Shown here piece after piece: positions 1-54,676 of a stretch of DNA of 54,676 nucleotides; within the stretch, counting starts at the first letter, position 1; every line of letters starts with the position of its first letter. A program made the translations under genes and the position numbers. The stretch is from positions 1-54,676 of the forward strand of contig JAITJQ010000078.1 in NCBI GenBank assembly GCA_031278845.1, read 5' to 3'. Source of the stretch: Puniceicoccales bacterium (GTDB lineage: Bacteria > Verrucomicrobiota > Verrucomicrobiia > Opitutales > LL51). The notes under the pieces were generated by a model, which saw only the letters and a list, made by a program, of their open reading frames with translations, made no database searches and was not told the origin of the DNA.

Positions 1-114
1 GTCCTTGAAGTCCGGAACAACGCTATTGATCAAAGACATGGCAATTTCCTCATTGCTCATGATATGCCGAAACGCCACATCTACTATTGGATTTGCATAG
101 CCATTTAACCCCAT
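1..114 (-). CDS. hypothetical protein, N-terminal fragment (continues past window start)
   Basis: Minus-strand ATG at 114-112 with in-frame stops just upstream. It reads MGLNGYANPIVDVAFRHIMSNEEIAMSLINSVVPDFKD to the window edge. No family recognised, and it is too short for the ORF track. Confidence 0.25.
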   Translation of the reverse strand, partial: MGLNGYANPIVDVAFRHIMSNEEIAMSLINSVVPDFKD

Positions 115-351
115 ATTGCTTGTACATTTTCATTAAAAATAATGCCTGGCCTGTCAAGGAAAAATATTATGAAAAGATAATAAACCAGGCATTGACAATT
201 AAAGATTGGACTTCCCACCCCACCTTCAAGTTGTTTTTATTATACTATGATATGCTTTCAGTTGTCAATGCCTATTTTTTTTGGCCAAAGGAAACATCCC
301 AGTAGACCAAATATCCGAGGTTTTAAACATTCTTTCAAAGGAACGACCGCA

Positions 352-942
352 CTACTCTCCGATCTGGAAACGGACGAAACGACCGACACGGATATTTTCA
401 CCGATAATCGCAATTGTCGCTGTGATATAATCGTTCACTGTTTTCTCCTGATCTTTGACAAAAGGCTGCTCTAAGAGGCAAATTTGCTGGTACCATTTGT
501 CCAACTTCCCTTCAACAATTTTATCAATGGCGTGTTGGGGTTTACCGAAGGCCTGCGCACTCGCAATCTCCCTTTCGTTGCTGATCACATCCGCAGGAAC
601 CGTTTCCCGGGAGGCATAGGACGGATTCGCCGCCGCAATATGCATACAAATATCGCGCGCTAATTTCTTGAATTCGGAATTTTTAGCGACAAAATCGGTC
701 TCGCAATTTAACTCCAGTAGCACACCAATACGCCCGCCACTGTGGATGTAGGACTCGATAATACCCTCATTTGCCGCGCGCCCCAGCTTCTTTGCCGCCG
801 TCGCTACGCCTTTTTTCTTCAGAATGGTCACCGCTTCTTCAAAATTACCATCCGCTTCGACGAGCGCATTTTTACAATCTACGAACCCTGCTCCCGTACT
901 ATTCCGCAGCTCACTCACTAATTTCGCACTAATTTCTACCAT
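352..942 (-). CDS. tsf: translation elongation factor Ts (short, ~196-aa form)
   Basis: N-terminal LRNSTGAGFVDCKNAL UBA-like motif and a CETDFVAKN core. It sits immediately downstream of rpsB, as in the conserved rpsB-tsf pair. Confidence 0.93.
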   Translation of the reverse strand: MVEISAKLVSELRNSTGAGFVDCKNALVEADGNFEEAVTILKKKGVATAAKKLGRAANEGIIESYIHSGGRIGVLLELNCETDFVAKNSEFKKLARDICMHIAAANPSYASRETVPADVISNEREIASAQAFGKPQHAIDKIVEGKLDKWYQQICLLEQPFVKDQEKTVNDYITATIAIIGENIRVGRFVRFQIGE

Positions 943-951
943 TTTCTACTC

Positions 952-1881
952 CTATTCCGTTGTTTCCGAAGATTTTTCCTCCACCTTTTCCTTAACTTTT
1001 TCTTCTACCTTTTTCGTTGTACGCCTTCGTTGAGTCACGGTAGGTTTTTCGCGGCTCGCGATCGCAGCTTCTTCGTCCTTATCCGTTACCTTAGCCGCTT
1101 CAATCTCGAGGGCCGCATCCATCGTTACCGCACCATGACTAGTAATTTCTTCATTCGAAATAATTTTTTTACGTCTCTTATTATCCGCCTGCTTCAGATC
1201 GTTGGCCACTAGACCAACCTGAATCGCTTCCGAAACCGTTTCGAGAATGATTCTTATGGATTTCGTCGAATCGTCATTCGCGGGAATGGGATAATTGACG
1301 CAGGTGGGATCGGAATTGGTATCGACAATTGCGACGATCGGAATATGTAAGTGATTGGCTTCCATGACGGCGATATCCTCATAATTCACATCGACCACAA
1401 ACAGCGCATCGGGAAGATCGTTTACCTCTAGCATCCCCTCAAAACCGCGATGCATGCGAACCATTTGGTGACGAATAACCGAAGCCTCCTTCTTAAGCAT
1501 CGTCGCTAGTGTACCGTCCGCTTCCATGGCTAAGAATCGACGATATTTATTCAAACTGCGCTTCACAGTTTCAAAATTCGTTAAACATCCACCGAGCCAG
1601 CGATTGACACAGAACGGCATCCCTAAACCCGTCGCTACCTCGCGAACAATCTCCTGCGCCTGTCTTTTCGTTGCGACGAACAGAATCTTCTGCCCCTTAC
1701 CCGCTAATTCCTGTAAAAACACACAGGCCTGATCCAATTGCTTGTACGTTTTTTCAAGATCGATGATCGAAATACCGTTCCTATGGTCATAAATAAATGC
1801 TTTGGATTTGGGATTCCAACGCCGTTTCTGGTGCCCGAGATGAACACCCGCCTCAAATAAATCACTAATGGTAATATTCAT
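952..1881 (-). CDS. rpsB: 30S ribosomal protein S2 with Lys/Glu-rich C-terminal extension
   Basis: MNITISDLFEAGVHLGHQKRRWNPK is the canonical S2 N-terminus, so I take the start at Met19 of the 327-aa ORF (ORF maximum 1935). The tail KKVEEKVKEKVEEK is low-complexity. Confidence 0.93.
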   Translation of the reverse strand: MNITISDLFEAGVHLGHQKRRWNPKSKAFIYDHRNGISIIDLEKTYKQLDQACVFLQELAGKGQKILFVATKRQAQEIVREVATGLGMPFCVNRWLGGCLTNFETVKRSLNKYRRFLAMEADGTLATMLKKEASVIRHQMVRMHRGFEGMLEVNDLPDALFVVDVNYEDIAVMEANHLHIPIVAIVDTNSDPTCVNYPIPANDDSTKSIRIILETVSEAIQVGLVANDLKQADNKRRKKIISNEEITSHGAVTMDAALEIEAAKVTDKDEEAAIASREKPTVTQRRRTTKKVEEKVKEKVEEKSSETTE

Positions 1882-2032
1882 GATAGAACTCCGTACCCAC
1901 GATGCAGATACCTCGATCATAGAAACCGGATTCAATCCAGCTTCCGCAATTCATCGACGATACCAAACACCGCAAGCCTAGGATAAAATTTAACTGTGCC
2001 TCCATACTCTTCCGTTTTTTCACAATTTCAAG

Positions 2033-2965
2033 CTATTTTTTAGAAATTTCGCCATAAATTTTCCGTAAAACATTTTGTGGCGTTGAAGTTCCAGCCGTAA
2101 TGCCGATTTTTCGGTAGGGACTGAGGTCAATTTCAGCTAGATTTTTAGCATTTTCGATCCAGAAAACTGCCATTATTTTCTGTTTTATTTTCTCGTACAA
2201 GCGCTTTGTATTGGCAGAATGTTTCCCGCCGACAACGATCACCGCATCGCAATTTTCTAGCATTCGAAGGCCACGTTGACGTTGCTTCGTTGCTCCGCAA
2301 ATCGTATCAAAAATTTCAATAGGAAAGTTTTTTTGGTCACATAAATTCTTTGCCGCCTCCAAAAAATCTACATCCAACGTTGACTGGCAAACGAGAATCC
2401 AAGTGTTCATTTCGCCAGAATTTGTGTATTTATCCCCTGAAATACTTTCACTTATCCGGTCTTTTTGCGGTACGGCATCGATCAATTGCGCGAATTCGGC
2501 AAGATTTTCGCACACATGAATATTTTTGGAATAACCGCATAACCCTTCGACTTCTGCGTGATCGCGATCGCCCAAAAGGATGATGGGGTGACCGCTATGG
2601 GCCCCGATAATTTTTGCGATACGTCCCACAAGTGGACAGGTGCAATCCATAATCTCGCAGCCCAAACGCTCCAGATAGAATCGGCGTTGCGGCGAAATCC
2701 CATGGGCCCGAATGATGATTATATCTTCCGGGCAAACTTTTGAATGCTCCTCCAAAAGCTGGACGCCCTGTGCGCGCAACTGATTCCCCACTTCCCGATT
2801 GTGTACCAATTCTCCATCTAGAAAGATGTGGCCGTTTTTTCTATTTTTAGCAATATGAAGTGCTTTTTCTACGGCAACCTCTACGCCATGGCAAAATCCA
2901 GCTCCCGGTGCAATAATGACTTCGTAACTTCTGTTCACCCTATTCAAATTGGATACGGTCGCCAT
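2033..2965 (-). CDS. ispH: 4-hydroxy-3-methylbut-2-enyl diphosphate reductase
   Basis: IspH/LytB pattern: GFCHGVEVAV near the N-terminus, a conserved Cys in DCTCPLV, and a C-terminal GITAGTSTP. Start uncertain: ATG 2965 overlaps the fabD stop, and GTG 2938 directly after the fabD stop is an alternative. Confidence 0.88.
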   Translation of the reverse strand: MATVSNLNRVNRSYEVIIAPGAGFCHGVEVAVEKALHIAKNRKNGHIFLDGELVHNREVGNQLRAQGVQLLEEHSKVCPEDIIIIRAHGISPQRRFYLERLGCEIMDCTCPLVGRIAKIIGAHSGHPIILLGDRDHAEVEGLCGYSKNIHVCENLAEFAQLIDAVPQKDRISESISGDKYTNSGEMNTWILVCQSTLDVDFLEAAKNLCDQKNFPIEIFDTICGATKQRQRGLRMLENCDAVIVVGGKHSANTKRLYEKIKQKIMAVFWIENAKNLAEIDLSPYRKIGITAGTSTPQNVLRKIYGEISKK

Positions 2966-3854
2966 AGGCACCGAATGGCAATACCCGAAACGTATCGTCG
3001 ATTCGTTTCGCCATATTGACCAGCGTTTTACCGCTTCCACACTGGTAAAAATGGGTAATACCTTCCCGCTTTGCCGTATTCATACAATCCCACCAGCGCA
3101 CCGGAGAGACAATTTGTTGGATTAATAGCTTCTTAATTGCTTCCGGATCCGACACAATTTCTCCCGTCACGTTACTGACGACCTTCATTTTCGGAGTTTT
3201 AAAGGGTATCGCCTGCAAAAATTCCGCAAATCGATGACGCGCCGGCTCCATTAGCGAACTGTGAAACGCTCCGGCAACGTTTAAAATCATCGTTTTTCCG
3301 CCCGTTATTTCCGTCGCCATTTCAGTAGCGCGCTGTATTTTATCCCGCTCACCGGATAGAACAATTTGTCCCGGTCCGTTGATGTTTGACATTTCTACGC
3401 CACATAAATCGCACAATTTCTTTACCGAATCGACCGTTGCACCCAAAACGGAAACCATGCCGCCATTCCTCATTGCACAGTCATCTTGGATAAAATCCCC
3501 TCTATTTTGAACGATTGCTACGCCCATTTCAAAGTCGAATACTTCTGCGATGGCGAGCGCCGTTACTTCGCCGATACTCAGGCCCATAGCGAGTTCAAAT
3601 CGATTTTGACCGACCAGTTCCTGCAAAACTTTAGCCGCTGCAAACTGGTGTACAAAGAGGGCCGGCTGGCAGTAACGGCTCTCCGTCAGCTGCTCAATAG
3701 GACCTTCGAAACACAATTGCTCCAGATCATACCCGAGAATATCGCCCGCTTCCCGGAACAATTTCCCTGCCATTTTGTAATGTTCCGCAAGCGATCGTCC
3801 CATACCAACCGTCTGCGTCCCCTGTCCCGGAAAGATTAGACCAACCGCTTCCAT
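2940..3854 (-). CDS. fabD: malonyl-CoA:ACP transacylase
   Basis: N-terminal FPGQGTQTVGMG, nucleophile elbow GLSIGE (a variant of GHSLGE), and GAFHSSLM. Confidence 0.88.
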   Translation of the reverse strand: MEAVGLIFPGQGTQTVGMGRSLAEHYKMAGKLFREAGDILGYDLEQLCFEGPIEQLTESRYCQPALFVHQFAAAKVLQELVGQNRFELAMGLSIGEVTALAIAEVFDFEMGVAIVQNRGDFIQDDCAMRNGGMVSVLGATVDSVKKLCDLCGVEMSNINGPGQIVLSGERDKIQRATEMATEITGGKTMILNVAGAFHSSLMEPARHRFAEFLQAIPFKTPKMKVVSNVTGEIVSDPEAIKKLLIQQIVSPVRWWDCMNTAKREGITHFYQCGSGKTLVNMAKRIDDTFRVLPFGAYGDRIQFE

Positions 3855-4013
3855 TGGAATCCGTCCTTCTTAATGCAAATCCATAAAAAGTCTAGTTCTT
3901 CTTTAAACACCCTTCACCTTAGAAATCCCATTCGCAGATCACAAAACAAGAAGAGCACCGAAAACCGGCACCCTTCCATTATGAAAACATAGACAAAAAA
4001 CAAAACAAAAAAA

Positions 4014-4412
4014 CTAACGCTTAGAGAATTGAAATCGCTTCCTCGCTCCGGGCTGTCCAGGCTTCTTGCGCTCCTTCTTACGGCCATCGCGTGTGAGATA
4101 ACCCGCTTTTTTTAATGCGGCCCTCAAACCAATATCCATCTCGCAGAGCGCCCGCGCTATACCAAGACGAATCGCTCCCGCTTGACCCAATACACCACCA
4201 CCAAAAACATTGACGCGCACATTAACTTTCCCCTCCATACTAGATACTTTTAACGGAGAGAGAACCGTCTTTTGCGTCACCTCCTGACGACAATATTCCT
4301 CAAATGACTTTCCATTAACAACGACCTCACCTGCGCCATTCGAAATCCTAACCCGCGCCACAGAAGTCTTACGCCGTCCTGTCCCTAAAAATTCTGCTAA
4401 ATCCTCACTCAT
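4014..4412 (-). CDS. rpsI: 30S ribosomal protein S9
   Basis: GTGRRKTSVARV near the N-terminus and a basic C-terminus ending ARKRFQFSKR. It follows rplM. Confidence 0.95.
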   Translation of the reverse strand: MSEDLAEFLGTGRRKTSVARVRISNGAGEVVVNGKSFEEYCRQEVTQKTVLSPLKVSSMEGKVNVRVNVFGGGVLGQAGAIRLGIARALCEMDIGLRAALKKAGYLTRDGRKKERKKPGQPGARKRFQFSKR

Positions 4413-4421
4413 GATCTCATA

Positions 4422-4853
4422 CTATATGGTTAATGGCTTAGGCTGTTGGGCGGTATGCGGATGTTCCGCACCTGCGTACACTTTCAATTTGCGAATCATC
4501 GCATTGGCAAGACGATTTTTCTGTAGCATTCCCTTCACCGCATGCTCAATGATAAATTCCGGATGCCGCTTCCGCATCTTGCCCAATGACATGCGCCGCT
4601 CATTCCCCACATACATCGAATAAAACATATACTCTTTATCTTCCTCTTTCTTGCCCGTTACTTTTACTTTATCCGCATTGATGACAATCACAAAATCACC
4701 ATTATCCACATGGGGCGTAAACGTCGCCTTGTCCTTCCCACGTAACACATCCGCAACTTTAACTGCCAATTTGCCCAATACAACGCCCGCCGCATCTACA
4801 ATCCGCCACGCCTTATTCTGGGCGTCCTCTTTTCTCACTAAAGTTGTCTTCAT
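4422..4853 (-). CDS. rplM: 50S ribosomal protein L13
   Basis: WRIVDAAGVVLGKLAVKVADVLRGK is the L13 signature. Start taken at Met17 (MKTTLVRKED) of the 159-aa ORF. Confidence 0.93.
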   Translation of the reverse strand: MKTTLVRKEDAQNKAWRIVDAAGVVLGKLAVKVADVLRGKDKATFTPHVDNGDFVIVINADKVKVTGKKEEDKEYMFYSMYVGNERRMSLGKMRKRHPEFIIEHAVKGMLQKNRLANAMIRKLKVYAGAEHPHTAQQPKPLTI

Positions 4854-4977
4854 GGGATACCTAACTTCGCTAAACTCTAGAGCCCTAAAACCCCTTGTCA
4901 AACTTTTTTATTAAAAAATTTTAGTCACCTCACCTAAAAGCATTTTAACCGATTGCTTTCCTCGGTTATCCCATCGC

Positions 4978-6357
4978 TTACCCATTCAACAGTGAAACGC
5001 CCATTCTGAGAAAAACAAAGGTCGAAATGGGTTCCAAAATGGCGGTTAAAATGATCGTTGAACTGTTAGCCGGATCCAGTTTCATCTTTTTAAGAAAAAT
5101 CGGCACAAAGGCTCCCAGTACCCCCGCTAAAACCATGTTAATCGTCAGCGAAGCGAAGACGAGTATGCCCATAATTTGATTATGCGTCCATATGATGGAT
5201 AATACACCAGCAGAAATACCAATAATAATGCCACTGATAAATCCTTTGCAAATCTCTTTCACGTAAATGCGCTTCACATCCGAAGGGAGTAGTTCGCCCA
5301 ATGCTAGCCCCCGAATCGCAATCGATAGCACCTGCGAAGCCGAATTATCACTTAAAATCGTGATTAAATTCAGAAATGCCGCCAGAACCGCACACTGTTG
5401 AATTTGATCCGAAAATTTCGAAATAACGCTGGTACTGATTGTCGAAAACAGTAAATTGACAAATAGCCAGGGAGTACGACGCCGAACGCTCGATAAAACG
5501 CCATCGGTAATGTGTTCATTGCTGCCCGCACCGTATAATTTTTGCATATCGGCCGTCGCCAATTCATGTAAAATATCGATGACGTCGTCATGGGTAATGA
5601 TACCGAGCAGACGCCCTTGACCATCGACAACGGGTAGCGTTTGCGCATGGGTTTCGGTCATCGTTAGGGCGACATCCTGCTTCGATTCATCCGGATTACA
5701 GACCGACGTCATATCGCGTTCCATGATATCGGCGATACTCTGTTGCGATTTCGCCCAGATGAGACTGCGTACCGTTGTCGCTCCAACCAGGCGTCGGCAA
5801 CTATCGACAACGTAGAGGATATCGCTATTTTCCGTTTCATTTTTTTCACGGCGGATATATTGGATTGCCTGGTCGACGGTCATCGTTTCGCGTAGCGTTG
5901 TGACATAGGGAGTCATAACGCCACCGGCCGTGTCGGGGTCATAGCGCATGAGATTACGCAATGTGGTTGCGAATTCCTTAGACAGTTTACCGAGGAGGCG
6001 TTCTCGGTCACGGATCTCGACATTTAGGAGGAGGTCAACGGCGTCATCGGGTTCGAGTTCCTCGAGAATTTTAATGGCACGGTTATCGCGCATTTCGCTA
6101 AGGATTGCGGCTGAATCGCAGGAATACATTTCAGCGAGAACGAGGGAAACATCCGAAGAGGAGAGTTTGCGGAGGATGAACTGTTGGTCATCGGAAGAGA
6201 GGCGTTCGAGGAAGGAACTAACGTCATAGGGTGAAGTATTGGAGAGTTTCGTGGGATCGATGGTATCGAGTCCACCGTCGACAAAACACATAAGCTCGTC
6301 AAGGGAATACTGTTCCAGTCGAATAGCAACGGTATGATTTTGAATGACATCGGGCAT
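4978..6357 (-). CDS. mgtE: magnesium transporter MgtE
   Basis: Acidic N-domain, a CBS pair (LPVVDGQGRLLGIITHDDVIDIL), and a C-terminal multi-TM domain ending in an MgtE-like helix bundle. Confidence 0.88.
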   Translation of the reverse strand: MPDVIQNHTVAIRLEQYSLDELMCFVDGGLDTIDPTKLSNTSPYDVSSFLERLSSDDQQFILRKLSSSDVSLVLAEMYSCDSAAILSEMRDNRAIKILEELEPDDAVDLLLNVEIRDRERLLGKLSKEFATTLRNLMRYDPDTAGGVMTPYVTTLRETMTVDQAIQYIRREKNETENSDILYVVDSCRRLVGATTVRSLIWAKSQQSIADIMERDMTSVCNPDESKQDVALTMTETHAQTLPVVDGQGRLLGIITHDDVIDILHELATADMQKLYGAGSNEHITDGVLSSVRRRTPWLFVNLLFSTISTSVISKFSDQIQQCAVLAAFLNLITILSDNSASQVLSIAIRGLALGELLPSDVKRIYVKEICKGFISGIIIGISAGVLSIIWTHNQIMGILVFASLTINMVLAGVLGAFVPIFLKKMKLDPANSSTIILTAILEPISTFVFLRMGVSLLNG

Positions 6358-6843
6358 TATATCACAATATAAAGGGTTAGCAAAAACTAGGCTTCTTATA
6401 TTTTGTGAAATGAGGGTAATGCAATAATAAATATTAGAATTTCGGAAAAAAGTTCAAATTTTGCGGAACAGAGGGTTGTTCCATGAAACTTGCGCAAGCG
6501 GATATTACGAGTTAATGTGGGGGTTTTTAGGGGGTAAAGGACAATGAATTGGTTATTATTTTTACAATTATTTTCGAAGAAATATTTTTAAAGTAACTTG
6601 ACAGCCACGTTTTTTTTTCCAAGGCTAGAAGGTAGAGGGTGGGAGCGAGCGGCATGTTCATAATTTAAAACCAAAATAACCCAAAAATGTTTTATTTCCA
6701 TGAACATCTAAAGTACCTCCGCCTCGAAAATCTAAACGCCAAAAACTATCTGCATCCCCCTAAAAAGCTTGACAGTAGTAAAGTACCTGAAAATGCTTAA
6801 ATCTCCGAACAATAATAGCTTCGGTTAGCAGTTAGCTTTAAAT

Positions 6844-8058
6844 ATGAGTTTTGACGTTTATACTTTTCGCCAGCAATTTCCAATTTTAAGTGGCCAAAAT
6901 CGCTTTGGCAAACCGCTAATTTACTTCGATAATGCCGCTACAACTCAGCTGCCAGAATGCGTCATCGAAGCCATGATACACCACTTGCGCACGTGTAATG
7001 CAAACGTACATCGCGGAATACATGATCTCGGCGCAAAAGCCGAAGAAGTCTACGAATCTACGCGTAAAATAATCGCCCGGTGGATCAATGCCCGCGAAAT
7101 ACGGGAAATTATCTTCAATTCGGGTACGACGGAAGGTCTCAATTTTCTAGCATCCCAATTCGCCTCGCTCACCCCAAAAGACGAAATTATCCTATTTATC
7201 CAGGAACACCACGCGAATATTCTCCCCTGGCAACGGCTTGCAGCAACCATTCGGGTCGTCAATATGACCGAATCGGGCGATTTCGATGGAGAAGATTTTG
7301 AACGTAAGCTTTCGGAACGTACGCGGATCGTTTCCATTGCACACGTTGGCAATGTTTTAGGGACAGTTAATCCGATTCCAAAAATTGCACAGATGGCCCA
7401 TGCGGTGGGAGCACTCTGTATCGTCGATGGCGCACAATCACTGAGTTACGGCCCAATCGATGTACAAGAAATGGGGTGCGATTTTTTCACCACCTCAGCG
7501 CATAAAGCCTTTGGACCGATGGGGATCGGATTTCTCTATGGACGTGCCGAATACCTCGAACGTTTTCAGCCATATCATTTAGGTGGCGGGATTATTGAGC
7601 GCGTCGCCTTCGATCAACCGGCCCTATTTCGCGAAATCCCAGCCCGTTTCGAAGCGGGGACGCCGAATGTCGTCGGAATCGCCGGGCTACGGGAAGTGGT
7701 TCGATTTCTCGAAAAAATCGATTGGTCCGCGGTACAGAATCACAGCGAGCAACTCAAGGGACGTATTTTTGAGATCTTGGAACAAAATCCTTCCATTGAA
7801 ATTTTAAAGCCAAGCAATCGACGGGCAGGGATTATTTCTTTCATTCACCGATCCGTTCATCCCCACGATGTGGCAAGTATTTTCGACAGCGAAGGAATTG
7901 CGGTCCGCGCAGGACACCACTGCGCACAACCACTCATGAAAGCGCTCAATATTAACGGAACGGTTCGCCTATCGCTTGCCCCCTATAACACAACGGAAGA
8001 GGTCGAACAGTTAGCGGTAGCACTCGACAAAATACCTCATATTTTGAAAGGAAAATAG
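6844..8058 (+). CDS. sufS: cysteine desulfurase, group II (SufS/CsdA type)
   Basis: PLP-lysine motif SAHKAFGPMGIG and catalytic-Cys motif RAGHHCAQPLM. No sufBCD genes are adjacent. Confidence 0.85.
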   Translation: MSFDVYTFRQQFPILSGQNRFGKPLIYFDNAATTQLPECVIEAMIHHLRTCNANVHRGIHDLGAKAEEVYESTRKIIARWINAREIREIIFNSGTTEGLNFLASQFASLTPKDEIILFIQEHHANILPWQRLAATIRVVNMTESGDFDGEDFERKLSERTRIVSIAHVGNVLGTVNPIPKIAQMAHAVGALCIVDGAQSLSYGPIDVQEMGCDFFTTSAHKAFGPMGIGFLYGRAEYLERFQPYHLGGGIIERVAFDQPALFREIPARFEAGTPNVVGIAGLREVVRFLEKIDWSAVQNHSEQLKGRIFEILEQNPSIEILKPSNRRAGIISFIHRSVHPHDVASIFDSEGIAVRAGHHCAQPLMKALNINGTVRLSLAPYNTTEEVEQLAVALDKIPHILKGK

Positions 8059-8159
8059 GAATAAAACTTCATTAATGTTGAATGTTTTATTTTTTCTCTT
8101 GACAAAATACTTTCTATAGCACATTTACTCCACATGTGTTGTAAGGTAAACATTGACAG

Positions 8160-8486
8160 CTAAAGACATGGGGATTTATCCATTGAAAGACAATCCACCG
8201 TCATCGCCGCTAGCCTGTCCGATACACATTGAGGATAGCATTTCTTAGTTACCTTCCGCATTTCCTTAATAGCAATTTGATGCGTATCTCCTTTAGAATC
8301 GGTAACTGTACCCGCTTGCACGACACCAAAACCACCTTTTCCCAGCTCCTTTCCTATAGTTACCGTCGCAGCTTTGTCCGCCTTTGATGCTTGCATCTTT
8401 AGTGTTTGGTCTGCCCTTTTAACAAAACTCGCCGTTGGAATACTCCTACCAAAAACTACATACTTTTTACTGCCCGTATTATTCAT
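8160..8486 (-). CDS. short protein carrying only Hanks-kinase subdomains I-II (kinase N-lobe fragment, possible gene remnant)
   Basis: GKELGKGGFGVVQAG (Gly-rich loop GxGxFGxV) followed by HQIAIKEM (the VAIK lysine motif), after which the ORF stops. AGGA lies 8 nt before the ATG at 8486. Confidence 0.4.
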   Translation of the reverse strand: MNNTGSKKYVVFGRSIPTASFVKRADQTLKMQASKADKAATVTIGKELGKGGFGVVQAGTVTDSKGDTHQIAIKEMRKVTKKCYPQCVSDRLAAMTVDCLSMDKSPCL

Positions 8487-8654
8487 AGTAGTTCCTGTTA
8501 TGTGAAAATAAAAAACAATCAATAAAATTTTACTTTAATGCGGAAAGTTTTTCAAAAAAAATACCACAGCTCAATAATGGCCACGTTGCGAAATAATGCA
8601 AAATGCCGCTTGACTTGGAGAAACAATATTAATAGGTATAGAAAATCGTAAGTT

Positions 8655-8909
8655 ATGGCCGAAAAATCAATCGATCAAAGAGTAAGGGAAGTAATCGTCA
8701 ATTCCCTCAATATCAGTGAAGAAAAAGTGACCGATAATGCATCGTTTCTAGACGACCTAGGAGCGGATTCCCTCGGAACTGTCGAACTCATGATGGCTTT
8801 CGAAGATGAATTCGAAAACGAAATCGAAGGCGGTATTCCCGAAACGGATGCCGAAAAATTACTCACCGTCAAAGACGTCATCGAATATATCAAAAGTCGC
8901 ATCGCATAA
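8655..8909 (+). CDS. acpP: acyl carrier protein
   Basis: LGADSLGTVELMMAFE phosphopantetheine-attachment motif, 84 aa, upstream of fabF. Confidence 0.95.
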   Translation: MAEKSIDQRVREVIVNSLNISEEKVTDNASFLDDLGADSLGTVELMMAFEDEFENEIEGGIPETDAEKLLTVKDVIEYIKSRIA

Positions 8910-8916
8910 TGAATGT

Positions 8917-10164
8917 ATGTCGGAATCACATCGTATCGTCGTTACGGGCTTGGGGAGTGTAACTTCGCTTGGACATACTGCCTCCACCCTTTGGGATAAC
9001 CTTATCGCAGGTAAAAGTGGAATCGAACGGATTGCTTCCTTCGATCCAGCAATTTATTCCTGTCAGGTCGGTGCAGAAGTGAAAAACTTCAATCCCGAAG
9101 ATTATATGGACGTAAAAGATGCCAAACGAAGCGATCGCTTTACCCATTTCGCTGTCGCCGCTACCCAAAATGCTATCCAAGATGCCGAGTTTGATCTTAA
9201 ACAATTCGATCCTTTCCGCGTCGGCGTCATTATCGGTTCGGGTATCGGCGGCATCGATACCATTCAAAAACAAACCGCACGCTTCCATAATCTCGGCGCA
9301 CTTAGGGTATCACCATTCATGATCCCATCCCTCATCTGTAACATGGCATCGGGGATCGTTGCCATTCAATATGGCTTCAAAGGCCCTAATTTCTCGGCCG
9401 TAACCGCATGTTCCTCCTCAGCCCATACCATCGGCGAAGCTTACCATATGCTTAAACTCGGAAAGGCAGATGCTATTTTCGCCGGAGGAAGCGAAGCGGC
9501 ACTCGTTGGACTCAGTTTTGCCGGATTTTGTATGATGAAGGCAATGTCAACCCACTTCAATGGCGAACCGGAACGGGCTAGTCGCCCCTTCGACGCCCAA
9601 CGGGATGGCTTTGTAATGGGCGAAGGAGCCGGAATCGTACTCCTCGAAACTTTGGAAAGTGCCCTGGCACGCAAAGCAAAAATTTACTGCGAGGTGATCG
9701 GATACGCAGCCAATTGCGACGCCTACCATATTACAAGCCCAGATCCAGAAGGTAGCGGGTTGGCCAATTGCCTAAAAAACTTGCTACACGAATCGGGACT
9801 GCAACCCACCGATGTGGACTACATCAATGCCCACGGTACGTCGACGGAAATGAATGATAAAACCGAAACATTCGCCATTAAACGTGTCTTTAAAGGGGAT
9901 GCAAAAAAAATAAAAATCAGCTCAACAAAAAGCATGACAGGGCATTTATTGGGAGCGGTAGGTGGAATCGAAGCGATTGTTTGTGCCAAAGTCATCGAAA
10001 CGGGCATCATACCCCCAACGATTAATTACGAAAATCCTGATCCGGAGTGCGATTTGGACTACGTCCCCAACCGAGCAATTCGGCAAAATGTAAACGTCGC
10101 GATCAGTGAAAATCTCGGGTTCGGAGGACATAACGCCGCATTGATGTTTAGAAAATATTCATGA
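8917..10164 (+). CDS. fabF: 3-oxoacyl-ACP synthase II
   Basis: The real start is MSESHRIVVTGLG at 8917; the longer ORF from 8806 overlaps acpP. Cys-His-His triad context: ACSSSAH, NAHGTST, GHLLGAVG. Confidence 0.92.
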   Translation: MSESHRIVVTGLGSVTSLGHTASTLWDNLIAGKSGIERIASFDPAIYSCQVGAEVKNFNPEDYMDVKDAKRSDRFTHFAVAATQNAIQDAEFDLKQFDPFRVGVIIGSGIGGIDTIQKQTARFHNLGALRVSPFMIPSLICNMASGIVAIQYGFKGPNFSAVTACSSSAHTIGEAYHMLKLGKADAIFAGGSEAALVGLSFAGFCMMKAMSTHFNGEPERASRPFDAQRDGFVMGEGAGIVLLETLESALARKAKIYCEVIGYAANCDAYHITSPDPEGSGLANCLKNLLHESGLQPTDVDYINAHGTSTEMNDKTETFAIKRVFKGDAKKIKISSTKSMTGHLLGAVGGIEAIVCAKVIETGIIPPTINYENPDPECDLDYVPNRAIRQNVNVAISENLGFGGHNAALMFRKYS

Positions 10165-12077
10165 TTCTTCGCCTATTCATCGGTACCATAGGCTCTATCG
10201 TTGCGAAGTTACCCGTTGGTTGTGTCGCATTGCTATGTCAATTTTGGGGACAATTTTTCTTTTTATTTTTCCGACGGAGACGACGGATTATACTTTCGAA
10301 CATCACCCGTGCTTTTCCTGAAAAAACGGAAACGGAATGTAAAATATTAGCGTGGAAAAGTTGTACACGCATGGTTGAATTGGGATTCCTGGCGGTCGCT
10401 CTGCCCTATTTTTCCAAAAAACGGATTCGACGATCATTTCAGTTGGACGATTCGATTGGAGAATTTTTCCGCGAAAAAGTATCAAACGATGGTCCACGGA
10501 TTATCTTACTGCCCCATTTTTCTCAGATGGAGGCGATGACAATCATACCGCTACTGAATGAAGCGGCGAAACAAAATGAAATCGGTGTGATTTACAGGCC
10601 ATTTAAAAGTGGGTCGCTGGAGCAATTTATCCGCAAAACGCGGGAAAAATTTGGCTTAAAACTGCTCGCGCGAGGGAAAGGATTTTTGGAGGCCAAGGAA
10701 ATTTTAAATCGCAATGGAATGGTCGTTATTTTATTTGATCAAAATGCCAATGACTGGGGAGTTCTGTCGACATTTTTCGGACGAATTGCTTCCACAACAC
10801 CCCTTCCTGACCTTTTATATCGGCACTTTCGCTGTCCCATCTACGGCTTGATGCCCCAGCGATTGGGAGTTTTCCAGGCAAAATGTTTCGTAGAACGCCT
10901 CAATGTCAAAGATGCAAATCCTAAAATCCCCGAACATCCTCAAAAATCCGCAGGCGACGATTATTACGTCGCGCATGCAATGAATGCGTGGCTGGAACAA
11001 AAATTATTATCCAATGAAGAAACGTGCTGCGATTGGCTATGGGCACATAACCGCTGGCATACACACGATCAAGGGCACAATTGGCTCAATTTATCGCAGA
11101 AACGTAATGCCATTGACTTTTCGAAAGTAGAAAAAAAATTAAAAATTTTTATTCGCATGCCCAATTGGTTGGGTGACATCATCATGGCCATTCCCCTCGT
11201 GAAAGCTATCTGCCAAGCACGCCCCGATGCGCAAGTAACATTGATGGCGCGATCGCATTTCGTTCAGTTCTTAGAAGATTTACACCTTGGGGATCAGATT
11301 TTACCACTTGCTCCAAAAAGTAAAAAATATTATCAACAGCTCCTTGAATATCGCCGATTGAGGCCTGATTTTCTTGTACGGCTTGTCAATTCGACGACGG
11401 CCGATATCGAAACATTTATTCTGAATGCGACGCATTCGTTTGCGCAACAGTTCCCACAGAAAAAGCGTCCTTGGTTTTCGACGCGTATCTTTATAAATTT
11501 TGACAATTTGGCGAACGTTCACCAGGAAAAAACGACACTATTTTTTGCCCAAGAAATGGGCTATCGGGGCACTTGGGATCTCACGCCCTTCCACTTAAAA
11601 ATCGAACCATCCCATACCGTCGGCCTGATTTGCGGTAGTGAAAATAGTCCAGCCAAACGTTGGCCAACATCCCATTGGATCAACTTTACCGCAATTCTTT
11701 TAGAGCAAACGACTGCTGATATCATCCTTTTCGGAACACCGATGGATGGGGCTATTACACGGGAAATTAAGGATCAATTTCACCATGAAAATCGTGTCAT
11801 CGATCGCGCCGGTAAAACGAATCTCCCCGCACTTGTCGATGAAATTGCGACCTGTAAGCTTGTGATCGGCAATGATACGGGAGGCGTCCACCTCTCCAAT
11901 TTCCTAGGTATCCCAACGGTTGTGCTTTTTGGTCCGACAAATCCCAATAAAATACGCCCTATTTTTGAAGCGCCGGTTTACATTATAAAATCACCGGATA
12001 AAAATCATTTCGCTGCACTGACACCCAATCGGGTTGCTGAAATACTTACAAATCTCAATTTATTTTCTTTATTATAA
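10161..12077 (+). CDS. fusion protein: LpxL/HtrB-family lipid A late acyltransferase (N-terminal) + glycosyltransferase family 9 heptosyltransferase-like domain (C-terminal)
   Basis: N-terminal half: N-terminal TM, NITRAFPEK, an HX4E box (LPHFSQME), ILFDQNA and FFGRIASTT, which is the LpxL pattern. C-terminal half: MPNWLGDIIMAIPLVKAI and VIGNDTGGVHLSNFLGIPTVVLFGPTNP, which is the GT9 pattern. ATGA overlap with the fabF stop. Confidence 0.75.
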   Translation: MILRLFIGTIGSIVAKLPVGCVALLCQFWGQFFFLFFRRRRRIILSNITRAFPEKTETECKILAWKSCTRMVELGFLAVALPYFSKKRIRRSFQLDDSIGEFFREKVSNDGPRIILLPHFSQMEAMTIIPLLNEAAKQNEIGVIYRPFKSGSLEQFIRKTREKFGLKLLARGKGFLEAKEILNRNGMVVILFDQNANDWGVLSTFFGRIASTTPLPDLLYRHFRCPIYGLMPQRLGVFQAKCFVERLNVKDANPKIPEHPQKSAGDDYYVAHAMNAWLEQKLLSNEETCCDWLWAHNRWHTHDQGHNWLNLSQKRNAIDFSKVEKKLKIFIRMPNWLGDIIMAIPLVKAICQARPDAQVTLMARSHFVQFLEDLHLGDQILPLAPKSKKYYQQLLEYRRLRPDFLVRLVNSTTADIETFILNATHSFAQQFPQKKRPWFSTRIFINFDNLANVHQEKTTLFFAQEMGYRGTWDLTPFHLKIEPSHTVGLICGSENSPAKRWPTSHWINFTAILLEQTTADIILFGTPMDGAITREIKDQFHHENRVIDRAGKTNLPALVDEIATCKLVIGNDTGGVHLSNFLGIPTVVLFGPTNPNKIRPIFEAPVYIIKSPDKNHFAALTPNRVAEILTNLNLFSLL

Positions 12078-12140
12078 TTTTTTCGAAAAATTATTGACAT
12101 TTTAAATTCATTTTGTAGCCTTTCGAAAAAGGATAAAAAT

Positions 12141-12641
12141 ATGTCGAGAGATTTAATGGTACAGGTAATCAGTGATTTTGGCCAAGAAATTGGCGCAGAA
12201 CTGGAGGTTGATGACGAAGCCTATTGCTGTTTAGCGGTGGGCGATGAATTTCAAATTCATCTAAAATTCAACGAGCATTTTAATGGAATGATTTTTTACA
12301 CCGAACTCGGTGAAGTCCCCAATATTGGGAGAAAAGAAGTCCTTCGCCACTACGTTATGCAGAATGGGGATATCGAATCTGATAATCTAACATTTTCCTA
12401 CGATGAAGAGAGTAAGCAACTGGGAATGGCACGCCTATTGCCGGTAGAATTTATAAACTTGGATAATTTAAAAAAGATTCTTGAGAAATTTATCGAACGC
12501 TATCAAAAGGAACACGAAGATATGGTACGGTTTTTACAGGGCGAGCTTCCGAAAGATGACATACAATTCGCAGATGATGGTGCCAATAGCGGTGAAGCTA
12601 TGCCAGCCGGCGGCCTAGATCCACAATTTATTCGCATGTGA
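12141..12641 (+). CDS. class I type III secretion chaperone (CesT/SycE-like)
   Basis: Small acidic protein. The N-terminus (FGQEIGAELEVDDEAYCCLAVGDEFQIHLKF) has the typical chaperone logic of describing a partner, with alternative-state wording. The size fits and it lies near T3SS genes. Assignment rests on pattern only. Confidence 0.55.
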   Translation: MSRDLMVQVISDFGQEIGAELEVDDEAYCCLAVGDEFQIHLKFNEHFNGMIFYTELGEVPNIGRKEVLRHYVMQNGDIESDNLTFSYDEESKQLGMARLLPVEFINLDNLKKILEKFIERYQKEHEDMVRFLQGELPKDDIQFADDGANSGEAMPAGGLDPQFIRM

Positions 12642-12737
12642 TTTTTTATTATTTTATTTTCAATATTCAAAAATATACATAAAAAATATTTGACAAATTT
12701 TCAAAAATAAAAAGAATGAATTGCAGAGGATAAAAAA

Positions 12738-12977
12738 ATGTCAATACCATCATCGTCATCATTACCATTACCATCATTAGATCCCTCAGGCGCTTCAGGA
12801 AAAACATCCGGGAATCCCCCTCCGGATGCACGCATAAGTGGGGCACAAAGAAGGCTTGGCACACCTCCGTCAATACCTGGCAGCCGCCCGCCCGGTTCAT
12901 TATCACCGAGAAAATGCCTATGTGAAGCAATTAAAAATCTTCCTAAGATAAAGTTTATTACGCGGATGGCGCAATGA
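12738..12977 (+). CDS. hypothetical Ser/Pro-rich small protein (speculative)
   Basis: GAGGA lies 8 nt upstream of the ATG and TTGACA is at 12690. The N-terminus MSIPSSSSLPLPSLDPSGASG is Ser-rich and unstructured-looking. It lies in a region where short ORFs overlap on both strands. Confidence 0.2.
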   Translation: MSIPSSSSLPLPSLDPSGASGKTSGNPPPDARISGAQRRLGTPPSIPGSRPPGSLSPRKCLCEAIKNLPKIKFITRMAQ

Positions 12978-13514
12978 AGAGGGAAAATTAAAGGCAAAAA
13001 TAGCGAGAGAAAAAGAGGCGAAAGCCGGAATTTGGGAACGGAATTTGGAAAGCGTAAAGCCAAAAAGGAATTGAAACTTTCCGATGGCCGTTTCCAAGAG
13101 AGAACGTTTTCGGCGCAACTTTTTTTCTATCGGAGTATTTTATTCCAAATTGAGTAATTTTTTGTTTTTCCGTTAGGACCAGATAGAGCTTTAAACCAAA
13201 TGTAGTTGTCGTCGAAGAATGTGTCCCATTGGCTACTCCTCGAAAAGTTCGATGCCGGTTCGCGCGTACATTTTCGCAAACCGGGAGGAAGGGGGGATCG
13301 ACCAACAAGAACCTCGATTTTTCCTCCCGTTACGCCAATTGGAAATAATCTAATCAAGCTTGGGGGAATGATTTTCATTTAATCCCCCTAAATCCTTTTG
13401 CCTTTTATTCAGGCCATTTCATTTCGCCATTCGCGTAATAATATTATAACCGAAATTGAGCAAAGGATTCGAGCATTAAAGCCAATAAACAAATATTGAT
13501 ATAGTGGGTGCCGT

Positions 13515-13904
13515 ATGTCCCTCAAAAAGCTAAGGGACTTTTTAAAAAGGTCTGATATCAATTCATGGATAAGAGAAGAGGTTAATGAAATAGCAAAGGT
13601 ATTATGTATCAATGGTAGTAGCGAAGATTGGGCTGGGGCTGTTCGACAAATCCAGGAGAACAGATCTGAAAGGAATGATTATGATCATTTCCAGGAGTTT
13701 ATAGAATTTACGAAAAAGTATTATAGAAGGTATGATGCCTCTTTCCCGAGGAGATCCTGCTCGCCTCTTAGGAGTTCTTTGGATATGATGCGTCTTGATT
13801 GGAGAAAAGGCGTTGCGATAGCGTGTCTTTTTAACGCACAAATTCTTTCCAATTTATTCGGAAGGGTAGATGTTTATGTCTATAACGTTAGAACGGAAAA
13901 TTAA
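13515..13904 (+). CDS. hypothetical protein
   Basis: 129-aa ORF with no recognisable motif. It converges on the T3SS gatekeeper operon. Confidence 0.35.
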   Translation: MSLKKLRDFLKRSDINSWIREEVNEIAKVLCINGSSEDWAGAVRQIQENRSERNDYDHFQEFIEFTKKYYRRYDASFPRRSCSPLRSSLDMMRLDWRKGVAIACLFNAQILSNLFGRVDVYVYNVRTEN

Positions 13905-14093
13905 AATTTTTGAAATAAGGTATGCTAATGGGCGTCCCTTCGAAAACGAAGTAAACATTGTGAATGCTCGAACGGAAGATGGAAATAACGCTATTTTAGC
14001 CATGCCCAGTGACGATGAAGAAGAAATTGTCCTGTGAAAAGCAATTTTGAAAAGAAAAAATTCAACGATGACCGTAAAAAAGGCCCGTCCTTA

Positions 14094-14480
14094 TCAAAAA
14101 CGGTCAGCGAATTGTCTCAAACGTGTGGTCGTATCGATGAGCTGATTAATGGCGCCTTCAAGTGATACGGGCGAAAAATCTTCGTTCCGAATCCTGATCG
14201 CCAAACCTAACCGGTCCTCGCCCTGTAAAACAGGATTCATCGTGAAATTGTGCTTCGCTTTCTCTTCGCAAAAAATATATGCCGTCGTAATAAGTTTGAA
14301 ATTTAAAACGGGAAATGCGTTAAGTAGGTAAAGGAAAATGTCAGATCGCTGGATGTCGATAAAAAGTTCACCGGTATTCGTAATCGATAGGTGAAGGATG
14401 CCATGAGTGTTCGTCGTAAAAAGGGGAAGACCCATTTTTTTCCCCATATGTATTAAAGCTTCCGTAATGTGACGTTCCAT
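14094..14480 (-). CDS. SycN-like type III secretion chaperone
   Basis: 128 aa, immediately (0 nt) downstream of the TyeA-like gene, in the yopN-tyeA-sycN order known from the Ysc family. The chaperone-like N-terminus contains MGLPL. Confidence 0.6.
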   Translation of the reverse strand: MERHITEALIHMGKKMGLPLFTTNTHGILHLSITNTGELFIDIQRSDIFLYLLNAFPVLNFKLITTAYIFCEEKAKHNFTMNPVLQGEDRLGLAIRIRNEDFSPVSLEGAINQLIDTTTRLRQFADRF

Positions 14481-14798
14481 TTATGAGCTTCCTTTCGCTA
14501 AGAATGCTGACGCAGTAGCCTCCTCTTCCCGTAAAATGAGGGCATCCAGCTTCGTTTGCATAGCCGTAAGCAGCTGCGTCTGCGCTTGATCATCTTTGAA
14601 AAATTTTTGAGGGAGGTTGCGTACGAGTTCGATCGTTTGGTGGAGCGTGTAGATGGCAATCTCTAGATTCTTCGTACTGTCGGGACAAAAAAGATTGATC
14701 AGATTCGTAACCTGCTGGCTACTTACAAATGCTCCCTGTGCGAGCCGGACTAGCTCCCGGGTAGTGGCTAATTGTTCCTTATCGGTCATTTCTTGCAT
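14481..14798 (-). CDS. tyeA: TyeA-like gatekeeper subunit
   Basis: 105 aa. LVRNLPQKFFKDDQAQTQLLTAMQTKLDALILREEE parallels the TyeA core ([25 protein letters not shown], as I recall it). Located directly after the sctW gene. Confidence 0.65.
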   Translation of the reverse strand: MQEMTDKEQLATTRELVRLAQGAFVSSQQVTNLINLFCPDSTKNLEIAIYTLHQTIELVRNLPQKFFKDDQAQTQLLTAMQTKLDALILREEEATASAFLAKGSS

Positions 14799-14810
14799 AA
14801 AAACTCCTAT

Positions 14811-15872
14811 CTATTTCGGTTGGTCAGAAGATGTAGAAAACATACGGCGAATATTACGTCCCAGGATACCAACATTGTCGTAAATCTGCCCACAAATTTC
14901 GATGCGGAAAAGACCGTCGCGCACATGCCGCAATTCTTCCTTGGAACGCGAGGGATTTGAAGAAGCCATATCGATACCAAAAAGGGCGATCATCGAATCA
15001 ATGTAGGGACGAAAGCTCTCCCGTTTTTTTTCCTGTCGGCGGATAAACGTTTCAAAAACATCGAGCGGATTCGTCATATCTAAGACTTCATCGCGGTAGG
15101 TCGCAGCAAAACTGACGGCGCTTTCCGGCGCACTACCATCGCCATATTGTTGGTTTAAAATGGCAGCAGCCTTCGGAATCAAATTGTAGCCGTCACGGAT
15201 CTCCTTCTTATGTGTTTTTTGTAATAGTTCTCGGGCGCGGAGTAATTGTGTTTTAAAAGCATCACTCCTTTGGAGACTATCTTCCAGGGCTGATAGTTTC
15301 TCGGTCCACCGCATACGTTCGGAATTGGTAAAGCCCATATTAATGGTATGGATTGGTGGATTCGAAAAAAAATCGATCATTTTTTTGACCTGGGCTATCT
15401 CCACTTCAAGGGTTTCCCGTTCGAGCGTATGGGTCGCGAGGGCGTATTCCAGAATATTGTCCTGTTCGGTGACTTCACCAAAATTTTCGGCCACCTTGTA
15501 TAATAAAATGTCGCGAAGGGCGTCCTGATTTTCCTCGTTTTGGTATTCCGGTTTGTACCGTTGGCGCGAGAGGTCCGCATAGACCTCCTTATAATGGCGG
15601 GATTGTTTACCTTGACCGAGGCGTTCGGTGTAGGTTATAAGAATTTTTTCTTTTTCCCGGAAAACCTTTTTGCTGACGATATAGCGCCGAAGGAGCGGTT
15701 CGCGCAATTTTTGTTTCGTTGCCTCAAGTCCCGCAATATTGCTTGCCAATTGGATGGCGGATGGGGAAGAATCTTGGACAATAACGACCGATTGGCCGCG
15801 ATAGGTTCCCTGGACGTTGGTAACCTGACTATTATTGCGCCCACCCCTCTGTACTTTTTTAACCTCTGCCAT
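14811..15872 (-). CDS. sctW: type III secretion gatekeeper, YopN/CopN/SctW family (HrpJ-like domain)
   Basis: 353 aa. Non-structured N-terminus rich in S/Q/N/V, a helical body, and a C-terminal IALFGIDMASSNPSRSKEELRHVRDGLFRIE resembling the conserved SctW motif. Divergent from sctD. Confidence 0.7.
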   Translation of the reverse strand: MAEVKKVQRGGRNNSQVTNVQGTYRGQSVVIVQDSSPSAIQLASNIAGLEATKQKLREPLLRRYIVSKKVFREKEKILITYTERLGQGKQSRHYKEVYADLSRQRYKPEYQNEENQDALRDILLYKVAENFGEVTEQDNILEYALATHTLERETLEVEIAQVKKMIDFFSNPPIHTINMGFTNSERMRWTEKLSALEDSLQRSDAFKTQLLRARELLQKTHKKEIRDGYNLIPKAAAILNQQYGDGSAPESAVSFAATYRDEVLDMTNPLDVFETFIRRQEKKRESFRPYIDSMIALFGIDMASSNPSRSKEELRHVRDGLFRIEICGQIYDNVGILGRNIRRMFSTSSDQPK

Positions 15873-16003
15873 CGCTATAAAACATTCTGCAGATAATGTA
15901 TAAAGCGAAATGGAAATGGCAACTCAAACCGAATGGGTGTGAAATTTTTCTTAAAAACATTGACTCTCACAATTTTTCCCATTAAATCCGACTCCATCGT
16001 TTG
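15873..16003. promoter_or_regulatory. divergent promoter region between the gatekeeper and needle operons
   Basis: Plus strand: TTGACT (15959-15964), 17 nt, then TAAATC. Minus strand: TTGAGT, 17 nt, then TTTATA, read from the reverse complement. Sigma-70-like matches judged by eye only. Confidence 0.35.
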
Positions 16004-17485
16004 ATGGGATTAGTGCTCAAAGTATTGTCGGGACCACACCAAGGGGCGGAATTCGATGTTCCCGACGAAGAGATTGTTATCGGCGCTGCGGACGAGTGTG
16101 ATGTTATTATTAGTGATGTTTTGGTTGCCAATAAGCACGTGAATTTGAAGGTGGTCGATGGCCGTGTTTTTATTACGCCCCTCGAAGGAAATGTTTTCGT
16201 TGCCGGAAAATTATTGCGGGAGCCTTCGGCAATTGATAATTTCCAATTTGTAACCATTGGAGCTACCCATATGATGTTTGGTGAGGGTGAGAATGAGCAA
16301 TGGCAAACCGTTGCCCTGGGCGATTTCCCGGAGTTAGAAAAAGTTGAAGAGGCGGTTTCGATTTTCGCGGAGTCTGCGGAAGGTGTTCAGGAGGTTGTAG
16401 AGAGTGGTGCCGATACTGAGGAAAAGAATGAGGATGGGACGCCAAAGGAAAAAGAATTTGTGGCTGATTCCGCAGCGGCATTAATCGAAACAACGGAGCT
16501 TACCGATCGCGAAAGCAAAAAAGCGAAATTCTTAAGGAAAATTTTTGGTGAACGGCAGCTGACGTGGCGCCAAATCATCGTTCGCTACATTTTGGGTTTT
16601 GTACTGTGTTTAGCCATTGCCTTTGGAGCTTCCATTTCCCTGGTTGTTTTGACTCAGAAGGGACCCGTTCCCGCTCTTCCACAACCCATGGATGTGCGCG
16701 TACAAAAGGCCATCGATGCCCTAAAATTTAAAAATAAAATTAAAGTTTCGAAGCCGATCGGTGATGAACCGGTATCCGTTGTGGGTTATGTGGATAAGAT
16801 GGAGGATTCCGTCGCGGTGAAGTCGGCCCTGAAACCGATTTCGGAAGATATTTCCATCAAGCTTTTGGTTATGGAGAAAGTTTTGAGTAGTGCCATGGAG
16901 ATGGTCAAGGAATCGAAACAAAATATTGTTTTGAAACAGGCGGAAGAATTTGGAGAGTTGATTGCGACCGGGTACGTTAAGAAGGAAGAAGGTTGGACGA
17001 ATCTCAAATCGGAGGTTTCTTCCATTAAGGGAATTACGAACATTAGGGATGAGGTTTTGACGAGAACTTCCATTGTCGAATTGGCTAAAACGGTTCTCGA
17101 ACGCCATAAGTTTAGCGATAAACTGGAAGTTGCAGCCAACGATGAGGGCGTCGAAATCAGCGGTACTATCACCGATGCCGATAAGGATAAGTGGGGGGTA
17201 ACCCGTGAGGATTTCGAAAAGACATTCAAGAAGAAGGCACAGGTTAGTTTTAAAATTGCAGTGTCGACGGATCGCAATTTGACCATTGAGAAATTTTTCG
17301 GCGGAAAGATCGATAGCGTAAACTTCAACAGTCAAGGGTTGGATTGGGTAAATATAAAAGGTGGGACGAAATACTTCCAAGGTTCTGTACTGCCGGGTGG
17401 TTACGTTATCGATCGCGTCGAACAGGACAGTGTCACCATTCGTAATGCCGATGAGGTGATAACACTCGATTTGAACTGGATATGA
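16004..17485 (+). CDS. sctD: type III secretion inner-membrane ring protein SctD (YscD/CdsD family) with N-terminal FHA-like domain
   Basis: N-terminal FHA fold pattern (LKVLSGPHQGAEFDVPDEEIVIGAADECDVIISDVLVANKHVNLKV), an acidic linker, a single TM (ILGFVLCLAIAFGASISLVVL), and a ~270-aa periplasmic region. It is the first gene of an sctD-E-F-G-I order. Confidence 0.75.
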   Translation: MGLVLKVLSGPHQGAEFDVPDEEIVIGAADECDVIISDVLVANKHVNLKVVDGRVFITPLEGNVFVAGKLLREPSAIDNFQFVTIGATHMMFGEGENEQWQTVALGDFPELEKVEEAVSIFAESAEGVQEVVESGADTEEKNEDGTPKEKEFVADSAAALIETTELTDRESKKAKFLRKIFGERQLTWRQIIVRYILGFVLCLAIAFGASISLVVLTQKGPVPALPQPMDVRVQKAIDALKFKNKIKVSKPIGDEPVSVVGYVDKMEDSVAVKSALKPISEDISIKLLVMEKVLSSAMEMVKESKQNIVLKQAEEFGELIATGYVKKEEGWTNLKSEVSSIKGITNIRDEVLTRTSIVELAKTVLERHKFSDKLEVAANDEGVEISGTITDADKDKWGVTREDFEKTFKKKAQVSFKIAVSTDRNLTIEKFFGGKIDSVNFNSQGLDWVNIKGGTKYFQGSVLPGGYVIDRVEQDSVTIRNADEVITLDLNWI

Positions 17486-17510
17486 GGTATCCGTAGCGAG
17501 GGCTGGAAAA

Positions 17511-17732
17511 ATGGGGAAAAAAGAACGCATAACGTTAATCGAAATGGAGCGCAAGTTACTCGACGATAAAGATGGCAGCTATCGCCAAGAGTTACTTAAA
17601 AAATTAGCGGAGTATCAGCAATTCGTTAAATCGCGCATAAACAGTGGATTAGATCCCCGCGGATTCGATATTTTTAATAAATTAAAGCAGGCGCTCGAGA
17701 GTGCGAAAGATACGATTATTAATTTTAAATAA
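17511..17732 (+). CDS. yscE: YscE/CdsE-like needle co-chaperone
   Basis: 73 aa. SGLDPRGFDIFNKLKQALESAKDTII parallels YscE RGGDAKQYQVWQRESKALESAIAII (from memory). Positioned between sctD and sctF. Confidence 0.7.
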   Translation: MGKKERITLIEMERKLLDDKDGSYRQELLKKLAEYQQFVKSRINSGLDPRGFDIFNKLKQALESAKDTIINFK

Positions 17733-17825
17733 AAGCATAAAAAAACTTATTGACCTTATAATCTTTTTGTATATTTTGGTGCTTGTAGTAAATGAATTAC
17801 TAACAATTAAAAGAAAGGAAAAAAT

Positions 17826-18140
17826 ATGGCATGGTCAAATCCAACAGATTTGGGATTTCAGGCTGGGGGCGAAAGTCTTCCGGATCTTGGAACTCCTACG
17901 GGGAAGTTAAGTATCTTCAATATGTATATCGTTTTAGCGAGTTACATGACGGCCTATGAAAAAGGTCTTGCGGATACAATTAAATGTATTGAAGGGAGTG
18001 CGGCGTCGGATATCGACCAGGGAACACTATTGCGTTTACAGGCGATGGTGCAGACCTGGGGAACGGTTGCTTCGACGTCAACGGGTATCATCCGTACGGT
18101 TGGTGATACGTTAACGAAAATTGTACAGAATGTTCGTTGA
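17826..18140 (+). CDS. sctF: type III secretion needle subunit SctF
   Basis: 104 aa. The C-terminal LLRLQAMVQTWGTVASTSTGIIRTVGDTLTKIVQNVR fits the needle-protein helix-turn-helix C-terminus (LQ..W....S..I..KD....I.Q). It is flanked by the yscE-like and yscG-like genes. Confidence 0.8.
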   Translation: MAWSNPTDLGFQAGGESLPDLGTPTGKLSIFNMYIVLASYMTAYEKGLADTIKCIEGSAASDIDQGTLLRLQAMVQTWGTVASTSTGIIRTVGDTLTKIVQNVR

Positions 18141-18146
18141 TTAATT

Positions 18147-18560
18147 ATGCCCTTTACGTTCCATCAAAGTACGGATTTCGACGAGGCAGAGGTGCCTACT
18201 GAAATAATTCGCTTACTCATCGATATCGGTTATGTATCGACGGGGAGTGGGCGAAAGCGGGATGCCGAAAATATATTCGAAAGTGTTATTGCGGCACGTC
18301 CCAAACAGGAGTTACCCTTTGTTGCTTATTCTTTTATGCGGATGGTTTTTGGAGAATACGTCGAAGCATCAAACCTATTGGTTGAGAGAGCGTTAAAAAT
18401 CAATCCCAAGAGTGAGATGGCGCAGGTTTTTTATGGTCTGCTGCTGTATCAGGTGGGACGTAGAGGCGAAAGTGATATGATTTTATCGGGTATTATGGAC
18501 AATGGAAAAGATAAAGATGCATACCGATTAGCGGAAAGCATTATTAAGGAAGGGAAATAA
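18147..18560 (+). CDS. yscG: YscG/CdsG-like TPR needle co-chaperone
   Basis: 137 aa. LLIDIGYVSTGSGRKRDAENIFESV parallels YscG [25 protein letters not shown] (from memory). The remainder is TPR-like. Confidence 0.7.
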   Translation: MPFTFHQSTDFDEAEVPTEIIRLLIDIGYVSTGSGRKRDAENIFESVIAARPKQELPFVAYSFMRMVFGEYVEASNLLVERALKINPKSEMAQVFYGLLLYQVGRRGESDMILSGIMDNGKDKDAYRLAESIIKEGK

Positions 18561-18561
18561 A

Positions 18562-19029
18562 ATGGCAATAGAAGTAGCAGCAGCAACGGAGAGGATAGGT
18601 GGTGTGCTAGCGCGACAGGCAGCAAACGTCGGAGGAATTTCCGCTGGGACGATGATTGAGGGGGTTATTCCTCCATTTAGGGCAGACGTCGCCGGTGAAT
18701 TTCAAGCGATGGTGAATGGGGGCGTTACGTTACCCAACCTCAGTGGTGCTCTAAAAGGTGGTCGCAGAAGACGTCGACTCATAGAGCCATTGCGATTGAA
18801 TACACCGAGTCAAGGTGTTGTAAGTTCGATCCAAAGTGTGCGTGACAAATTTATGGAGATTCAACACAATGTTGAAGCGTTTGCAAGCAAGAAGGAGGAT
18901 CTTTCGAGTGGGGATCTTCTGAAGATGCAAGTGGATGTGATGCAACTGGCTTATTTGAACGAACTTTCATCGAAGGTAGCGGACAAGACGAGTCAAGGTG
19001 CGCAGACGTTATTCCGCAATCAGGGATAG
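18562..19029 (+). CDS. sctI: type III secretion inner rod protein SctI
   Basis: The C-terminus DLLKMQVDVMQLAYLNELSSKVADKTSQGAQTLFRNQG parallels YscI DLMLMQWSLIRITIQEELIAKTAGRMSQNVETLSKGG (from memory). 155 aa, and only 1 nt after the yscG-like stop. Confidence 0.75.
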   Translation: MAIEVAAATERIGGVLARQAANVGGISAGTMIEGVIPPFRADVAGEFQAMVNGGVTLPNLSGALKGGRRRRRLIEPLRLNTPSQGVVSSIQSVRDKFMEIQHNVEAFASKKEDLSSGDLLKMQVDVMQLAYLNELSSKVADKTSQGAQTLFRNQG

Positions 19030-19055
19030 GATTAAATTTGCGAAAAAGGAAGATG

Positions 19056-19083
19056 GATCCAGGATTTTTCCTGGGTCTTTTTG
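19056..19083 (+). terminator. rho-independent terminator of the sctD-sctI operon
   Basis: GATCCAGGA tttt TCCTGGGTC (9-bp stem including one G-T, 4-nt loop) followed by TTTTTG, 27 nt after the sctI stop. Confidence 0.7.
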
Positions 19084-19333
19084 TTATCCGTTGCCTAGGG
19101 TTTTATTTTCAGATCGAATGGTATCGAAGGCAATGGGCGAAGCGAATCAAGGTATGTAGAGATATTAATAAAACCAAAATCCCTGGAAATTTTACCGGAA
19201 TTTTGGTTGCATTGATTATGTTTATATTGGGGATGTGAAGTAGCAATAATTGCGTGCAAAAGCCAGGGAATGGATTAAAAAAACGTAATGAAGCTTTTTC
19301 AATCGGGTAATTTGGATAGAGTTGATTTAGCCT

Positions 19334-20026
19334 TCATTCCGCTGGTGGTGGATTTGCTGCTGGTGGCTGGGGCTGGGATTGCCCCCCTAAGTGTCGCTTG
19401 AGTTCCTCTGGTGTTTGTCTATTTAAGCGTTCTTTGAGTTCGTCCAATACACCTCGTCGCGATTCGTCGGTTTGTATGTCGAGCGGATCTAATTCTCTGG
19501 GAGTGGATGTTACCGTTGGGGGAGGAGTAGCAGGTGGCTCATCGGGGAATGTTACGTGTGGACGATTTTTAGGTTTCGGGTTTTCCTGTGGTACCGTAAC
19601 GCTTTTTTCCGGGCTTGACGCTTTCTCTTTGGCGAGCTCTGGGATATTTTCTCGTAATCTTGATCCGATAGCTTCTTCATTAGAAAGCTGCTTGGTTTCA
19701 AATCTCATGAGCAACTTTGCTCCTTCGGTGGAAACCGTATAAAAATTTTCGCTATTTAGGGGATTCAGTAATTTTTGGTTCACCGCTTCCTCGGGACTCC
19801 CAATGGAGCGCTCTTTTTGAGTGGCTTTCCCGCCGGCTTCATAGACATTTATTTTTGTTTTATTCAAGAAACGGAGAAAGGTATGTTTCTTCTCCTTTTC
19901 TGCTACTATGATGTAGGCTTTTCCATTGGCATGGGAAAGGAAGGGGACACCTTCCTGAATGTTTCCCTTTTTAACACCCTGTGTGAAATTATATATATCA
20001 CGAGCTAAATTATTAATGGCATCCAT
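19334..20026 (-). CDS. hypothetical protein with Pro-rich C-terminal half (candidate secreted or effector protein)
   Basis: 230-aa ORF with no Sec signal. C-terminal PDEPPATPPPTVTSTP and QPQPPAANPPPAE. Adjacent to the T3SS locus. Confidence 0.5.
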   Translation of the reverse strand: MDAINNLARDIYNFTQGVKKGNIQEGVPFLSHANGKAYIIVAEKEKKHTFLRFLNKTKINVYEAGGKATQKERSIGSPEEAVNQKLLNPLNSENFYTVSTEGAKLLMRFETKQLSNEEAIGSRLRENIPELAKEKASSPEKSVTVPQENPKPKNRPHVTFPDEPPATPPPTVTSTPRELDPLDIQTDESRRGVLDELKERLNRQTPEELKRHLGGQSQPQPPAANPPPAE

Positions 20027-20142
20027 GGTTGAATCGTAATCAGTTCCGCGAAATTGTAAAGCGAAAATATTATTTTTATCATGCTAATTTATGAGTAAAA
20101 TGGCTTGCAATTCATTTTTTGGTTTCAGAATGAAGCACTTAG

Positions 20143-20219
20143 GCGCCTCTAGCTCAATTGGATAGAGCATCTGACTACGGATCAGAAGGTTGCAAGTTCG
20201 AATCCTGCGAGGCGCGCCA
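20143..20219 (+). tRNA. tRNA-Arg (anticodon ACG), CCA encoded
   Basis: Hand-folded cloverleaf: acceptor GCGCCTC/GAGGCGC, D arm GCTC..GAGC, anticodon stem TCTGA/TCAGA with loop CTACGGA, T arm GCAAG TTCGAAT CCTGC (one mismatch), discriminator G, then CCA. Confidence 0.85.
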
Positions 20220-20464
20220 AAATAAAAAACTCTTTGCTTTCCAAGGAATTCCGTAATGGGTTGTAGGGTAAGTGTGATGTTACCGGATAGCTCTAGGGGC
20301 GTGGTGGATTCATCAGTGCTTCGTATTATTTTTCCATTTCTTGGCACATTTTTTGGTATTCTTCCGGATTAACCTGCGATGTCCTGCATAGCTTGGAGGG
20401 TAGGAATGTTTGTTTTGAGGTCATTCATGATATTCTCGTCCCTTGACCTTTTAGTTGTCGGAGT

Positions 20465-20989
20465 TTATGGGGTACCCATTGACGCAGTCGGAGGTGATGG
20501 CGGTTTCTGTTTCCTTTCCGATCGTTTTTTTAATTCTTCTGCTACGTTTCCTTCAACTTTCCGTTGTGTTGGAGATTGCCGGGCAGTCGATTTTGATTGT
20601 AAGTTTAATTTTTTGTCTAATTTTCGCAGTTCAGCTTTTAGGCCCTTACCTTTGTTGAATATACATTTAATGGATATCGTTTCCGCAGTCCCAGAATCCA
20701 GTCGAACCATCTGTCCGGATGCGAGATCTTGCCCGACTTGTCTGACTTTTCGTCTTTCCGTAATACTTATAGCTGTCTCTTTTATGCCACATTTTTTTCT
20801 TAGCCAATTGCGAATGCCTTGTCCTTTGCGATGTTTGATGGTTGTTTCGGCTTTAATGTCGTAAGTTTTGTTGGCAACCGTTATGGTTAATTTTTGTTCA
20901 GTGCGCTCTTTACAGGCATGGTCTCGAACATCGGCGATTACATCGAAGGCCTCCGTAAAACTGTTGAATTGAGTTGGTGCAATACTCAT
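20465..20989 (-). CDS. hypothetical basic protein
   Basis: ORF between the two tRNA genes. Start taken at MSIAPTQFNS (ORF maximum 21016). Lys/Arg-rich with a Pro-rich tail KPPSPPTASMGTP. No family recognised. Confidence 0.45.
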   Translation of the reverse strand: MSIAPTQFNSFTEAFDVIADVRDHACKERTEQKLTITVANKTYDIKAETTIKHRKGQGIRNWLRKKCGIKETAISITERRKVRQVGQDLASGQMVRLDSGTAETISIKCIFNKGKGLKAELRKLDKKLNLQSKSTARQSPTQRKVEGNVAEELKKRSERKQKPPSPPTASMGTP

Positions 20990-21120
20990 GATTCCTATAA
21001 TAACAAAATTTTGCAAAAGACAAATGAAAATTTAATTTTTTAAAAAAGTTTTCATTGTTTGGGTGGGGTATACTTTTTACTTGATTCCCGGTGAAAAAAT
21101 ACCATAAAACAAATTCATTG

Positions 21121-21193
21121 GGGGTCGTAGCTCAGTTGGTAGAGCGCCACAATGGCATTGTGGAGGTCGTCGGTTCGAGACCGATCGGCTCCA
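21121..21193 (+). tRNA. tRNA-Ala (anticodon GGC), CCA not encoded
   Basis: Acceptor GGGGTCG/CGGCTCC with the G3:U70 alanine identity pair, D arm GCTC AGTTGGTA GAGC, anticodon stem CCACA/TGTGG with loop ATGGCAT, and T loop TTCGAGA. Confidence 0.88.
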
Positions 21194-21501
21194 CCCGTAT
21201 TTAAGGTTTTCAGAAAGCTAGCAGAAAAGAATTTGGGTGTCCTAATATATAAGCGCCCATCGTTAAGGGCGATATACCAGATGCTATTCTCCGGTCATAA
21301 TGAGCTAATGTCGTAATTCCTATGAGAGCGGCGCATTACCCAAATCTTGGCCCATATTGTTGAAGTTGTGGTAGAAAAGGTTGCATTGTGGGGCAGAGGT
21401 TGATCATTGGGAACAATGGTTTGGGGGGCCGAGTGAGAAGGTTGTGTTGTGGGGCAATGATTTTTCTTTCAATTTTTCGTGTTATCGTTACCCCTTAGTC
21501 G

Positions 21502-22737
21502 ATGGATCGCGAAAGAGTTGTGATTACCGGTATTGGGTTAACGGCGCCCAATGCGAATAATTTGGCTGATTTTCGCCATTGCTTGCTCCATGGAATTTCC
21601 CGTGTTCAGGAAATGGAGGTGCGCTATATGGGTAAATTACCGGCCGGTATCTGCAGTTTCGATCCTTTGAAATATCAGAGCAAAAAGGAGTTACGCAATG
21701 GTACGCGGGCGGGGTCCATTGGTGTTTTTTGTGCCCAGGAAGCCTTGCTTGATGCGGGTATTCAGTTGGATGCGATCGATACTGCGCGTATTGGCGTCTA
21801 CGTTGGGGTTACGGAGCACGGTAACGTAGAGACGGAGAACGAAGTTTTTAATTTGGGGCAATTCAATTACGATGTAAAATTTTGGCCGCCCCACCATAAT
21901 CCGCGGACCATCGCCAATAACCCTGCCGGAACGATTACTCTTAAACTGGGTATTCGTGGTCCCCATTATACCATTGGTGCCGCATGTGCAGCTGGAAATG
22001 CGGGATTAATCCAGGCTGTCCAGATGTTACGCCTCGACGAAGTGGATCTAGCCATTGCGGGGGGTGTGAGCGAAAGCATCTATACTTTTGGGATATTTGC
22101 TGGGTTTCGTAGTCAAGGGGCATTGGGGCATGGGGATGATCCCAACAAAGTCAGTCGGCCCTTCGACCGCGGGCGCAACGGAATTGTTATCAGTGAGGGG
22201 GGTTGTTTATTTACGGTTGAGCGCCTCGTCGATGCGCAAAAACGTGGCGCGAAAATTTACGGTGAAATCGTTGGTTACGGCATGAATACGGATGCTACCG
22301 ATGCGGTGCTTCCCAATGCAGAGCGCCAAGCGCAGTGTATTCGTCTCGCCCTGAAACGCGCCAATCTACGACCGTGGGACGTCGATATTGTCAATACTCA
22401 TGCGACATCGACGCCGATGGGGGATGTGGTTGAGTGTGAAGCGATTCGCGAGGTGTTTGGGGATACGGAAGCGACATATATTAATAATACCAAGAGTTTT
22501 ATTGGCCACACGATGGGTGCTGCGGGGGCACTGGAATTAGCTGGGAATTTACCGGCGTTTAATGACGGCTACGTTCACCCGACGATTAATATCGACGATC
22601 TTGATCCTCAATGTGTACTTCGGAATCTTGTAATTGGCGAAGCTAAGTCAATTGGGCGAGTCAAAATCATTCTGAATACCTCCTTCGGTATGTTGGGTAC
22701 GAATTCCGCCGTCATTGTGAGAAAATTCGAATTATAG
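21502..22737 (+). CDS. beta-ketoacyl synthase (KAS I/II family), second, stand-alone copy
   Basis: RVVITGIGLTAPNA N-terminus. Catalytic context GAACAAGN (Cys), NTHATSTPMGD (His), GHTMGAAG (His). No ACP or other fab gene is adjacent. Confidence 0.8.
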   Translation: MDRERVVITGIGLTAPNANNLADFRHCLLHGISRVQEMEVRYMGKLPAGICSFDPLKYQSKKELRNGTRAGSIGVFCAQEALLDAGIQLDAIDTARIGVYVGVTEHGNVETENEVFNLGQFNYDVKFWPPHHNPRTIANNPAGTITLKLGIRGPHYTIGAACAAGNAGLIQAVQMLRLDEVDLAIAGGVSESIYTFGIFAGFRSQGALGHGDDPNKVSRPFDRGRNGIVISEGGCLFTVERLVDAQKRGAKIYGEIVGYGMNTDATDAVLPNAERQAQCIRLALKRANLRPWDVDIVNTHATSTPMGDVVECEAIREVFGDTEATYINNTKSFIGHTMGAAGALELAGNLPAFNDGYVHPTINIDDLDPQCVLRNLVIGEAKSIGRVKIILNTSFGMLGTNSAVIVRKFEL

Positions 22738-23248
22738 GTGGGAAACTTTTATTATTTTTATTATTTTTCCGGAAATGGATTTGCTATGGGAAGATAAGCT
22801 CCAAAGAGGCAGTATTGCTCTGGTATTGGTCGCCGTTTGCGGAAGCAATCGCTAGGCAATCGATATCGATACGGGGGATCAATTGGCTAAAATGGGTTCC
22901 ATGTGGGCGTTTCGTACGTTGCCGTGCAATGCCCAATCGCAGCCCAAAAGAATGGAATTTTGCGGAAAATTTCACTAATCATTCTCATCGTATTGATAAT
23001 ATTGGCGAAATTATCTTTTCCGTTGAGGTATTTTTATTATTTTTCGCTTAATATTTTGCAAAAGCAAAAGTTATCTATCCGTTATCGCCAAGTTTATTTA
23101 TTTATCCAATAATCTCTTGTGTTACCGGTATTTTCCGAATCCGTTTGGCAACTCATTTTAATATTTAACCTTCGACGGTGGGGAAATTCTGAAAATTCCA
23201 GACTTCCCCTATTATTTATGAAGTGATTTATTGCTTTCAGATAATTTA

Positions 23249-24460
23249 TTAAAGGGAGAGATTGATTCCCAATGTGCACGATGCGATTTGCATATTTTTC
23301 TCAATAGTTTCCCAGTAAGGTTCTGTTGAACTATTGTGAGACATTGAACGCATCATTAGGGGTGTTTGAATTAATAATTCTTTTAGTTCGTCCTTTTTTT
23401 GTTCAGTTGGCTGTTGAGTTAGCAGGTGTGTAGCCACAGAAACTATTCCATCCATGGCTCGAACGGAAGCGTATCTTCCTTTTCCGCCTAAGCCTTCACG
23501 GCTAACCTGGTATAACTCTCCTTCTATCCGCTCTAAAACGTCAAGGGCCTTTTCATCGGATTGGGGAACGTTCTTCTTGAGATAGGTAAGGGCTTGCCGC
23601 ATCTTATCGAGAATTTTTCGTTCATGGTCTTCCAATTTATCTTTTCGTCCCCTGACCGTTTCAAAAATCGTGTGATTTGAGCATTGCAAGATTATGGGAA
23701 GATAAGCTCCATTAGACGAATAACGTTTTTTTGATGTTTTCTGCCGTTTAGGTGGTTGATTAGCGAGACTTTGTGATGCTTGACTTTGTGATGCTTGTGT
23801 TTGATTAGGTGGATTACTCCTAGTCCAATTATATGTTGTAGTTATGGGCCATTCAGGCGCAACAGTTGGCTGTCTAGATGCACCCGTGGGCCGTTGTGTA
23901 TCCGTGGGCCGTTGTGCACCCGTGGGCCATTGTGTATCCGTGAGCCGTTGTGTAGCCGTTAGCTGTCTAGATGCACCCGTGGGCCATTGTGTATCCGTAA
24001 GCCGTTGTGTAGCCGTGGGTCGTTGTGTAGCCATAAGCCATTGTGTATCCGTGAGCCGTTGTGTAGCCGTTGGCTGTCTAGATGCACCCGTGGGCCATTG
24101 TGTATCCGTAAGCCGTTGTGTAGCCGTGGGTCGTTGTGTAGCCGTGGGTCGTTGTGTAGCCATAAGCCATTGTGTATCCGTGAGCCGTTGTGTAGCCGTG
24201 GGGCGTTGTGTAGCCATAAGCCATTGTGTATCCGTAGGCCGTCTAGATGCACCCATAAACTGTCCAGAAGATACAGACCTAAACGATTTAGGTGCAACCG
24301 CAGACCATCTAGTCATGACCGTGGACTGTCTAGATACACCCGCGCGCCGTTGAGGTGCCTTTGATGCGTTTTGACCGTGATTTCCGCCAGTTGCGGCACA
24401 ATGCCCCATCATAGCTCCATAGAGCATGATCATGTAAAGATTTTTGTTGGTTTTTTTCAT
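23249..24460 (-). CDS. secreted repeat protein: signal peptide + ~21 degenerate hexapeptide repeats (TQRPTA / TQRLTD / TQWLMA / TQWPTG) + Q/S-rich linker + ~190-aa helical C-terminal domain
   Basis: Start taken at MKKTNKNLYMIMLYGAMMGHCAATGG (Sec-type signal; ORF maximum 24472). The repeats are read directly from the translation. No family recognised. Confidence 0.6.
   Translation of the reverse strand: MKKTNKNLYMIMLYGAMMGHCAATGGNHGQNASKAPQRRAGVSRQSTVMTRWSAVAPKSFRSVSSGQFMGASRRPTDTQWLMATQRPTATQRLTDTQWLMATQRPTATQRPTATQRLTDTQWPTGASRQPTATQRLTDTQWLMATQRPTATQRLTDTQWPTGASRQLTATQRLTDTQWPTGAQRPTDTQRPTGASRQPTVAPEWPITTTYNWTRSNPPNQTQASQSQASQSLANQPPKRQKTSKKRYSSNGAYLPIILQCSNHTIFETVRGRKDKLEDHERKILDKMRQALTYLKKNVPQSDEKALDVLERIEGELYQVSREGLGGKGRYASVRAMDGIVSVATHLLTQQPTEQKKDELKELLIQTPLMMRSMSHNSSTEPYWETIEKNMQIASCTLGINLSL
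23861..24253 (-). repeat. 18-bp (hexapeptide) degenerate tandem repeat array inside the CDS
   Basis: Units such as ccgttgtgtagccgtggg or ccattgtgtatccgtgag are iterated about 21 times, with a higher-order pattern of about 54 bp. All six frames are open across it. Confidence 0.85.
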
Positions 24461-24704
24461 AACAATTTCCATAGTAGCATAATTATTTTGATGTCAAGAA
24501 TTTTTTTGGTTTTTAAGTAATTTATTATCAATAAATGCAGCAATCTGGAAGATTAGGGTAAAATACGTAAAATTTCCGCAATAGATGTGGTGGGATTTAT
24601 CAGAAAAGCAAAAATAATATTAAATATTTCCCGGAATATATTGGTGATTGATTTTGCAATTGTTGTCAAAATGGGAGTATAGGAAGTACGAATCGGAATA
24701 GATT

Positions 24705-25643
24705 TTACAATATATAACACTGGGCTCGATCTTCCGTTAGAATGTTTATGATTTCTACTGCAAATTGTACATTTCTTCTAATCGCTTCAGCTGCATTTTC
24801 CCCGTAAATTGGGTATTTTTTTAGTTCTTTACGAATGTCTGTTATGGCCGTATCGTCGGAATATTCACTGTCGAATAATTTTCTTATGAAAAGTTCTATT
24901 TTAGGGAGGTCATGTTGAAAAGCGAAGTCTGCAAATTCATTTAATTTTTTGTCGGTTTCTTTATTATTGTCGGAATATGTCGAATGCCAGCGGTAAATGA
25001 GAAAAAGGGCTATGGCCTCGAGGTTTTCCATTTCGATGGCGTACTCAATCCATAGAACTTGTCTTGTACTGAAAAACCGACCGATGGTGGTGTAGCATTT
25101 ATTTTCGAGTGTACTTACATTATATTTTCTTTTGGCTTTTTTAAAAACTTCCATACCACTTGCTTTGATTTCTTCGCGTACGGGATTGCCGATTTCGTTA
25201 TCTAAAATTCGCGCTAATGTGGGGAGGTCATGATTTTTTATGGCATAGCGTATCGATTGATCAGTTGCGAAGTATTTCATTTTTACGTCCGTTTCAAAAT
25301 GTAAAATCATAAAGAAATTATCTGTAAATAGTTTTATTAAATCATCCGGTATTTCCGAATTTTCTCCCAATTGTGCACGGAATTTTGCTGTTAATAGTTC
25401 TATTATTTCCGAATTTTTGTCATCTTCGTCGTTTGAAGGATCAGCTTCCGCTTGGGGAACTGATTCAGGAGTGGAATCTGGATCTTCCGCTACCGAAGGA
25501 CTAGGAGATACTCCGTCAGCTTCCGCTTGGGGAACTGATTCGGGGAGGAAATCTGGATTTTCCGTTGCCGAAGGACTAGGAGATATTCCACATGTTGTCC
25601 AACCAATAATTAGTTTTAATAAATTCCATTCCATATATTTCAT
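24705..25643 (-). CDS. hypothetical exported protein with duplicated 25-aa acidic Pro/Ser module
   Basis: Hydrophobic N-terminus MKYMEWNLLKLIIGWTTCG, followed by SPSPSATENPDFLPESVPQAEAD and SPSPSVAEDPDSTPESVPQAEAD, then a helical ~230-aa domain. Confidence 0.55.
   Translation of the reverse strand: MKYMEWNLLKLIIGWTTCGISPSPSATENPDFLPESVPQAEADGVSPSPSVAEDPDSTPESVPQAEADPSNDEDDKNSEIIELLTAKFRAQLGENSEIPDDLIKLFTDNFFMILHFETDVKMKYFATDQSIRYAIKNHDLPTLARILDNEIGNPVREEIKASGMEVFKKAKRKYNVSTLENKCYTTIGRFFSTRQVLWIEYAIEMENLEAIALFLIYRWHSTYSDNNKETDKKLNEFADFAFQHDLPKIELFIRKLFDSEYSDDTAITDIRKELKKYPIYGENAAEAIRRNVQFAVEIINILTEDRAQCYIL
25440..25586 (-). repeat. 2 x 75-bp tandem repeat inside the CDS
   Basis: gcttccgcttggggaactgattc recurs at a 74-75-bp offset and encodes the duplicated PESVPQAEAD module. 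Confidence 0.8.
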
Positions 25644-25787
25644 CCAATCCAGATTTTATATTTAATTTTTTCAAGGATATTTTCGATTACTAAATTGAGT
25701 ATTTTAAGCTCGCAGACGATTCAGAAATAAACTAAACATTTCCCGGAACTGAGAATTAATCCGTTAGGCGATTTGAACGGCCACTTT

Positions 25788-25943
25788 TTAATTTTCAGCT
25801 ACTACCTCCCCGAGCACATCATTTACAATTTGTTCCAGTTCTACAATTGAGAGTGCCTTCGGTTGATCCATTAGCCCAATCTCTCGAATTAACTCCGCCA
25901 TCGGGGATACAATCTTAGCCATTGCTCTTTTCTTTTCAATCAT
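25788..25943 (-). CDS. small hypothetical ORF (51 aa), speculative
   Basis: MIEKKRAMAKIVSPMAELIREIGLMDQPKALSIVELEQIVNDVLGEVVAEN. Its ATG overlaps the stop of the upstream 59-aa ORF (ATGATTGA). It is below the ORF-track size cut-off. Confidence 0.25.
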   Translation of the reverse strand: MIEKKRAMAKIVSPMAELIREIGLMDQPKALSIVELEQIVNDVLGEVVAEN

Positions 25944-26115
25944 TATTTTTCCACATCGAATATGGATGCTCTCTTTTCTCGATTATCGTTGGTTTAGATT
26001 GGCCGGTAGCTTGTTTTTTTTGATCTAATTCTTCGTTTGAGCCTGTTGCCAGAAGATTAGAAGATAATATTCCCATACTTCCTAAAACAACTGATTTTAA
26101 TAGTTTTGTATCCAT
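25936..26115 (-). CDS. small hypothetical ORF (59 aa) with signal-like N-terminus, speculative
   Basis: MDTKLLKSVVLGSMGILSSNLLATGSNEELDQKKQATGQSKPTIIEKREHPYSMWKNND, translationally coupled to the 51-aa ORF. Confidence 0.25.
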   Translation of the reverse strand: MDTKLLKSVVLGSMGILSSNLLATGSNEELDQKKQATGQSKPTIIEKREHPYSMWKNND

Positions 26116-26221
26116 TAAAGTGCCATATCGTATAATTTATTTCCCAAGTCAAGCTTTTTTTAGGTTAATATTTGAAATCATTATTCGGGGTCTAAGATTG
26201 GTTATCGGAGAGTAGGATAAT

Positions 26222-26385
26222 GGCGGAAATACTCGAAGCCGAGGCGGGAAAAACTAGCAGTGCAAAAGTCGTTACGCCGACTGTCCGCGGATCCAGGGTT
26301 CAAGCAAAACGCAGCCTCAAAAAGCGTTGGAGCATCGCACAATCCCGTTACTTGCCGCGTTTGCACCTGACCTGCTCGCACTATG
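26222..26385 (-). pseudogene. decayed, frameshifted duplicate of the 3' end of the adjacent MFS transporter gene
   Basis: About 160 bp aligns by eye with 26450-26610. For example, cgttacgccgactgtccgcggatcc matches cgttacgccgactgcccacggaccc, and gcatcgcacaatcccgttac matches gcatcgcgcaatcccataac. The relic ...FSRLGFEYFRHYP matches the gene's ...FSLIGFEYLQRP only after frame changes. Confidence 0.7.
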
Positions 26386-26400
26386 CTGAAATATTTTAAA

Positions 26401-27750
26401 TTATTTTTCAAAATCTAGAATGCATTTTCGGAGGGCAAGGGGACGTTGAAGATATTCAAAGCCGATAAGGGAAAAAACTAGTAATACAAAGGCCGTTACG
26501 CCGACTGCCCACGGACCCAAGTATTCGAGCAAAACGTAGCCCAAAAGGGGCGCAAGGGCATCGCGCAATCCCATAACCGCCGTGTTCGCGCTCATATATT
26601 CGCCAACTTTCTCTCTCGGTGCAATGTCGCTTACCCATAAACTCCAAAAAATAACACCGCCACTCCGGCCAATCCCTAAAAGTACACTCGCTAAACAAAT
26701 CATGCGGAGATCATGCGTTGCGAAAAATAGGGGGATACCGATTAGGAGACATATCGTTACACATTGGCGCATCGTGATGAGATTAACGTGGTCGTACAAT
26801 TTTCCCCAAAGCGGCCCACTGAGTACGCCCGCCAAAGGCTGAATAACCGCAAATATCGCTAAAATCGTCCCGTAGGAAAGATTAAGTCCGTGTTTGTGGT
26901 TCGCTAAGTACTCCACGCGCAACGGCAACGTCATCTGATTCGCAATCGCGATGAGAGAATAAAGGAATAGAATTGCCGCGAAAAGGCGATCCCTAGCAAT
27001 CCATTTGAAGTTATCCCAGAGCGGTGGGTATTGGGTTGCGACGACTTTTCGTGCTGGAATTTTTAGAAAACATATGGCACAAAATAAAGCCAATAAACTC
27101 GCCAAAAGTAATGCGTAGCAGAAATGATTCGGATTCTTATTCCAGAAACGTTCCATGCACTGCGCAAAAATAATCCCTCCTATTGGCATACACGCTAAGG
27201 CCGTTCCCACCTTAAATCCTCGACGCGCTTTGGGATAATTGTCGCAATAGATGTCGATCATTAGCGGAATCTGCTGCTTATCGCAAATCCGAGCTAGGGC
27301 CATAAGTGTAAAAAACATAACCCAAGAGGTCGCAAAGGCCGCACAACAAAACGCAATGCCCATCAGTGTAAAGTAGAGTGCCGAAACCTGCATGCTATTC
27401 CATCGCGAACGATTGGCAAGCTGCTGGGTAATTGGCGTAAAAATCATACCGATGAAACCGATTGAAGTCAATAGGGTCAGACTCACCTTGTAATTTACGG
27501 ATGCTCCTAAAGTTTGTATTGCCATTAATAATAGAGCGGTACCTAGTTCTTTATCCAAAGCTCCCTGAAAGACGTAGCGTAGGCAATCGAAAAACAATGT
27601 CTTTCGCTCCACCTTTGTATCGGAGTGAGCGCTTTCGGAACGCGAAGCGATACCAATCCTACCTACAGAAATACTATCAAAAATAGTTTCTTTGGAAACA
27701 GTTAGTGTATCCGATAAAATTTCATCTTGCCGTTGCATGACTTTTTCCAA
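26401..27750 (-). CDS. MFS-type transporter
   Basis: 449 aa with about 12 hydrophobic segments and a cytoplasmic N-terminal extension. Substrate unknown. Confidence 0.7.
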   Translation of the reverse strand: MEKVMQRQDEILSDTLTVSKETIFDSISVGRIGIASRSESAHSDTKVERKTLFFDCLRYVFQGALDKELGTALLLMAIQTLGASVNYKVSLTLLTSIGFIGMIFTPITQQLANRSRWNSMQVSALYFTLMGIAFCCAAFATSWVMFFTLMALARICDKQQIPLMIDIYCDNYPKARRGFKVGTALACMPIGGIIFAQCMERFWNKNPNHFCYALLLASLLALFCAICFLKIPARKVVATQYPPLWDNFKWIARDRLFAAILFLYSLIAIANQMTLPLRVEYLANHKHGLNLSYGTILAIFAVIQPLAGVLSGPLWGKLYDHVNLITMRQCVTICLLIGIPLFFATHDLRMICLASVLLGIGRSGGVIFWSLWVSDIAPREKVGEYMSANTAVMGLRDALAPLLGYVLLEYLGPWAVGVTAFVLLVFSLIGFEYLQRPLALRKCILDFEK

Positions 27751-27816
27751 ATATTGGACTGATTCTGGGGAAAATTTTACTGAGTCAAGAAGTAGTTTTA
27801 GAGTCGGAGGAATATT

Positions 27817-28263
27817 TTGAATAAGGATGATATCGAAGATTTAATTGCGATCATGGATCGTTCAAACCTATCTGAAATCGAAATCGCAGATGGAAAAACA
27901 AAAATTGTCTTGCGTAAGAATAATTCTGTATTGGCACCGGCTCTACCCCAAGCCTATGCCATACAGCCCCATATTCCCACTGTTCCCATTGAAACCGATA
28001 TTCCTACGACGCCCGCGGAAAATTTTTATGTCATTAAATCGCCAATGGTCGGTACCTTTTATACTTCCCCTTCACCCGATAGCGACACTTTTGTGCGGGT
28101 TGGTTCGAGAATTGAAAAGGATTCTCCCATTTGTATCCTCGAAGCGATGAAGGTGATGAACGAAATCCAAGCCGATATTTCAGGGATTGTTCGCGAAATA
28201 TTGGTACGAAATGGTCAGCCGGTCGAATTCAGTCAACCGCTATTCAAAATAGAGATTAGTTAG
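27817..28263 (+). CDS. accB: acetyl-CoA carboxylase biotin carboxyl carrier protein
   Basis: Biotinyl-lysine motif ILEAMKVMNEI and a Pro/Ala-rich linker. TTG start with GGAGGA 7 nt upstream. Followed by accC. Confidence 0.9.
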   Translation: MNKDDIEDLIAIMDRSNLSEIEIADGKTKIVLRKNNSVLAPALPQAYAIQPHIPTVPIETDIPTTPAENFYVIKSPMVGTFYTSPSPDSDTFVRVGSRIEKDSPICILEAMKVMNEIQADISGIVREILVRNGQPVEFSQPLFKIEIS

Positions 28264-29619
28264 ATGTTTGATAAAATTTTAATTGCTAATCGGGGAGAAA
28301 TTGCCCTACGTATCATCCGAACATGCCGTGAGTTGGGCGTAAAAACGTTGGCGATTTATTCGGAGGCCGATGAACAGTCGCTACACGTACAGTTAGCCGA
28401 TGAGGCGATTTGTATCGGTGCGGCTCCGGTCCCGGAGAGCTATTTGCGGGCGGATCGCATTTTTAGTGCGGCGGAGTTGGGCAATGTAGATGCCATCCAC
28501 CCGGGCTATGGCTTTTTGTCGGAGAATCCGATATTCGCAGAGCAATGTTCGGATTGTAAAATTAACTTTATCGGCCCCCGCCCCGAAGTGATTCGCCAGA
28601 TGGGCAATAAAGCCTGCGCTAAAGATATGGCAAAAAAGGCAAAGGTTCCCATTGTTCCCGGTAGCGAGGGAGTAATCGACAATGAAAATGAAGCTCTGAA
28701 AATTGCGGAATCGATCGGTTTCCCTATTATTATTAAGGCGGTGGCGGGTGGTGGTGGCAAAGGGATGCGTTTGGTCCACAATTCGGTTTCCTTTAGCAAG
28801 GAATTTAATGTTGCTCGGGTGGAAGCGGAGAAAAATTTCGGCAATGGAGCCGTTTATATTGAGAAATTCGTCGAGGATCCACGGCACATCGAAATCCAAA
28901 TCATTGGCGATAAACAGGGGAAGATTTTACATTTAGGCGAGCGGGATTGTTCGGTTCAGCGGCGGTACCAGAAGATCATCGAAGAGGCGCCGTCGGGATT
29001 TCTTGACGCGAGTTTGCGAGCTAAAATGGGCGATGCTGCCGTACGTTTAGCGAAGCAATGCGGCTATGAAAATGCGGGAACGATTGAGTTTTTAGTCGAT
29101 AGGCAGGGCAATTTCTACTTCATGGAAATGAATACACGCATTCAGGTGGAGCACGGCGTAACCGAAGAGGCGACGGGAATCGATTTGATCGACTTGCAGT
29201 TGCGCATTGCTGCCGGCGAAAAAATTCCTTTTGACCAGAAAAATATAAAATTTGTGAAGCATGCCATAGAATGTCGCATCAATGCGGAAGATCCGGAACG
29301 TAACTTTGCTCCTTGCCCTGGCGAAATTACACTGTACTACGCGCCGGGGGGTAATGGGATTCGCGTGGATAGTCACGTTTACGGAGGCTATCGGATTCCG
29401 CAGTATTACGATAGCATGATTGGGAAATTGATTGCGACAGGTAATGTGCGGGAGATTGCAATTAATCGGATGAGTCGGGCGCTTGGGGAATATATTATCC
29501 GGGGCATTTCGACGACCATACCGTTTGCGAAGGCGATTATGTCCGATGTCGATTTCCGTGCGGGCAACGTAACGACGAAATTTATTGAGGAATTTATGAA
29601 ACGCAATAGTCACGGGTAA
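28264..29619 (+). CDS. accC: acetyl-CoA carboxylase biotin carboxylase
   Basis: [22 protein letters not shown], the ATP-grasp Gly loop [12 protein letters not shown], and [12 protein letters not shown]-type [16 protein letters not shown]. Confidence 0.95.
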
Positions 29620-29736
29620 AGATTTGGGTTGGATTTGGGGGGATATTTTGATTGTTTACAACGGGAGATCCTTTATTTAATTTTTGTATTTTCTGTATCT
29701 TTTATTTTTTGTTGAGCAAGAGCTGCGCGGTTTTTT

Positions 29737-29850
29737 GGGGGCAAAAGCTGCGCGGTTTTACCGCGCAAGGCCTGGAGCGAAGCTCCAGGCCTTACAAGGA
29801 GCCTGCGGCTCCTTGGCTTTTGCCCCCAAACGCGCCCCTTCGGGGCGCGT
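29737..29850. repeat. GC-rich nested-palindrome element A (four-way-junction fold plus one extra hairpin)
   Basis: Outer stem GGGGGCAAAAG (29737-47) pairs with CTTTTGCCCCC (29817-27). It encloses three hairpins: 29749-67 (TGCGCGGT ttt ACCGCGCA), 29769-91 (GGCCTGGAGC gaa GCTCCAGGCC) and 29795-815 (CAAGGAGCC tgc GGCTCCTTG). An extra hairpin follows at 29830-50 (ACGCGCCCC ttc GGGGCGCGT). Confidence 0.8.
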
Positions 29851-29928
29851 AACATTAATTTAACATTGCAAGTCTCATTCCCTTGGATTTAACATTGCAA
29901 AGTCCCTAGCCCTCCCAATGATTCACCT

Positions 29929-31731
29929 ATGAATTCGCTGGATAAGATCCGCAATTTTTGCATCATCGCCCACATCGACCACGGAAAGACGACCTTATCC
30001 GATCGTCTATTGGAGTTTACGAATACGGTTCAGAAGCGGAAGATGCAGGATCAGCTATTGGATTCGATGGATTTGGAGCGGGAGCGTGGGATTACGATCA
30101 AGTGTCATCCGGTTTCGATGAAGTTAAAGCGTCCCAATGGGGAAGAATTTTTGCTCAATTTGATTGATACGCCGGGGCACGTCGATTTTTCCTACGAAGT
30201 TTCGCGGAGCATCGCTGCCTGCGAAGGCGCACTCCTACTGATTGACGCATCCCAAGGTATCGAAGCGCAAACGGTGGCCAATGCGAATTTAGCCATTGGG
30301 CAAAAAATGGTCATCATTCCGGTGCTCAACAAAATCGATCTACAGAGTGCGCAGCCGGACGTGGTATTGACGCAATTGGAGGACATTTTAGCCATACCGC
30401 GGGAGGAGGCGATTCGGGCGAGTGCGAAGTCTGGGATTGGTATTGAAGAAATTTTAGAAGCGGTAGTAAAGCGCATTCCGCAGCCGCGTTGGGCGGATTA
30501 CCCGCAGACCCGCTGTCTCGTCTTCGATTCCGTATTCGACGCCTACCAGGGCGTGATCTGTTATATCCGTGTATTTTCGGGTACGGTCAGGACGGGCGAC
30601 GAACTGCTGCTCATGGGGACGGGGCAGCGTATGCAGGTTAAGGATGTGGGTATTTTTTCGCCGCAGATGGTTTCGGCGGGCATACTTGAAGCGGGGCAGG
30701 TCGGGTTTATTGTGACGAATATTAAGAATGTGGCGGAGATCAAAATCGGCGACACGATTACCCATTTTGCCGATCTGGCGAAGGAAATGTTACCGGGGTA
30801 CAAGGAGGTGCGGCCCATGGTTTTCAGTGGCATTTATCCCATTGACACGCCGGATTATGAGAAATTAAAGGCGGCATTGGCGCGCTTGCAGCTAAACGAT
30901 TCGGCTTTGGTCTACCAATCGGAGAACTCGACGGCACTGGGCTTTGGCTTTCGCTGTGGATTTTTAGGGCTATTGCACATGGAAATTGTACAGGAGCGCA
31001 TCCGCCGGGAGTACGATCTGGACGTTATTTCCACCTATCCGAGCGTGGTATATAAGGTGATGAAGACCGATGGCATCGAATTACTGGTCGACAATCCGCT
31101 TCATTTACCGGAGCCTTCCTCCATCGATCACATTCAGGAGCCGATGATCCGGGCGATGATTCATATTCCCAACGGCTCCATTGGCGATATGTTGATGTTA
31201 ATTTCCGAGAAGCGGGGGACATGTCTGCGGACGGACACGGTGGATCAGAGTCGGGTCATGCTCTGCTGCGAGTTGCCATTGAACGAAGTTTTAGTGGATT
31301 TCAACGACCGCCTGAAGAGTATCACCAAGGGGTATGGGTCGATGGACTACGAATTGGACGAGTATAGGACATCGAATTTGGTGCGGATGGATTTACTGGT
31401 AAACGGCGAGGCGATCGATGCTTTTTCATCGATTGTACACCGGGACAAGGCGGTAGCCAAGGGGCGAGAATTATGTCAAAAGCTGAAAGAGATTTTACCG
31501 CGACAGCTTTTTGCCATAGCGATTCAAGCGGCCATAGGGAGTACGATTATAGCGCGGGAAACGTTAAGTGCGTTGCGGAAGGACGTGACGGCGAAGTGTT
31601 ACGGCGGAGATATTACGCGAAAGCGGAAGCTCCTTGAGAAGCAAAAGGAGGGTAAAAAGAAGATGAAACAAATCGGTAAAATATCGATCCCCCAGGATGC
31701 CTTTATCAAAATTTTAAAATCTTCCACCTAA
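29929..31731 (+). CDS. lepA: translation elongation factor 4 (LepA)
   Basis: IRNFCIIAHIDHGKTTLSDRLL G1 motif, DTPGHVDF, NKID, and the characteristic LepA C-terminal domain (KCYGGDITRKRKLLEKQKEGKKKMK). Confidence 0.96.
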   Translation: MNSLDKIRNFCIIAHIDHGKTTLSDRLLEFTNTVQKRKMQDQLLDSMDLERERGITIKCHPVSMKLKRPNGEEFLLNLIDTPGHVDFSYEVSRSIAACEGALLLIDASQGIEAQTVANANLAIGQKMVIIPVLNKIDLQSAQPDVVLTQLEDILAIPREEAIRASAKSGIGIEEILEAVVKRIPQPRWADYPQTRCLVFDSVFDAYQGVICYIRVFSGTVRTGDELLLMGTGQRMQVKDVGIFSPQMVSAGILEAGQVGFIVTNIKNVAEIKIGDTITHFADLAKEMLPGYKEVRPMVFSGIYPIDTPDYEKLKAALARLQLNDSALVYQSENSTALGFGFRCGFLGLLHMEIVQERIRREYDLDVISTYPSVVYKVMKTDGIELLVDNPLHLPEPSSIDHIQEPMIRAMIHIPNGSIGDMLMLISEKRGTCLRTDTVDQSRVMLCCELPLNEVLVDFNDRLKSITKGYGSMDYELDEYRTSNLVRMDLLVNGEAIDAFSSIVHRDKAVAKGRELCQKLKEILPRQLFAIAIQAAIGSTIIARETLSALRKDVTAKCYGGDITRKRKLLEKQKEGKKKMKQIGKISIPQDAFIKILKSST

Positions 31732-31738
31732 ACCTAGA

Positions 31739-31767
31739 AGGTCGGCAATAAATTTCCCGGCCTTTTT
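31739..31767 (+). terminator. putative rho-independent terminator after lepA
   Basis: AGGTCGG (11-nt loop) CCGGCCT, a 7-bp stem with one G-T pair, followed by TTTTT. It lies between the convergent lepA and hydrolase genes. Confidence 0.45.
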
Positions 31768-31778
31768 CGATTACCCTT

Positions 31779-33431
31779 TTAATGTTGTTCTTCGCTTAAG
31801 AGCTCTTTTCCGCAGTCGGTATCTTTGAATTTTATTTGTTTTTTTTCACCGTTATCGAATTGTAAAAATATTAACTCTGCTGAATATTGTTTTACTATTT
31901 CATCTTGATTAAAAATCTTTAAATTTTGTGTACCTTCATTGGGATTACCTTTTCCGATTGACAGTATGTCGTTAAGCATGTTTCTGAAGGCTTGCAATTG
32001 TTCATTGGGGATATTTTTGTCCATTTTTACATTTTGTATGCGATGGGGGCTATGGGCTGCTCCCGCGTAGGCGAAAGTCCTCCAATTTTCAAATCCGATC
32101 ACCTTGAATAGCCAGGCAACGGTTCCGTTTTGGGTTGTTGGAGCTGTATTATAATCTTTTAGGCCAACGAATAGAAATATAGGAATTGTGAGTCGGCTAA
32201 AGATGTTTCGCAATTCCTCCCGACTCATGCCACTTGTAATCGAAAAAGGATTAACATATTTATAAACATATTCTGCTTCTTGGCCTTGGAATTTTTTAAT
32301 GGGAGTGGAGCAGTTAATTGTTTCAGGTATATCGTTAGGGGCTGCGTATCTAAAGGCAAAGTGATTAAATGAGTCGAATATTTTGGGCTCACTGATTGAA
32401 CTATATCCCCAGGATTCGTTGATATAGGGTGATGCTAATCCGACGCCGAGTTTAAAATTATCGTTAAGGAAAGTATATTCATTGGCGATCATTTGGGACA
32501 TAATATGGCCACCGTTGCTATGGCCGATAAAAGCCATTTTAGTATTATCGATATAATCCAATTTTTTAATTTCTTCGATTTGGTCTTTAATTTGTTGCCG
32601 GATATTAACGTTGCCATCTTTTCCTCGTATCGTAATGGTAGCGAAGGCTACGCCGTTTTGTACCAAATAACGGGCTAGGGGTTGGAGACCGAAGGTAAAA
32701 TTATATAGTGAACTTAGGAAATCATTGAAGGAAATATCGAGTTGATTGGGGTCAGAGTAGTGGCAGTTATCCTTAGCTCCGAAGCTGCCGCCATGTAGCC
32801 AAAAAATGCAAGGATAAGGAGGTGTTGTTCCGCGATCGGATTGGGGAGAATATATATAACAGGTAATATTTTCACCATCCGTAGACAGTGTAATTTTTTC
32901 AAGTTTTATGGAATCGACATTTTCCAATTTGAATTTGCTGAAAGCTTCTTGAAAACTTTCCCATGTGTTTGAAAACTTACTAATTTTCGCCGTATGTTTA
33001 ATCTGTTGTATCAACCTTAAAATATTTTCATTCACAGTATCAATATTTTTTTGGCATATTGTTAATTGTTGCTGTATTTTAGTTTTCTCCTCATCTGTAA
33101 TGGAATCTGAAGCAAGTTTTTGGTTTAAAGCGTCATATCTTTTTTGTACATTATTGCACCATCCTTGTTGCTGGGAATAGATTCTTAAATCTTGAACAAG
33201 ATTTTCAATCAATTGGCTGAATCTGGCCGCTTGATCCAGAGTTTGACATGTTTTTACATCGTCAACCTTGCGGTTATCGATGTAAATTTCAGGAAACGAT
33301 TTCCTTTGCGGCGAAGCACTGTGCAGTTTCAATATACTAACTTGAATAATATTCAGTAATAATAAACTTGCAATGTATATTTTTGATTTATATTTGGTAT
33401 ACATAGTGAATATTATATTATAGATTACCAT
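31779..33431 (-). CDS. secreted alpha/beta-hydrolase (serine esterase/peptidase fold) with ~190-aa N-terminal coiled-coil-like region
   Basis: Nucleophile elbow FIGHSNGGH (GxSxG), a later GLKDYN (Asp) and GAAHSP (His) in the Ser-Asp-His order. Signal-like N-terminus, with an alternative start MYTKYKSKIYIASLLLLN at 33404. Confidence 0.65.
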   Translation of the reverse strand: MVIYNIIFTMYTKYKSKIYIASLLLLNIIQVSILKLHSASPQRKSFPEIYIDNRKVDDVKTCQTLDQAARFSQLIENLVQDLRIYSQQQGWCNNVQKRYDALNQKLASDSITDEEKTKIQQQLTICQKNIDTVNENILRLIQQIKHTAKISKFSNTWESFQEAFSKFKLENVDSIKLEKITLSTDGENITCYIYSPQSDRGTTPPYPCIFWLHGGSFGAKDNCHYSDPNQLDISFNDFLSSLYNFTFGLQPLARYLVQNGVAFATITIRGKDGNVNIRQQIKDQIEEIKKLDYIDNTKMAFIGHSNGGHIMSQMIANEYTFLNDNFKLGVGLASPYINESWGYSSISEPKIFDSFNHFAFRYAAPNDIPETINCSTPIKKFQGQEAEYVYKYVNPFSITSGMSREELRNIFSRLTIPIFLFVGLKDYNTAPTTQNGTVAWLFKVIGFENWRTFAYAGAAHSPHRIQNVKMDKNIPNEQLQAFRNMLNDILSIGKGNPNEGTQNLKIFNQDEIVKQYSAELIFLQFDNGEKKQIKFKDTDCGKELLSEEQH

Positions 33432-33670
33432 TTACACGTCAATACCGTAAAAATATATTTTAAATATTTGCTGGAGGTATTGTTATTAAATTTGACATTT
33501 TTTTTATTCCACTTACACTCAAAGTACCGTAGGTATTTTTTAGCGAATCGTAACCGTACTGATTGCCATATCGGTTAGTATTTCCGAAGTATTTTTGTTA
33601 AGATTTTGAAGTCTTCGGCCTAAAAAAATCAGATCTTGAATTTTTTCCGGTTTCGCGCATAGTGAAGGTG

Positions 33671-34456
33671 ATGAGAGTTCTCTTGACGAATGACGACAGT
33701 ATCCATTCTGCTGCGCTGCAGCGCCTGGTTCGTGCGCTAATTGAAAAAAAATGGGAAGTCTATGTTTCCGCACCGGCTATGGAACAGAGTGGCGTTGGTC
33801 GGGCATGTAGCCTAACCCATAGCATTTCCGTTGCGCCGTTCGAAGGGCTAGGGTGTACGGCCTGGGCGGTTAACGGTACGCCACTGGATTGCGTCAATTT
33901 AGCGCTTTCCTACTGGCTGGAGGGGAAGCGTCCCGATCTCGTTGTTTCCGGTATCAATTGGGGCGTCAATACGTCCGTTCCGATGATTTTTAGTTCCGGT
34001 ACGGTGGGTGGAGCGATTGAGGGAGTTGCCTTTGGGATTCCTTCCATTGCCGTTTCTCAGTGTTTACCGGATCAGGATAAGCAATATATTCAAAAGAAAA
34101 TTGATTTTCTCGCCCATGAAGGCCTCATGAAAAGTATCGATGCGGCCGTTGAAAAAACGGTACAATATGCGGAAACGATTGCCAAAACTTCGGATAATGT
34201 GGTCCATAATATCAATTTCCCCTATCCGACGACTGCTGGAATGGTCGAAGAAATGACGACGCTGAGTAACATTATGCACGGAAAGGACGCCAACTATCCG
34301 GTATACTGTGCGCTCTATGAGAAGCGGGGTGATGGGTATCATTTTGCCATTGAGCAGGATTTATCGATTCCACCGCCTCCGGGTTCCGATATTTACGCGC
34401 TTCTTCAGGGGAAAATCAGCCATAGTATTATCGATCTGCGTCGGTTGTGTTCCTAG
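33671..34456 (+). CDS. surE: 5'/3'-nucleotidase SurE
   Basis: MRVLLTNDDSIHSAALQRL (SurE N-terminal DD motif), SGINWGVN, and SGTVGGAIEG. The ATG at 33671 is preferred over the GTG at 33662. Confidence 0.9.
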   Translation: MRVLLTNDDSIHSAALQRLVRALIEKKWEVYVSAPAMEQSGVGRACSLTHSISVAPFEGLGCTAWAVNGTPLDCVNLALSYWLEGKRPDLVVSGINWGVNTSVPMIFSSGTVGGAIEGVAFGIPSIAVSQCLPDQDKQYIQKKIDFLAHEGLMKSIDAAVEKTVQYAETIAKTSDNVVHNINFPYPTTAGMVEEMTTLSNIMHGKDANYPVYCALYEKRGDGYHFAIEQDLSIPPPPGSDIYALLQGKISHSIIDLRRLCS

Positions 34457-34785
34457 TTGTTTTAATGGGATTTTAAACCACGCTTGACAGACCTGAAGAT
34501 TCTTCCAGGGCTTGGAGAATGGAGGGGGGGCAAGTGGTGCGTAAAAAATTTGAGCTAAGCTGAATTAATTCCAATAATCCATTAAAATCGTCGAGCCGTC
34601 TTTACTCTTTAAGCCAGTGTTTAAATAACTTCCGGCGATAATAAGGATTCCCTTAGGTAACGCTTCCGCTTTTTGGATTTTTTAGTAATTTGTAAATGCT
34701 TCATTTATTTGTTAGCTTGGGAAATTTTTAAAAAAAAATACAATATTGTATTGACTTTGTATATTTCAGCTTAAGGAGTGTTGTC

Positions 34786-36015
34786 ATGTTTAATATTCGT
34801 AAATCAATAACAACGGCAACCGTTATGTGGATGGTCGCTTCTCTTTTTTATGCTTATCAGTACATTTTACGCGTTATGCCGAGTATTATGTTAGATGATA
34901 TCATGCTACGGTTTCGCATGGATAGTGATACGGTGGGACAATTTTCAGGCGTTTACTATATCGGCTATTCTTTGTTTCATATTCCCATTGGTGTTTTACT
35001 CGATCGATATGGCCCTCGGAAGGTAATTCCTTGCTGCATATTCCTTTCGATTGTGGGTATATTACCGATTGTTTGTGCGGAGCACTGGATATGGCCTATT
35101 TTAGGGCGATTGGCTACGGGTATCGGATCATCGGCAGCTATTTTGGGTGTATTCAAGATTATTCGGATGGCCTATGCCGAAGAGCGTTTTGGACGAATGC
35201 TTAGTTTTTCGGTCATGATCGGGTTACTGGGCGCGATTTATGGTGGAACGCCTATTCGTTATCTATGTCAAATTTTAGATTACCAAATTGTGATTGTCGT
35301 CCTCGCTTTAGTGGGAATATTATTGGCACTTATAACGTATTGGATTGTTCCGCCTATGGATGATACGCGGAGTGAGGTGAAGCCATCATCGCCATTTGCG
35401 GGAATTGGATCCGTTTTAAAAAATACGAAGGTTATGATTATCTGTTTTTCGGCGGGGCTCATGGTAGGGCCGCTTGAGGGATTTGCCGACATTTGGGGGC
35501 CCAAATTTTTGAATCAAGTTTTGCACATTGAAATTTCCAGGGCTACTTTTATTACATCGATGATTTTTATGGGCATGTGTTTTGGAGCCCCCGTTCTCAA
35601 TTTTATTGCAGAAAAATCGAAAAGTTATTTGAGTACTATTATACTTTCGGGCCTATTGATGTTCGCTATCTTTACATTACTGGTGGCATCGCTGCTTTCT
35701 AATACCACGGTACTTGCCGTTGGATTATTTTTAGTTGGCATATGTTCGGCCTATCAGATATTAGCCATTTACAAGGCCTCAACCTATGTGCATGAAAATG
35801 TAGCTAGCATGACGACGGCAATGGCCAACATGATCATCATGATTTTCGGCTACGTGTTACACAGCATGATTGGGGGTGTGACCGAACTTTTTGGCGGAAT
35901 AAAAATGGAGTCGGCCTTCCGGTGGGGGATTGCGTCTATTCCTGCGGCCTTGCTCCTGGGAATCATCGGATTTGCGGTAGTAGCCCATATAGACAAAAAA
36001 CATGTTAAAAAGTAG
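34786..36015 (+). CDS. MFS transporter
   Basis: 12-TM profile with the MFS loop motif GVLLDRYGPRKV between TM2 and TM3. Confidence 0.75.
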   Translation: MFNIRKSITTATVMWMVASLFYAYQYILRVMPSIMLDDIMLRFRMDSDTVGQFSGVYYIGYSLFHIPIGVLLDRYGPRKVIPCCIFLSIVGILPIVCAEHWIWPILGRLATGIGSSAAILGVFKIIRMAYAEERFGRMLSFSVMIGLLGAIYGGTPIRYLCQILDYQIVIVVLALVGILLALITYWIVPPMDDTRSEVKPSSPFAGIGSVLKNTKVMIICFSAGLMVGPLEGFADIWGPKFLNQVLHIEISRATFITSMIFMGMCFGAPVLNFIAEKSKSYLSTIILSGLLMFAIFTLLVASLLSNTTVLAVGLFLVGICSAYQILAIYKASTYVHENVASMTTAMANMIIMIFGYVLHSMIGGVTELFGGIKMESAFRWGIASIPAALLLGIIGFAVVAHIDKKHVKK

Positions 36016-36021
36016 CATTGC

Positions 36022-36073
36022 GATTACCTTAGGGCGTTGCCTCTGGAGCTGTCGAGGTGGGACTAAGGTAATC
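36022..36073 (+). terminator. long stem-loop immediately after the MFS gene (possible terminator, no U-tract)
   Basis: GATTACCTTAG (36022-32) pairs with CTAAGGTAATC (36063-73), with an inner CCTC..GAGG. It starts 7 nt after the stop codon. Confidence 0.3.
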
Positions 36074-36283
36074 TATGAGGGTTGTTCTATGGGGGAGATA
36101 ACCTATCGGCATGGGTTTCGTTTTCGGTAGAAAAATGTATTTACAAGTGACCAATAATACTGAATATTCATCTGGGCTGAAGGTTATGAAAAAAATATTC
36201 TTTACAAAGTTGAAAGAGGAAGGCAATATATTGCGCACAGAGGAGATATTGGGCGGCGGATGAGATCGCCAAAAAGATAAAAA

Positions 36284-37465
36284 ATGAGTGGAAATTACAG
36301 TAAAAATAGAAGTGTGAATGAGGATTATGTGCACGTGGATCGCGATCAACTCGTTTCCGTTTCGGGGATTTTAGAAATTGAATCCGGTAGCAGATTTGGA
36401 AATCTTATCGATTTGTGTTATTTGGGCAAGGTGCAGCGGGAAGATCCCTACATTGCACGGGATATGTTGATGCGCTATCGGTTACGCCGTGGGATGTTCA
36501 TTGAGGCAAAAATACTACGGCGCAGCGATTACCCCGATCCACGGGTTATCGAGATCGAAAGGATTGATGGCCTATCGCCTTCGATGCGCATGGAGTTACC
36601 TAAATTCGAGGATCGGACTTCTTTGGCGCCGGATCGACCGTTATCCCTGGAGACTGGGGATGGTCGTCTGTCTAATCGTATTATCGATCTCTTTGCTCCC
36701 GTTGGTAAGGGCCAGCGGGGGCTCATTGTGGCGCCACCGAAAACCGGTAAGACGACGATACTCCACGATATTGCGGTAGGTATTAAGGAAAATCATCCCG
36801 ATTGTCATCTTATGGTTTTGCTTGTCGATGAGCGGCCGGAGGAGGTTACCGATTTTCGGCGTACCGTCGATGCGGAATTATTTGCTTCCTCCAACGATGA
36901 GTCCCGGCTCATGCAAATTCAGGTTGCCGAATTGGCTATCGAACGCGCTAAGCGCCTTACGGAAACGGGTAAAGATGTGGTTCTTTTACTCGATTCGATT
37001 ACCCGATTGGCGAGGGCATACAATCGACAATTTTCCAGTGGGCGAACGATGTCGGGGGGTGTCGATGTGAAGGCATTGGAGCGGCCGCGGATGTTATTTT
37101 CGGCGGCGCGCAACCTGGAGGGGCACGGTAGTCTAACCATTTTAGCTACGGCACTGGTCGAAACGGGTAGCCGCATGGACGATCTCATTTTTCAGGAATT
37201 TAAGGGTACGGGCAATATGGAAATCGTTCTCAACAAAAAATCTGCGGACATGCGCATTTATCCGGCGATCGATGTGCAAGTTTCTGGGACGCGGCGGGAG
37301 GAATTGCTTTTGTCCGCGGGGTTATTGGATAGAATTCACTTTTTTAGGCGGGCTTTAGCGGGGTTAAAACCGGAAGAAGCGGCTGATACACTCATTGCGC
37401 GCATAAAAAGGACAAAAAACAATAAAGAATTCTTGATTTTATTGCAAACGACACTAAGCCATTAG
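36284..37465 (+). CDS. rho: transcription termination factor Rho (N-terminally short)
   Basis: OB/CSD-like VSGILEIESGSRFGNLID...IARDMLMRYRLRRGMFIEAKI, Walker A GQRGLIVAPPKTGKTT, LLVDERPEEV, LLLDSITRLARAYN. An in-frame TAA two codons upstream of the ATG excludes a longer N-terminus. Confidence 0.92.
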   Translation: MSGNYSKNRSVNEDYVHVDRDQLVSVSGILEIESGSRFGNLIDLCYLGKVQREDPYIARDMLMRYRLRRGMFIEAKILRRSDYPDPRVIEIERIDGLSPSMRMELPKFEDRTSLAPDRPLSLETGDGRLSNRIIDLFAPVGKGQRGLIVAPPKTGKTTILHDIAVGIKENHPDCHLMVLLVDERPEEVTDFRRTVDAELFASSNDESRLMQIQVAELAIERAKRLTETGKDVVLLLDSITRLARAYNRQFSSGRTMSGGVDVKALERPRMLFSAARNLEGHGSLTILATALVETGSRMDDLIFQEFKGTGNMEIVLNKKSADMRIYPAIDVQVSGTRREELLLSAGLLDRIHFFRRALAGLKPEEAADTLIARIKRTKNNKEFLILLQTTLSH

Positions 37466-37479
37466 GATATATCAGAGGA

Positions 37480-39237
37480 ATGCAAAATTTTGCGGAACAG
37501 TGTACGGATGTAGCCCGTTCGATTTTGAGTCACAATTTGGGTTACATCGATGAGGAAGGTAATATTCAGGTCGCGGACTACGAGAAACCTGTGGGCGATG
37601 AGGCGGCACACGTCGCATTTGCGCTCGGGGAGTACTATCGTTTGACGCACGAGACGAATTTTCTCCAGCACGACATCATCGATTTAGCGGCGAAAATGAT
37701 TGTTTATCAGTTGGAGAATGTGCCGAAAAGTAATGATTGGGGGGGCTACATCGCTTTAGCGCTACTATCTTTTGGGGCTGTTAAGGAGCGCAATCCGGTT
37801 TGGGAGAAACTTTCGGCGGAGGTGCGCATTCAACTGGACAATTTATTGATTCGTCGGGATGAGCTCAAGGGTAATGGGTTTGCGTGTGCGATTGCGAAGG
37901 CGGTTGCGCGGCACGGTTTGCGCATTACGAAAAAGGATGAAACGGGGAAATTGATCGATCGATTTCTTGCCTATTGCGAAGAGCATTCGACGGGTGGATT
38001 TTTTGATGGGGATAGAGGCAAGGGAATAGGGGGGAATTTCGACGTTAAGGGGCTATTTAATCTTTCGTTTATTCGTCAGGCGCTCCATCTACACACGGAT
38101 AATTTTTTCATTGAAAAAAAATTGCCCAGTCTACGCACCCATGCCGAAAAGTGCATTAATTTGATTCCGGATCTTATGCGGGAGGATGGTACCTGTTGGG
38201 TATATGGGGAATGTGTTGGAGCGTACGCGCAGATGTACTGTATTAGTACGATTTTGCAGGCGTTACGGGATCGTTGGATTGTTCCGGAGAAGCAGTCGTT
38301 ATACGTCAACATTGTCCTTGATTTATTTCAGAAGTTTTTCTGTCACTACATCGATCAGGAGAGCGGTTACATGGTAATTCGCGATGAGGAGCGTTCTTCT
38401 GGGGATGAGCAGAGTAGTATTCGGGCTAATTTTGATGCGGTACGTTATTTATGCCAGTGGTCACGGTTAACGCGGAAGAGTCCGATTGTTGCGGGGCGCA
38501 TACGTCGTGTTTCGGCATTTAAGCCAGGGAATCGGCTTGTTATTTTCGACAAGGGTTTGAAGCGGGAGAGTGGGTTATTTATTTATCGTGATGCGAAAAC
38601 GGGGATGAATTTGCAGCTGCCGTTAATTGGTAGCAATGGGCGGGCGGATAGCGATTGTCTAGCATTTCCGCATTGTCCGGGTGTTTTTGATTGGCCATCG
38701 GGGAAATACCTACCCATTTTGCAACCGGAGTTGACGATTGATGGCAGGCGTTATATTCCGTCCTACTACGGCAAGAAATTGTCGACGGGTTTAGGAAGTC
38801 ACGGGAATATTATTTTTGCCTACGAGCAGCCGGAGCTCATTACGGTAGAGGAGGAAATTGTGCCGGGGATAGCGAGTTGCAAAGTGGCGTGGATATTTTC
38901 GGAGACGAAGATAACGTCGGAGTTTACGTATACGGTGAAGGATCGCATACGCGTCGAGTCTTTGCGGTACATGATCGTGTTAAGTGCACCTCATTCGATT
39001 TATGGGGCGAACAATTTGGCTTTGGACGAGCAGAGTTTAGGGGCAATAGTGGAGCATGACGACATGATGTTGAGTTGGCGAGAGATTGTGGAAGTTGGTA
39101 GTGATATGGAGTATCGGACCTGCTATGGGAAAATTCATTATTTGCAGGAATTATCGCGGAGTTATCCATTGATCATGCATCCGGGGCAGCCGTATCGGTT
39201 GATTGTGAGTTTTATACCTGGAGTGATTCGTATTTAG
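37480..39237 (+). CDS. hypothetical 585-aa cytoplasmic protein, family not recognised
   Basis: Long clean ORF starting 14 nt after the rho stop. No signal peptide or TM. No motif I can name. Confidence 0.6.
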   Translation: MQNFAEQCTDVARSILSHNLGYIDEEGNIQVADYEKPVGDEAAHVAFALGEYYRLTHETNFLQHDIIDLAAKMIVYQLENVPKSNDWGGYIALALLSFGAVKERNPVWEKLSAEVRIQLDNLLIRRDELKGNGFACAIAKAVARHGLRITKKDETGKLIDRFLAYCEEHSTGGFFDGDRGKGIGGNFDVKGLFNLSFIRQALHLHTDNFFIEKKLPSLRTHAEKCINLIPDLMREDGTCWVYGECVGAYAQMYCISTILQALRDRWIVPEKQSLYVNIVLDLFQKFFCHYIDQESGYMVIRDEERSSGDEQSSIRANFDAVRYLCQWSRLTRKSPIVAGRIRRVSAFKPGNRLVIFDKGLKRESGLFIYRDAKTGMNLQLPLIGSNGRADSDCLAFPHCPGVFDWPSGKYLPILQPELTIDGRRYIPSYYGKKLSTGLGSHGNIIFAYEQPELITVEEEIVPGIASCKVAWIFSETKITSEFTYTVKDRIRVESLRYMIVLSAPHSIYGANNLALDEQSLGAIVEHDDMMLSWREIVEVGSDMEYRTCYGKIHYLQELSRSYPLIMHPGQPYRLIVSFIPGVIRI

Positions 39238-39246
39238 GTAGGCGGA

Positions 39247-39335
39247 CAAGGGGGAATCCTTCCCCCTTGGACCCCCTTGCTTTGGGGGCACTACTCCATG
39301 CAAATTACTCCATGCAGATTGCGTGGGGGTAGTGC
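39247..39335. repeat. GC-rich palindrome cluster C
   Basis: CAAGGGGGAA tcc TTCCCCCTTG (39247-69); CCCCC ttgcttt GGGGG (39272-88); GCACTAC (39288-94) pairs with GTAGTGC (39329-35), enclosing an 11-nt direct repeat TACTCCATGCA x2 (39292, 39306). Confidence 0.75.
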
Positions 39336-39440
39336 AATTGGAATAAAGAAAAATCTAGAATAAGAGGAAAAGACAGCCTCAAAATTTTTTTTGCAGAAAT
39401 TATTGGAAAAAGAGTTGACAGGCATGGTGAGTTTTCATGT

Positions 39441-39565
39441 TATAGGGTCACTTCCTGATGGAAGTAAACTTGAATAAGTTTTGCAGTCTAAATGAATTTT
39501 CGCCATGGGGCGAGATAGATATCAAAAAAAATCGGGCGGGAGTTTAAATGGGCTCCCGTCTTTTT
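39441..39565 (+). ncRNA. candidate small RNA (promoter-to-terminator unit without a plausible ORF)
   Basis: TTGACA at 39415-20, then either TGTTAT after 17 nt or an extended-minus-10-like TGtTATAGG. Internal hairpins CTTCC tgat GGAAG and CGCC atgg GGCG. Terminator GGCGGGAG (10-nt loop) CTCCCGTC plus TTTTT at 39535-65. The longest internal ORF is 7 codons. Confidence 0.3.
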
Positions 39566-39717
39566 ATAAAGAAGTTTAAATTAGCGGGGAAAAAGTGTGG
39601 TTTTAAGCGGTAAGGGGTGGGGGGAATAAAAAAATGCATTTGTGTGTAAAAAAATGCTTGTTTTAAAAAAAAAGCGGAATATTATAGCAGACGAACAATT
39701 CAACAAAGGAAATATTT

Positions 39718-40161
39718 ATGGATATAAGTAGAAAAAATGGTAGGAGTGGTATGACGTTGATCGAGATATTGATTGTCATCATGCTGCTAGGTGTTTTGGC
39801 AGGCGTTTTGGTAAAATCGCTGAGTGGTACAGCTGAGGCTGGGAAGCAGGCTGCGGCGAATTTGGGCTGTGAAACAATCAAGACAGCTCTGATGGCCTAT
39901 AAGACAGTTAAGGGCCAGTGGCCAGCGGACAAAGCTACGCTTGTTAATTCTGGTTTCATCGAGAACGATACATTTATAAACCCTTGGGGGAATGGTAATG
40001 GGTATGCTTTTAATAATGGGGTTGATGGTACTGTCCAGATACGTGTTGCATACAGCGACATTCCGGCCCCTGAGTTTGCCGACATCACTGGAGCAAATGG
40101 TGCTGCCTACACCCTGCATCCTTCGGGGAAACTTGAGCCTAAGCCCGCCGCCCCCCACTGA
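39718..40161 (+). CDS. prepilin-type (type II secretion pseudopilin / type IV pilin-like) protein
   Basis: Class III signal: RSG|MTLIEILIVIMLLGVLAGVLV, with Gly at -1 and Glu at +5. 147 aa. No other T2SS or T4P genes in the window. Confidence 0.8.
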   Translation: MDISRKNGRSGMTLIEILIVIMLLGVLAGVLVKSLSGTAEAGKQAAANLGCETIKTALMAYKTVKGQWPADKATLVNSGFIENDTFINPWGNGNGYAFNNGVDGTVQIRVAYSDIPAPEFADITGANGAAYTLHPSGKLEPKPAAPH

Positions 40162-40188
40162 TATTTAACGATTATTGGGATTATTTTC

Positions 40189-40212
40189 AAGTGCACTTCG
40201 GTGCGCTTTTTT
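40189..40212 (+). terminator. rho-independent terminator after the pseudopilin gene
   Basis: AAGTGCAC ttcg GTGCGCTT (stem with one G-T pair, tetraloop) followed by a T-run. Confidence 0.65.
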
Positions 40213-40365
40213 ATTTCTGAAATTTTAGAAGGGAAAAAATTTCAACATTATTGCAAGGCCCCAACATTTATCGCACGATTATTGAAGAATTCCGTTATTC
40301 TACAGATAATCAGCTCCCCAGAATCTCTTCTTCAAAAACCTTTTGATCATTTTAATTCCGTTTTC

Positions 40366-41555
40366 CATCATACAATTATTGAAGAATTCCGGCATCCCGA
40401 AAAATTTGAACAAAATCCTCCAGATTCTCGCCATCGGGTACGGGTTGATTTTGAACGAAATCGCGCCAAACCTGCTCCACGAGATCTCTAGAAATGGAAT
40501 TTTGTTCAATACGCCCTAGGGATTTTTGCAAACTCTCATGATCAAGAAACCGCTCAATTAACCCATTTATCTGCCCCCATTGCAAGCCTTTCTGAATGCC
40601 TTCCTGCAAGCCTTCCTGCAAGCCTTCCTCTTTCTGCCGTTCCAGTTCTTCGTAGTAGGTAGCCACTTCCTGAACTTCTTCCGCGTAAGCCAACTGATCA
40701 TTCCAATTCAAACCACTAAATTTCAGCCTATCCAGCGCTCTAGCAATTTCCCGGGGCATGCCGATGTTTTGGTATTTTTGAATCTCATCCGCTGTGAACT
40801 TTCCCGAATCTTCCATTGCGTAAGACCACCATTCCGCTGCGGTGAGCGCTTCTCCCCTTCGCATTTTAGCGATAATTTCCTTTATTTTATCATCCCAAGA
40901 CTGCTCTATCGCATCCCTTATCTGCTTTTGATGTTGCCTCCATCCTAAGCTTTTCTGCCTGCTTGCTTGCAAGTCTTCCCGTTCACGGCATTCCATTTCC
41001 TGAGCCTCTTTTTCTAAATCTTCCATCATACAATTATTGAAGGATCCCAGCGTTTTGGAGAGTTTGAACAAAATCCTCCAGATTCTCGCCATCGGGTACG
41101 GGTTGATTTTGAACGAAATCGCGCCAAACCTGCTCCACGAGATCTCTAGAAATGGAATTTTGTTCAATACGTCCTAGGGATTTTTGCAAACTCTCATGAT
41201 CAAGAAACCGCTCAATTAACCCATTTATCTGCCCCCATTGCAAGCCTTTTTGAATGCCTTCTTGCAAGCCTTCCTGCAAGCCTTCCTCTTTCTGCCGTTT
41301 CAATTCTTCGTCGTAGGCAGCCACTTCCTGAATCTCTCCCTCGTAAACCTGCTGATCATCCCGATTCCAACCACTAAATTTCAGCTTATCCAAGGCCTCT
41401 GTTATTTCCTCGGGCATGCCGATGTTTTGGTATTTTTGAATTTCATTTTCTGTGAGTTTTTCCGAATTTTCTATCATGTAATACCACCATTCCGCTGCGG
41501 TGAGCGCTTCTCCCCGTTGAATTTTAGCAGCAATTTCCTTTATTCCCTCCAATTC
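40366..41555 (-). repeat. direct repeat: ~530-bp block present twice with a 660-bp offset (40366-40895 and 41026-41555)
   Basis: The first ~290 bp of each copy are nearly identical (catcatacaattattgaag...gccttcctctttctgccgtt), while the remaining ~240 bp are clearly diverged. A 17-bp relic of the block end, ATTATTGAAGAATTCCG, recurs at 40278. Confidence 0.85.
40376..41029 (-). CDS. stand-alone Rpn C-terminal-domain protein (lacks the PD-(D/E)XK nuclease domain)
   Basis: Starts at MMEDLEKEAQEM, 4 nt after the stop of the full-length gene; the longer ORF from 41167 is an out-of-frame artefact of the repeat. Residues from IKEIIAKMRRGEALTAAEWW to the end parallel the C-terminal 170 aa of the upstream Rpn protein, and the last ~95 aa are almost identical. 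Confidence 0.65.
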   Translation of the reverse strand: MMEDLEKEAQEMECREREDLQASRQKSLGWRQHQKQIRDAIEQSWDDKIKEIIAKMRRGEALTAAEWWSYAMEDSGKFTADEIQKYQNIGMPREIARALDRLKFSGLNWNDQLAYAEEVQEVATYYEELERQKEEGLQEGLQEGIQKGLQWGQINGLIERFLDHESLQKSLGRIEQNSISRDLVEQVWRDFVQNQPVPDGENLEDFVQIFRDAGILQ

Positions 41556-42116
41556 GATTTGGATCAAACAAATCCCTTCAATTTCTTGTTCCGAAAATTT
41601 ATCGGTCATACGATAATATTTCCGGAAACTACTATCCCTGAGTGTAGAATAATCAACAAACTGAATGGCATAAACATTTTTGATTTGTGAATGCCATTCA
41701 CTTCCTCCTTCAAATTCTTGATTGGCAAAGGTGGATGCCGCGTAAAATAGTGCCCGCTTGTCGAAATTATTGTGGCGGATAATTTGCATCTCGATGATGA
41801 CATGATCACGGTTATCGATGATGGCATGGTAATCTAGAATAGCGTTCGATCGCTTGCCTTGAAGCGGGATTCTCGTTTCCCCTTTACTGATAATTTGGAT
41901 GGGCGTAGCTATGTCCACAACTTTCATATCGCGGAAGATCTCATTAATGAGTGCCGTAGCGATGCGGTTATCCGACATCATGATTTTGAATGCCGTATCC
42001 GTCGTTGCCCTTACAAAACTGGTGGGTTTCTCGAATCTACGAACTAAACTCACTCCGGGTTCTAAAAATAAATGCTCTTCTCTAGACACGCCTATAAAAA
42101 TAGCATTTTGTCTCAC
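41034..42116 (-). CDS. Rpn/YhgA-like PD-(D/E)XK nuclease (recombination-promoting nuclease / putative transposase family)
   Basis: N-terminal FVRATTDTAFKIMMSDN, core ILDYHAIIDNRDHVIIEMQI....FDKRALFYAS (the D...E-x-Q/K pattern typical of this family), and a helical C-terminal domain. Confidence 0.7.
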   Translation of the reverse strand: MRQNAIFIGVSREEHLFLEPGVSLVRRFEKPTSFVRATTDTAFKIMMSDNRIATALINEIFRDMKVVDIATPIQIISKGETRIPLQGKRSNAILDYHAIIDNRDHVIIEMQIIRHNNFDKRALFYAASTFANQEFEGGSEWHSQIKNVYAIQFVDYSTLRDSSFRKYYRMTDKFSEQEIEGICLIQIELEGIKEIAAKIQRGEALTAAEWWYYMIENSEKLTENEIQKYQNIGMPEEITEALDKLKFSGWNRDDQQVYEGEIQEVAAYDEELKRQKEEGLQEGLQEGIQKGLQWGQINGLIERFLDHESLQKSLGRIEQNSISRDLVEQVWRDFVQNQPVPDGENLEDFVQTLQNAGILQ

Positions 42117-42225
42117 ATGTAAACAAAAATATGTGTAAAAAATATCACGGGAAATGTTTTCCCAGAAGAAGGGAGAAAATATAGACCATTCGGCAAAAGG
42201 AGGCCATTGGGGAAATATGAATTAG

Positions 42226-42966
42226 TTAATGGTTGAGTAGGAAGCGAACGTCTTTGATTTGGAAGTGATTGATGAAGTTTTGTAGCAATAGGGCCGTTGC
42301 TAAAGCATCGTAGGGCGCCCGGTGAAAGGTTAGCGTCTTTGAAAGATTATGTTTCGCTACCCGATCCTTTAATTTTTTTTCCAAGCCGAAATGGTGAATG
42401 AGTCCTGCGACTTCGTAACGTTCCGCCGCGGGGTAATATTTTCTATAAATTTTGTAGGTATCGATCCACGGTCCCCAGGAAATATTTTTCATCGTTGCCA
42501 TTGTGGTGGAGGGTGGAGATTGGGGATTTTCTGAGGGAGCAGTTTGGGGAACATTTTGCGGATTGTGTTCATCCGATGGAGAATCGATTTTTCCGGGAGT
42601 GAGGCAATACTGCCGCAGGAGACGATCCTCTACGGAAGCTCCGTGAGCACAAAAAATGCCTTCCGCCCTTTTTTTAATAAAGAATGGCAAATGGTATTCG
42701 AAACTTTTCGTTTCGCCATTCGAAGAAAAGCGTGAATGTTCCGTGAAGTGGGCCGCTGAATGATCCGAATTGCTACCACAATCCGCAGCCGAAAGGTCCG
42801 CGATAGTATTGTTTTTCAATGTTACTAAGCCGTATTCCAAGATTCCATAAGTGCGGTTACCCTCGAAGTCAATGACATGTATTGTTCCTAACATAAACAC
42901 TATGGGAGATTCTGAATGAAAATTTTGAAGAGTGCAAGATTTTTTCGTGGAAATAGTTTTTTGCAA
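42226..42966 (-). CDS. DEDDh 3'-5' exonuclease (DnaQ-like) with low-complexity insert
   Basis: Exo I IHVIDFEG, Exo II FCAHGASVEDRLL, Exo III FHRAPYDALATALLL. A Pro/Ser/Gln-rich insert (PSDEHNPQNVPQTAPSENPQSPPSTT) lies between Exo II and Exo III. An alternative start MLGTIHV is at 42894. Confidence 0.7.
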   Translation of the reverse strand: MQKTISTKKSCTLQNFHSESPIVFMLGTIHVIDFEGNRTYGILEYGLVTLKNNTIADLSAADCGSNSDHSAAHFTEHSRFSSNGETKSFEYHLPFFIKKRAEGIFCAHGASVEDRLLRQYCLTPGKIDSPSDEHNPQNVPQTAPSENPQSPPSTTMATMKNISWGPWIDTYKIYRKYYPAAERYEVAGLIHHFGLEKKLKDRVAKHNLSKTLTFHRAPYDALATALLLQNFINHFQIKDVRFLLNH

Positions 42967-43004
42967 GGAATTAATTTTTTATCCCATGGCAGAGCATAAT
43001 TTTT

Positions 43005-44426
43005 TCAAAGGGAGCTGGCTCTTTGGTCCATTGTGGAATGGTCGGGTTGGGTGGAGATCCAATTCATTTCCGTAGATATAAGCTTTTTAACGTAGAAAAG
43101 TCCTCCCTCGATGGTCGAAAAATTACCGTTCAACTGGGCGAAATAGGTTTTTAAAAGAATTTCAGAAAAGTCCTTGCTGGGAGATAGGCCGAGTTGAATT
43201 AAATGACGTCCCTGAATAATGGCTTTGGGGGGAGCTTTCAAAATACCAAGCGCTTGGGCGCGATCGGTTATCCAGGTACGTATCGTGTCATTGTTTTTTA
43301 TCCGTCCCAAACAATCGCAATATCCCATGAGGATGAGTAAATCGAGCCGATTGACGTTGTATGAAAGGCGTTGCAATTCCCCATCGGAAGCCTTACGCTT
43401 AAAGAAACGTCGCGGATCCATGTGGTATTGCACCAGCGTTAGCGTTTGCAAAATGATGGGCTTGGGAACCCGTAGCCGCTCCATGAAGTTTTTAGCCGGC
43501 AAGATTCCCGCAATTTCATGCCAATAGGAATGAATTCCCTTACTGTCCTTTATGGTGGTTGCCGGCTTACCGAAATCGTGGCATAGAAGTGCGAATCCAA
43601 GCGTCAAATCGTCCGTAAAATTACCCGTCCTATTGTTGGCAAATGCGTCCAGGGTGCAGCAGGTATGTACAAAAACGTCGCCTTCGGGATGGCGTAGTGG
43701 ATCCTGTTCGACGCCGACTAATCGATGGATTTCCGGGAAAAATTTCAGCCAATCGGCTTGTTTGAGAAAATTTAATCCAATTGATGGCTGAGTACCTTGG
43801 ACAAAAAGCTTAACAAATTCCTGGTAGATACGTTCCGGAGAGAGGGAGTGGGGTGAAAGGGTTTGGCAAAGTTTGATCGTTTCGGGAGCCGGTGTGAATC
43901 GAAATCGTGCGCAAAATTGCATCCCGCGAAGGACGCGAAGGGAATCTTCCCCAAAACGTTCACTCGTATGGCGTAAAATTTTCCGTTGCAAGTCTTCCAC
44001 ACCGTGAAATGGATCGATAATTTGCTGATTTTTGATATCGAAATAAATGGAATTGATCGTGAAGTCGCGGCGTTTAATCGCTTGTTCCAGCGGTAGAAAT
44101 GGATCCTCTTGGGCGGCGAAGTCGGTATGCCGTTGGCCTGTTTTTTGCTCCTGGCGAGGGACACCGATATCGATATCGAGGTCGTGGATTTTGAGGATAC
44201 CGTAGGATTTGCCGACCTGATCGATGGTATAGGTGGGAGTTAGAATTTCGATAATTTTTTCGGAGGTGAGGCCAAAGACTTCGAGGTCGAAATTTTGGCT
44301 CCCAAGGCCTAAAAAATAGTCGCGAACACATCCTCCGACAAGATAGCAATGTCCTCCGTTGGCATGTAACGAGTCAACGATAGTGCGTAAATTCTGGTGA
44401 TTTTCGATGATCGGAAGCAACTTCAT
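43005..44426 (-). CDS. cca: CCA-adding enzyme / poly(A) polymerase family tRNA nucleotidyltransferase with HD domain
   Basis: GGCVRDYFLG and DLEV/DIDI nucleotidyltransferase motifs, RRDFTINSIY, and HD-domain LLCHDFGKP. ATG at 44426 (MKLLPIIENH). Confidence 0.88.
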   Translation of the reverse strand: MKLLPIIENHQNLRTIVDSLHANGGHCYLVGGCVRDYFLGLGSQNFDLEVFGLTSEKIIEILTPTYTIDQVGKSYGILKIHDLDIDIGVPRQEQKTGQRHTDFAAQEDPFLPLEQAIKRRDFTINSIYFDIKNQQIIDPFHGVEDLQRKILRHTSERFGEDSLRVLRGMQFCARFRFTPAPETIKLCQTLSPHSLSPERIYQEFVKLFVQGTQPSIGLNFLKQADWLKFFPEIHRLVGVEQDPLRHPEGDVFVHTCCTLDAFANNRTGNFTDDLTLGFALLCHDFGKPATTIKDSKGIHSYWHEIAGILPAKNFMERLRVPKPIILQTLTLVQYHMDPRRFFKRKASDGELQRLSYNVNRLDLLILMGYCDCLGRIKNNDTIRTWITDRAQALGILKAPPKAIIQGRHLIQLGLSPSKDFSEILLKTYFAQLNGNFSTIEGGLFYVKKLISTEMNWISTQPDHSTMDQRASSL

Positions 44427-44686
44427 AGGGAGAAGTGAAATAAAAATCAAAACATTGCAAGTCTACATCTAATTTTTCCGTATGGTATTTTAAAACCAAT
44501 CGATGCTATCTTTTGAAAACACTTGATAATGGCTGAAAATGTAGGTAAACCTATGGAAATAATAGTGGAAAAGATGGGGATAATATGATTCTATTTCCGC
44601 GATTTCTCGTGCGGTGGGAAATTTTTATGGCAAGATTTCAAAAATAATCTTGAACTGAGGGAGATTCATTGCAGAAGGTATAGGCC

Positions 44687-45322
44687 ATGGGCTTCGGTAA
44701 GATTTTTATTATTTCAGGACCTGCTGGAATCGGAAAATCGACGGTTTGCAATCGTTTAGTCGAAAGCTACGGCGGTAATCTTAAGAGAATTGTTACGGCG
44801 ACGACGCGCCCACCTCGTCCCGGCGAAGTCGATGGCGTCGACTACTGTTTTATTGATGAGGCGACCTTTTTGAAGTACATTGCCGAAGAGAAATTTTTGG
44901 AGTATGCCAATGTCCATCGGAAATATTTTTATGGGACACCGCTTGTGCAGGTCTCTTCCAATAGACGCCACGGCATTGATTCCCTCCTCATTATCGATGT
45001 TCACGGGGTTAGGAGTATACGTAGGAATTTTCGTCGACTTGTGGGGCATATGGTGACCATTTTTATAATGCCGGAGCAGTTGGAGGTCCTTACCGAACGA
45101 CTTTCCCTACGGGGTTCTGAGAAGAGGGATGATCTGGCTCAGCGTTTACAATCGGCGAAAGATGAAATCAAGTATGCAAAGGATTACGATTATATCGTCG
45201 TGAGCGGTACCAAGGAGGAGGATTTTATTTCGATGCAGACCATTTACGAGAGGGAGAGTGCTCGGCCGAAATGTTGTGCCAAGCCTTGGCATTGGATACA
45301 GCCTAAAAAACAGCTTGCATAG
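44687..45322 (+). CDS. gmk: guanylate kinase
   Basis: P-loop ISGPAGIGKST, TTRPPRPGEVDGVDYCF, and EYANVHRKYFYGT. Confidence 0.92.
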   Translation: MGFGKIFIISGPAGIGKSTVCNRLVESYGGNLKRIVTATTRPPRPGEVDGVDYCFIDEATFLKYIAEEKFLEYANVHRKYFYGTPLVQVSSNRRHGIDSLLIIDVHGVRSIRRNFRRLVGHMVTIFIMPEQLEVLTERLSLRGSEKRDDLAQRLQSAKDEIKYAKDYDYIVVSGTKEEDFISMQTIYERESARPKCCAKPWHWIQPKKQLA

Positions 45323-45372
45323 ATTCTACGCTCGGGATGTATTGAAAATTTCAGAGGAACGGTACATTTTCT

Positions 45373-45933
45373 ATGCGAATTACGGGAGGTTTAGCGCGAG
45401 GGATTGTGCTCAAGAGCGTCGATGAGGTCGTTCTACGACCGGCGACAGACTATTTGCGCCAGGCAGTATTTTCCTCATTGGGAGATAAGGTTATGGGAGC
45501 AAATTTTCTAGACATTTTTGCTGGCATTGGCGGCTATGGTTTAGAAGCCTTGAGCCGCGGTGCTTACGCGGGTGTATTTGTTGAGAATAGTCACAGAATT
45601 GCCGAGGCACTGCGGAAGAATTTAGAGGCCGTTTGCAAGAGTAGTGGGATTAAGGATGGGAGTCGCATCTGGGTGATCGATGCGTTCAAGATCAATACGG
45701 AAAAACGATTTGATTGCATTTTCATTGATCCGCCCTACGATTTGGTTCGGACCCATGGGGGCAAAATTTTGGCCCATGGGGTACAATTTCTGCGAAGGAG
45801 TGAACGGTCTCGACTGATTTTCGAAATGCCGGTCGATGTGCATCTCGTACCTCCAGACGATTTACGCGAATTGCGCCGTATTGAAAAGGGTGGCAAAAAT
45901 AGCCCCGCCGCAGTGATTTATACCGTGGCGTAG
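45373..45933 (+). CDS. rsmD: 16S rRNA (guanine966-N2)-methyltransferase RsmD family
   Basis: RITGG...RPATDYLRQAVFSSL, SAM motif DIFAGIGGYGLEALSRGA, and catalytic DPPY. Confidence 0.85.
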   Translation: MRITGGLARGIVLKSVDEVVLRPATDYLRQAVFSSLGDKVMGANFLDIFAGIGGYGLEALSRGAYAGVFVENSHRIAEALRKNLEAVCKSSGIKDGSRIWVIDAFKINTEKRFDCIFIDPPYDLVRTHGGKILAHGVQFLRRSERSRLIFEMPVDVHLVPPDDLRELRRIEKGGKNSPAAVIYTVA

Positions 45934-46042
45934 TTTTTTTTGGCTCTTTTAATATCTTGATTTTTGACGCACCGTTTGTTCCCACCCTTTGCCACCAGCA
46001 TTGAGGCCGTTTTTAATTTTGTCAAGTAATTTGTTGAAAAAG

Positions 46043-46062
46043 ATGGAAAAGCATTTTTCCAT
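46043..46062. terminator. AT-rich hairpin between convergent rsmD and hemW (possible bidirectional terminator)
   Basis: ATGGAAAA gcat TTTTCCAT, an 8-bp perfect stem with an A-run upstream and a T-rich run downstream. Confidence 0.4.
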
Positions 46063-46085
46063 ATGTTTTGGATTGAAAGTTTATT

Positions 46086-47210
46086 TTACTCTAAGGCATT
46101 AAAAAATTCTTGGGCAATGGCATCGCAGAGGAGGCGGCCTTTGGGGGTGAGGCGGATGCGTTGTTGTTGTTTCGTGAGGAGACCCTGGGTTTTGAGGTTA
46201 TCGACCAGGGATGCTACTTTTTGGCGAAAGATATTTTTCTCCAAATCTACGCCTTCGTTCATCCGTAGGCCGAAAATGATTTCATCGATGGCCAATATTT
46301 TTTTGTCTAACTTTATAACGTCCATTCGTTCCGGAGCATTGATTTCAAGTCCCGTGGCCCAGCGGTTTAGGGAGGCGATATTGGTATAACGTAGTCCACG
46401 ATATTGGCTACTTGCCGATGGTCCCACTCCAATCCATTCGTGCATGAGCCAGGTGTTGCGATTGTGTGCGGATGCATAGTTCCCTTTGCAGAAATTGGAA
46501 ATTTCATATTGCCGATAGCCGTGGGTTTCGAGGAATTCGCAAACCATTCCATAAAAATCATGGTCACGACTTTCGTCGGAACTGTTGCCCAATTTATTTT
46601 TTAGTATCGTGTCATCTTCGTAGGTTAGACAGTAGGTCGAAATGTGTTCCGGATTGAGGGCAATTGCCGCCGATAGATCGTCGAGCAATTGTTTGCTGGT
46701 TTGGCCCGGTGCGGAAAAAATGAGATCGATGCCGACATTGGCGAAACCTACCGAACGGACGAGTTCATGGGCATGAAAAATCTGTTGGGAGGTTTGTTTA
46801 CGGCCGAGCGTGCGCAGGATTGCTTCATTGAAACTTTGTACGCCCATCGAAATGCGATTGATTCCGGCGGCTTTCCAATGTTGTAGTTTTTCGACGCTGA
46901 CCGTGTTGGGCGCGATTTCTACGGTCCACTCCAATGGTATTCTGTGCATTTTTGAATGCAATGTTTGGGCAATTTGGTCGATGGCTTTGGGCGGTAGGAT
47001 TCCAGGGGTTCCGCCACCAAAATAAATTGTGTCGAAGGTGCGTTCGTCGTGAATGGATTGTATTTCCAGGAGGAGTGCGTATAAATAGCGTTCGAGATTT
47101 TGGTGAGATGGTAGTTCTTTATAGAAGGCGCAATAGTCACATTGTGTTGCGCAAAACGGTATATGTATATATAATCCGAGTGGCGTGTAAACTTTTTCTT
47201 GCCTATTCAT
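46086..47210 (-). CDS. hemW: radical SAM heme chaperone HemW (oxygen-independent coproporphyrinogen III oxidase-like)
   Basis: LGLYIHIPFCATQCDYCAFY CxxxCxxC radical-SAM motif, YFGGGTP, and an HemN_C-like C-terminus. Start at Met14 (MNRQEKVY) is preferred (ORF maximum 47249). Confidence 0.88.
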   Translation of the reverse strand: MNRQEKVYTPLGLYIHIPFCATQCDYCAFYKELPSHQNLERYLYALLLEIQSIHDERTFDTIYFGGGTPGILPPKAIDQIAQTLHSKMHRIPLEWTVEIAPNTVSVEKLQHWKAAGINRISMGVQSFNEAILRTLGRKQTSQQIFHAHELVRSVGFANVGIDLIFSAPGQTSKQLLDDLSAAIALNPEHISTYCLTYEDDTILKNKLGNSSDESRDHDFYGMVCEFLETHGYRQYEISNFCKGNYASAHNRNTWLMHEWIGVGPSASSQYRGLRYTNIASLNRWATGLEINAPERMDVIKLDKKILAIDEIIFGLRMNEGVDLEKNIFRQKVASLVDNLKTQGLLTKQQQRIRLTPKGRLLCDAIAQEFFNALE

Positions 47211-47236
47211 TGCTCCATAATTATGGTATCTGCAGC

Positions 47237-48217
47237 ATGAGTTTGTCATCGTATATTGGTAAAATTTTTTTTATAGTGAGTGTGCTTTTTTTGGCCGGTT
47301 GCGACGGCGAAAATATTTGCAATATGACTCCCAGTGTAATGCTTCAAAACCAATCGAATATCTATACCCTTACGATGGCCATCCGTGGTATGGATGGCGA
47401 TGTTTCGCAGAAAAGTATCAAACCTTACATAGTGGTTAATGGCGAAAAACATGAGATGAAAAAACATCCCGATGGCAATAACGTGTTTGTTTATGATTGT
47501 TACTTTTATGGTGTTGGTACGATTCCTTACTATTTCGAGGTGGTTTACGGGATGAATCGCAATGGTAGTATTCGGGAGAAAGTCACAAAATCTAAGTTAT
47601 TTAGTGCAACGGTGACGGATAAGTATATTTTTGCGTTGGATGCGAATCGTGGACCCGTTGGGGTGACTGTGAATGTCGTTGGTTACGGTTTGACAAGGGC
47701 GGATAGGGTGCGCTTTGGAAGGCGTATCGTGCCGACAAATTGGCTATCCGCTGGAGCAATGGAGTTCGTCGTTCCATCCGTTGAGTGCGATAACGAGTAT
47801 GAAGTGTACGTTTTGGCTAATCGGAAGGAGCTTTTTGCGGGAACGTTTTTCGTGGATGCATCGACGCTACGCTGCAGTACGGACTTTATTCGCCTCGCCA
47901 ATGGTGAAAGTCAACGTATTGTGTTTATGCTTGATCATCCGGCACCGGAAGAGGGTGTCGAAATCGAGATCACGACCGATATTCCCGATAGTATTGTTAT
48001 GCCGGAGGTACATTTTATATCGGGTGAGCGTACGGTAAGCGTCAATATTACGGGGGGTGAAGAATCGGCTAAGGGTACGCTATTCGCTCGAGCTAAGGGG
48101 TTTTCGTCGTTGGAAATTCCTTTGGAAGTCGGTGATGGGGCAGATGCGGTGGCTGTATCTAAAAAATTCTATCCCGATCGGTACGTTTGGGATGATGATG
48201 ATGTCGTCGTATTGTAA
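47237..48217 (+). CDS. lipoprotein with beta-sandwich (IPT/TIG-like) appearance
   Basis: The real start is MSLSSYIGKIFFIVSVLFLAGC, with lipobox LAG|C; the upstream 101 codons of the 427-aa ORF are antisense to hemW. The rest is beta-rich (VTVNVVGYGL..RVRFGRRIV..EFVVPS). Confidence 0.65.
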   Translation: MSLSSYIGKIFFIVSVLFLAGCDGENICNMTPSVMLQNQSNIYTLTMAIRGMDGDVSQKSIKPYIVVNGEKHEMKKHPDGNNVFVYDCYFYGVGTIPYYFEVVYGMNRNGSIREKVTKSKLFSATVTDKYIFALDANRGPVGVTVNVVGYGLTRADRVRFGRRIVPTNWLSAGAMEFVVPSVECDNEYEVYVLANRKELFAGTFFVDASTLRCSTDFIRLANGESQRIVFMLDHPAPEEGVEIEITTDIPDSIVMPEVHFISGERTVSVNITGGEESAKGTLFARAKGFSSLEIPLEVGDGADAVAVSKKFYPDRYVWDDDDVVVL

Positions 48218-48364
48218 GGGTATTCGGGGCAGGAAGGTTTGGGCAGTTTGTTGAGTACTTGCGAAGGCGGGTTGTTTGTGCATTTTTAGGTTTATTGATG
48301 CATGTTTGCGGAGGTGGTGTGCTATTTTTTTGGTTTGTTGAAGTATGCTTTATGGGGGCGGGTG

Positions 48365-48448
48365 GCTTTTGTGCACCCGTGGAGGCTTCGCCTCCTGACC
48401 TTTTTTCAAAAGGTTTTGCGGTTTCACCGCAAACGGGTGCACAAAAGC
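48365..48448. repeat. GC-rich nested-palindrome element B (four-way-junction fold)
   Basis: 16-bp outer stem GCTTTTGTGCACCCGT (48365-80) pairs with ACGGGTGCACAAAAGC (48433-48). It encloses GGAGGC ttc GCCTCC (48381-95), ACCTTTT ttc AAAAGGT (48398-414) and TTGCGGT ttc ACCGCAA (48416-32). Confidence 0.85.
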
Positions 48449-48515
48449 TTCTCCCGGGGGTAGGAAGCGATCATACGAATTTTATATCAGGCACAAAAGT
48501 TACCTTGGGCCAACT

Positions 48516-48902
48516 TTACCGGTTGACGAGCAATGCGATAGCGGAGGCGAGGGATTGGGTATGGGTTAAGGTGATAAGAATTTCGGAGCCATTGAATTGT
48601 TGCAACAAATTTTGTGCGAGCGGGTCGAGGCGGATGAAAGGGCGACCATTAGTTTGGTGATTAACGGTGGCACTTTTCCAATGGAATTGTGGACCGACTC
48701 CGCAATGGAATGCTTTGGAGACGGCTTCTTTAGCGGCGAAGCACGATGCTAGGGATGGGAATGGATTTTTTTTAGAGAAGCAGTAATTGATTTCGTTAGG
48801 GGCGTAGATTTTTCGTAGAAATTTGTCGCCATATTTTTGGTAAGCGGATTGGATGCGGTTAATTTCGACGATATCGTGGCCGATGGAAAGAATGGAATTC
48901 AT
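48516..48902 (-). CDS. acpS: holo-ACP synthase (4'-phosphopantetheinyl transferase)
   Basis: SIGHDIVEINRI, FAAKEAVSKAF, and GRPFIRL. 128 aa. Confidence 0.9.
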   Translation of the reverse strand: MNSILSIGHDIVEINRIQSAYQKYGDKFLRKIYAPNEINYCFSKKNPFPSLASCFAAKEAVSKAFHCGVGPQFHWKSATVNHQTNGRPFIRLDPLAQNLLQQFNGSEILITLTHTQSLASAIALLVNR

Positions 48903-48940
48903 ATCAAAGGGGATAGTAATTTTTTTTAGGGATTTACTGT

Positions 48941-48966
48941 AATAAAAGAGGCGGATTGCTCCGCCT
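48941..48966 (-). terminator. rho-independent terminator after the autotransporter gene
   Basis: On the minus strand, AGGCGG agcaat CCGCCT is followed by CTTTTATT, 25 nt after the stop at 48991. Confidence 0.6.
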
Positions 48967-48990
48967 TTCTATGTTTATTTTATATAGCGA

Positions 48991-51900
48991 TTAGAAGGAG
49001 TAGGAGGCTATAATGGAGCCTGCAATATCTTTGAAGTGGTTACCGAGTTGGGTATGACTGCCGAGGGACAATCCGAAGTTACCGAACTGCATATTCCAGG
49101 AAGCCCTTGCCACGAAAGAATCCTTACCTGTGCTCACATTAAAGGGATCGAATTCGAAAAATTCAGCAGGGCCGTCACCATTGGCAGCTATTTTATAGGT
49201 GCCATCGTTATATGTTTCATAGAGGGATACTTTACCCTTCTTCTGTTTACGAAACTCATGTTTGTAGCCCATAGCCAATTCCAAAATGCCCGATGAGAAA
49301 TCGTAATCTGCGGCTACACCGACTGTTGTTTCGATGGAGCGGCGATCTGCTGCTGAGACTTTACGTTCGAAGTGCGAGCCGTCAGCTGGGGCGGCATCTT
49401 GAGCATTTCTTTCGAGTCGATCGATATTGGATTTTTGGTGAATTGTTGCGGTAGACAGCGATACCCATGGGCCGACATTGAAGCCGTAGAGATTCCAATG
49501 TTTATAGGTACAATCGATATTGCCACTGAGCCAATGTCCTTTATGGGAAGGGCTAATGGATGGGACATGGAGTTCGTTAAGGAAAGGAAAGGCGTACTCA
49601 TCGTTATATTTTCCATGGCCGGCCATGAGGGAGAATTTAACACAAATGTCTTCCACGAACTCATCCCACATACCATAAATGCCGCCGAAGTAGGATTCGA
49701 GGTTACATTTGCCGTCACCGTCATCATTACTCAGGTATATCTCACCTTTATATTTAGCCTTTGCTTTACCGTATCCGCCGAGTACGCCGATGAGCAAGTT
49801 ATTATTGACGCGCCAATCGATACCGGTTGTGAAGCCAAAGATATCACAGTTCATCTTATAGGAACTTGTGGAACCGTTTCTGGTAACGTCACCGAAGCCA
49901 GAGACCCAAACATTGTAGTGTTTATCGCCGAAGAATTCTCCTCCCAATTTAGAGTAGACGGTTTCGCGTACACTATTGATGAGAGTCAACGTCATGCGAT
50001 TTTTTTCTTCGGTTGTGGTTTTAGAGAATGTTGGAAGGATGTCGCTGTGATTATTCTCTAAATAGCTCAAAATACCTCTTTCGATTGCGGTTCTAGCACC
50101 ATTTTCGTAAGCATTTTCCACTAATTTAGCGAAGTCATTTGAAAGGTACTGAGCACTGCCGCCGAGCAATCTTCCAAAACTGGGCACATCTGCATTTTCA
50201 AAATTCAGTACCAGCTTATCACCATCTCGTGCCAATGTTACACCACTAATGGGTCCAGTGATTTCAGTTGATAGCGCATCCGCAATATTATCTCCTTCGC
50301 TATTGCTTTCAAAGTTGATAAACTGCAAGTCAGGATTTGCTTCTTGGTACGCCGCCAAAAACGCCAGTATTTGTTTTCTTCCGAGTCCGGCGGGACCAAT
50401 TTCCGCCAAGTCAAAGGCAAGACCGACCTTTGTGTTTGCTGGAATATTCAAAGTTCCTTGCGGCCAATTGAGCATCGGGCTAGCTTTTGGGCTACGATTA
50501 GTCAACCCAAAGACGAACGTTAGGTCAGCCTCTGCAATAATATTACCCGCTAAAGTAACGGTATCGGTATCCAGGAAACGAACTGCGCCATCTCTACCTG
50601 CAACGATTGCATTGGAATCACCGGCTGCGATGATGACGGGATCTAAGGTTATGGAGGCACCATCTTCGAGTCGAATTAAGGCTACTTTGTTGGCATGTTC
50701 GCCGTGAACACCGAGAGTTAAAGTCCCTGCGGTACCATCATTGGAGCCAGTGATTTTTGCATAGCTTTCTTCTTTAACGAGGATGAGTTGGGAGGCGTCT
50801 TGTGTATTAATTTTTGCTAATACGCGTTTGTCGTCTGCATCCTCATCTGCGAGTGTTAAATTGCATCCGTTAAGTTTTATCTCGCATGGTTGATCTTTCG
50901 TACCTCCCTCAAGTACGATATAATTGTGGAAGGAACTATCTCCGTTATTTTTAATCTTAAAAGACACATCGGAACCCCCTAGGATCTGGGCATCATTATA
51001 AAAGCCAAGAACTTTATCAAAGGCCAAAGTTCCTTTGACTTGCAATACGCCCACTTTTCCAGCACCGGTGCCGTTAAATGCCAGTTGGTTATCTATGTCC
51101 AATGGAGAAATACTTTTTAAAGCCAGGGTCAATGTTGTACCCTCCGGAATGGTAATATCGCCACCAGTAAACAAGTGACCATAGTTGATATTAAGTGCGT
51201 CATTTTCATCTCGGAGAGATTCTTCACATTTTAGCTTAGAGTTCTCAAGAACCTGAATACCTTCCTTGAGCCATAATGATCCCTTCTTGATTGTATAATT
51301 TCCATTAAATTTATTCAATGAAGATTCCTCTAAAGTATCATTAACCACTATTTTCACTTTATCCGATTCAGAGGCTCCAAGAATTAATTTTTTTAAATAT
51401 CTGTTGCCTGAACATATAACCCCAAATTCTGCATTTTGTGTCGCAATTTTGGCTGTTAAAAAATTGTAGGTATCCGACGACCGAAAAATAAAATTAGCAC
51501 GATCAATATTAAGACTTCGAACACAGCCTATATTTACATTTTCATTTATTTTATTAACTAGCAATAGATTAGAATTTTTTGTAAGTTTATCATAGATGAT
51601 ATCCGCTAGGTCTACCGATTGATGATCACCCTGACCGCCAGCGTCAAAGACGATAGCAACATTTTCGTTTTCTCGTATATTTGTAGCATTAATCAATATG
51701 CTCTTGGAACTACCAGTAGGGTTCGCTAAATCGAGAAATCCTGAAAGATTATCTTGTGTAAGTTGCAACACAAAGGTGCGAGGAGGTGCATCATCCGCTG
51801 CTTCTACTGGGGTAATCGCAAAGGGTGCGTTAGAGACTCCTCCTTCTAGGAGTTGATTCAAAGCAGTTATGTGGACATTGTTGCTCCGAAGCGTATTAAT

Positions 51901-53085
51901 CTGGTTTAATATTGCCTCTCCAAGAACTGCGTCATCATTCACAGATATGCCCTCAGCACCTAATAAGGTCAAAATGCCTTGAATCTCGCTGTTGGCTGTA
52001 CGAATGTAATTCAACACTTTCTCGAGAGCTTTTGGGAAATTGTCGGCATTTATGTGGCTATTCAGCTGCTCCGCGACCGTAGTTCGACACGCCTGCAGTT
52101 TATAAGCTGATTTCAAAATGCTTCTAACGTCCGGATGGCTATCCCCACCATTCGGATCCTCCCCTATCCCCTGGAGAATGTTATTGGCCGCTACTATGGC
52201 ATTATGGAGCTCCGAATGAGTTGCATTACCAACACCATTAGCCCCATTAACGAGATGGGCGAGAGCGCCACCTCCTGCCTGGCCTTCGCCAACGCTTGCA
52301 ATGCCTCTATCGCTATTGCCAATGGCGTCGTCCCCCGCAGCGCCCGCTGCGGCGACAAGTTTGCCCCACGCCGTCACAAAATTAAGTAGAGTTTCGGTAT
52401 CCTGCTGAATTCCCACATCGGGATGATTTTGCCCTATCCCTTGGAAGATGCCTTTAAGGGCTTCATAGGAGTCTGTTTGCGCGGATGATATACTACTGAT
52501 GTCTCCCTTTGCCTCTTCGAGGGCTGCTACGATTGCAAGGGCCTGCTTTTTAGCGGCGCCTACATCCAAAACGTTACACCAATTAACGTATGCTCCATGA
52601 ATGGTATTGCTTAGGAAAGCCTCCAGTGCGTCGCCACTATCAGCAGGCTGCTCTCGCGTAAAACTGTCGTAAACTTCATCCGGGATTGTATCCGCGATAC
52701 GATCGCCCCAGAGATAATCATTATTTTCCGGTTTGTGAGTTTCGTTGAAAATCACTTGGACTGTATTGCCAACAGCAGGTGTTCCAACGATTGTGATTCG
52801 ATCCTGTGCCCCGGCCTCTGCCCGCAAAAGATTCTCTACCAATCCCGCAGCTGACAGTATCCCATCGCCATTAAAAACCTGTGCGTTGTCACTGCCGGGG
52901 GAGTTAGCGGTCAATTTAGCATCCTGCCTAATCGCGTTGAGATCAAAACTCTCCGGGAAAGCCGGAGCCACTGGAGCCGCTGCCCCATAGGCACTTGTTC
53001 CCAAGAATGAATAACCCAAACCTAAAACTGTTAGCAAACCGTAACGGTTGGCTAACAGACCTACCCTTTTACTTTTTTCCTTCAT
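48991..53085 (-). CDS. type Va autotransporter outer-membrane protein (1364 aa)
   Basis: Signal peptide MKEKSKRVGLLANRYGLLTVLGLGYSFLGTSAYGAAAP. The passenger has an Ala/Gly-rich helical N-terminal third containing a recurring LQGIG...HPDV motif, followed by a beta-helix-like section. The C-terminal ~280-aa beta-barrel has alternating aromatic pattern and ends ...IASYSF. Confidence 0.8.
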   Translation of the reverse strand: MKEKSKRVGLLANRYGLLTVLGLGYSFLGTSAYGAAAPVAPAFPESFDLNAIRQDAKLTANSPGSDNAQVFNGDGILSAAGLVENLLRAEAGAQDRITIVGTPAVGNTVQVIFNETHKPENNDYLWGDRIADTIPDEVYDSFTREQPADSGDALEAFLSNTIHGAYVNWCNVLDVGAAKKQALAIVAALEEAKGDISSISSAQTDSYEALKGIFQGIGQNHPDVGIQQDTETLLNFVTAWGKLVAAAGAAGDDAIGNSDRGIASVGEGQAGGGALAHLVNGANGVGNATHSELHNAIVAANNILQGIGEDPNGGDSHPDVRSILKSAYKLQACRTTVAEQLNSHINADNFPKALEKVLNYIRTANSEIQGILTLLGAEGISVNDDAVLGEAILNQINTLRSNNVHITALNQLLEGGVSNAPFAITPVEAADDAPPRTFVLQLTQDNLSGFLDLANPTGSSKSILINATNIRENENVAIVFDAGGQGDHQSVDLADIIYDKLTKNSNLLLVNKINENVNIGCVRSLNIDRANFIFRSSDTYNFLTAKIATQNAEFGVICSGNRYLKKLILGASESDKVKIVVNDTLEESSLNKFNGNYTIKKGSLWLKEGIQVLENSKLKCEESLRDENDALNINYGHLFTGGDITIPEGTTLTLALKSISPLDIDNQLAFNGTGAGKVGVLQVKGTLAFDKVLGFYNDAQILGGSDVSFKIKNNGDSSFHNYIVLEGGTKDQPCEIKLNGCNLTLADEDADDKRVLAKINTQDASQLILVKEESYAKITGSNDGTAGTLTLGVHGEHANKVALIRLEDGASITLDPVIIAAGDSNAIVAGRDGAVRFLDTDTVTLAGNIIAEADLTFVFGLTNRSPKASPMLNWPQGTLNIPANTKVGLAFDLAEIGPAGLGRKQILAFLAAYQEANPDLQFINFESNSEGDNIADALSTEITGPISGVTLARDGDKLVLNFENADVPSFGRLLGGSAQYLSNDFAKLVENAYENGARTAIERGILSYLENNHSDILPTFSKTTTEEKNRMTLTLINSVRETVYSKLGGEFFGDKHYNVWVSGFGDVTRNGSTSSYKMNCDIFGFTTGIDWRVNNNLLIGVLGGYGKAKAKYKGEIYLSNDDGDGKCNLESYFGGIYGMWDEFVEDICVKFSLMAGHGKYNDEYAFPFLNELHVPSISPSHKGHWLSGNIDCTYKHWNLYGFNVGPWVSLSTATIHQKSNIDRLERNAQDAAPADGSHFERKVSAADRRSIETTVGVAADYDFSSGILELAMGYKHEFRKQKKGKVSLYETYNDGTYKIAANGDGPAEFFEFDPFNVSTGKDSFVARASWNMQFGNFGLSLGSHTQLGNHFKDIAGSIIASYSF

Positions 53086-53212
53086 AACCTTTTTTCAAAA
53101 ATTAGAAGTGCACAATTAAATGCACCCTACCAGGAATCAATTTGTTCTTTATGGAAGATTTGTCAACATCTTTATTTTATTTTTTTTTTTATTTTTTCTG
53201 TCTACTTTAAGT

Positions 53213-54532
53213 TTATTCCAAGAGCTCCCACAGGTGATAGAATTGGCTCCCTTTAATGAAAATATTTCCCTGAATTTTTCTAAGGAAAATTGCCTTTGCC
53301 TGTTCTATTTTTTTCCAATGGAAGATTGTCGATATTTCGGTAATCGCCCTTAGTCGGTGGCAAAAAATTTCCATTTCCTTTCCGATTGCGAAGATGGCTA
53401 CATTTTTTTTACCGCGGAAGTATTCTGCCAATTTTTCGTGGTAATTTTCCGAGAACTCGCCCAGTTCCCGCATCCCACCGAGGACGTACGTATTATTGCC
53501 AGGGTATTTCTGATCGAAAAATTGTAGCGCATCCATCATGGCTACCGGGTTTGCATTATAGCAGTCGAGATAGACGCTGTGGCCTTGAAAAATGACCGTT
53601 TCGCCCCGCATTTTTCCGGGTCTCCATTGCAAAATACGTTCCTGAACGGCGTCATCGGTGAGCCTCAAAATTTTCGCTATCGTTGCCGCTTTGGCGAAAT
53701 TTTCCTTTTGTCCGGCACTCATTTCCGGTAGCCTGAAGGTGATATGATCAAAATATTGCCCCCGCAGAGTGATTGTATTTTTTTCCCTACACCGGAAATG
53801 CGTAAAGCGAGGGAAGTGCAAAACATTTTCTCCCTGGCCGACAACGATACACCGATGGGCGAGCCGCTGGAAGGGAGTACATAGGAGACAGCTTTCCGGA
53901 ATGATACCGATATTTTGTCGGGAGAGTGTATTTTCTAAAATTTTGCATTTTTCGTTGACAAGCTGCTCGAAGTTCGTAAAGTTGGAGACATGTGTGAATG
54001 TGACCCCAATTGTAACAGAGATTTCTGGTTCGACTAAATCGATGATGCGATCCATTTCGCCGGGATGGTCGATACCACCCTCGATGATGCCGAAGCGCTG
54101 AGATTTCATATGACTGAGCGTAAGTGTAACGCCCAGTTCATTATTGAGATTTGCGCGTGTGGCGTAGGCATCTTCAGCGAGCAGCGATTGTAGCATGTCT
54201 TTCGTAGAAGTTTTGCCATAGCTACCGGTTACGGCGATGATGGTATAATTTTTCCGATGGATTTTAGCGAGTATTTTAGCGGCTTCGAAGACGTCAAGGA
54301 CGCGGAGTTGTGGCAGCGCTAAATTTTTATCGATTCGGCTAACGATGGCGCAGCCGGCGCCTTTCCGTTGGGCATCGTGGAGGAAGTCGTGGCCATCCCG
54401 TTGGGCGGTGAGCGCTAAAAAGCAGTCGCCGCGCTGGAGGGTGCGCGTATCATTCCAGAACCCATTGATATCGTCGGGAAAGTTGCCGTAAAATTCTGCT
54501 TCAGGTAGCCGTTGAAAGAGGATTGTCTTCAT
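53213..54532 (-). CDS. murF: UDP-N-acetylmuramoyl-tripeptide--D-alanyl-D-alanine ligase
   Basis: Mur ligase P-loop IAVTGSYGKTSTKDML, central domain, and a C-terminal YVLGGMRELGEFSENYH typical of MurF. Confidence 0.88.
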   Translation of the reverse strand: MKTILFQRLPEAEFYGNFPDDINGFWNDTRTLQRGDCFLALTAQRDGHDFLHDAQRKGAGCAIVSRIDKNLALPQLRVLDVFEAAKILAKIHRKNYTIIAVTGSYGKTSTKDMLQSLLAEDAYATRANLNNELGVTLTLSHMKSQRFGIIEGGIDHPGEMDRIIDLVEPEISVTIGVTFTHVSNFTNFEQLVNEKCKILENTLSRQNIGIIPESCLLCTPFQRLAHRCIVVGQGENVLHFPRFTHFRCREKNTITLRGQYFDHITFRLPEMSAGQKENFAKAATIAKILRLTDDAVQERILQWRPGKMRGETVIFQGHSVYLDCYNANPVAMMDALQFFDQKYPGNNTYVLGGMRELGEFSENYHEKLAEYFRGKKNVAIFAIGKEMEIFCHRLRAITEISTIFHWKKIEQAKAIFLRKIQGNIFIKGSQFYHLWELLE

Positions 54533-54624
54533 GGTAATGGATAAAAAGCTTACGATTCCCTATGAGAAGGAAAGCGATAAAAGTTTTTTTCGTAGCCGAA
54601 GCTGCCCAAGGGGGTTCCGGCTGC

Positions 54625-54676
54625 CCAGGGGGGCTCTGCCCCCCTGGACCACCCGCAAGGAGTCGGAGACTCCTTG
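54625..54676. repeat. GC-rich palindrome cluster D (truncated by window end)
   Basis: CCAGGGGGGC tct GCCCCCCTGG (54625-47) and CAAGGAGTC gga GACTCCTTG (54656-76). They use the same stem vocabulary as elements A and C. Confidence 0.75.

Follow-up and report, generated by a model that had tools for sequence, protein, structure and literature searches.

What is the self-complementary element that separates accC from lepA in a termite-gut Puniceicoccales MAG? The window analysed here is the whole contig, 54,676 nucleotides in length. The element, designated A, is flanked by accB, accC and lepA and sits 118 nt past the accC stop codon and 79 nt ahead of the lepA start codon. The original prediction, made from the sequence alone, offered two readings: nested palindromes of a REP/BIME-like or MITE-like family scattered through the genome, or a structured RNA of unclassified type.

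The features of A and of its relatives are collected in Table 1. Inverted-repeat detection lengthened the outer stem, predicted at 11 bp, to 15 bp, and a perfect-hairpin scan found all pairs in the four hairpins, H1 to H4, to be Watson-Crick and without mismatch. The three inner hairpins and their ttt, gaa and tgc loops stand as predicted, but the range of 8-10 bp given for their stems does not, since H2 exceeds it. The predicted fourth hairpin, 9 bp with a ttc loop, was recovered by both the scan and the fold. Folding, which had been proposed for both strands, gave from each the same four-way junction plus H4, with RNA energies of -101.2 and -98.1 kcal/mol for the two strands (z = -9.5 and -9.6) and a DNA energy of -62.7 kcal/mol (z = -13.6). 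Eight perfect GC-rich hairpins (stem of at least 8, 3-nt loop) are present in the window, whereas 100 dinucleotide shuffles of it averaged 0.32 and never exceeded 2, and all eight fall within the four loci originally named. The 14-nt piece reported as duplicated 25 nt apart is an exact match between 29721 and 29746; in its longer form (29716-34 and 29741-59) the match runs to 19 nt with one mismatch. The 25-nt duplication at A is absent from the orthologs in two relatives (L137 and L133) and is therefore regarded as a recent local event. Half-hairpin tandem duplications recur, at 29716-40 and 54599-54631 in the window and in locus L017.

Table 1. Positions of element A, its component parts and related elements. 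Coordinates are those of the window, except for the last two rows, which are numbered within their own loci.
Feature	Position	Strand	Description
Local duplication	29716-29740		Diverged, 25 nt; copies the junction of the outer arm and H1 left arm (19 nt, 1 mismatch)
Element A	29734-29830		15-bp outer stem around three abutting perfect hairpins with 3-nt loops
Outer inverted repeat of A, left arm	29734-29748		TTTGGGGGCAAAAGC; 15 nt, 100% complementary; inverted-repeat detection
H1	29749-29767		Perfect palindrome TGCGCGGT ttt ACCGCGCA; 8 bp; perfect-hairpin scan and fold
H2	29767-29793		Perfect palindrome AAGGCCTGGAGC gaa GCTCCAGGCCTT; 11-12 bp; the second hairpin of the doublet
H3+H2	29769-29823	-	Full-length doublet match; covariance model, 34.4 bits, E = 1e-9; the canonical strand is minus
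H3	29795-29815		Perfect palindrome CAAGGAGCC tgc GGCTCCTTG; 9 bp; signature CAAGGAG hairpin of the family
Outer inverted repeat of A, right arm	29816-29830		GCTTTTGCCCCCAAA; inverted-repeat detection
H4	29830-29850		Perfect palindrome ACGCGCCCC ttc GGGGCGCGT; 9 bp; lepA side, outside the junction
Single family hairpin	39247-39269		CAAGGGGGAA tcc TTCCCCCTTG; 10 nt past the stop of ORF 37480-39237
Element B	48365-48448		Four-way nested palindrome; 16-bp outer inverted repeat and three hairpins (GGAGGC, ACCTTTT, TTTGCGGT)
Canonical doublet	54625-54676	-	CCAGGGGGGC hairpin and CAAGGAGTC hairpin; truncated by the contig end
L016, type A	7298-7381		GGGGCAAAAGC arms as in A; 19 nt past the stop of an unrelated 655-aa ORF
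L020, type B	5035-5107		GTGCACCC arms and three hairpin types as in B; between unrelated convergent ORFs

The second element of like architecture that had been predicted in the window, here designated B, was found in its expected place with its outer stem and three hairpins. Every one of its hairpin loops is ttc, and it lies between convergent genes, one for a 326-aa protein and the other for ACPS. Three orthologs of B were identified (L140, L141 and L142), together with a paralogue in L020. The stem words of A said to recur in the hairpin at 39247 and in the segment 54625-54676 are indeed shared. The first of these belongs to a cluster of about 100 nt confined to the lineage of the window, with the module also present in L082 and L106; the cluster (39240-39345) is missing from four relatives and, judged on that distribution, is a recent gain. 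The second is a canonical piece of the palindrome mosaic of related MAGs. The right end of the window falls inside its CAAGGAGTC hairpin, which suggests that the assembly broke at the repeat.

The history of the accC-lepA site was followed in close relatives gathered through their LepA homologs. Element A is present at the same site in L133, L137, L136 and L023, whose LepA proteins are 95%, 94%, 92% and 90% identical, respectively. Three syntenic relatives have no hairpin at the site, namely L135 (an 878-kb genome, CP095464.1; LepA 87%), L138 (87%) and L139 (84%), and their accC-lepA spacers are 48, 48 and 66 nt long. Over 16-22 kb these compact relatives are all but devoid of GC-rich perfect hairpins, and none of the three gave a match to the doublet model described below. 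Presence in four relatives and an empty site in three indicate that A arose at this site in the ancestor of a single sub-clade and was passed on vertically from there. It came to lie behind accBC and in front of a conserved motif that closely precedes lepA. That motif, TTTAACATTGCAA, is downstream of A and is kept before lepA in every ortholog, those with the 48-nt spacer included; its position and conservation make it a putative lepA promoter element. Here element A can be traced across a LepA protein divergence of about 10%, with flanking genes at 72-85% nucleotide identity. An array of nine hairpins downstream of lepA in L137 is absent from the window.

The modules of A are widely dispersed. 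The pattern CAAGGAGNCNNNGNCTCCTTG was scanned over 185,579 species genomes and occurs at a minimum of 106 loci; among the matches listed, over half come from eight termite-gut Puniceicoccales MAGs, and many are at contig ends. The CAAGGAG hairpin has at least 63 copies in related MAGs, where it is set in conserved palindrome mosaics. Its free pair is T-A in 63 of the 68 Puniceicoccales MAG copies listed, and its 3-nt loop is variable. The modules of the mosaics include GCCCGCGGC, a hairpin of about 17 bp (GCGGCCAAACCATGCGAA), CAAGGAGTC, CCAGAGGGC or ATGGGGC, CTAAGGGC and CCAGGGGAT, with the order of the modules and the linkers between them conserved across MAGs. Tandem units of about 257 bp are formed in L096 and L082, and positions 985-1160 of L071 make up a near-perfect nested palindrome of 176 nt. 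Altogether 365 GC-rich perfect hairpins were counted in 392 kb (related MAG loci plus the window), the commonest loops being GAA/TTC and GGA/TCC. In DNA, a GNA triloop with a C-G closing pair is unusually stable.

The full nested design also recurs. A search for outer stems around two or more abutting hairpins, carried out on the window and on loci L001-L106, returned four cases: the two window elements and one copy each in L016 and L020 (Table 1). The core of the outer arm, GGGGCAAAAGC, is identical in the window, in the orthologs L137, L133, L136 and L023, and in the non-orthologous L016. In the paralogous pairs (A with L016, B with L020) the outer arms are identical, while interior identity is only 0.54-0.70. 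In the 54.7 kb covered of the source genome and the related loci together, six copies of type A and five of type B were seen. A metagenome scan for the type-A arms, GGGGCAAAAGC N45-75 GCTTTTGCCCC, gave 26 loci, all of them unrelated long inverted repeats and none with a three-hairpin interior, and a literature search for the motif GAGGTCAAGGAG gave only unrelated eukaryotic primer sequences.

The doublet, a unit of two hairpins, extends beyond the Puniceicoccales. Many of the non-Puniceicoccales matches listed conform to the consensus GAGGT-CAAGGAGSC nnn GSCTCCTTG-YGGG-[xxGGGGC rrm GCCCCxx], and their hosts include Acetobacteraceae, Rhodospirillales, the isolate Novispirillum itersonii, Synergistaceae and Defluviitaleaceae. 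When 30 copies were aligned, 98% of the alignment was paired, and double-sided changes had affected seven of the second helix's nine pairs; the absence of G-U pairs from that helix is partly a product of how the copies were chosen, namely for the perfection of their second hairpin. The covariance model derived from this alignment matched the window at 54628-54676 with 47.2 bits (E = 6e-14). It also matched H3 and H2 of A over the full length, which identifies these two hairpins as a diverged doublet. The A orthologs in L023, L133 and L137 were matched as well, as was that in L136 on the opposite strand, which is what an inversion of the A interior predicts. In Alphaproteobacteria the model found second, non-seed copies arranged as inverted pairs, and inverted doublet pairs occur in L014, L030, L050, L075, L077, L087 and L104. 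Both orientations of the doublet relative to genes are observed; where a gene ends within about 100 nt, the usual order is stop codon, GGGGC hairpin, CAAGGAG hairpin. The 5' feet of both hairpins carry conserved short words (AGGT, GGGT, GAGT).

The stems of A have stayed paired while their sequence changed. In five orthologous copies of H2+H3, 99% of the cells are paired; both partners differ in four pairs, no pair has a change in one partner alone, each of the three loop positions is variable, and a single mismatch was seen. Neutral decay at the 72-85% nucleotide identity of the genes would leave many mismatches, and the pairing of A is therefore considered to be actively maintained. H1 likewise has compensatory variants in the orthologs, as well as a collapsed form in L023, TGCGCGCA, and H4 of L137 is GCGCGCCCC gtc GGGGCGCGC, again a compensatory change. 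The covariation for which a search had been recommended is thus found at both levels, in the orthologs of A and in the cross-phylum doublet.

The interiors of both elements occur in either orientation. Identity of the A interior to that of L136 is 0.55 forward and 0.82 when reverse-complemented, and the corresponding values for L023 are 0.60 and 0.73; L137 and L133 match in the forward direction, at 0.88 and 0.75, respectively. The loop of H2, gaa in the window, is its exact complement, ttc, in L137. For B the difference is sharper, with 0.55 forward and 0.96 reverse-complemented against L140 and 0.54 and 0.95 against L141, whereas the forward value for L142 is 0.91. In BLAST alignments B matches on the opposite strand, with 96-97.5% identity, between flanks that are co-linear at 90-91% (L140) or 74-79% (L141). 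The orientation of the interior does not track relatedness, which suggests more than one flip.

The account that we favour, with a probability of roughly 0.7, is that A belongs, as a resident copy, to a lineage-wide family of nested, perfectly self-complementary, REP/BIME/REPIN-like repeats in termite-gut Puniceicoccales. It consists of an 11-15-bp outer inverted repeat around three abutting palindromes, two of which (H2 and H3) are a diverged doublet, and a fourth palindrome alongside. The dispersed nested-palindrome family of the original prediction is upheld by the number of hairpin copies, by four-way designs at unrelated loci in other species and by the differences in presence and absence between relatives. 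A handful of copies lacking covariation had been named as the outcome that would make a family unlikely; the family is large, and covariation is present.

Next in likelihood, and in our judgement unlikely, is a true REP/REPIN system in which the hairpins are substrates of a RAYT, an IS200/IS605-type Y1 HUH transposase whose gene would lie in another part of the genome. The grouping of short, GC-rich, extragenic palindromes into mosaics and inverted pairs would be in keeping with such a system, the short words at the 5' feet of the doublet recall a guide or cleavage tag, and a fellow Opitutae genome, that of Opitutus terrae, is rich in GTAG REPs (PMC3733652). However, of 438 hairpins only 5 have GTAG nearby and only 6 CGTC, and A and B have neither. 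The stems are also perfect, whereas the E. coli RAYT no longer cleaved a REP whose palindrome had been strengthened (PMC3733652). A tblastn search for RAYT/IS200 TnpA, with approximate queries and on an incomplete sample of the genome (the window plus 710 kb of loci, about 0.76 Mb), gave a best E of 0.86. Pfam and NCBIfam scans of 40 window ORFs detected no HUH transposase domain; the sole transposase-like match was a PD-(D/E)XK "PDDEXK_2" (Rpn-type) gene at 41034-42116. When ORFs beside the arrays were clustered all against all, the only recurring families were spurious read-through ORFs and housekeeping orthologs. The ORF at 40376-41167 adjoins the PDDEXK_2 gene and clusters with it by BLAST, and is without a Pfam match of its own.

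The other reading in the original prediction, a structured RNA, is not favoured and appears quite improbable. It would make A a small RNA, or else an element that acts in cis from a 3'-UTR or intergenic region, for example in stabilisation or processing of the accBC mRNA. Perfect stems with compensatory changes, here seen across the A orthologs and, for the doublet, across phyla, are also expected from selection on RNA structure, and the extreme fold stability of A, its location just 3' of genes and the conservation of B beyond its flanking genes would all suit an RNA. Against an RNA, the elements persist with their interiors inverted in L136, L023, L140 and L141; both strands fold equally well, and copies lie in both orientations relative to genes. 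The window stems of A and B hold no G-U pair, and the lone exception of that type in the copies at other loci is a T-G pair in H2 of L136. In 62 hairpins with one mismatch, 15 were GT, 14 AC and 33 transversions, ie transversions were as frequent as transitions, and on the sense strand of the nearest gene the counts were 7, 10 and 19, with no sign of G-U tolerance in decaying hairpins. On the canonical strand of the second doublet hairpin, G-T had seemed to outnumber A-C by 13 to 1; the difference vanished in this broader, cleaner set and does not count towards selection on RNA. The 3-nt loops offer little room for specific RNA recognition. The Rfam scan that had been proposed (Rfam 15, gathering and permissive thresholds) found two tRNAs only in the window, with no known family at A, where the best match had E = 0.8; 18 related loci scanned in the same way gave tRNAs only.

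The tolerance of inversion, the like folding of the two strands, the near-absence of G-U, the lack of a sense-strand G-T preference, the prevalence of GAA/TTC and GGA/TCC loops and the occurrence in both gene orientations point instead to upkeep of the palindrome at the DNA level, where both strands would have to pair. Quasipalindrome correction is an established mutational mechanism. Extrusion of hairpins or cruciforms with intrastrand templating (template switching, quasipalindrome correction) and recombination between the arms are the likely mechanisms.

A programmed invertible switch, in which a site-specific recombinase flips the interior and so alters expression of lepA or the neighbouring genes, is very improbable. 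A switch requires inverted repeats around a segment that occurs both ways; here repeats of 11-16 bp flank an interior seen in either orientation among close relatives, and the outer arms are better conserved than the interiors between paralogous copies. But the interior is short (54-67 bp) and palindromic, so that inversion alters only the order of the hairpins and the 3-nt loops. A consensus scan detected no sigma-70-like promoter inside it, no recombinase gene lies beside A or B, and the conserved motif upstream of lepA is outside the element. An equally improbable reading, an ordinary intrinsic terminator or terminator stack for accBC, can be set aside despite the location of A between the accC stop codon and the lepA-upstream motif and the T-run after the second doublet hairpin in Synergistaceae L034 and L065: a consensus scan of both strands over 29550-29980 was negative for terminator-like sites, the four hairpins lead into no U-tract on either strand, as had been noted earlier for the hairpins themselves (the post-stem sequences are CAAAC and TAACAT), relatives cope with a 48-nt accC-lepA spacer and no hairpin, and the nested four-way design and the dispersed family would be left unexplained.

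What the resident copies might do can be approached through their positions and their conservation. As a very stable, orientation-independent structure at gene 3' ends, A could block both read-through and 3' exonucleases, and it probably acts as such a barrier, although we hold this less firmly than its membership of the family. The positions fit: an operon end before the lepA-proximal motif for A, a convergent gene pair for B, and sites just past stop codons for others. Alternatively, A may be a DNA structural or protein-binding site. The copies of B are 93-98% identical, loops included, while the flanking genes are 74-91% identical and the surrounding spacers differ greatly in length. This conservation exceeds what is predicted for a selfish or neutral repeat; being better than that of the flanks, and beyond what self-correction alone would give, it suggests selection on at least some copies. 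Conservation of B over its neighbour genes is also suggestive of use by the host, as an orientation-independent barrier between genes.

On a broader reading, which we regard as doubtful, the doublet and its nested derivatives, A and B among them, would be DNA hairpin modules that maintain themselves and form a class not described before. At least four lineages (Verrucomicrobiota, Alphaproteobacteria, Synergistaceae and Defluviitaleaceae) would share it, an enzyme other than a RAYT would copy it, and hosts would have recruited some copies as insulators. Were it so, that enzyme would act on single-stranded DNA by recognising perfect hairpins with AGGT or GGGT feet, the modules would be kept perfect and flipped through cruciform or hairpin templating, and B-like copies would be symmetric gene insulators. 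The palindromic repeats break MAG assemblies and could pass for phase-variable switches or novel RNAs, and their record of flipping with perfect stems makes the survival of perfect palindromes in hostile genomes a testable question.

The names given to the family in the original prediction are apt as to kind but not as to strict membership: the GTAG or CGTC tag of REPs is wanting, as is the target-site duplication of MITEs, and no RAYT turned up in about 0.76 Mb. Like the REP/BIME elements of Enterobacteria and Pseudomonas, with their GTAG and CGTC superfamilies (PMC3733652, PMC3333891, PMC2817692), the family consists of short GC-rich extragenic palindromes in many copies, mostly just 3' of genes. 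The likeness to BIMEs extends to mosaics with conserved linkers, both orientations, assembly breaks and presence that differs between relatives; fixed module order, the 257-bp tandems and the nine-hairpin cluster of L137 are all of the mosaic or array type. REP and BIME elements have been described as DNA structural or protein-binding sites (PMC3333891, PMC2817692). The differences are that REP stems are imperfect whereas those of the family are perfect, that AGGT, GGGT or GAGT stands in place of the GTAG or CGTC tag, and that the mosaics contain distinct palindromes in fixed order instead of alternating Y and Z REPs. In A and B, moreover, an additional outer inverted repeat encloses the modules, and the result is a four-way junction.

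REPINs (PMC3116915, PMC3337134) resemble the family in that inverted doublet pairs around a spacer fold into one long hairpin, as in L071 and the alphaproteobacterial pairs, and in that copies persist vertically at orthologous sites over long periods. The outer arms of A and B, in contrast, are not repeated palindromes but separate words, the interior is made up of three independent hairpins, and no single-copy RAYT is known to accompany them. MITEs (reviewed in PMC3184786) share with A and B small size (84-97 bp), the lack of coding sequence and terminal inverted repeats that are identical at unrelated loci (the window and L016 for A, the window and L020 for B). They differ in that A and B have no matching transposase in the DNA covered and a wholly palindromic interior, and no direct repeat that could be a target-site duplication lies beside any of the eight copies examined. 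The flipping itself has its nearest parallel in the hairpin-associated inversions of plastids (PMC6824564), where a small segment between short inverted repeats likewise occurs in either orientation, recurrently and independently of phylogeny; here the setting is bacterial, and the flipped segment is three perfect hairpins belonging to a dispersed family. Bacteria commonly carry small palindromic repeats, but only for a few families linked to RAYTs is it understood how these arise, spread and are kept up. What the present elements add is a nested four-way palindrome without the known tags and, so far, without the known enzyme, built from a two-hairpin unit found across phyla, that has been kept perfect and repeatedly flipped.

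The window is a complete MAG contig of 54,676 bp, and its end lies within a CAAGGAGTC hairpin (54625-54676), one of the perfect GC-rich palindromes with 3-nt loops that make up this dispersed repeat family. Because the ends of many related MAG contigs likewise fall at family hairpins, these repeats evidently fragment assemblies. The left arm and loop of a hairpin also recur beside family hairpins as tandem-duplicated half-hairpins, which suggests slippage or template switching at the hairpins. The coordinates of these and the other features are collected in the table.

Within a roughly 100-nt cluster lie two hairpins, one of them CCCCC/GGGGG, together with two copies of the direct repeat TACTCCATGCA. 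The cluster is absent from L133 and L136, two of the relatives with element A (the four-way nested palindrome between accC and lepA), and from L044 and L135, and this distribution argues that it is a recent gain. The syntenic relatives L135 (CP095464.1, 878,461 bp), L138 and L139 have very compact genomes, from which GC-rich perfect hairpins are essentially absent, and their spacers at the sites of element A and of element B (48365-48448) measure 0-66 nt. Every ortholog, even where the spacer is just 48 nt, keeps one copy of TTTAACATTGCAA before lepA, and the conserved sequence is probably a lepA promoter element.

Features in the window and in compared loci (window coordinates unless a locus is named)
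Feature	Location	Strand	Remarks
Genes for a CesT-type chaperone and for type III secretion (YscD-like, YscI-like)	12141-12641, 16001-17485, 18562-19029
Half-hairpin tandem duplications	29716-29740; 54599-54631; L017 5700-5780
TTTAACATTGCAA, two copies	29859-29871, 29888-29900		29 nt apart, upstream of lepA
Cluster	39240-39345		3' of stop codon of ORF 37480-39237
ORF adjoining and overlapping PDDEXK_2 ORF	40376-41167	-	BLAST clustering with 41034-42116
PD-(D/E)XK 'PDDEXK_2' ORF (Rpn-type nuclease / putative transposase)	41034-42116	-	Pfam match
Two long overlapping ORFs	46086-47249; 46934-48217	-; +	Overlap 316 nt
Doublet, Alphaproteobacteria	L014, L030, L050, L075, L077, L087, L104
Doublet, Synergistaceae	L034, L065
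Doublet, Defluviitaleaceae	L035

The PDDEXK_2 ORF and its neighbour, which has no Pfam match of its own, are both present in L133 and neither occurs in the compact relatives. Ankyrin-repeat and type III secretion needle genes are carried by the relatives L134 and L133 and, together with the chaperone and secretion genes of the window, suggest a host-associated lifestyle. Since P0121, a close homolog of the plus-strand member of the two overlapping ORFs, has 326 aa, the true start of that gene is probably near 47237.

The metagenome contig L109 (41% GC) holds a 97-nt near-perfect palindrome (979-1075) that starts with the word GGGGCAAAAGC, shared with element A. The two-hairpin CAAGGAG doublet has no entry in Rfam and extends beyond Verrucomicrobiota to the three groups in the table. 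All seven alphaproteobacterial loci carry it as inverted pairs, and a T-run follows it in both Synergistaceae loci.

Follow-up and report, generated by a model that had tools for sequence, protein, structure and literature searches.

Intragenic RpnS proteins (RpnA_S, RpnB_S, RpnC_S, and RpnP2_S, and the case of C. difficile) are made from an internal start, and a repeat helix plus a small helical bundle is common to toxin and short protein. Zhong et al. (2023; PMC10400941) described RpnS also as a separate downstream gene, rpnSs, with ypaA after rpnE and rpnCSs after rpnC as examples. The rpnSs copies originated independently, each from its own upstream gene, are synthesized, and are lost by deletion or fusion (PMC10400941), an account with which Koonin's commentary agrees. 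The same study noted fusions that join the N-terminal domain to the rpnSs region, and rpn arrays produced by tandem direct duplications of more than one type. The C-terminal module of E. coli Rpn proteins sets toxin-antitoxin specificity through the number of its repeats, and for RpnC the same repeat number is required for inhibition by the short protein (PMC10400941). YpaA protein is made in E. coli; for rpnSs there, synthesis has been demonstrated and the antitoxin role is putative (PMC10400941). Stand-alone DUF4351 (PF14261) proteins have been cited as separately encoded RpnS in some species (PMC10400941). A search of the literature after 2023 on RpnS/RpnL returned nothing beyond the PNAS paper and its commentary.

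Here we describe a comparable locus on a Puniceicoccales (Verrucomicrobiota) chromosome, within an analyzed stretch of 54,676 nucleotides (the window). On its minus strand, an rpn gene (gene A) is followed by an ORF that copies its C-terminal part (ORF B) (Table 1). We read the locus, with a probability of roughly 55%, as an RpnL toxin and, downstream of it, an RpnSs-type antitoxin copy in birth-and-death turnover. The sequence-only reading had recognized a separate downstream C-terminal gene and proposed that it encodes the small C-terminal partner; the arrangement holds, but it is not new, since a separately encoded downstream tail gene was already described by Zhong et al. (PMC10400941).

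Table 1. Features of the rpn locus in the window (forward-strand positions)
Feature	Positions	Strand	Basis or remark
Gene A, rpnL, full-length Rpn-family nuclease	41034..42116	-	mechanical ORF of 360 aa; PF12784, TIGR01784; AF2 pLDDT 83
Predicted PD-(D/E)XK nuclease core of A, codons ~40-191	41544..41999	-	D40, D95, E109-x-Q111, R121
C-terminal helical module of A, codons 192-360 (duplicated unit)	41037..41543	-	sequence comparison and AF2
4-aa repeats of A, EGLQ EGLQ EGIQ KGLQ WGQI, codons 278-297	41226..41285	-	weak Yae1_N match
Conversion tract, A copy, codons 272-351	41066..41302	-	237 nt, pairs with B 40408-40644
Junction 1: end of A, TAA, TTGT, ATGATGGAA (B start)	41021..41042	-	exact 22-mer
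ORF B, 217 aa, candidate rpnSs-type tail gene, three-part mosaic	40376..41029	-	ORF list, alignment to A, AF2
B codons 1-48, decayed 5' part of an older tail gene	40886..41029	-	blastn to A repeats; DNA alignment with L029
B codons 49-128, copy of A linker helices (A192-271), ~19% diverged	40645..40885	-	relaxed constraint
Conversion tract, B copy, codons 129-208	40408..40644	-	includes repeats 40568-40627 and most of tail
Junction 2: end of B, TAA, TTGT, ATGATGGAA	40363..40384	-	exact 22-mer
Tail-gene-start relic, 23-aa ORF MMENGIKMIKRFLKKRFWGADYL	40300..40371	-	frameshifted relative to MIENFEKIKRIYEDEVQEVITYY start of L027
Relic of tail-gene 3' end and stop (AACGGAATTCTTCAATAATCG)	40270..40294	-	repeat family D2, 22/25 (88%) to B end
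Fourth junction-motif copy CAATAATNGT	40168..40177	-	just past stop of convergent pseudopilin gene

Gene A encodes a predicted Rpn-family nuclease

Gene A matches the profiles PF12784 (PDDEXK_2; E = 3.9e-18, 66.5 bits, curated cut-off 27.4) and TIGR01784 (E = 1e-15, 58.3 bits, curated cut-off 52.1), and its close homologues carry the NCBI name 'Rpn family recombination-promoting nuclease/putative transposase' (COG5464). Its residues D40, D95, E109, Q111, and R121 correspond to D11, D63, E82, Q84, and R94 of RpnA, which are required by mutational test (PMC5350276). Across 21 homologues, M110, Q111, and R121 show no variation, and D95 and E109 almost none; D40 was assigned from the conserved TDTAFK motif. 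Judged by these profiles and residues, A is an Rpn-family PD-(D/E)XK nuclease, as had been proposed from the letters of the DNA. The 360-aa length given there describes the ORF correctly but probably not the protein: translation probably starts at the GTG at 42089, for a product of 351 aa, because the gene call (P0002) and the homologues begin there and residues 1 to 25 of the AF2 model have a pLDDT below 50.

The AF2 model of A has alpha/beta elements at residues 75 to 188, then a long helix with the repeats, and three terminal helices. Its top fold matches in the PDB (McrC, NucS, Cas4/ACE1, SduA, and MspJI) are PD-(D/E)XK nucleases throughout, though weak (E of 0.02 or higher, TM below 0.25), and the sequence of A gave only chance matches to PDB chains (E = 0.46). 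The C-terminal module consists of four short helices, a 54-residue helix bearing the repeats, and the three terminal helices. The 4-aa repeats that are a feature of the Rpn family are present in A, with the pattern (E/Q/K)G(L/I)Q in 5 to 6 units. Candidates for an internal start in A are M214, M233, and V265 (GTG), none of them identifiable with confidence. Neither A nor B matched DUF4351 (PF14261) at E ≤ 1; we dropped this domain as a criterion, as YpaA itself has no PF14261 match.

ORF B is a mosaic of several events

The ATG of B lies 4 nt past the TAA of A on the same strand. B residues 49 to 217 align without gaps to A residues 192 to 360, with 139 of 169 residues identical (82%; E = 2e-98), and at the DNA level the two form a direct repeat with a period of 658 nt, 525 nt long at 89.5% identity. 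B has no PF12784 match, that is, the nuclease domain is absent, and its AF2 model is all-helical (pLDDT 83.6); the description of a 217-aa ORF reproducing only the helical C-terminal module therefore stands. A Foldseek search of the B model against the PDB gave nothing below E = 2.9, a result by which likeness to the RpnA_S crystal structure is neither demonstrable nor excludable.

The first 48 codons of B had been taken for a unique N-terminus, a claim that fails. They start with MMEDLEK, continue through an ELERRE-like stretch and the degenerate repeats EDLQ ASRQ KSLG WRQ, and contain QIRDAIEQSWDD, matching QINGLIERFLDH. Their DNA (nt 51 to 95) matches the repeat region of A (75.6%, E = 7e-5, blastn) and can also be aligned to the beginning of the 94-aa tail gene that is intact in the relative L029. 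An alternative alignment to the tail (SLQKSLGRIEQNS..., E = 0.003) was dropped for the better-supported alignment to the repeat region and QI..IE..D. A single tandem duplication with a 658-nt unit was likewise rejected: B codons 4 to 48 show homology with neither A147-191 nor what lies past the second junction, and the extreme 3' end of B resembles the downstream relic, not A. These mismatches indicate that B is a mosaic of several events.

The part of B copied from the A linker is close to neutral in its evolution. Over the stretch equivalent to A192-268, about 20 nonsynonymous changes are derived on the B branch against 6 polarized (at most 12.7) synonymous ones, and omega is ~0.4 to 0.8, compared with 0.04 to 0.12 among orthologues, which points to relaxed constraint. 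Taken together from the alignments, a decayed older copy and a linker under relaxed constraint make up about 125 of the 217 B codons, and if B is functional, only its last ~95 to 100 residues look maintained. The start codon of B is 134 residues away from its repeats, outside the 8 to 20 residues of an rpnSs-type start; the in-frame GTG V122 lies 13 residues before them but is unsupported as a start.

A sharply bounded gene-conversion tract

The repeat block EGLQEGLQEGIQKGLQWGQINGLI is identical in A and B, so that repeat number is matched (5=5). It lies within a stretch that has 3 mismatches in 237 nt, against 56 in 286 nt outside (Fisher P = 1e-12), with a longest identical run of 109 nt (permutation P = 5e-5), and inside it no orthologue is as close to B as A is. 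The near-identical segment is, on clear statistical grounds, a sharply bounded gene-conversion tract. Identity had been described as graded toward the 3' end; the near-identical segment is real, but the tract is internal, and both its 5' flank and the last ~45 coding nt are ~19% diverged. Within the tract fall the 4-aa repeat helix and the greater part of the tail. By comparison with E. coli Rpn proteins, the tract coincides with the module that sets toxin-antitoxin specificity there.

Junctions and relics downstream of B

The 22-mer CTTCAATAATTGTATGATGGAA, running from a stop to the next start, occurs in two exact copies, at the ends of A and of B, where shuffled sequences predict none. The sequence of junction 1 is also found in the relatives L001, L027, and L029. 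The shorter motif CAATAATNGT lies on the minus strand at 41030, 40372, 40275, and 40168, which are four of its five matches in the window (0.77 expected). Downstream of B follow junction 2, the 23-aa ORF, and then the 3'-end relic. The 23-aa ORF is homologous to the start of the L027 tail gene and ~95% identical in L001. A relic of the shared 3' end had been reported as 17 bp; it is present, but it is larger and is accompanied by a junction and the 23-aa ORF.

The surroundings are of the housekeeping kind, with no defense island: the flanking genes encode SurE, an MFS transporter, an ATPase, a pseudopilin, poly(A) polymerase, guanylate kinase, and HemN. PADLOC matched no defense-system model at the locus and returned only a weak match of the repeat region to 'C3a178 putative invertase', and Rfam and tRNA scans gave no match in or near it. 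A promoter scan found as many sites as in shuffled sequence and is hence uninformative; no terminator-like site was found on the gene strand between A and B. B has no Shine-Dalgarno motif, which says nothing about its translation because only 8 of the 29 genes in the window (~28%) have one.

Tail genes in related genomes

The Puniceicoccales relatives L003 (136 aa), L027 (at least 80 aa), and L029 (94 aa) have an intact tail ORF downstream of the nuclease gene at the corresponding syntenic site. The L027 ORF starts 4 nt past the stop, and the L029 gene has the junction of the window; the latter is 22% diverged from its upstream copy, still with an intact ORF and proper repeats. In L029, L003, and several short homologues, the start lies 5 to 13 residues before the repeats. 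The short homologue P0037 provides no evidence for a stand-alone gene, as its frame is open to the contig edge. Other relatives hold relics or pseudogenized nucleases at this locus, and among the fragment kinds are N-terminal fragments (L002 and L008), stop-bearing relics (L026 and L001), full tandem copies (L006 and L024), and absence (L025). The sequence-only reading had held that disruption of the short ORF in close relatives would indicate a decaying tandem duplicate; the outcome is divided: three lineages have the tail gene intact, and in three others it is a relic or missing.

The copies of the clade have from 2 to 16 repeats (3 to 16 in full-length genes and C-terminal ORFs), and upstream and downstream numbers are mismatched in L003 (16/14) and L027 (7/2). 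In two genomes whose flanks are 93 to 99% identical, rpn itself is only 52 to 86% identical and dS is saturated in the C-terminal module. Four assemblies break within aa 197 to 214, the module boundary; the contigs of L001, L004, and L008 end at aa 197 to 208.

Synonymous and nonsynonymous differences between paired tail copies number 7/4 in the window, 6/4 in L003, 7/0 in L027, and 11.5/12.5 in L029. Against a model of a neutral downstream and a constrained upstream copy, the L027 pair alone gives P = 6e-4 and the four pairs pooled give P ~3e-5. These counts show purifying selection on downstream tail copies in relatives, and support the view that downstream tail genes are selected rather than mere debris. 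The suggestion that the near-identical segment is kept by conversion or selection is supported by the tract in the window and by these counts in relatives. Gene conversion could mimic constraint, a caveat that we count against reading B as an antitoxin copy.

Comparison with described systems

In E. coli K-12, ypaA begins 12 nt past the stop of rpnE and corresponds to RpnE residues 244 to 299, with 75% amino acid and 84% nucleotide identity; RefSeq annotates it as a pseudogene. Like rpnE-ypaA and, in some strains, rpnC-rpnC_Ss, the pair here has its short gene on the same strand, a few nucleotides after rpn, with only the C-terminal module and 4-aa repeats, and as in rpnE-ypaA the copy derives from its own upstream gene, with gain and loss by duplication, deletion, and fusion. 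The families differ: E. coli Rpn proteins belong to PF04754 (YhgA-like) and A to PF12784/TIGR01784, and pairwise comparison detects similarity only in the repeats. YpaA has 61 aa, starts exactly at the internal start, and has its own Shine-Dalgarno motif, whereas B has 217 aa, begins closer to the preceding stop, and carries 48 residues of decayed copy and a 77-residue linker copy. The tail past the repeats is ~65 aa in A and B and ~35 aa in E. coli, and repeat number, matched in A and B, is off by one in K-12 RpnE/YpaA.

The AF2 models of A and B have the layout of intragenic RpnS, with no sequence or fold match to the solved structures; unlike intragenic RpnS, B is its own gene. Stand-alone DUF4351 proteins carry a domain that A, B, and YpaA all fail to match. 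In the pilE/pilS system, promoterless partial copies beside an expressed gene serve as silent cassettes for gene conversion. The likeness is one of analogy only: in both cases partial copies adjoin the full gene and exchange sequence with it by gene conversion, but the partial copies here keep start codons and open frames, and the families are unrelated.

Proposed mechanism and alternative explanations

The reading as toxin and antitoxin copy starts from what is established for the locus: its family, its anatomy, the conversion tract, the segments under relaxed or retained constraint, and its recurrence in relatives. From these we infer, by analogy with RpnA/B/C/P2, the expression, binding, toxicity, and defense role of A and B. 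A would be an RpnL with an N-terminal PD-(D/E)XK endonuclease and a helical C-terminal oligomerization module with 4-aa repeats, and B a partial tandem copy of that module, the counterpart of E. coli rpnSs (ypaA). B may be cotranscribed with A, its translation beginning by termination-reinitiation at TAA-TTGT-ATG or at an internal start. The last ~95 residues of B, the repeat helix and terminal helices, would pair with the identical module of RpnL and keep the nuclease inactive, adding to or replacing an intragenic RpnS. Gene conversion in either direction between A and B would keep repeat number and tail matched, while repeated rounds of partial duplication and conversion, with internal deletion and decay, would turn the locus over, a history that would explain the mosaic N-terminus of B and the downstream relics.

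Several observations count against this reading. The antitoxin role of rpnSs is putative even in E. coli, where RefSeq calls ypaA a pseudogene, and PDB matches to RpnS are absent by both structure and sequence, as are DUF4351 matches. The locus lies among housekeeping genes. With a decayed copy and a relaxed linker in the first ~125 codons, the 217-aa product may not be the functional unit. The mismatched repeat numbers in L003, L027, and E. coli RpnE/YpaA would bar inhibition under the RpnC rule, and N-terminal fragments such as those of L002 and L008 cannot be antitoxins, so that partial duplicates also arise as by-products.

B itself could be such a non-functional by-product of tandem partial duplication, open by chance and partly refreshed by neutral conversion from A. 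The elevated omega of its linker, its already decayed N-terminus, and the two further relics downstream all fit this explanation, as do the relatives, which hold every fragment kind, the tandem duplication arrays reported by Zhong et al., and the pseudogene status of ypaA in RefSeq. We nevertheless consider it somewhat unlikely. Differences between tail copies are mainly synonymous in four independent pairs, the L029 gene has stayed intact despite its divergence, the conversion tract coincides with the specificity module, and the YpaA protein is synthesized in E. coli.

A less probable alternative, which we regard as quite unlikely, is that tail copies serve chiefly as a store of sequence from which the C-terminal module of the nuclease itself is altered, with antitoxin activity secondary. 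Gene conversion or L-S crossover would swap repeat number and tail, retuning specificity in the manner of antigenic-variation cassettes. Conversion across the repeat region is demonstrated here, repeat number varies widely in the clade and often differs downstream (by one in E. coli as well), rpn diverges strongly between genomes with near-identical flanks, and fusions of the N-terminal domain with the rpnSs region were noted by Zhong et al. The assembly breaks at the module boundary also fit, but strain heterogeneity explains them equally well. Intact ORFs with the conserved stop-4 nt-ATG junction persist, although a pure donor cassette could dispense with a start codon.

The stack of tail modules, a mosaic copy and two relics bounded by stop-TTGT-ATG, might also be the trace of a cycle of antitoxin renewal and specificity switching, a conjecture that we hold with little confidence. 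The module from about residue 192 would act as a mobile cassette, re-duplicated downstream and exchanged with the nuclease gene by conversion or fusion, so that toxin and antitoxin would change repeat number together, and Rpn itself, through its recombination-promoting activity, might contribute to this exchange. If true, this would give a defense toxin a built-in mechanism of diversification, beyond a spare antitoxin.

Implications

The locus reveals no new kind of system. Read as a toxin and its antitoxin copy, it widens the range of the RpnL/RpnSs arrangement, documented to date in E. coli, by an Rpn of the PF12784 type from Verrucomicrobiota. The locus also preserves an unusually legible evolutionary record, with a conversion tract on the specificity module, relaxed constraint elsewhere in B, and nested relics. 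The natural matched and mismatched pairs of toxin and tail, those of the window, L003, and L027, are suited to tests of how general the repeat-number rule is.

Gene A and the C-terminal copy downstream

The rpn locus holds a full-length nuclease gene (A, encoding RpnL) and, four nucleotides past its TAA, an ORF (B) that repeats only the C-terminal module of A, residues 192 to 360, made up of helices and 4-aa repeats. This arrangement had been noted in a sequence-only reading and was borne out by BLASTP, in which B 49-217 aligns without gaps to A 192-360 (139/169 identical, E=2e-98). At the DNA level, the copies form a direct repeat with a period of 658 nt (525 nt, 89.5% identity), and the 22-mer CTTCAATAATTGTATGATGGAA, covering gene end, stop, four nucleotides, and next start, occurs exactly twice against 0 expected from shuffles.

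Features of the rpn locus and other annotated elements of the window
Feature	Position	Strand	Remarks
A	41034-42116	minus	360-aa ORF, ends with TAA
B	40376-41029	minus	217-aa ORF, ATG 4 nt past TAA of A
23-aa ORF	40300-40371	minus	after stop of B and junction
Relic of gene end	40270-40294	minus	past 23-aa ORF
Conserved ~70 nt 5' of rpn	42090-42165	minus	
Terminator-like hairpin	42148-42164		precedes conserved ~70 nt
Antisense ORF, opposite repeats of B	40580-40948	plus	122 aa
Antisense ORF, opposite repeats of A	41238-41690	plus	150 aa
Pseudopilin (N_methyl) gene	39718-40161	plus	abuts rpn locus
tRNA-Arg(ACG)	20143-20219	plus	unrelated to A/B
tRNA-Ala(GGC)	21121-21195	plus	unrelated to A/B

Placement of A in the Rpn/PD-(D/E)XK family, also proposed from the sequence, holds: its matches to PF12784 (66.5 bits; curated cut-off, 27.4) and TIGR01784 ([quoted passage not shown]; 58.3 bits; cut-off, 52.1) both exceed the thresholds. 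A 21-homologue alignment shows no variation at M110, Q111, or R121 and hardly any at D95 and E109. Residues D40, D95, E109, Q111, and R121 are the counterparts of RpnA D11, D63, E82, Q84, and R94, mutation of which abolishes RpnA phenotypes (PMC5350276). The AF2 model (pLDDT 83) predicts an alpha/beta core (75-188), four short helices (193-244), a single 54-residue helix (252-305) carrying EGLQ EGLQ EGIQ KGLQ WGQI, and three terminal helices; its top Foldseek matches are all PD-(D/E)XK nucleases, each individually weak (E>=0.02). No rpn-like sequence was found elsewhere in the window, and the only Rfam/ARAGORN matches were the two tRNA genes.

A more likely begins with the GTG at 42089 (351 aa), where the collection's gene call and homologues also start; residues 1-25 are disordered in the AF2 model. 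An upstream TTTACA / TTTTAT pair, absent from the consensus promoter scan output, would put the transcript start at or near this GTG, so that a leaderless mRNA is a possibility if this putative pair is used. The ~70 nt 5' of rpn are conserved in the second tandem copy of the relative L024 (455-545; ...ATATTTTT(G/A)TTTACATG...). The antisense ORFs (MQAFLNAFLQAFLQAFL...), with similar ones in L003 and L005, look like a mechanical result of purine-rich periodic repeats and not genes.

B is a mosaic with relics behind it

Three parts make up B (codons 1-48, 49-128, and 129-208). The N terminus had been called unique, which proved incorrect: over nt 51-95 its DNA aligns with the A repeat region (75.6% identity, E=7e-5), with EDLQ ASRQ KSLG WRQ facing EGLQ EGIQ KGLQ WGQ and QIRDAIEQSWDD facing QINGLIERFLDH, and the DNA of codons 1-48 aligns with the start of the intact L029 tail gene (MEDYEKGLQEGLQ...QIKGLIERFLDHE). 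Judged by these two matches, codons 1-48 are what is left, in decayed form, of the 5' part of an older tail gene. In codons 49-128, the linker helices of A are duplicated at ~19% divergence. Over A 192-268, the B branch has gained ~20 nonsynonymous changes, compared with 6 polarised (<=12.7) synonymous ones; omega for the B linker is ~0.4-0.8 against 0.04-0.12 between orthologues, and many positions depart from residues kept in every orthologue.

Codons 129-208 form a conversion tract, with 3/237 nt mismatched against 56/286 outside (Fisher 1e-12) and a longest identical run of 109 nt (permutation p=5e-5), in agreement with the gene conversion suggested earlier. Both the repeat helix and the greater part of the tail fall within the tract, and the repeat block is therefore identical in A and B. 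The graded identity described earlier, diverged 5' and near-identical thereafter, stands only up to the last ~10 codons, where divergence returns and the likeness is to the downstream relic rather than to A.

That relic of the gene end had been reported and is present, but it is accompanied by a tail-start relic, the 23-aa ORF, a frameshifted homologue of the L027 tail-gene start (MIENFEKIKRIYEDEVQEVITYY). The junction motif CAATAATNGT has minus-strand copies at 41030, 40372, 40275, and 40168, accounting for four of its five matches in the window (0.77 expected). Tail genes open with M(M/I)E(N/D), which is similar to the YYM(I/M)ENSEK found inside RpnL, so the first tail gene probably began at Met214. 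Among short C-terminal-only homologues (P0039, P0052, P0062 [MPE...], P0053 [MKYSDKF], P0049, and P0033), starts recur at the equivalents of A Met214, of Met233 (GMP motif), and just before the repeats; within the clade, these three positions may be internal starts or the starts of tail genes.

State of the locus in relatives

B has few homologues, with 9 matches at E<=1e-3 in a 5.8-billion collection and 43 cluster representatives. All relatives with an organism in the record are Puniceicoccales MAGs, and the other close ones are JGI metagenome contigs. Synteny at the locus comprises poly(A) polymerase, a 246-aa gene, rpn, a pseudopilin gene, and a 585-aa gene. The gene pair was recovered in some relatives. 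Tail ORFs occur in L003 (401-aa RpnL, 136-aa tail ORF, 16 versus 14 repeats), L027 (361-aa RpnL, tail ORF 4 nt past the stop, 7 versus 2 repeats), and L029 (upstream-copy end, the same junction, an intact 94-aa tail gene, and three more junction relics), whereas L026 has a tail relic with stops, L025 lacks a tail gene, and L001 has a single copy with the window's relic after it. Elsewhere, the C terminus is deleted (L010), an in-frame stop is present (L002), or full-length copies stand in tandem (L006 and L024). In the syntenic L005 (4001-4915), the nuclease core is deleted (residues ~71-119, including the catalytic D/E-x-Q) and frameshifted, leaving an intact 198-aa C-terminal ORF with 3 repeats; this could be what remains of an antitoxin-like orphan, or the decay may simply be recent. 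N-terminal rpn fragments (~11-76) lie in tandem beside full or interrupted copies in L002 (1490-2042) and L008 (2274-2472); partial duplication is thus not confined to the C-terminal module.

Divergence peaks locally at the rpn locus. Against L004, flanks are 93-99% identical and the N-terminal part from the rpn promoter onwards 84-86% (window 41500-42250); against L001, flanks and relic are 93-97% identical and the C-terminal module 52-86%, with dS saturated (window 40400-40870). Four independent metagenome/MAG contigs break within aa 197-214, inside ~17 codons of the duplicated-module start (L004 ends at aa 208 and L008 at aa 203; L001 starts at aa 197 and L024 at aa 214). The module may be duplicated there too, or be hypervariable among co-assembled strains from its boundary onwards. 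The pseudopilin gene is a second variable gene: compared with L001 (759-1244), its 5' half is ~97% identical and its 3' half 55-81% (150-nt windows), and the L001 gene carries an insertion rich in Gly/Pro/Ala close to the C terminus.

Antitoxin copy or by-product

Zhong et al. (2023; PMC10400941) reported that RpnL nucleases are toxic and are blocked by RpnS, their own C-terminal domain made from an internal start, a helical bundle with 4-aa repeats on its long first helix; inhibition needs a matching repeat number, as tested for RpnC. They also described separately encoded downstream copies (rpnSs), namely ypaA (rpnE_Ss) after rpnE and rpnC_Ss after rpnC, which arose independently from upstream genes and are lost by deletion or fusion; YpaA is synthesised. 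Koonin's commentary on that study makes the same point on these copies. In the K-12 record, ypaA (61 aa, annotated as a pseudogene) begins 12 nt past the rpnE stop and corresponds to RpnE 244-299 (75% aa and 84% nt identity, one extra repeat). The separately encoded partner proposed for A is therefore not a new idea: the downstream tail gene is the published arrangement, and A/B is a new example, whose Pfam branch and phylum both differ from those of E. coli rpnE-ypaA. The sequence-only observation is confirmed and its interpretation partly supported.

We favor, with a probability of about 0.55, A as an RpnL toxin and B as a downstream RpnSs-type antitoxin copy, conversion-matched and subject to birth-and-death turnover. 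The last ~95-100 residues would be the effective part of B, which gene conversion would hold matched to the toxin. B would plausibly be expressed through translational coupling to A; no terminator-like site was found on the gene strand between them, and that B has no Shine-Dalgarno motif before it carries no weight in this genome. Speaking against an antitoxin are the mismatched repeat numbers in L003, L027, and K-12, a housekeeping context rather than a defence island, and the failure to find a structural or DUF4351 link for A/B.

That B is instead a decaying by-product seems unlikely, if less so than the idea that tail copies serve as a reservoir from which the nuclease could switch its own C-terminal module, which we consider improbable and which is compatible with the antitoxin reading. 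The relaxed linker of B and the stops in L026 fit decay. Synonymous/nonsynonymous differences between paired tail copies are 7/4 in the window, 6/4 in L003, 7/0 in L027, and 11.5/12.5 in L029. Under a model with a neutral downstream and a constrained upstream copy, the pooled probability over the four pairs is ~3e-5 (L027 alone, 6e-4), with small counts that gene conversion may affect. The conversion tract over the repeat helix would suit either an antitoxin or a reservoir. What makes the locus of interest is this clear conversion tract spanning the specificity module, along with nested relics that record tail-gene turnover.

Follow-up and report, generated by a model that had tools for sequence, protein, structure and literature searches.

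The REP/BIME elements of E. coli and the U-tract-less stem-loops of Rho-dependent 3' ends are extragenic palindromes located 3' of genes, often between convergent genes. They form stable stem-loops that are not followed by a U-run, and the roles proposed for them are those of an exonuclease barrier, a partial terminator and a site for structure-specific protein binding. At Rho-dependent 3' ends, stable stem-loops that lack a U-tract have a marking and protective role (PMC6061677). REP elements are terminator-stabilisers, and where two convergent genes enclose one, both tend to be more highly expressed (bioRxiv 10.64898/2026.03.23.713779). Other studies concern the origin and upkeep of perfect hairpins. 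Template switching creates and maintains perfect stems, and it gives rise to multi-base compensatory changes and loop inversions (PMC8794818). In proteobacteria, perfect inverted repeats show more conservation between orthologous regions than expected, which has been explained by a template-switch correction that would preserve their perfection (Lavi et al. 2018, PMC5941160). In plastomes, hairpin-flanked inversions of 4-50 bp are pervasive and recurrent (PMC12371153, which cites Kelchner and Wendel 1996 for the hairpin-associated small inversions of plastid genomes). Lastly, invertons are phase-variable, invertible promoter segments bounded by inverted repeats and found in both orientations, with surface-protein genes as neighbours (PMC11892184).

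Here, we describe element B, which, judging from its sequence, appears to behave like a single-locus REP-like 3'-end palindrome combined with a plastid-style hairpin micro-inversion. It shares the location, the missing U-run and the candidate roles of REP/BIME and of the U-tract-less stem-loops. However, REP/BIME form a dispersed family of hundreds of copies, whereas B occupies a single locus in the 294 kb scanned; a REP is an imperfect single hairpin, whereas B is a perfect nested palindrome with a four-helix junction. Unlike REP, B has no conserved GTAG-type head, and there is no RAYT gene in the window (the whole 54.7-kb stretch of DNA that was analysed); neither a REP-type head motif nor a common flanking tetranucleotide was found at B, whose palindrome is perfect. 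As in the plastid small inversions and the template-switch loop inversions (PMC8794818), a short segment bounded by inverted repeats flips recurrently and homoplasiously with no visible recombinase, the stems stay perfect and compensatory changes are paired. The inverted 'loop' of B differs from the plastid cases in consisting of 52 nt with three conserved hairpins, and B as a whole is under strong purifying selection in a bacterial chromosome. B resembles invertons in the segment found in both orientations between inverted repeats and in its surface-protein neighbours, but it is far shorter, has no invertase nearby and no promoter in the segment, and its orientations differ between strains. 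Compared with the single short inverted repeats of Lavi et al., B is nested and multi-branched and has a core that can be inverted.

An 84-nt nested palindrome 3' of a lipoprotein gene

The window is a contig of an uncultured Puniceicoccales (Verrucomicrobiota) in which type III secretion genes are present. The complete genome of one relative is 878 kb long (CP095464.1), which points to a host-associated lineage. A lipoprotein gene on the forward strand (47237-48217; true start at about 47237) carries the lipobox signal MSLSSYIGKIFFIVSVLFLAGC and has homologues named IPT/TIG. It converges with acpS on the reverse strand (48516-48902), and the placement of B between the two is borne out by the gene positions. 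The genes adjoining B encode a surface lipoprotein and an autotransporter. The first-pass annotation had also described the spacer as unusually GC-rich, a weak claim given its 47.7% GC against 44.3% for the window and 47-51% for the adjacent coding DNA. Homologous loci of relatives were fetched via the neighbouring hemN-like gene and the lipoprotein gene. B was present at the same site, directly 3' of the lipoprotein gene, in nine independent assemblies (the window, L013, L017, L002, L018, L003, L014, L004 and L005); acpS adjoins it in most of these carriers, L004 and L005 being the exceptions. A replication origin at the GC-skew sign change near 12 kb of the window was considered and rejected, there being no dnaA there and the skew following gene orientation.

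Element B spans 84 nt (48365-48448). From left to right, it consists of a left outer arm, GCTTTTGTGCACCCGT (48365-48380), a 52-nt interior with three hairpins (48381-48432) and a right outer arm, ACGGGTGCACAAAAGC (48433-48448). Read on the forward strand, the hairpins are GGAGGC-ttc-GCCTCC (hairpin 1, 48381-48395), ACCTTTT-ttc-AAAAGGT (hairpin 2, 48398-48414) and TTGCGGT-ttc-ACCGCAA (hairpin 3, 48416-48432), separated by tg and t, respectively. The 16-nt arms are 100% complementary, in line with the perfect outer stem first described, and the three inner hairpins do have 6, 7 and 7 bp with a TTC loop in each, reaching 8 bp when a G.T pair or a base common with the outer arm is counted. At the junction, no more than 1-2 bases remain unpaired, so the reported near-absence of such bases also holds. 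The core of the left arm, TGCACCCGT, and the stem of hairpin 1 are invariant in all nine carriers, while the distal GCT extension of the left arm is found in the window only. The opposite strand of hairpin 1 reads GGAG-GCGAAGC-CTCC and thus includes the d(GCGAAGC) mini-hairpin word.

As RNA, B is predicted to fold into the four-way junction first described, with -53.3 kcal/mol, compared to -22.4 +/- 3.1 kcal/mol in dinucleotide shuffles (z = -10.0), none of 200 shuffles being as good. The two DNA strands fold into one and the same four-way junction, with -36.7 and -36.4 kcal/mol (z ~ -9.8). We scanned the window with a generic four-way pattern, requiring a perfect arm of at least 8 nt around at least two perfect hairpins filling the interior. 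The scan retrieved only B, a second structure designated element A and one weak AT-rich match, against 0.05 matches per window in dinucleotide-preserving shuffles (n=40). Arms of at least 12 nt with three hairpins occurred in none of the 40 dinucleotide shuffles, while the real window has two (A and B). A sequence identical to B is present in an independent Logan assembly (SRR14710901), and this contig, together with the nine independent assemblies, rules out an assembly artefact as the source of B. The fold of B is not coincidental: it is real, non-random and biologically meaningful.

Further genomic copies had been put forward as the proof that the fold is real, and none turned up, so that B would have failed the refutation test set for it. 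A covariance model (R1) built from B was searched against 294 kb, comprising the window and its relatives, of which ~168 kb came from carrier genomes; it found no paralogs and matched only the orthologous copy, and the generic scan of the window added only A. The reality of B is, therefore, founded on orthologous conservation and not on copy number. B belongs to no curated family. Rfam 15 yielded no family match at B, only noise at E up to 10, and the gathering-threshold matches in the window were two tRNAs located elsewhere; ARAGORN and Rfam together returned no family for B and only these two unrelated tRNAs. An exact-pattern scan with GGAGGCNNNGCCTCCACGGGTGCA gave no matches in viral_contigs. 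It also gave none in metagenome_contigs, a collection that evidently lacks the JGI samples of L013, L014, L017 and L018, which makes this result uninformative on distribution. A blastn search of B against plasmids and phages found a single chance match of 23 nt, and a literature search on 'nested palindrome' returned nothing useful.

Element A (29734-29850 in all, 29734-29830 in the four-way scan) lies 3' of accC and has a 15-bp outer stem around three hairpins, with a fourth one immediately beyond it, and a predicted folding energy of -77.6 kcal/mol (z = -10.8). Like B, it combines an outer stem of 15-16 bp with three perfect hairpins and 3-nt loops, 3' of a gene. With B taken in its GAA-loop orientation, the hairpins of the two elements follow each other in the same order. 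The words GCGGT-NNN-ACCGC and G-run+CAAAAGC, reported as common to A and B, are indeed present in both. The two elements agree in topology without detectable homology; the covariance model of B fails on A, with a partial match at E = 5.9, and a common family or descent is, therefore, unproven. An ortholog of A in L009 (LepA 95% identical) has the same orientation, with a compensated change in each of the three hairpins and differences in all three loops. A is absent from L010 and L011, which have a short and a rearranged spacer, respectively. Unlike B, A evolves faster, and no flipped A was seen in the two copies known.

At least three in-place inversions of the 52-nt core of element B

The interior of B occurs in two orientations relative to the lipoprotein gene. 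Orientation F, in which GGAGGC-ttc comes first, occurs in the window, L017 and L003; in orientation R, with TTGCGGT-gaa first, the interior is reverse-complemented in the remaining six of the nine carriers (L013, L014, L002, L018, L004 and L005). Between the window and L013, the relative closest to it (lipoproteins 95% identical), the flanks are homologous on both sides, the arms are identical and, after inversion, the interiors are identical at 50 of 52 positions, with two substitutions. On the tree of the two neighbouring genes, the orientations are distributed as ((window F, L013 R), L017 F), (L018 R, L002 R), L003 F, L014 R and (L004 R, L005 R), and parsimony requires at least three inversions of the interior.

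The ends of the inverted segment coincide exactly with the inverted repeat, and its flips recur homoplasiously on the tree. Once normalised for orientation, the nine copies align without breakpoint differences, which places the exchange points inside the arms. No recombinase or transposase genes were found within 10 kb of B in L013-L016, and no serine or tyrosine recombinase or Y1 transposase is encoded anywhere in the 54.7-kb window. The sole mobile-element-like match in the window is a PD-(D/E)XK Rpn-like ORF (41034-42116). The perfect arms, the paired changes and the inversion between the arms match published template-switch patterns. The templated mechanism proposed in the first-pass annotation fits these data, given that the stems are kept perfectly Watson-Crick via paired changes and that the interior is reverse-complemented in relatives. 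That earlier reading, made from the window alone, could not reveal the recurrent core inversion, which is the main feature of B.

Rearrangements were also observed beside the arms. An arm remnant, GGTTGTTTGTGCA (48270-48282, forward strand), matches the left arm and flank of L013 and L017, and it is separated from the present left arm by window-specific DNA (48283-48364, forward strand), an excess of ~80-95 nt relative to L013. We searched for a source copy of this extra DNA and found none. The left arm of the window has been extended to 16 nt, the exact complement of the right arm plus three flank bases, and in L014 parts of the left arm are repeated in tandem. Local rearrangements of this sort would be expected where replication goes wrong at a palindrome.

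In the window/L013 lineage, perfect GC-rich hairpins with 3-nt loops occur in arrays that are recent and variable and that are not found in relatives. The rpoN-mur spacer of L013 contains eight such hairpins, and the window contig ends within the array; another hairpin cluster (39247-39340) follows the ORF at 37480-39237. The arrays suggest an active hairpin-generating process in this lineage, which could supply the raw material for A-like and B-like junctions.

Conservation, covariation and descent

In a neighbour-joining tree of the hemN-like and lipoprotein genes, the B carriers form one clade, corresponding to one subclade of Puniceicoccales MAGs. Five relatives without B (L016, L019, L015, L010 and L006) fall outside the carrier clade in this two-gene tree, although the lipoprotein-only tree is less clear on the placement of L016 and L019. 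In L020, which also lacks B, the spacer is reduced to 14 nt and the lipoprotein is 86% identical to that of the window, which places L020 inside the carrier clade and shows that B can be lost by deletion of the whole spacer. B has probably also been deleted in L019, inside or near the clade.

The nine copies of B, compared on a common strand, have a mean column identity of 94%, and those of the other carriers are 92-97% identical to the window copy. At four-fold sites of the hemN-like and lipoprotein genes, identity is 0.81 in the closest relative and 0.47-0.58 in distant ones, and the intergenic flanks of B can be aligned in close relatives only (window versus L013). B is, thus, conserved far above neutral sites. 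The first-pass annotation had argued for selection on an architecture whose sequence diverges; selection was borne out, but in B the sequence itself has been kept, at 92-97% identity. Sequence variants of B also track the host tree. The hairpin 2 variant ATTTTTT/AAAAAAT is common to L004 and L005, and a C-to-T change in the right arm is common to L002 and L018, where it is uncompensated in L018 (G.T) and compensated in L002 (A-T). This agreement supports vertical descent under purifying selection and disfavours a recent mobile spread. B is best explained as a single-locus nested palindrome (no second copy in the 294 kb scanned), vertically inherited, that arose once in a Puniceicoccales subclade.

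Structure support was computed on a seven-sequence alignment (A2). Standard pairs occupy 95% of its cells, compared to 41-51% when the partners are slid by 1-3 columns, and the covariation score was matched by none of 500 shuffles. Six pairs show two-sided changes, four of them in the conserved core and the three hairpins; the other two are peripheral outer-stem columns, unpaired in most sequences. The covariation of stems under a constant topology, which the first-pass annotation had asked to be sought among genomic copies, is thus seen across orthologs. Compensated pairs are located in the outer stem, in hairpin 2 (two pairs in L004 and L005, the variant described above) and in hairpin 3 (one pair in L003, TTGCGGC/GCCGCAA). 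No variation is seen in hairpin 1 or in the outer-stem core, which are, therefore, uninformative on covariation. The core and hairpins are Watson-Crick throughout, except for a G.T pair in L018, another in L002 and an A.C or G.T at the junction edge in the window.

The loops follow a strand-specific pattern. On the normalised strand, the 27 loops comprise 18 GAA, 2 GGA, 4 AAA, 2 TAAA and 1 CATA, so that 24 of the 27 are GAA, GGA or AAA on one strand. No single loop has been flipped, and the three purine loops lie together on one strand in all nine carriers. A simple barrier has no obvious need of these purine loops or of the 92-97% identity, which hint at a sequence- or strand-specific partner of B.

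Element B as a candidate 3'-end structure

The reading that we favour, tentatively and at a little below even chances, is that B is an orientation-tolerant RNA structure of the 3'-UTR, serving as a barrier or terminator, whose core is flipped and whose stems are kept perfect by template switching between the arms. B would act within RNA, at the 3' ends of two transcripts: that of the lipoprotein gene and, on the other strand, that of the convergent acpS. There, the compact four-helix junction may block 3'-5' exonucleases, or it may terminate transcription in a non-canonical manner, possibly with the help of Rho, and stabilise the transcript. During replication, the 13-16-bp arms would engage in intramolecular template switching, or recombination, and this would produce both the inversions and the Watson-Crick symmetry; no dedicated invertase would be needed for the flips, although an enzyme encoded elsewhere in the genome could instead catalyse them. 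The palindromic nature of the DNA yields nearly the same fold in either orientation, so inversion would be tolerated. B is always located 3' of the lipoprotein gene, also in L004 and L005, where acpS is not a neighbour, and this constant place behind one gene, even without acpS, points to a transcript 3'-end element.

A canonical intrinsic terminator was ruled out by polarity. B has the GC-rich stem-loop of such a terminator and lacks the U-tract: the TTTG...CAAA arrangement leaves an A-run after the stem on both strands, and no consistent T-run was found in the flanks of the nine carriers. A partial terminator-like match, hairpin 1 followed by TGACCTTTTT, exists on the TTC-loop strand only. 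Without terminator polarity, the best analogues of B are the protective stem-loops that lack a U-tract and the REP terminator-stabilisers. A canonical A-stem-T terminator lies nearby, at 48947-48968. The lipoprotein-sense fold contains six G.U pairs, compared to none in the other fold; this asymmetry is weakly suggestive of a sense-strand RNA role, the pairs being mostly peripheral and confounded by the G+T-rich sense flank.

The presence of both orientations in relatives as close as the window and L013, with at least three flips among the nine carriers, would also be expected if B were a phase-variation switch, a mini-inverton reversible within populations whose orientation tunes termination or antisense read-through of the lipoprotein gene and acpS. 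Orientation would then set which convergent transcript meets hairpin 1 and the T-run or carries the GAA-loop junction, and the run TGACCTTTTT after hairpin 1 does give the interior some direction. The neighbours, a surface lipoprotein and an autotransporter, are gene kinds often controlled by invertons (PMC11892184). However, no invertase gene was detected within 10 kb of B in L013-L016 or in the window, neither strand of 48365-48448 contains a promoter-like site, and both orientations are known between strains or species, from assemblies. A segment of 52 bp is very short for the enzyme-mediated synapsis of flanking repeats and is itself almost palindromic, so that a flip changes little beyond the loops and the hairpin order. 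We consider such a switch unlikely. Quite unlikely, in our assessment, is a reversible switch independent of any recombinase, in which hairpin-templated strand switching would flip the core within populations and thereby toggle which mRNA (lipoprotein or acpS) receives the GAA-triloop junction or the hairpin with its U-run. A role at the DNA level appears doubtful as well. B could form a cruciform or four-way junction for a structure-specific protein, on the model of gyrase, IHF and HU at REP/BIME, or serve as a single-strand priming or assembly site made of GNA-loop mini-hairpins. Its stems are fully Watson-Crick on both strands, the two DNA strands fold identically, and hairpin 1 contains GCGAAGC, most loops being GAA or GGA, that is, of the d(GNA) type whose mini-hairpins are extraordinarily stable in DNA and are known from the phage G4 and ssiA priming sites (PMC13037366, PMC3201870). 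The grouping of the three purine loops on the same strand in all carriers would also suit this role, but the GAA-loop strand switches between close relatives and, thus, has no fixed relation to replication direction; its unvarying place behind a single gene would be more usual for a transcript element, and B has no similarity to plasmid or phage sequences.

Perfect terminal inverted repeats of 13-16 bp, both orientations at one site and a patchy presence (absent from L020, L019 and L016) are what a MITE/REP-type mobile element would leave, if it had inserted independently in either orientation at a preferred target and owed its identity to recent spread. This is highly improbable: the covariance model found no second copy in 294 kb, ~168 kb of it from carrier genomes, neither target-site duplications nor flanking direct repeats were seen around B, no transposase or Y1 (RAYT-type) gene is present in the window, nothing was found in viral, plasmid and phage collections, and the variants track the host tree, as in L004/L005 and in L002/L018 with its intermediate and compensated states. 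A lineage prone to making perfect hairpins by template-switch mutagenesis could have left B as a functionless by-product, a view in keeping with the recent, variable hairpin arrays of the window/L013 lineage, not found in relatives, and with the fact that B is dispensable, having been deleted in L020. We regard it as rather improbable, since neutral DNA is unalignable and four-fold sites are near saturation (0.47-0.58), compared to 0.92-0.96 for B at equal divergence, its loops and junction bases included, and unbiased arm conversion would keep symmetry, not sequence. Very unlikely, finally, is a stand-alone, trans-acting small RNA gene with a four-way junction fold. It would account for the strong sequence conservation, the covarying stems and the purine loops conserved on one strand, but no conserved promoter or terminator surrounds B, as the flanks are not conserved; each flip relative to an outside promoter would turn the transcript into its own complement, and no Rfam match was obtained even at E up to 10.

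The favoured 3'-end structure, kept perfect by template switching, poorly covers the near-invariant sequence and the one-strand purine loops, and leaves room for a specific partner or a DNA-level role. B is a clean bacterial example of a multi-branch perfect palindrome under strong purifying selection at one locus, and it joins this selection with paired-only stem changes and with a repeated core inversion without a visible recombinase. On this defined 84-nt element, the template-switch model for how hairpins arise and are maintained can be put to a direct test, and with B a poorly known, host-associated verrucomicrobial clade gains an uncharacterised class of 3'-end structure. Should the flips take place inside populations, they would represent a new, enzyme-free route to phase variation, at the 3' ends of genes.

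Loss and partial copies of element B in relatives

Among the homologous loci fetched from relatives, two (L020, 1041-1060, and L019, 3957-3980) have a lipoprotein-acpS spacer of only 14-18 nt from which element B, the 84-nt nested palindrome, is gone. The element did not decay; the whole spacer was deleted in L020, and probably in L019. A further locus, L014, carries partial copies of the left arm of element B in tandem (TTTGTGCG TTTGTTTGTGCA TTTGTTTGTGCACCCGT; 10895-10945), adjoining the element on its upstream side. Within the window, the sole recombination-related gene is a minus-strand ORF (41034-42116), 6.3 kb from element B, which matches PF12784 (PDDEXK_2; E = 4e-18), a PD-(D/E)XK nuclease family transposase (Rpn-like). 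It overlaps ORF 40376-41167, and the two share a Yae1_N repeat.

Element A and other hairpin clusters

Element A, the other four-way-junction palindrome (29734-29850), sits on the 3' side of accC and consists of three perfect hairpins inside a 15-bp outer stem, with a fourth hairpin, CCCC-TTCG-GGGG, directly beyond it. In the ortholog from L009 (9771-9860), a relative with 95% identity in LepA, compensated substitutions occur in each of the three hairpins and every loop is changed; one of the loop changes, ttt to aaa, resembles an inversion of the loop. A direct repeat of AGCTGCGCGGTTTT is present at 29721 and 29747. Upstream of lepA, a conserved motif, TTGATTTAACATTGCAA, occurs in two copies in the window (29866-29905), and also in L009 (~9960-9980) and, as TTTGACATTGCAA, in L010 (~9955-9975). 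A role as promoter or leader element is likely.

The rpoN-mur ligase spacer contains an array of GC-rich perfect hairpins, whose stems measure 7-18 bp and whose loops are 3 nt long; the window contig stops within this array (54600-54676). The closest relative, L013, has eight such hairpins (9690-9995), and its Mur ligase ORF was called through the array (556 aa versus 439 aa); L014, L002, L003 and L016 lack the array. A window-specific cluster (39247-39340) starts 10 nt past ORF 37480-39237 and comprises the hairpins CAAGGGGGAA-tcc-TTCCCCCTTG and CCCCC...GGGGG and a third stem, GCACTAC...GTAGTGC, with a direct repeat of ACTCCATGCA inside. The word CMAGGRG...CYCCTKG is common to several hairpins of this genome.

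Gene context and lifestyle

Between the autotransporter gene and acpS lies a canonical bidirectional intrinsic terminator (48947-48968), an A-run, AGGCGGA-ttgc-TCCGCCT and a T-run, also kept in L013; ordinary terminators therefore occur in this genome. The automatically called ORF 46934-48217 runs over hemN on the opposite strand (46934-47236). The true start of the lipoprotein, whose homologues are ~326 aa long, is 47237, the first position of its lipobox-bearing signal peptide.

GC skew changes sign at ~12 kb (1-16000). A replication origin at this position is improbable, as dnaA was not found there and the skew change tracks a switch in gene orientation. Type III secretion genes (CesT, SycN, TyeA, YscD, needle and YscI-like) were detected in this Puniceicoccales genome (12141-19029). 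The comparison also covered L009 and L011; one relative has a complete genome of 878 kb (CP095464.1), which carries neither element A nor element B. The secretion genes and this 878-kb relative are consistent with a host-associated, genome-reducing lineage.
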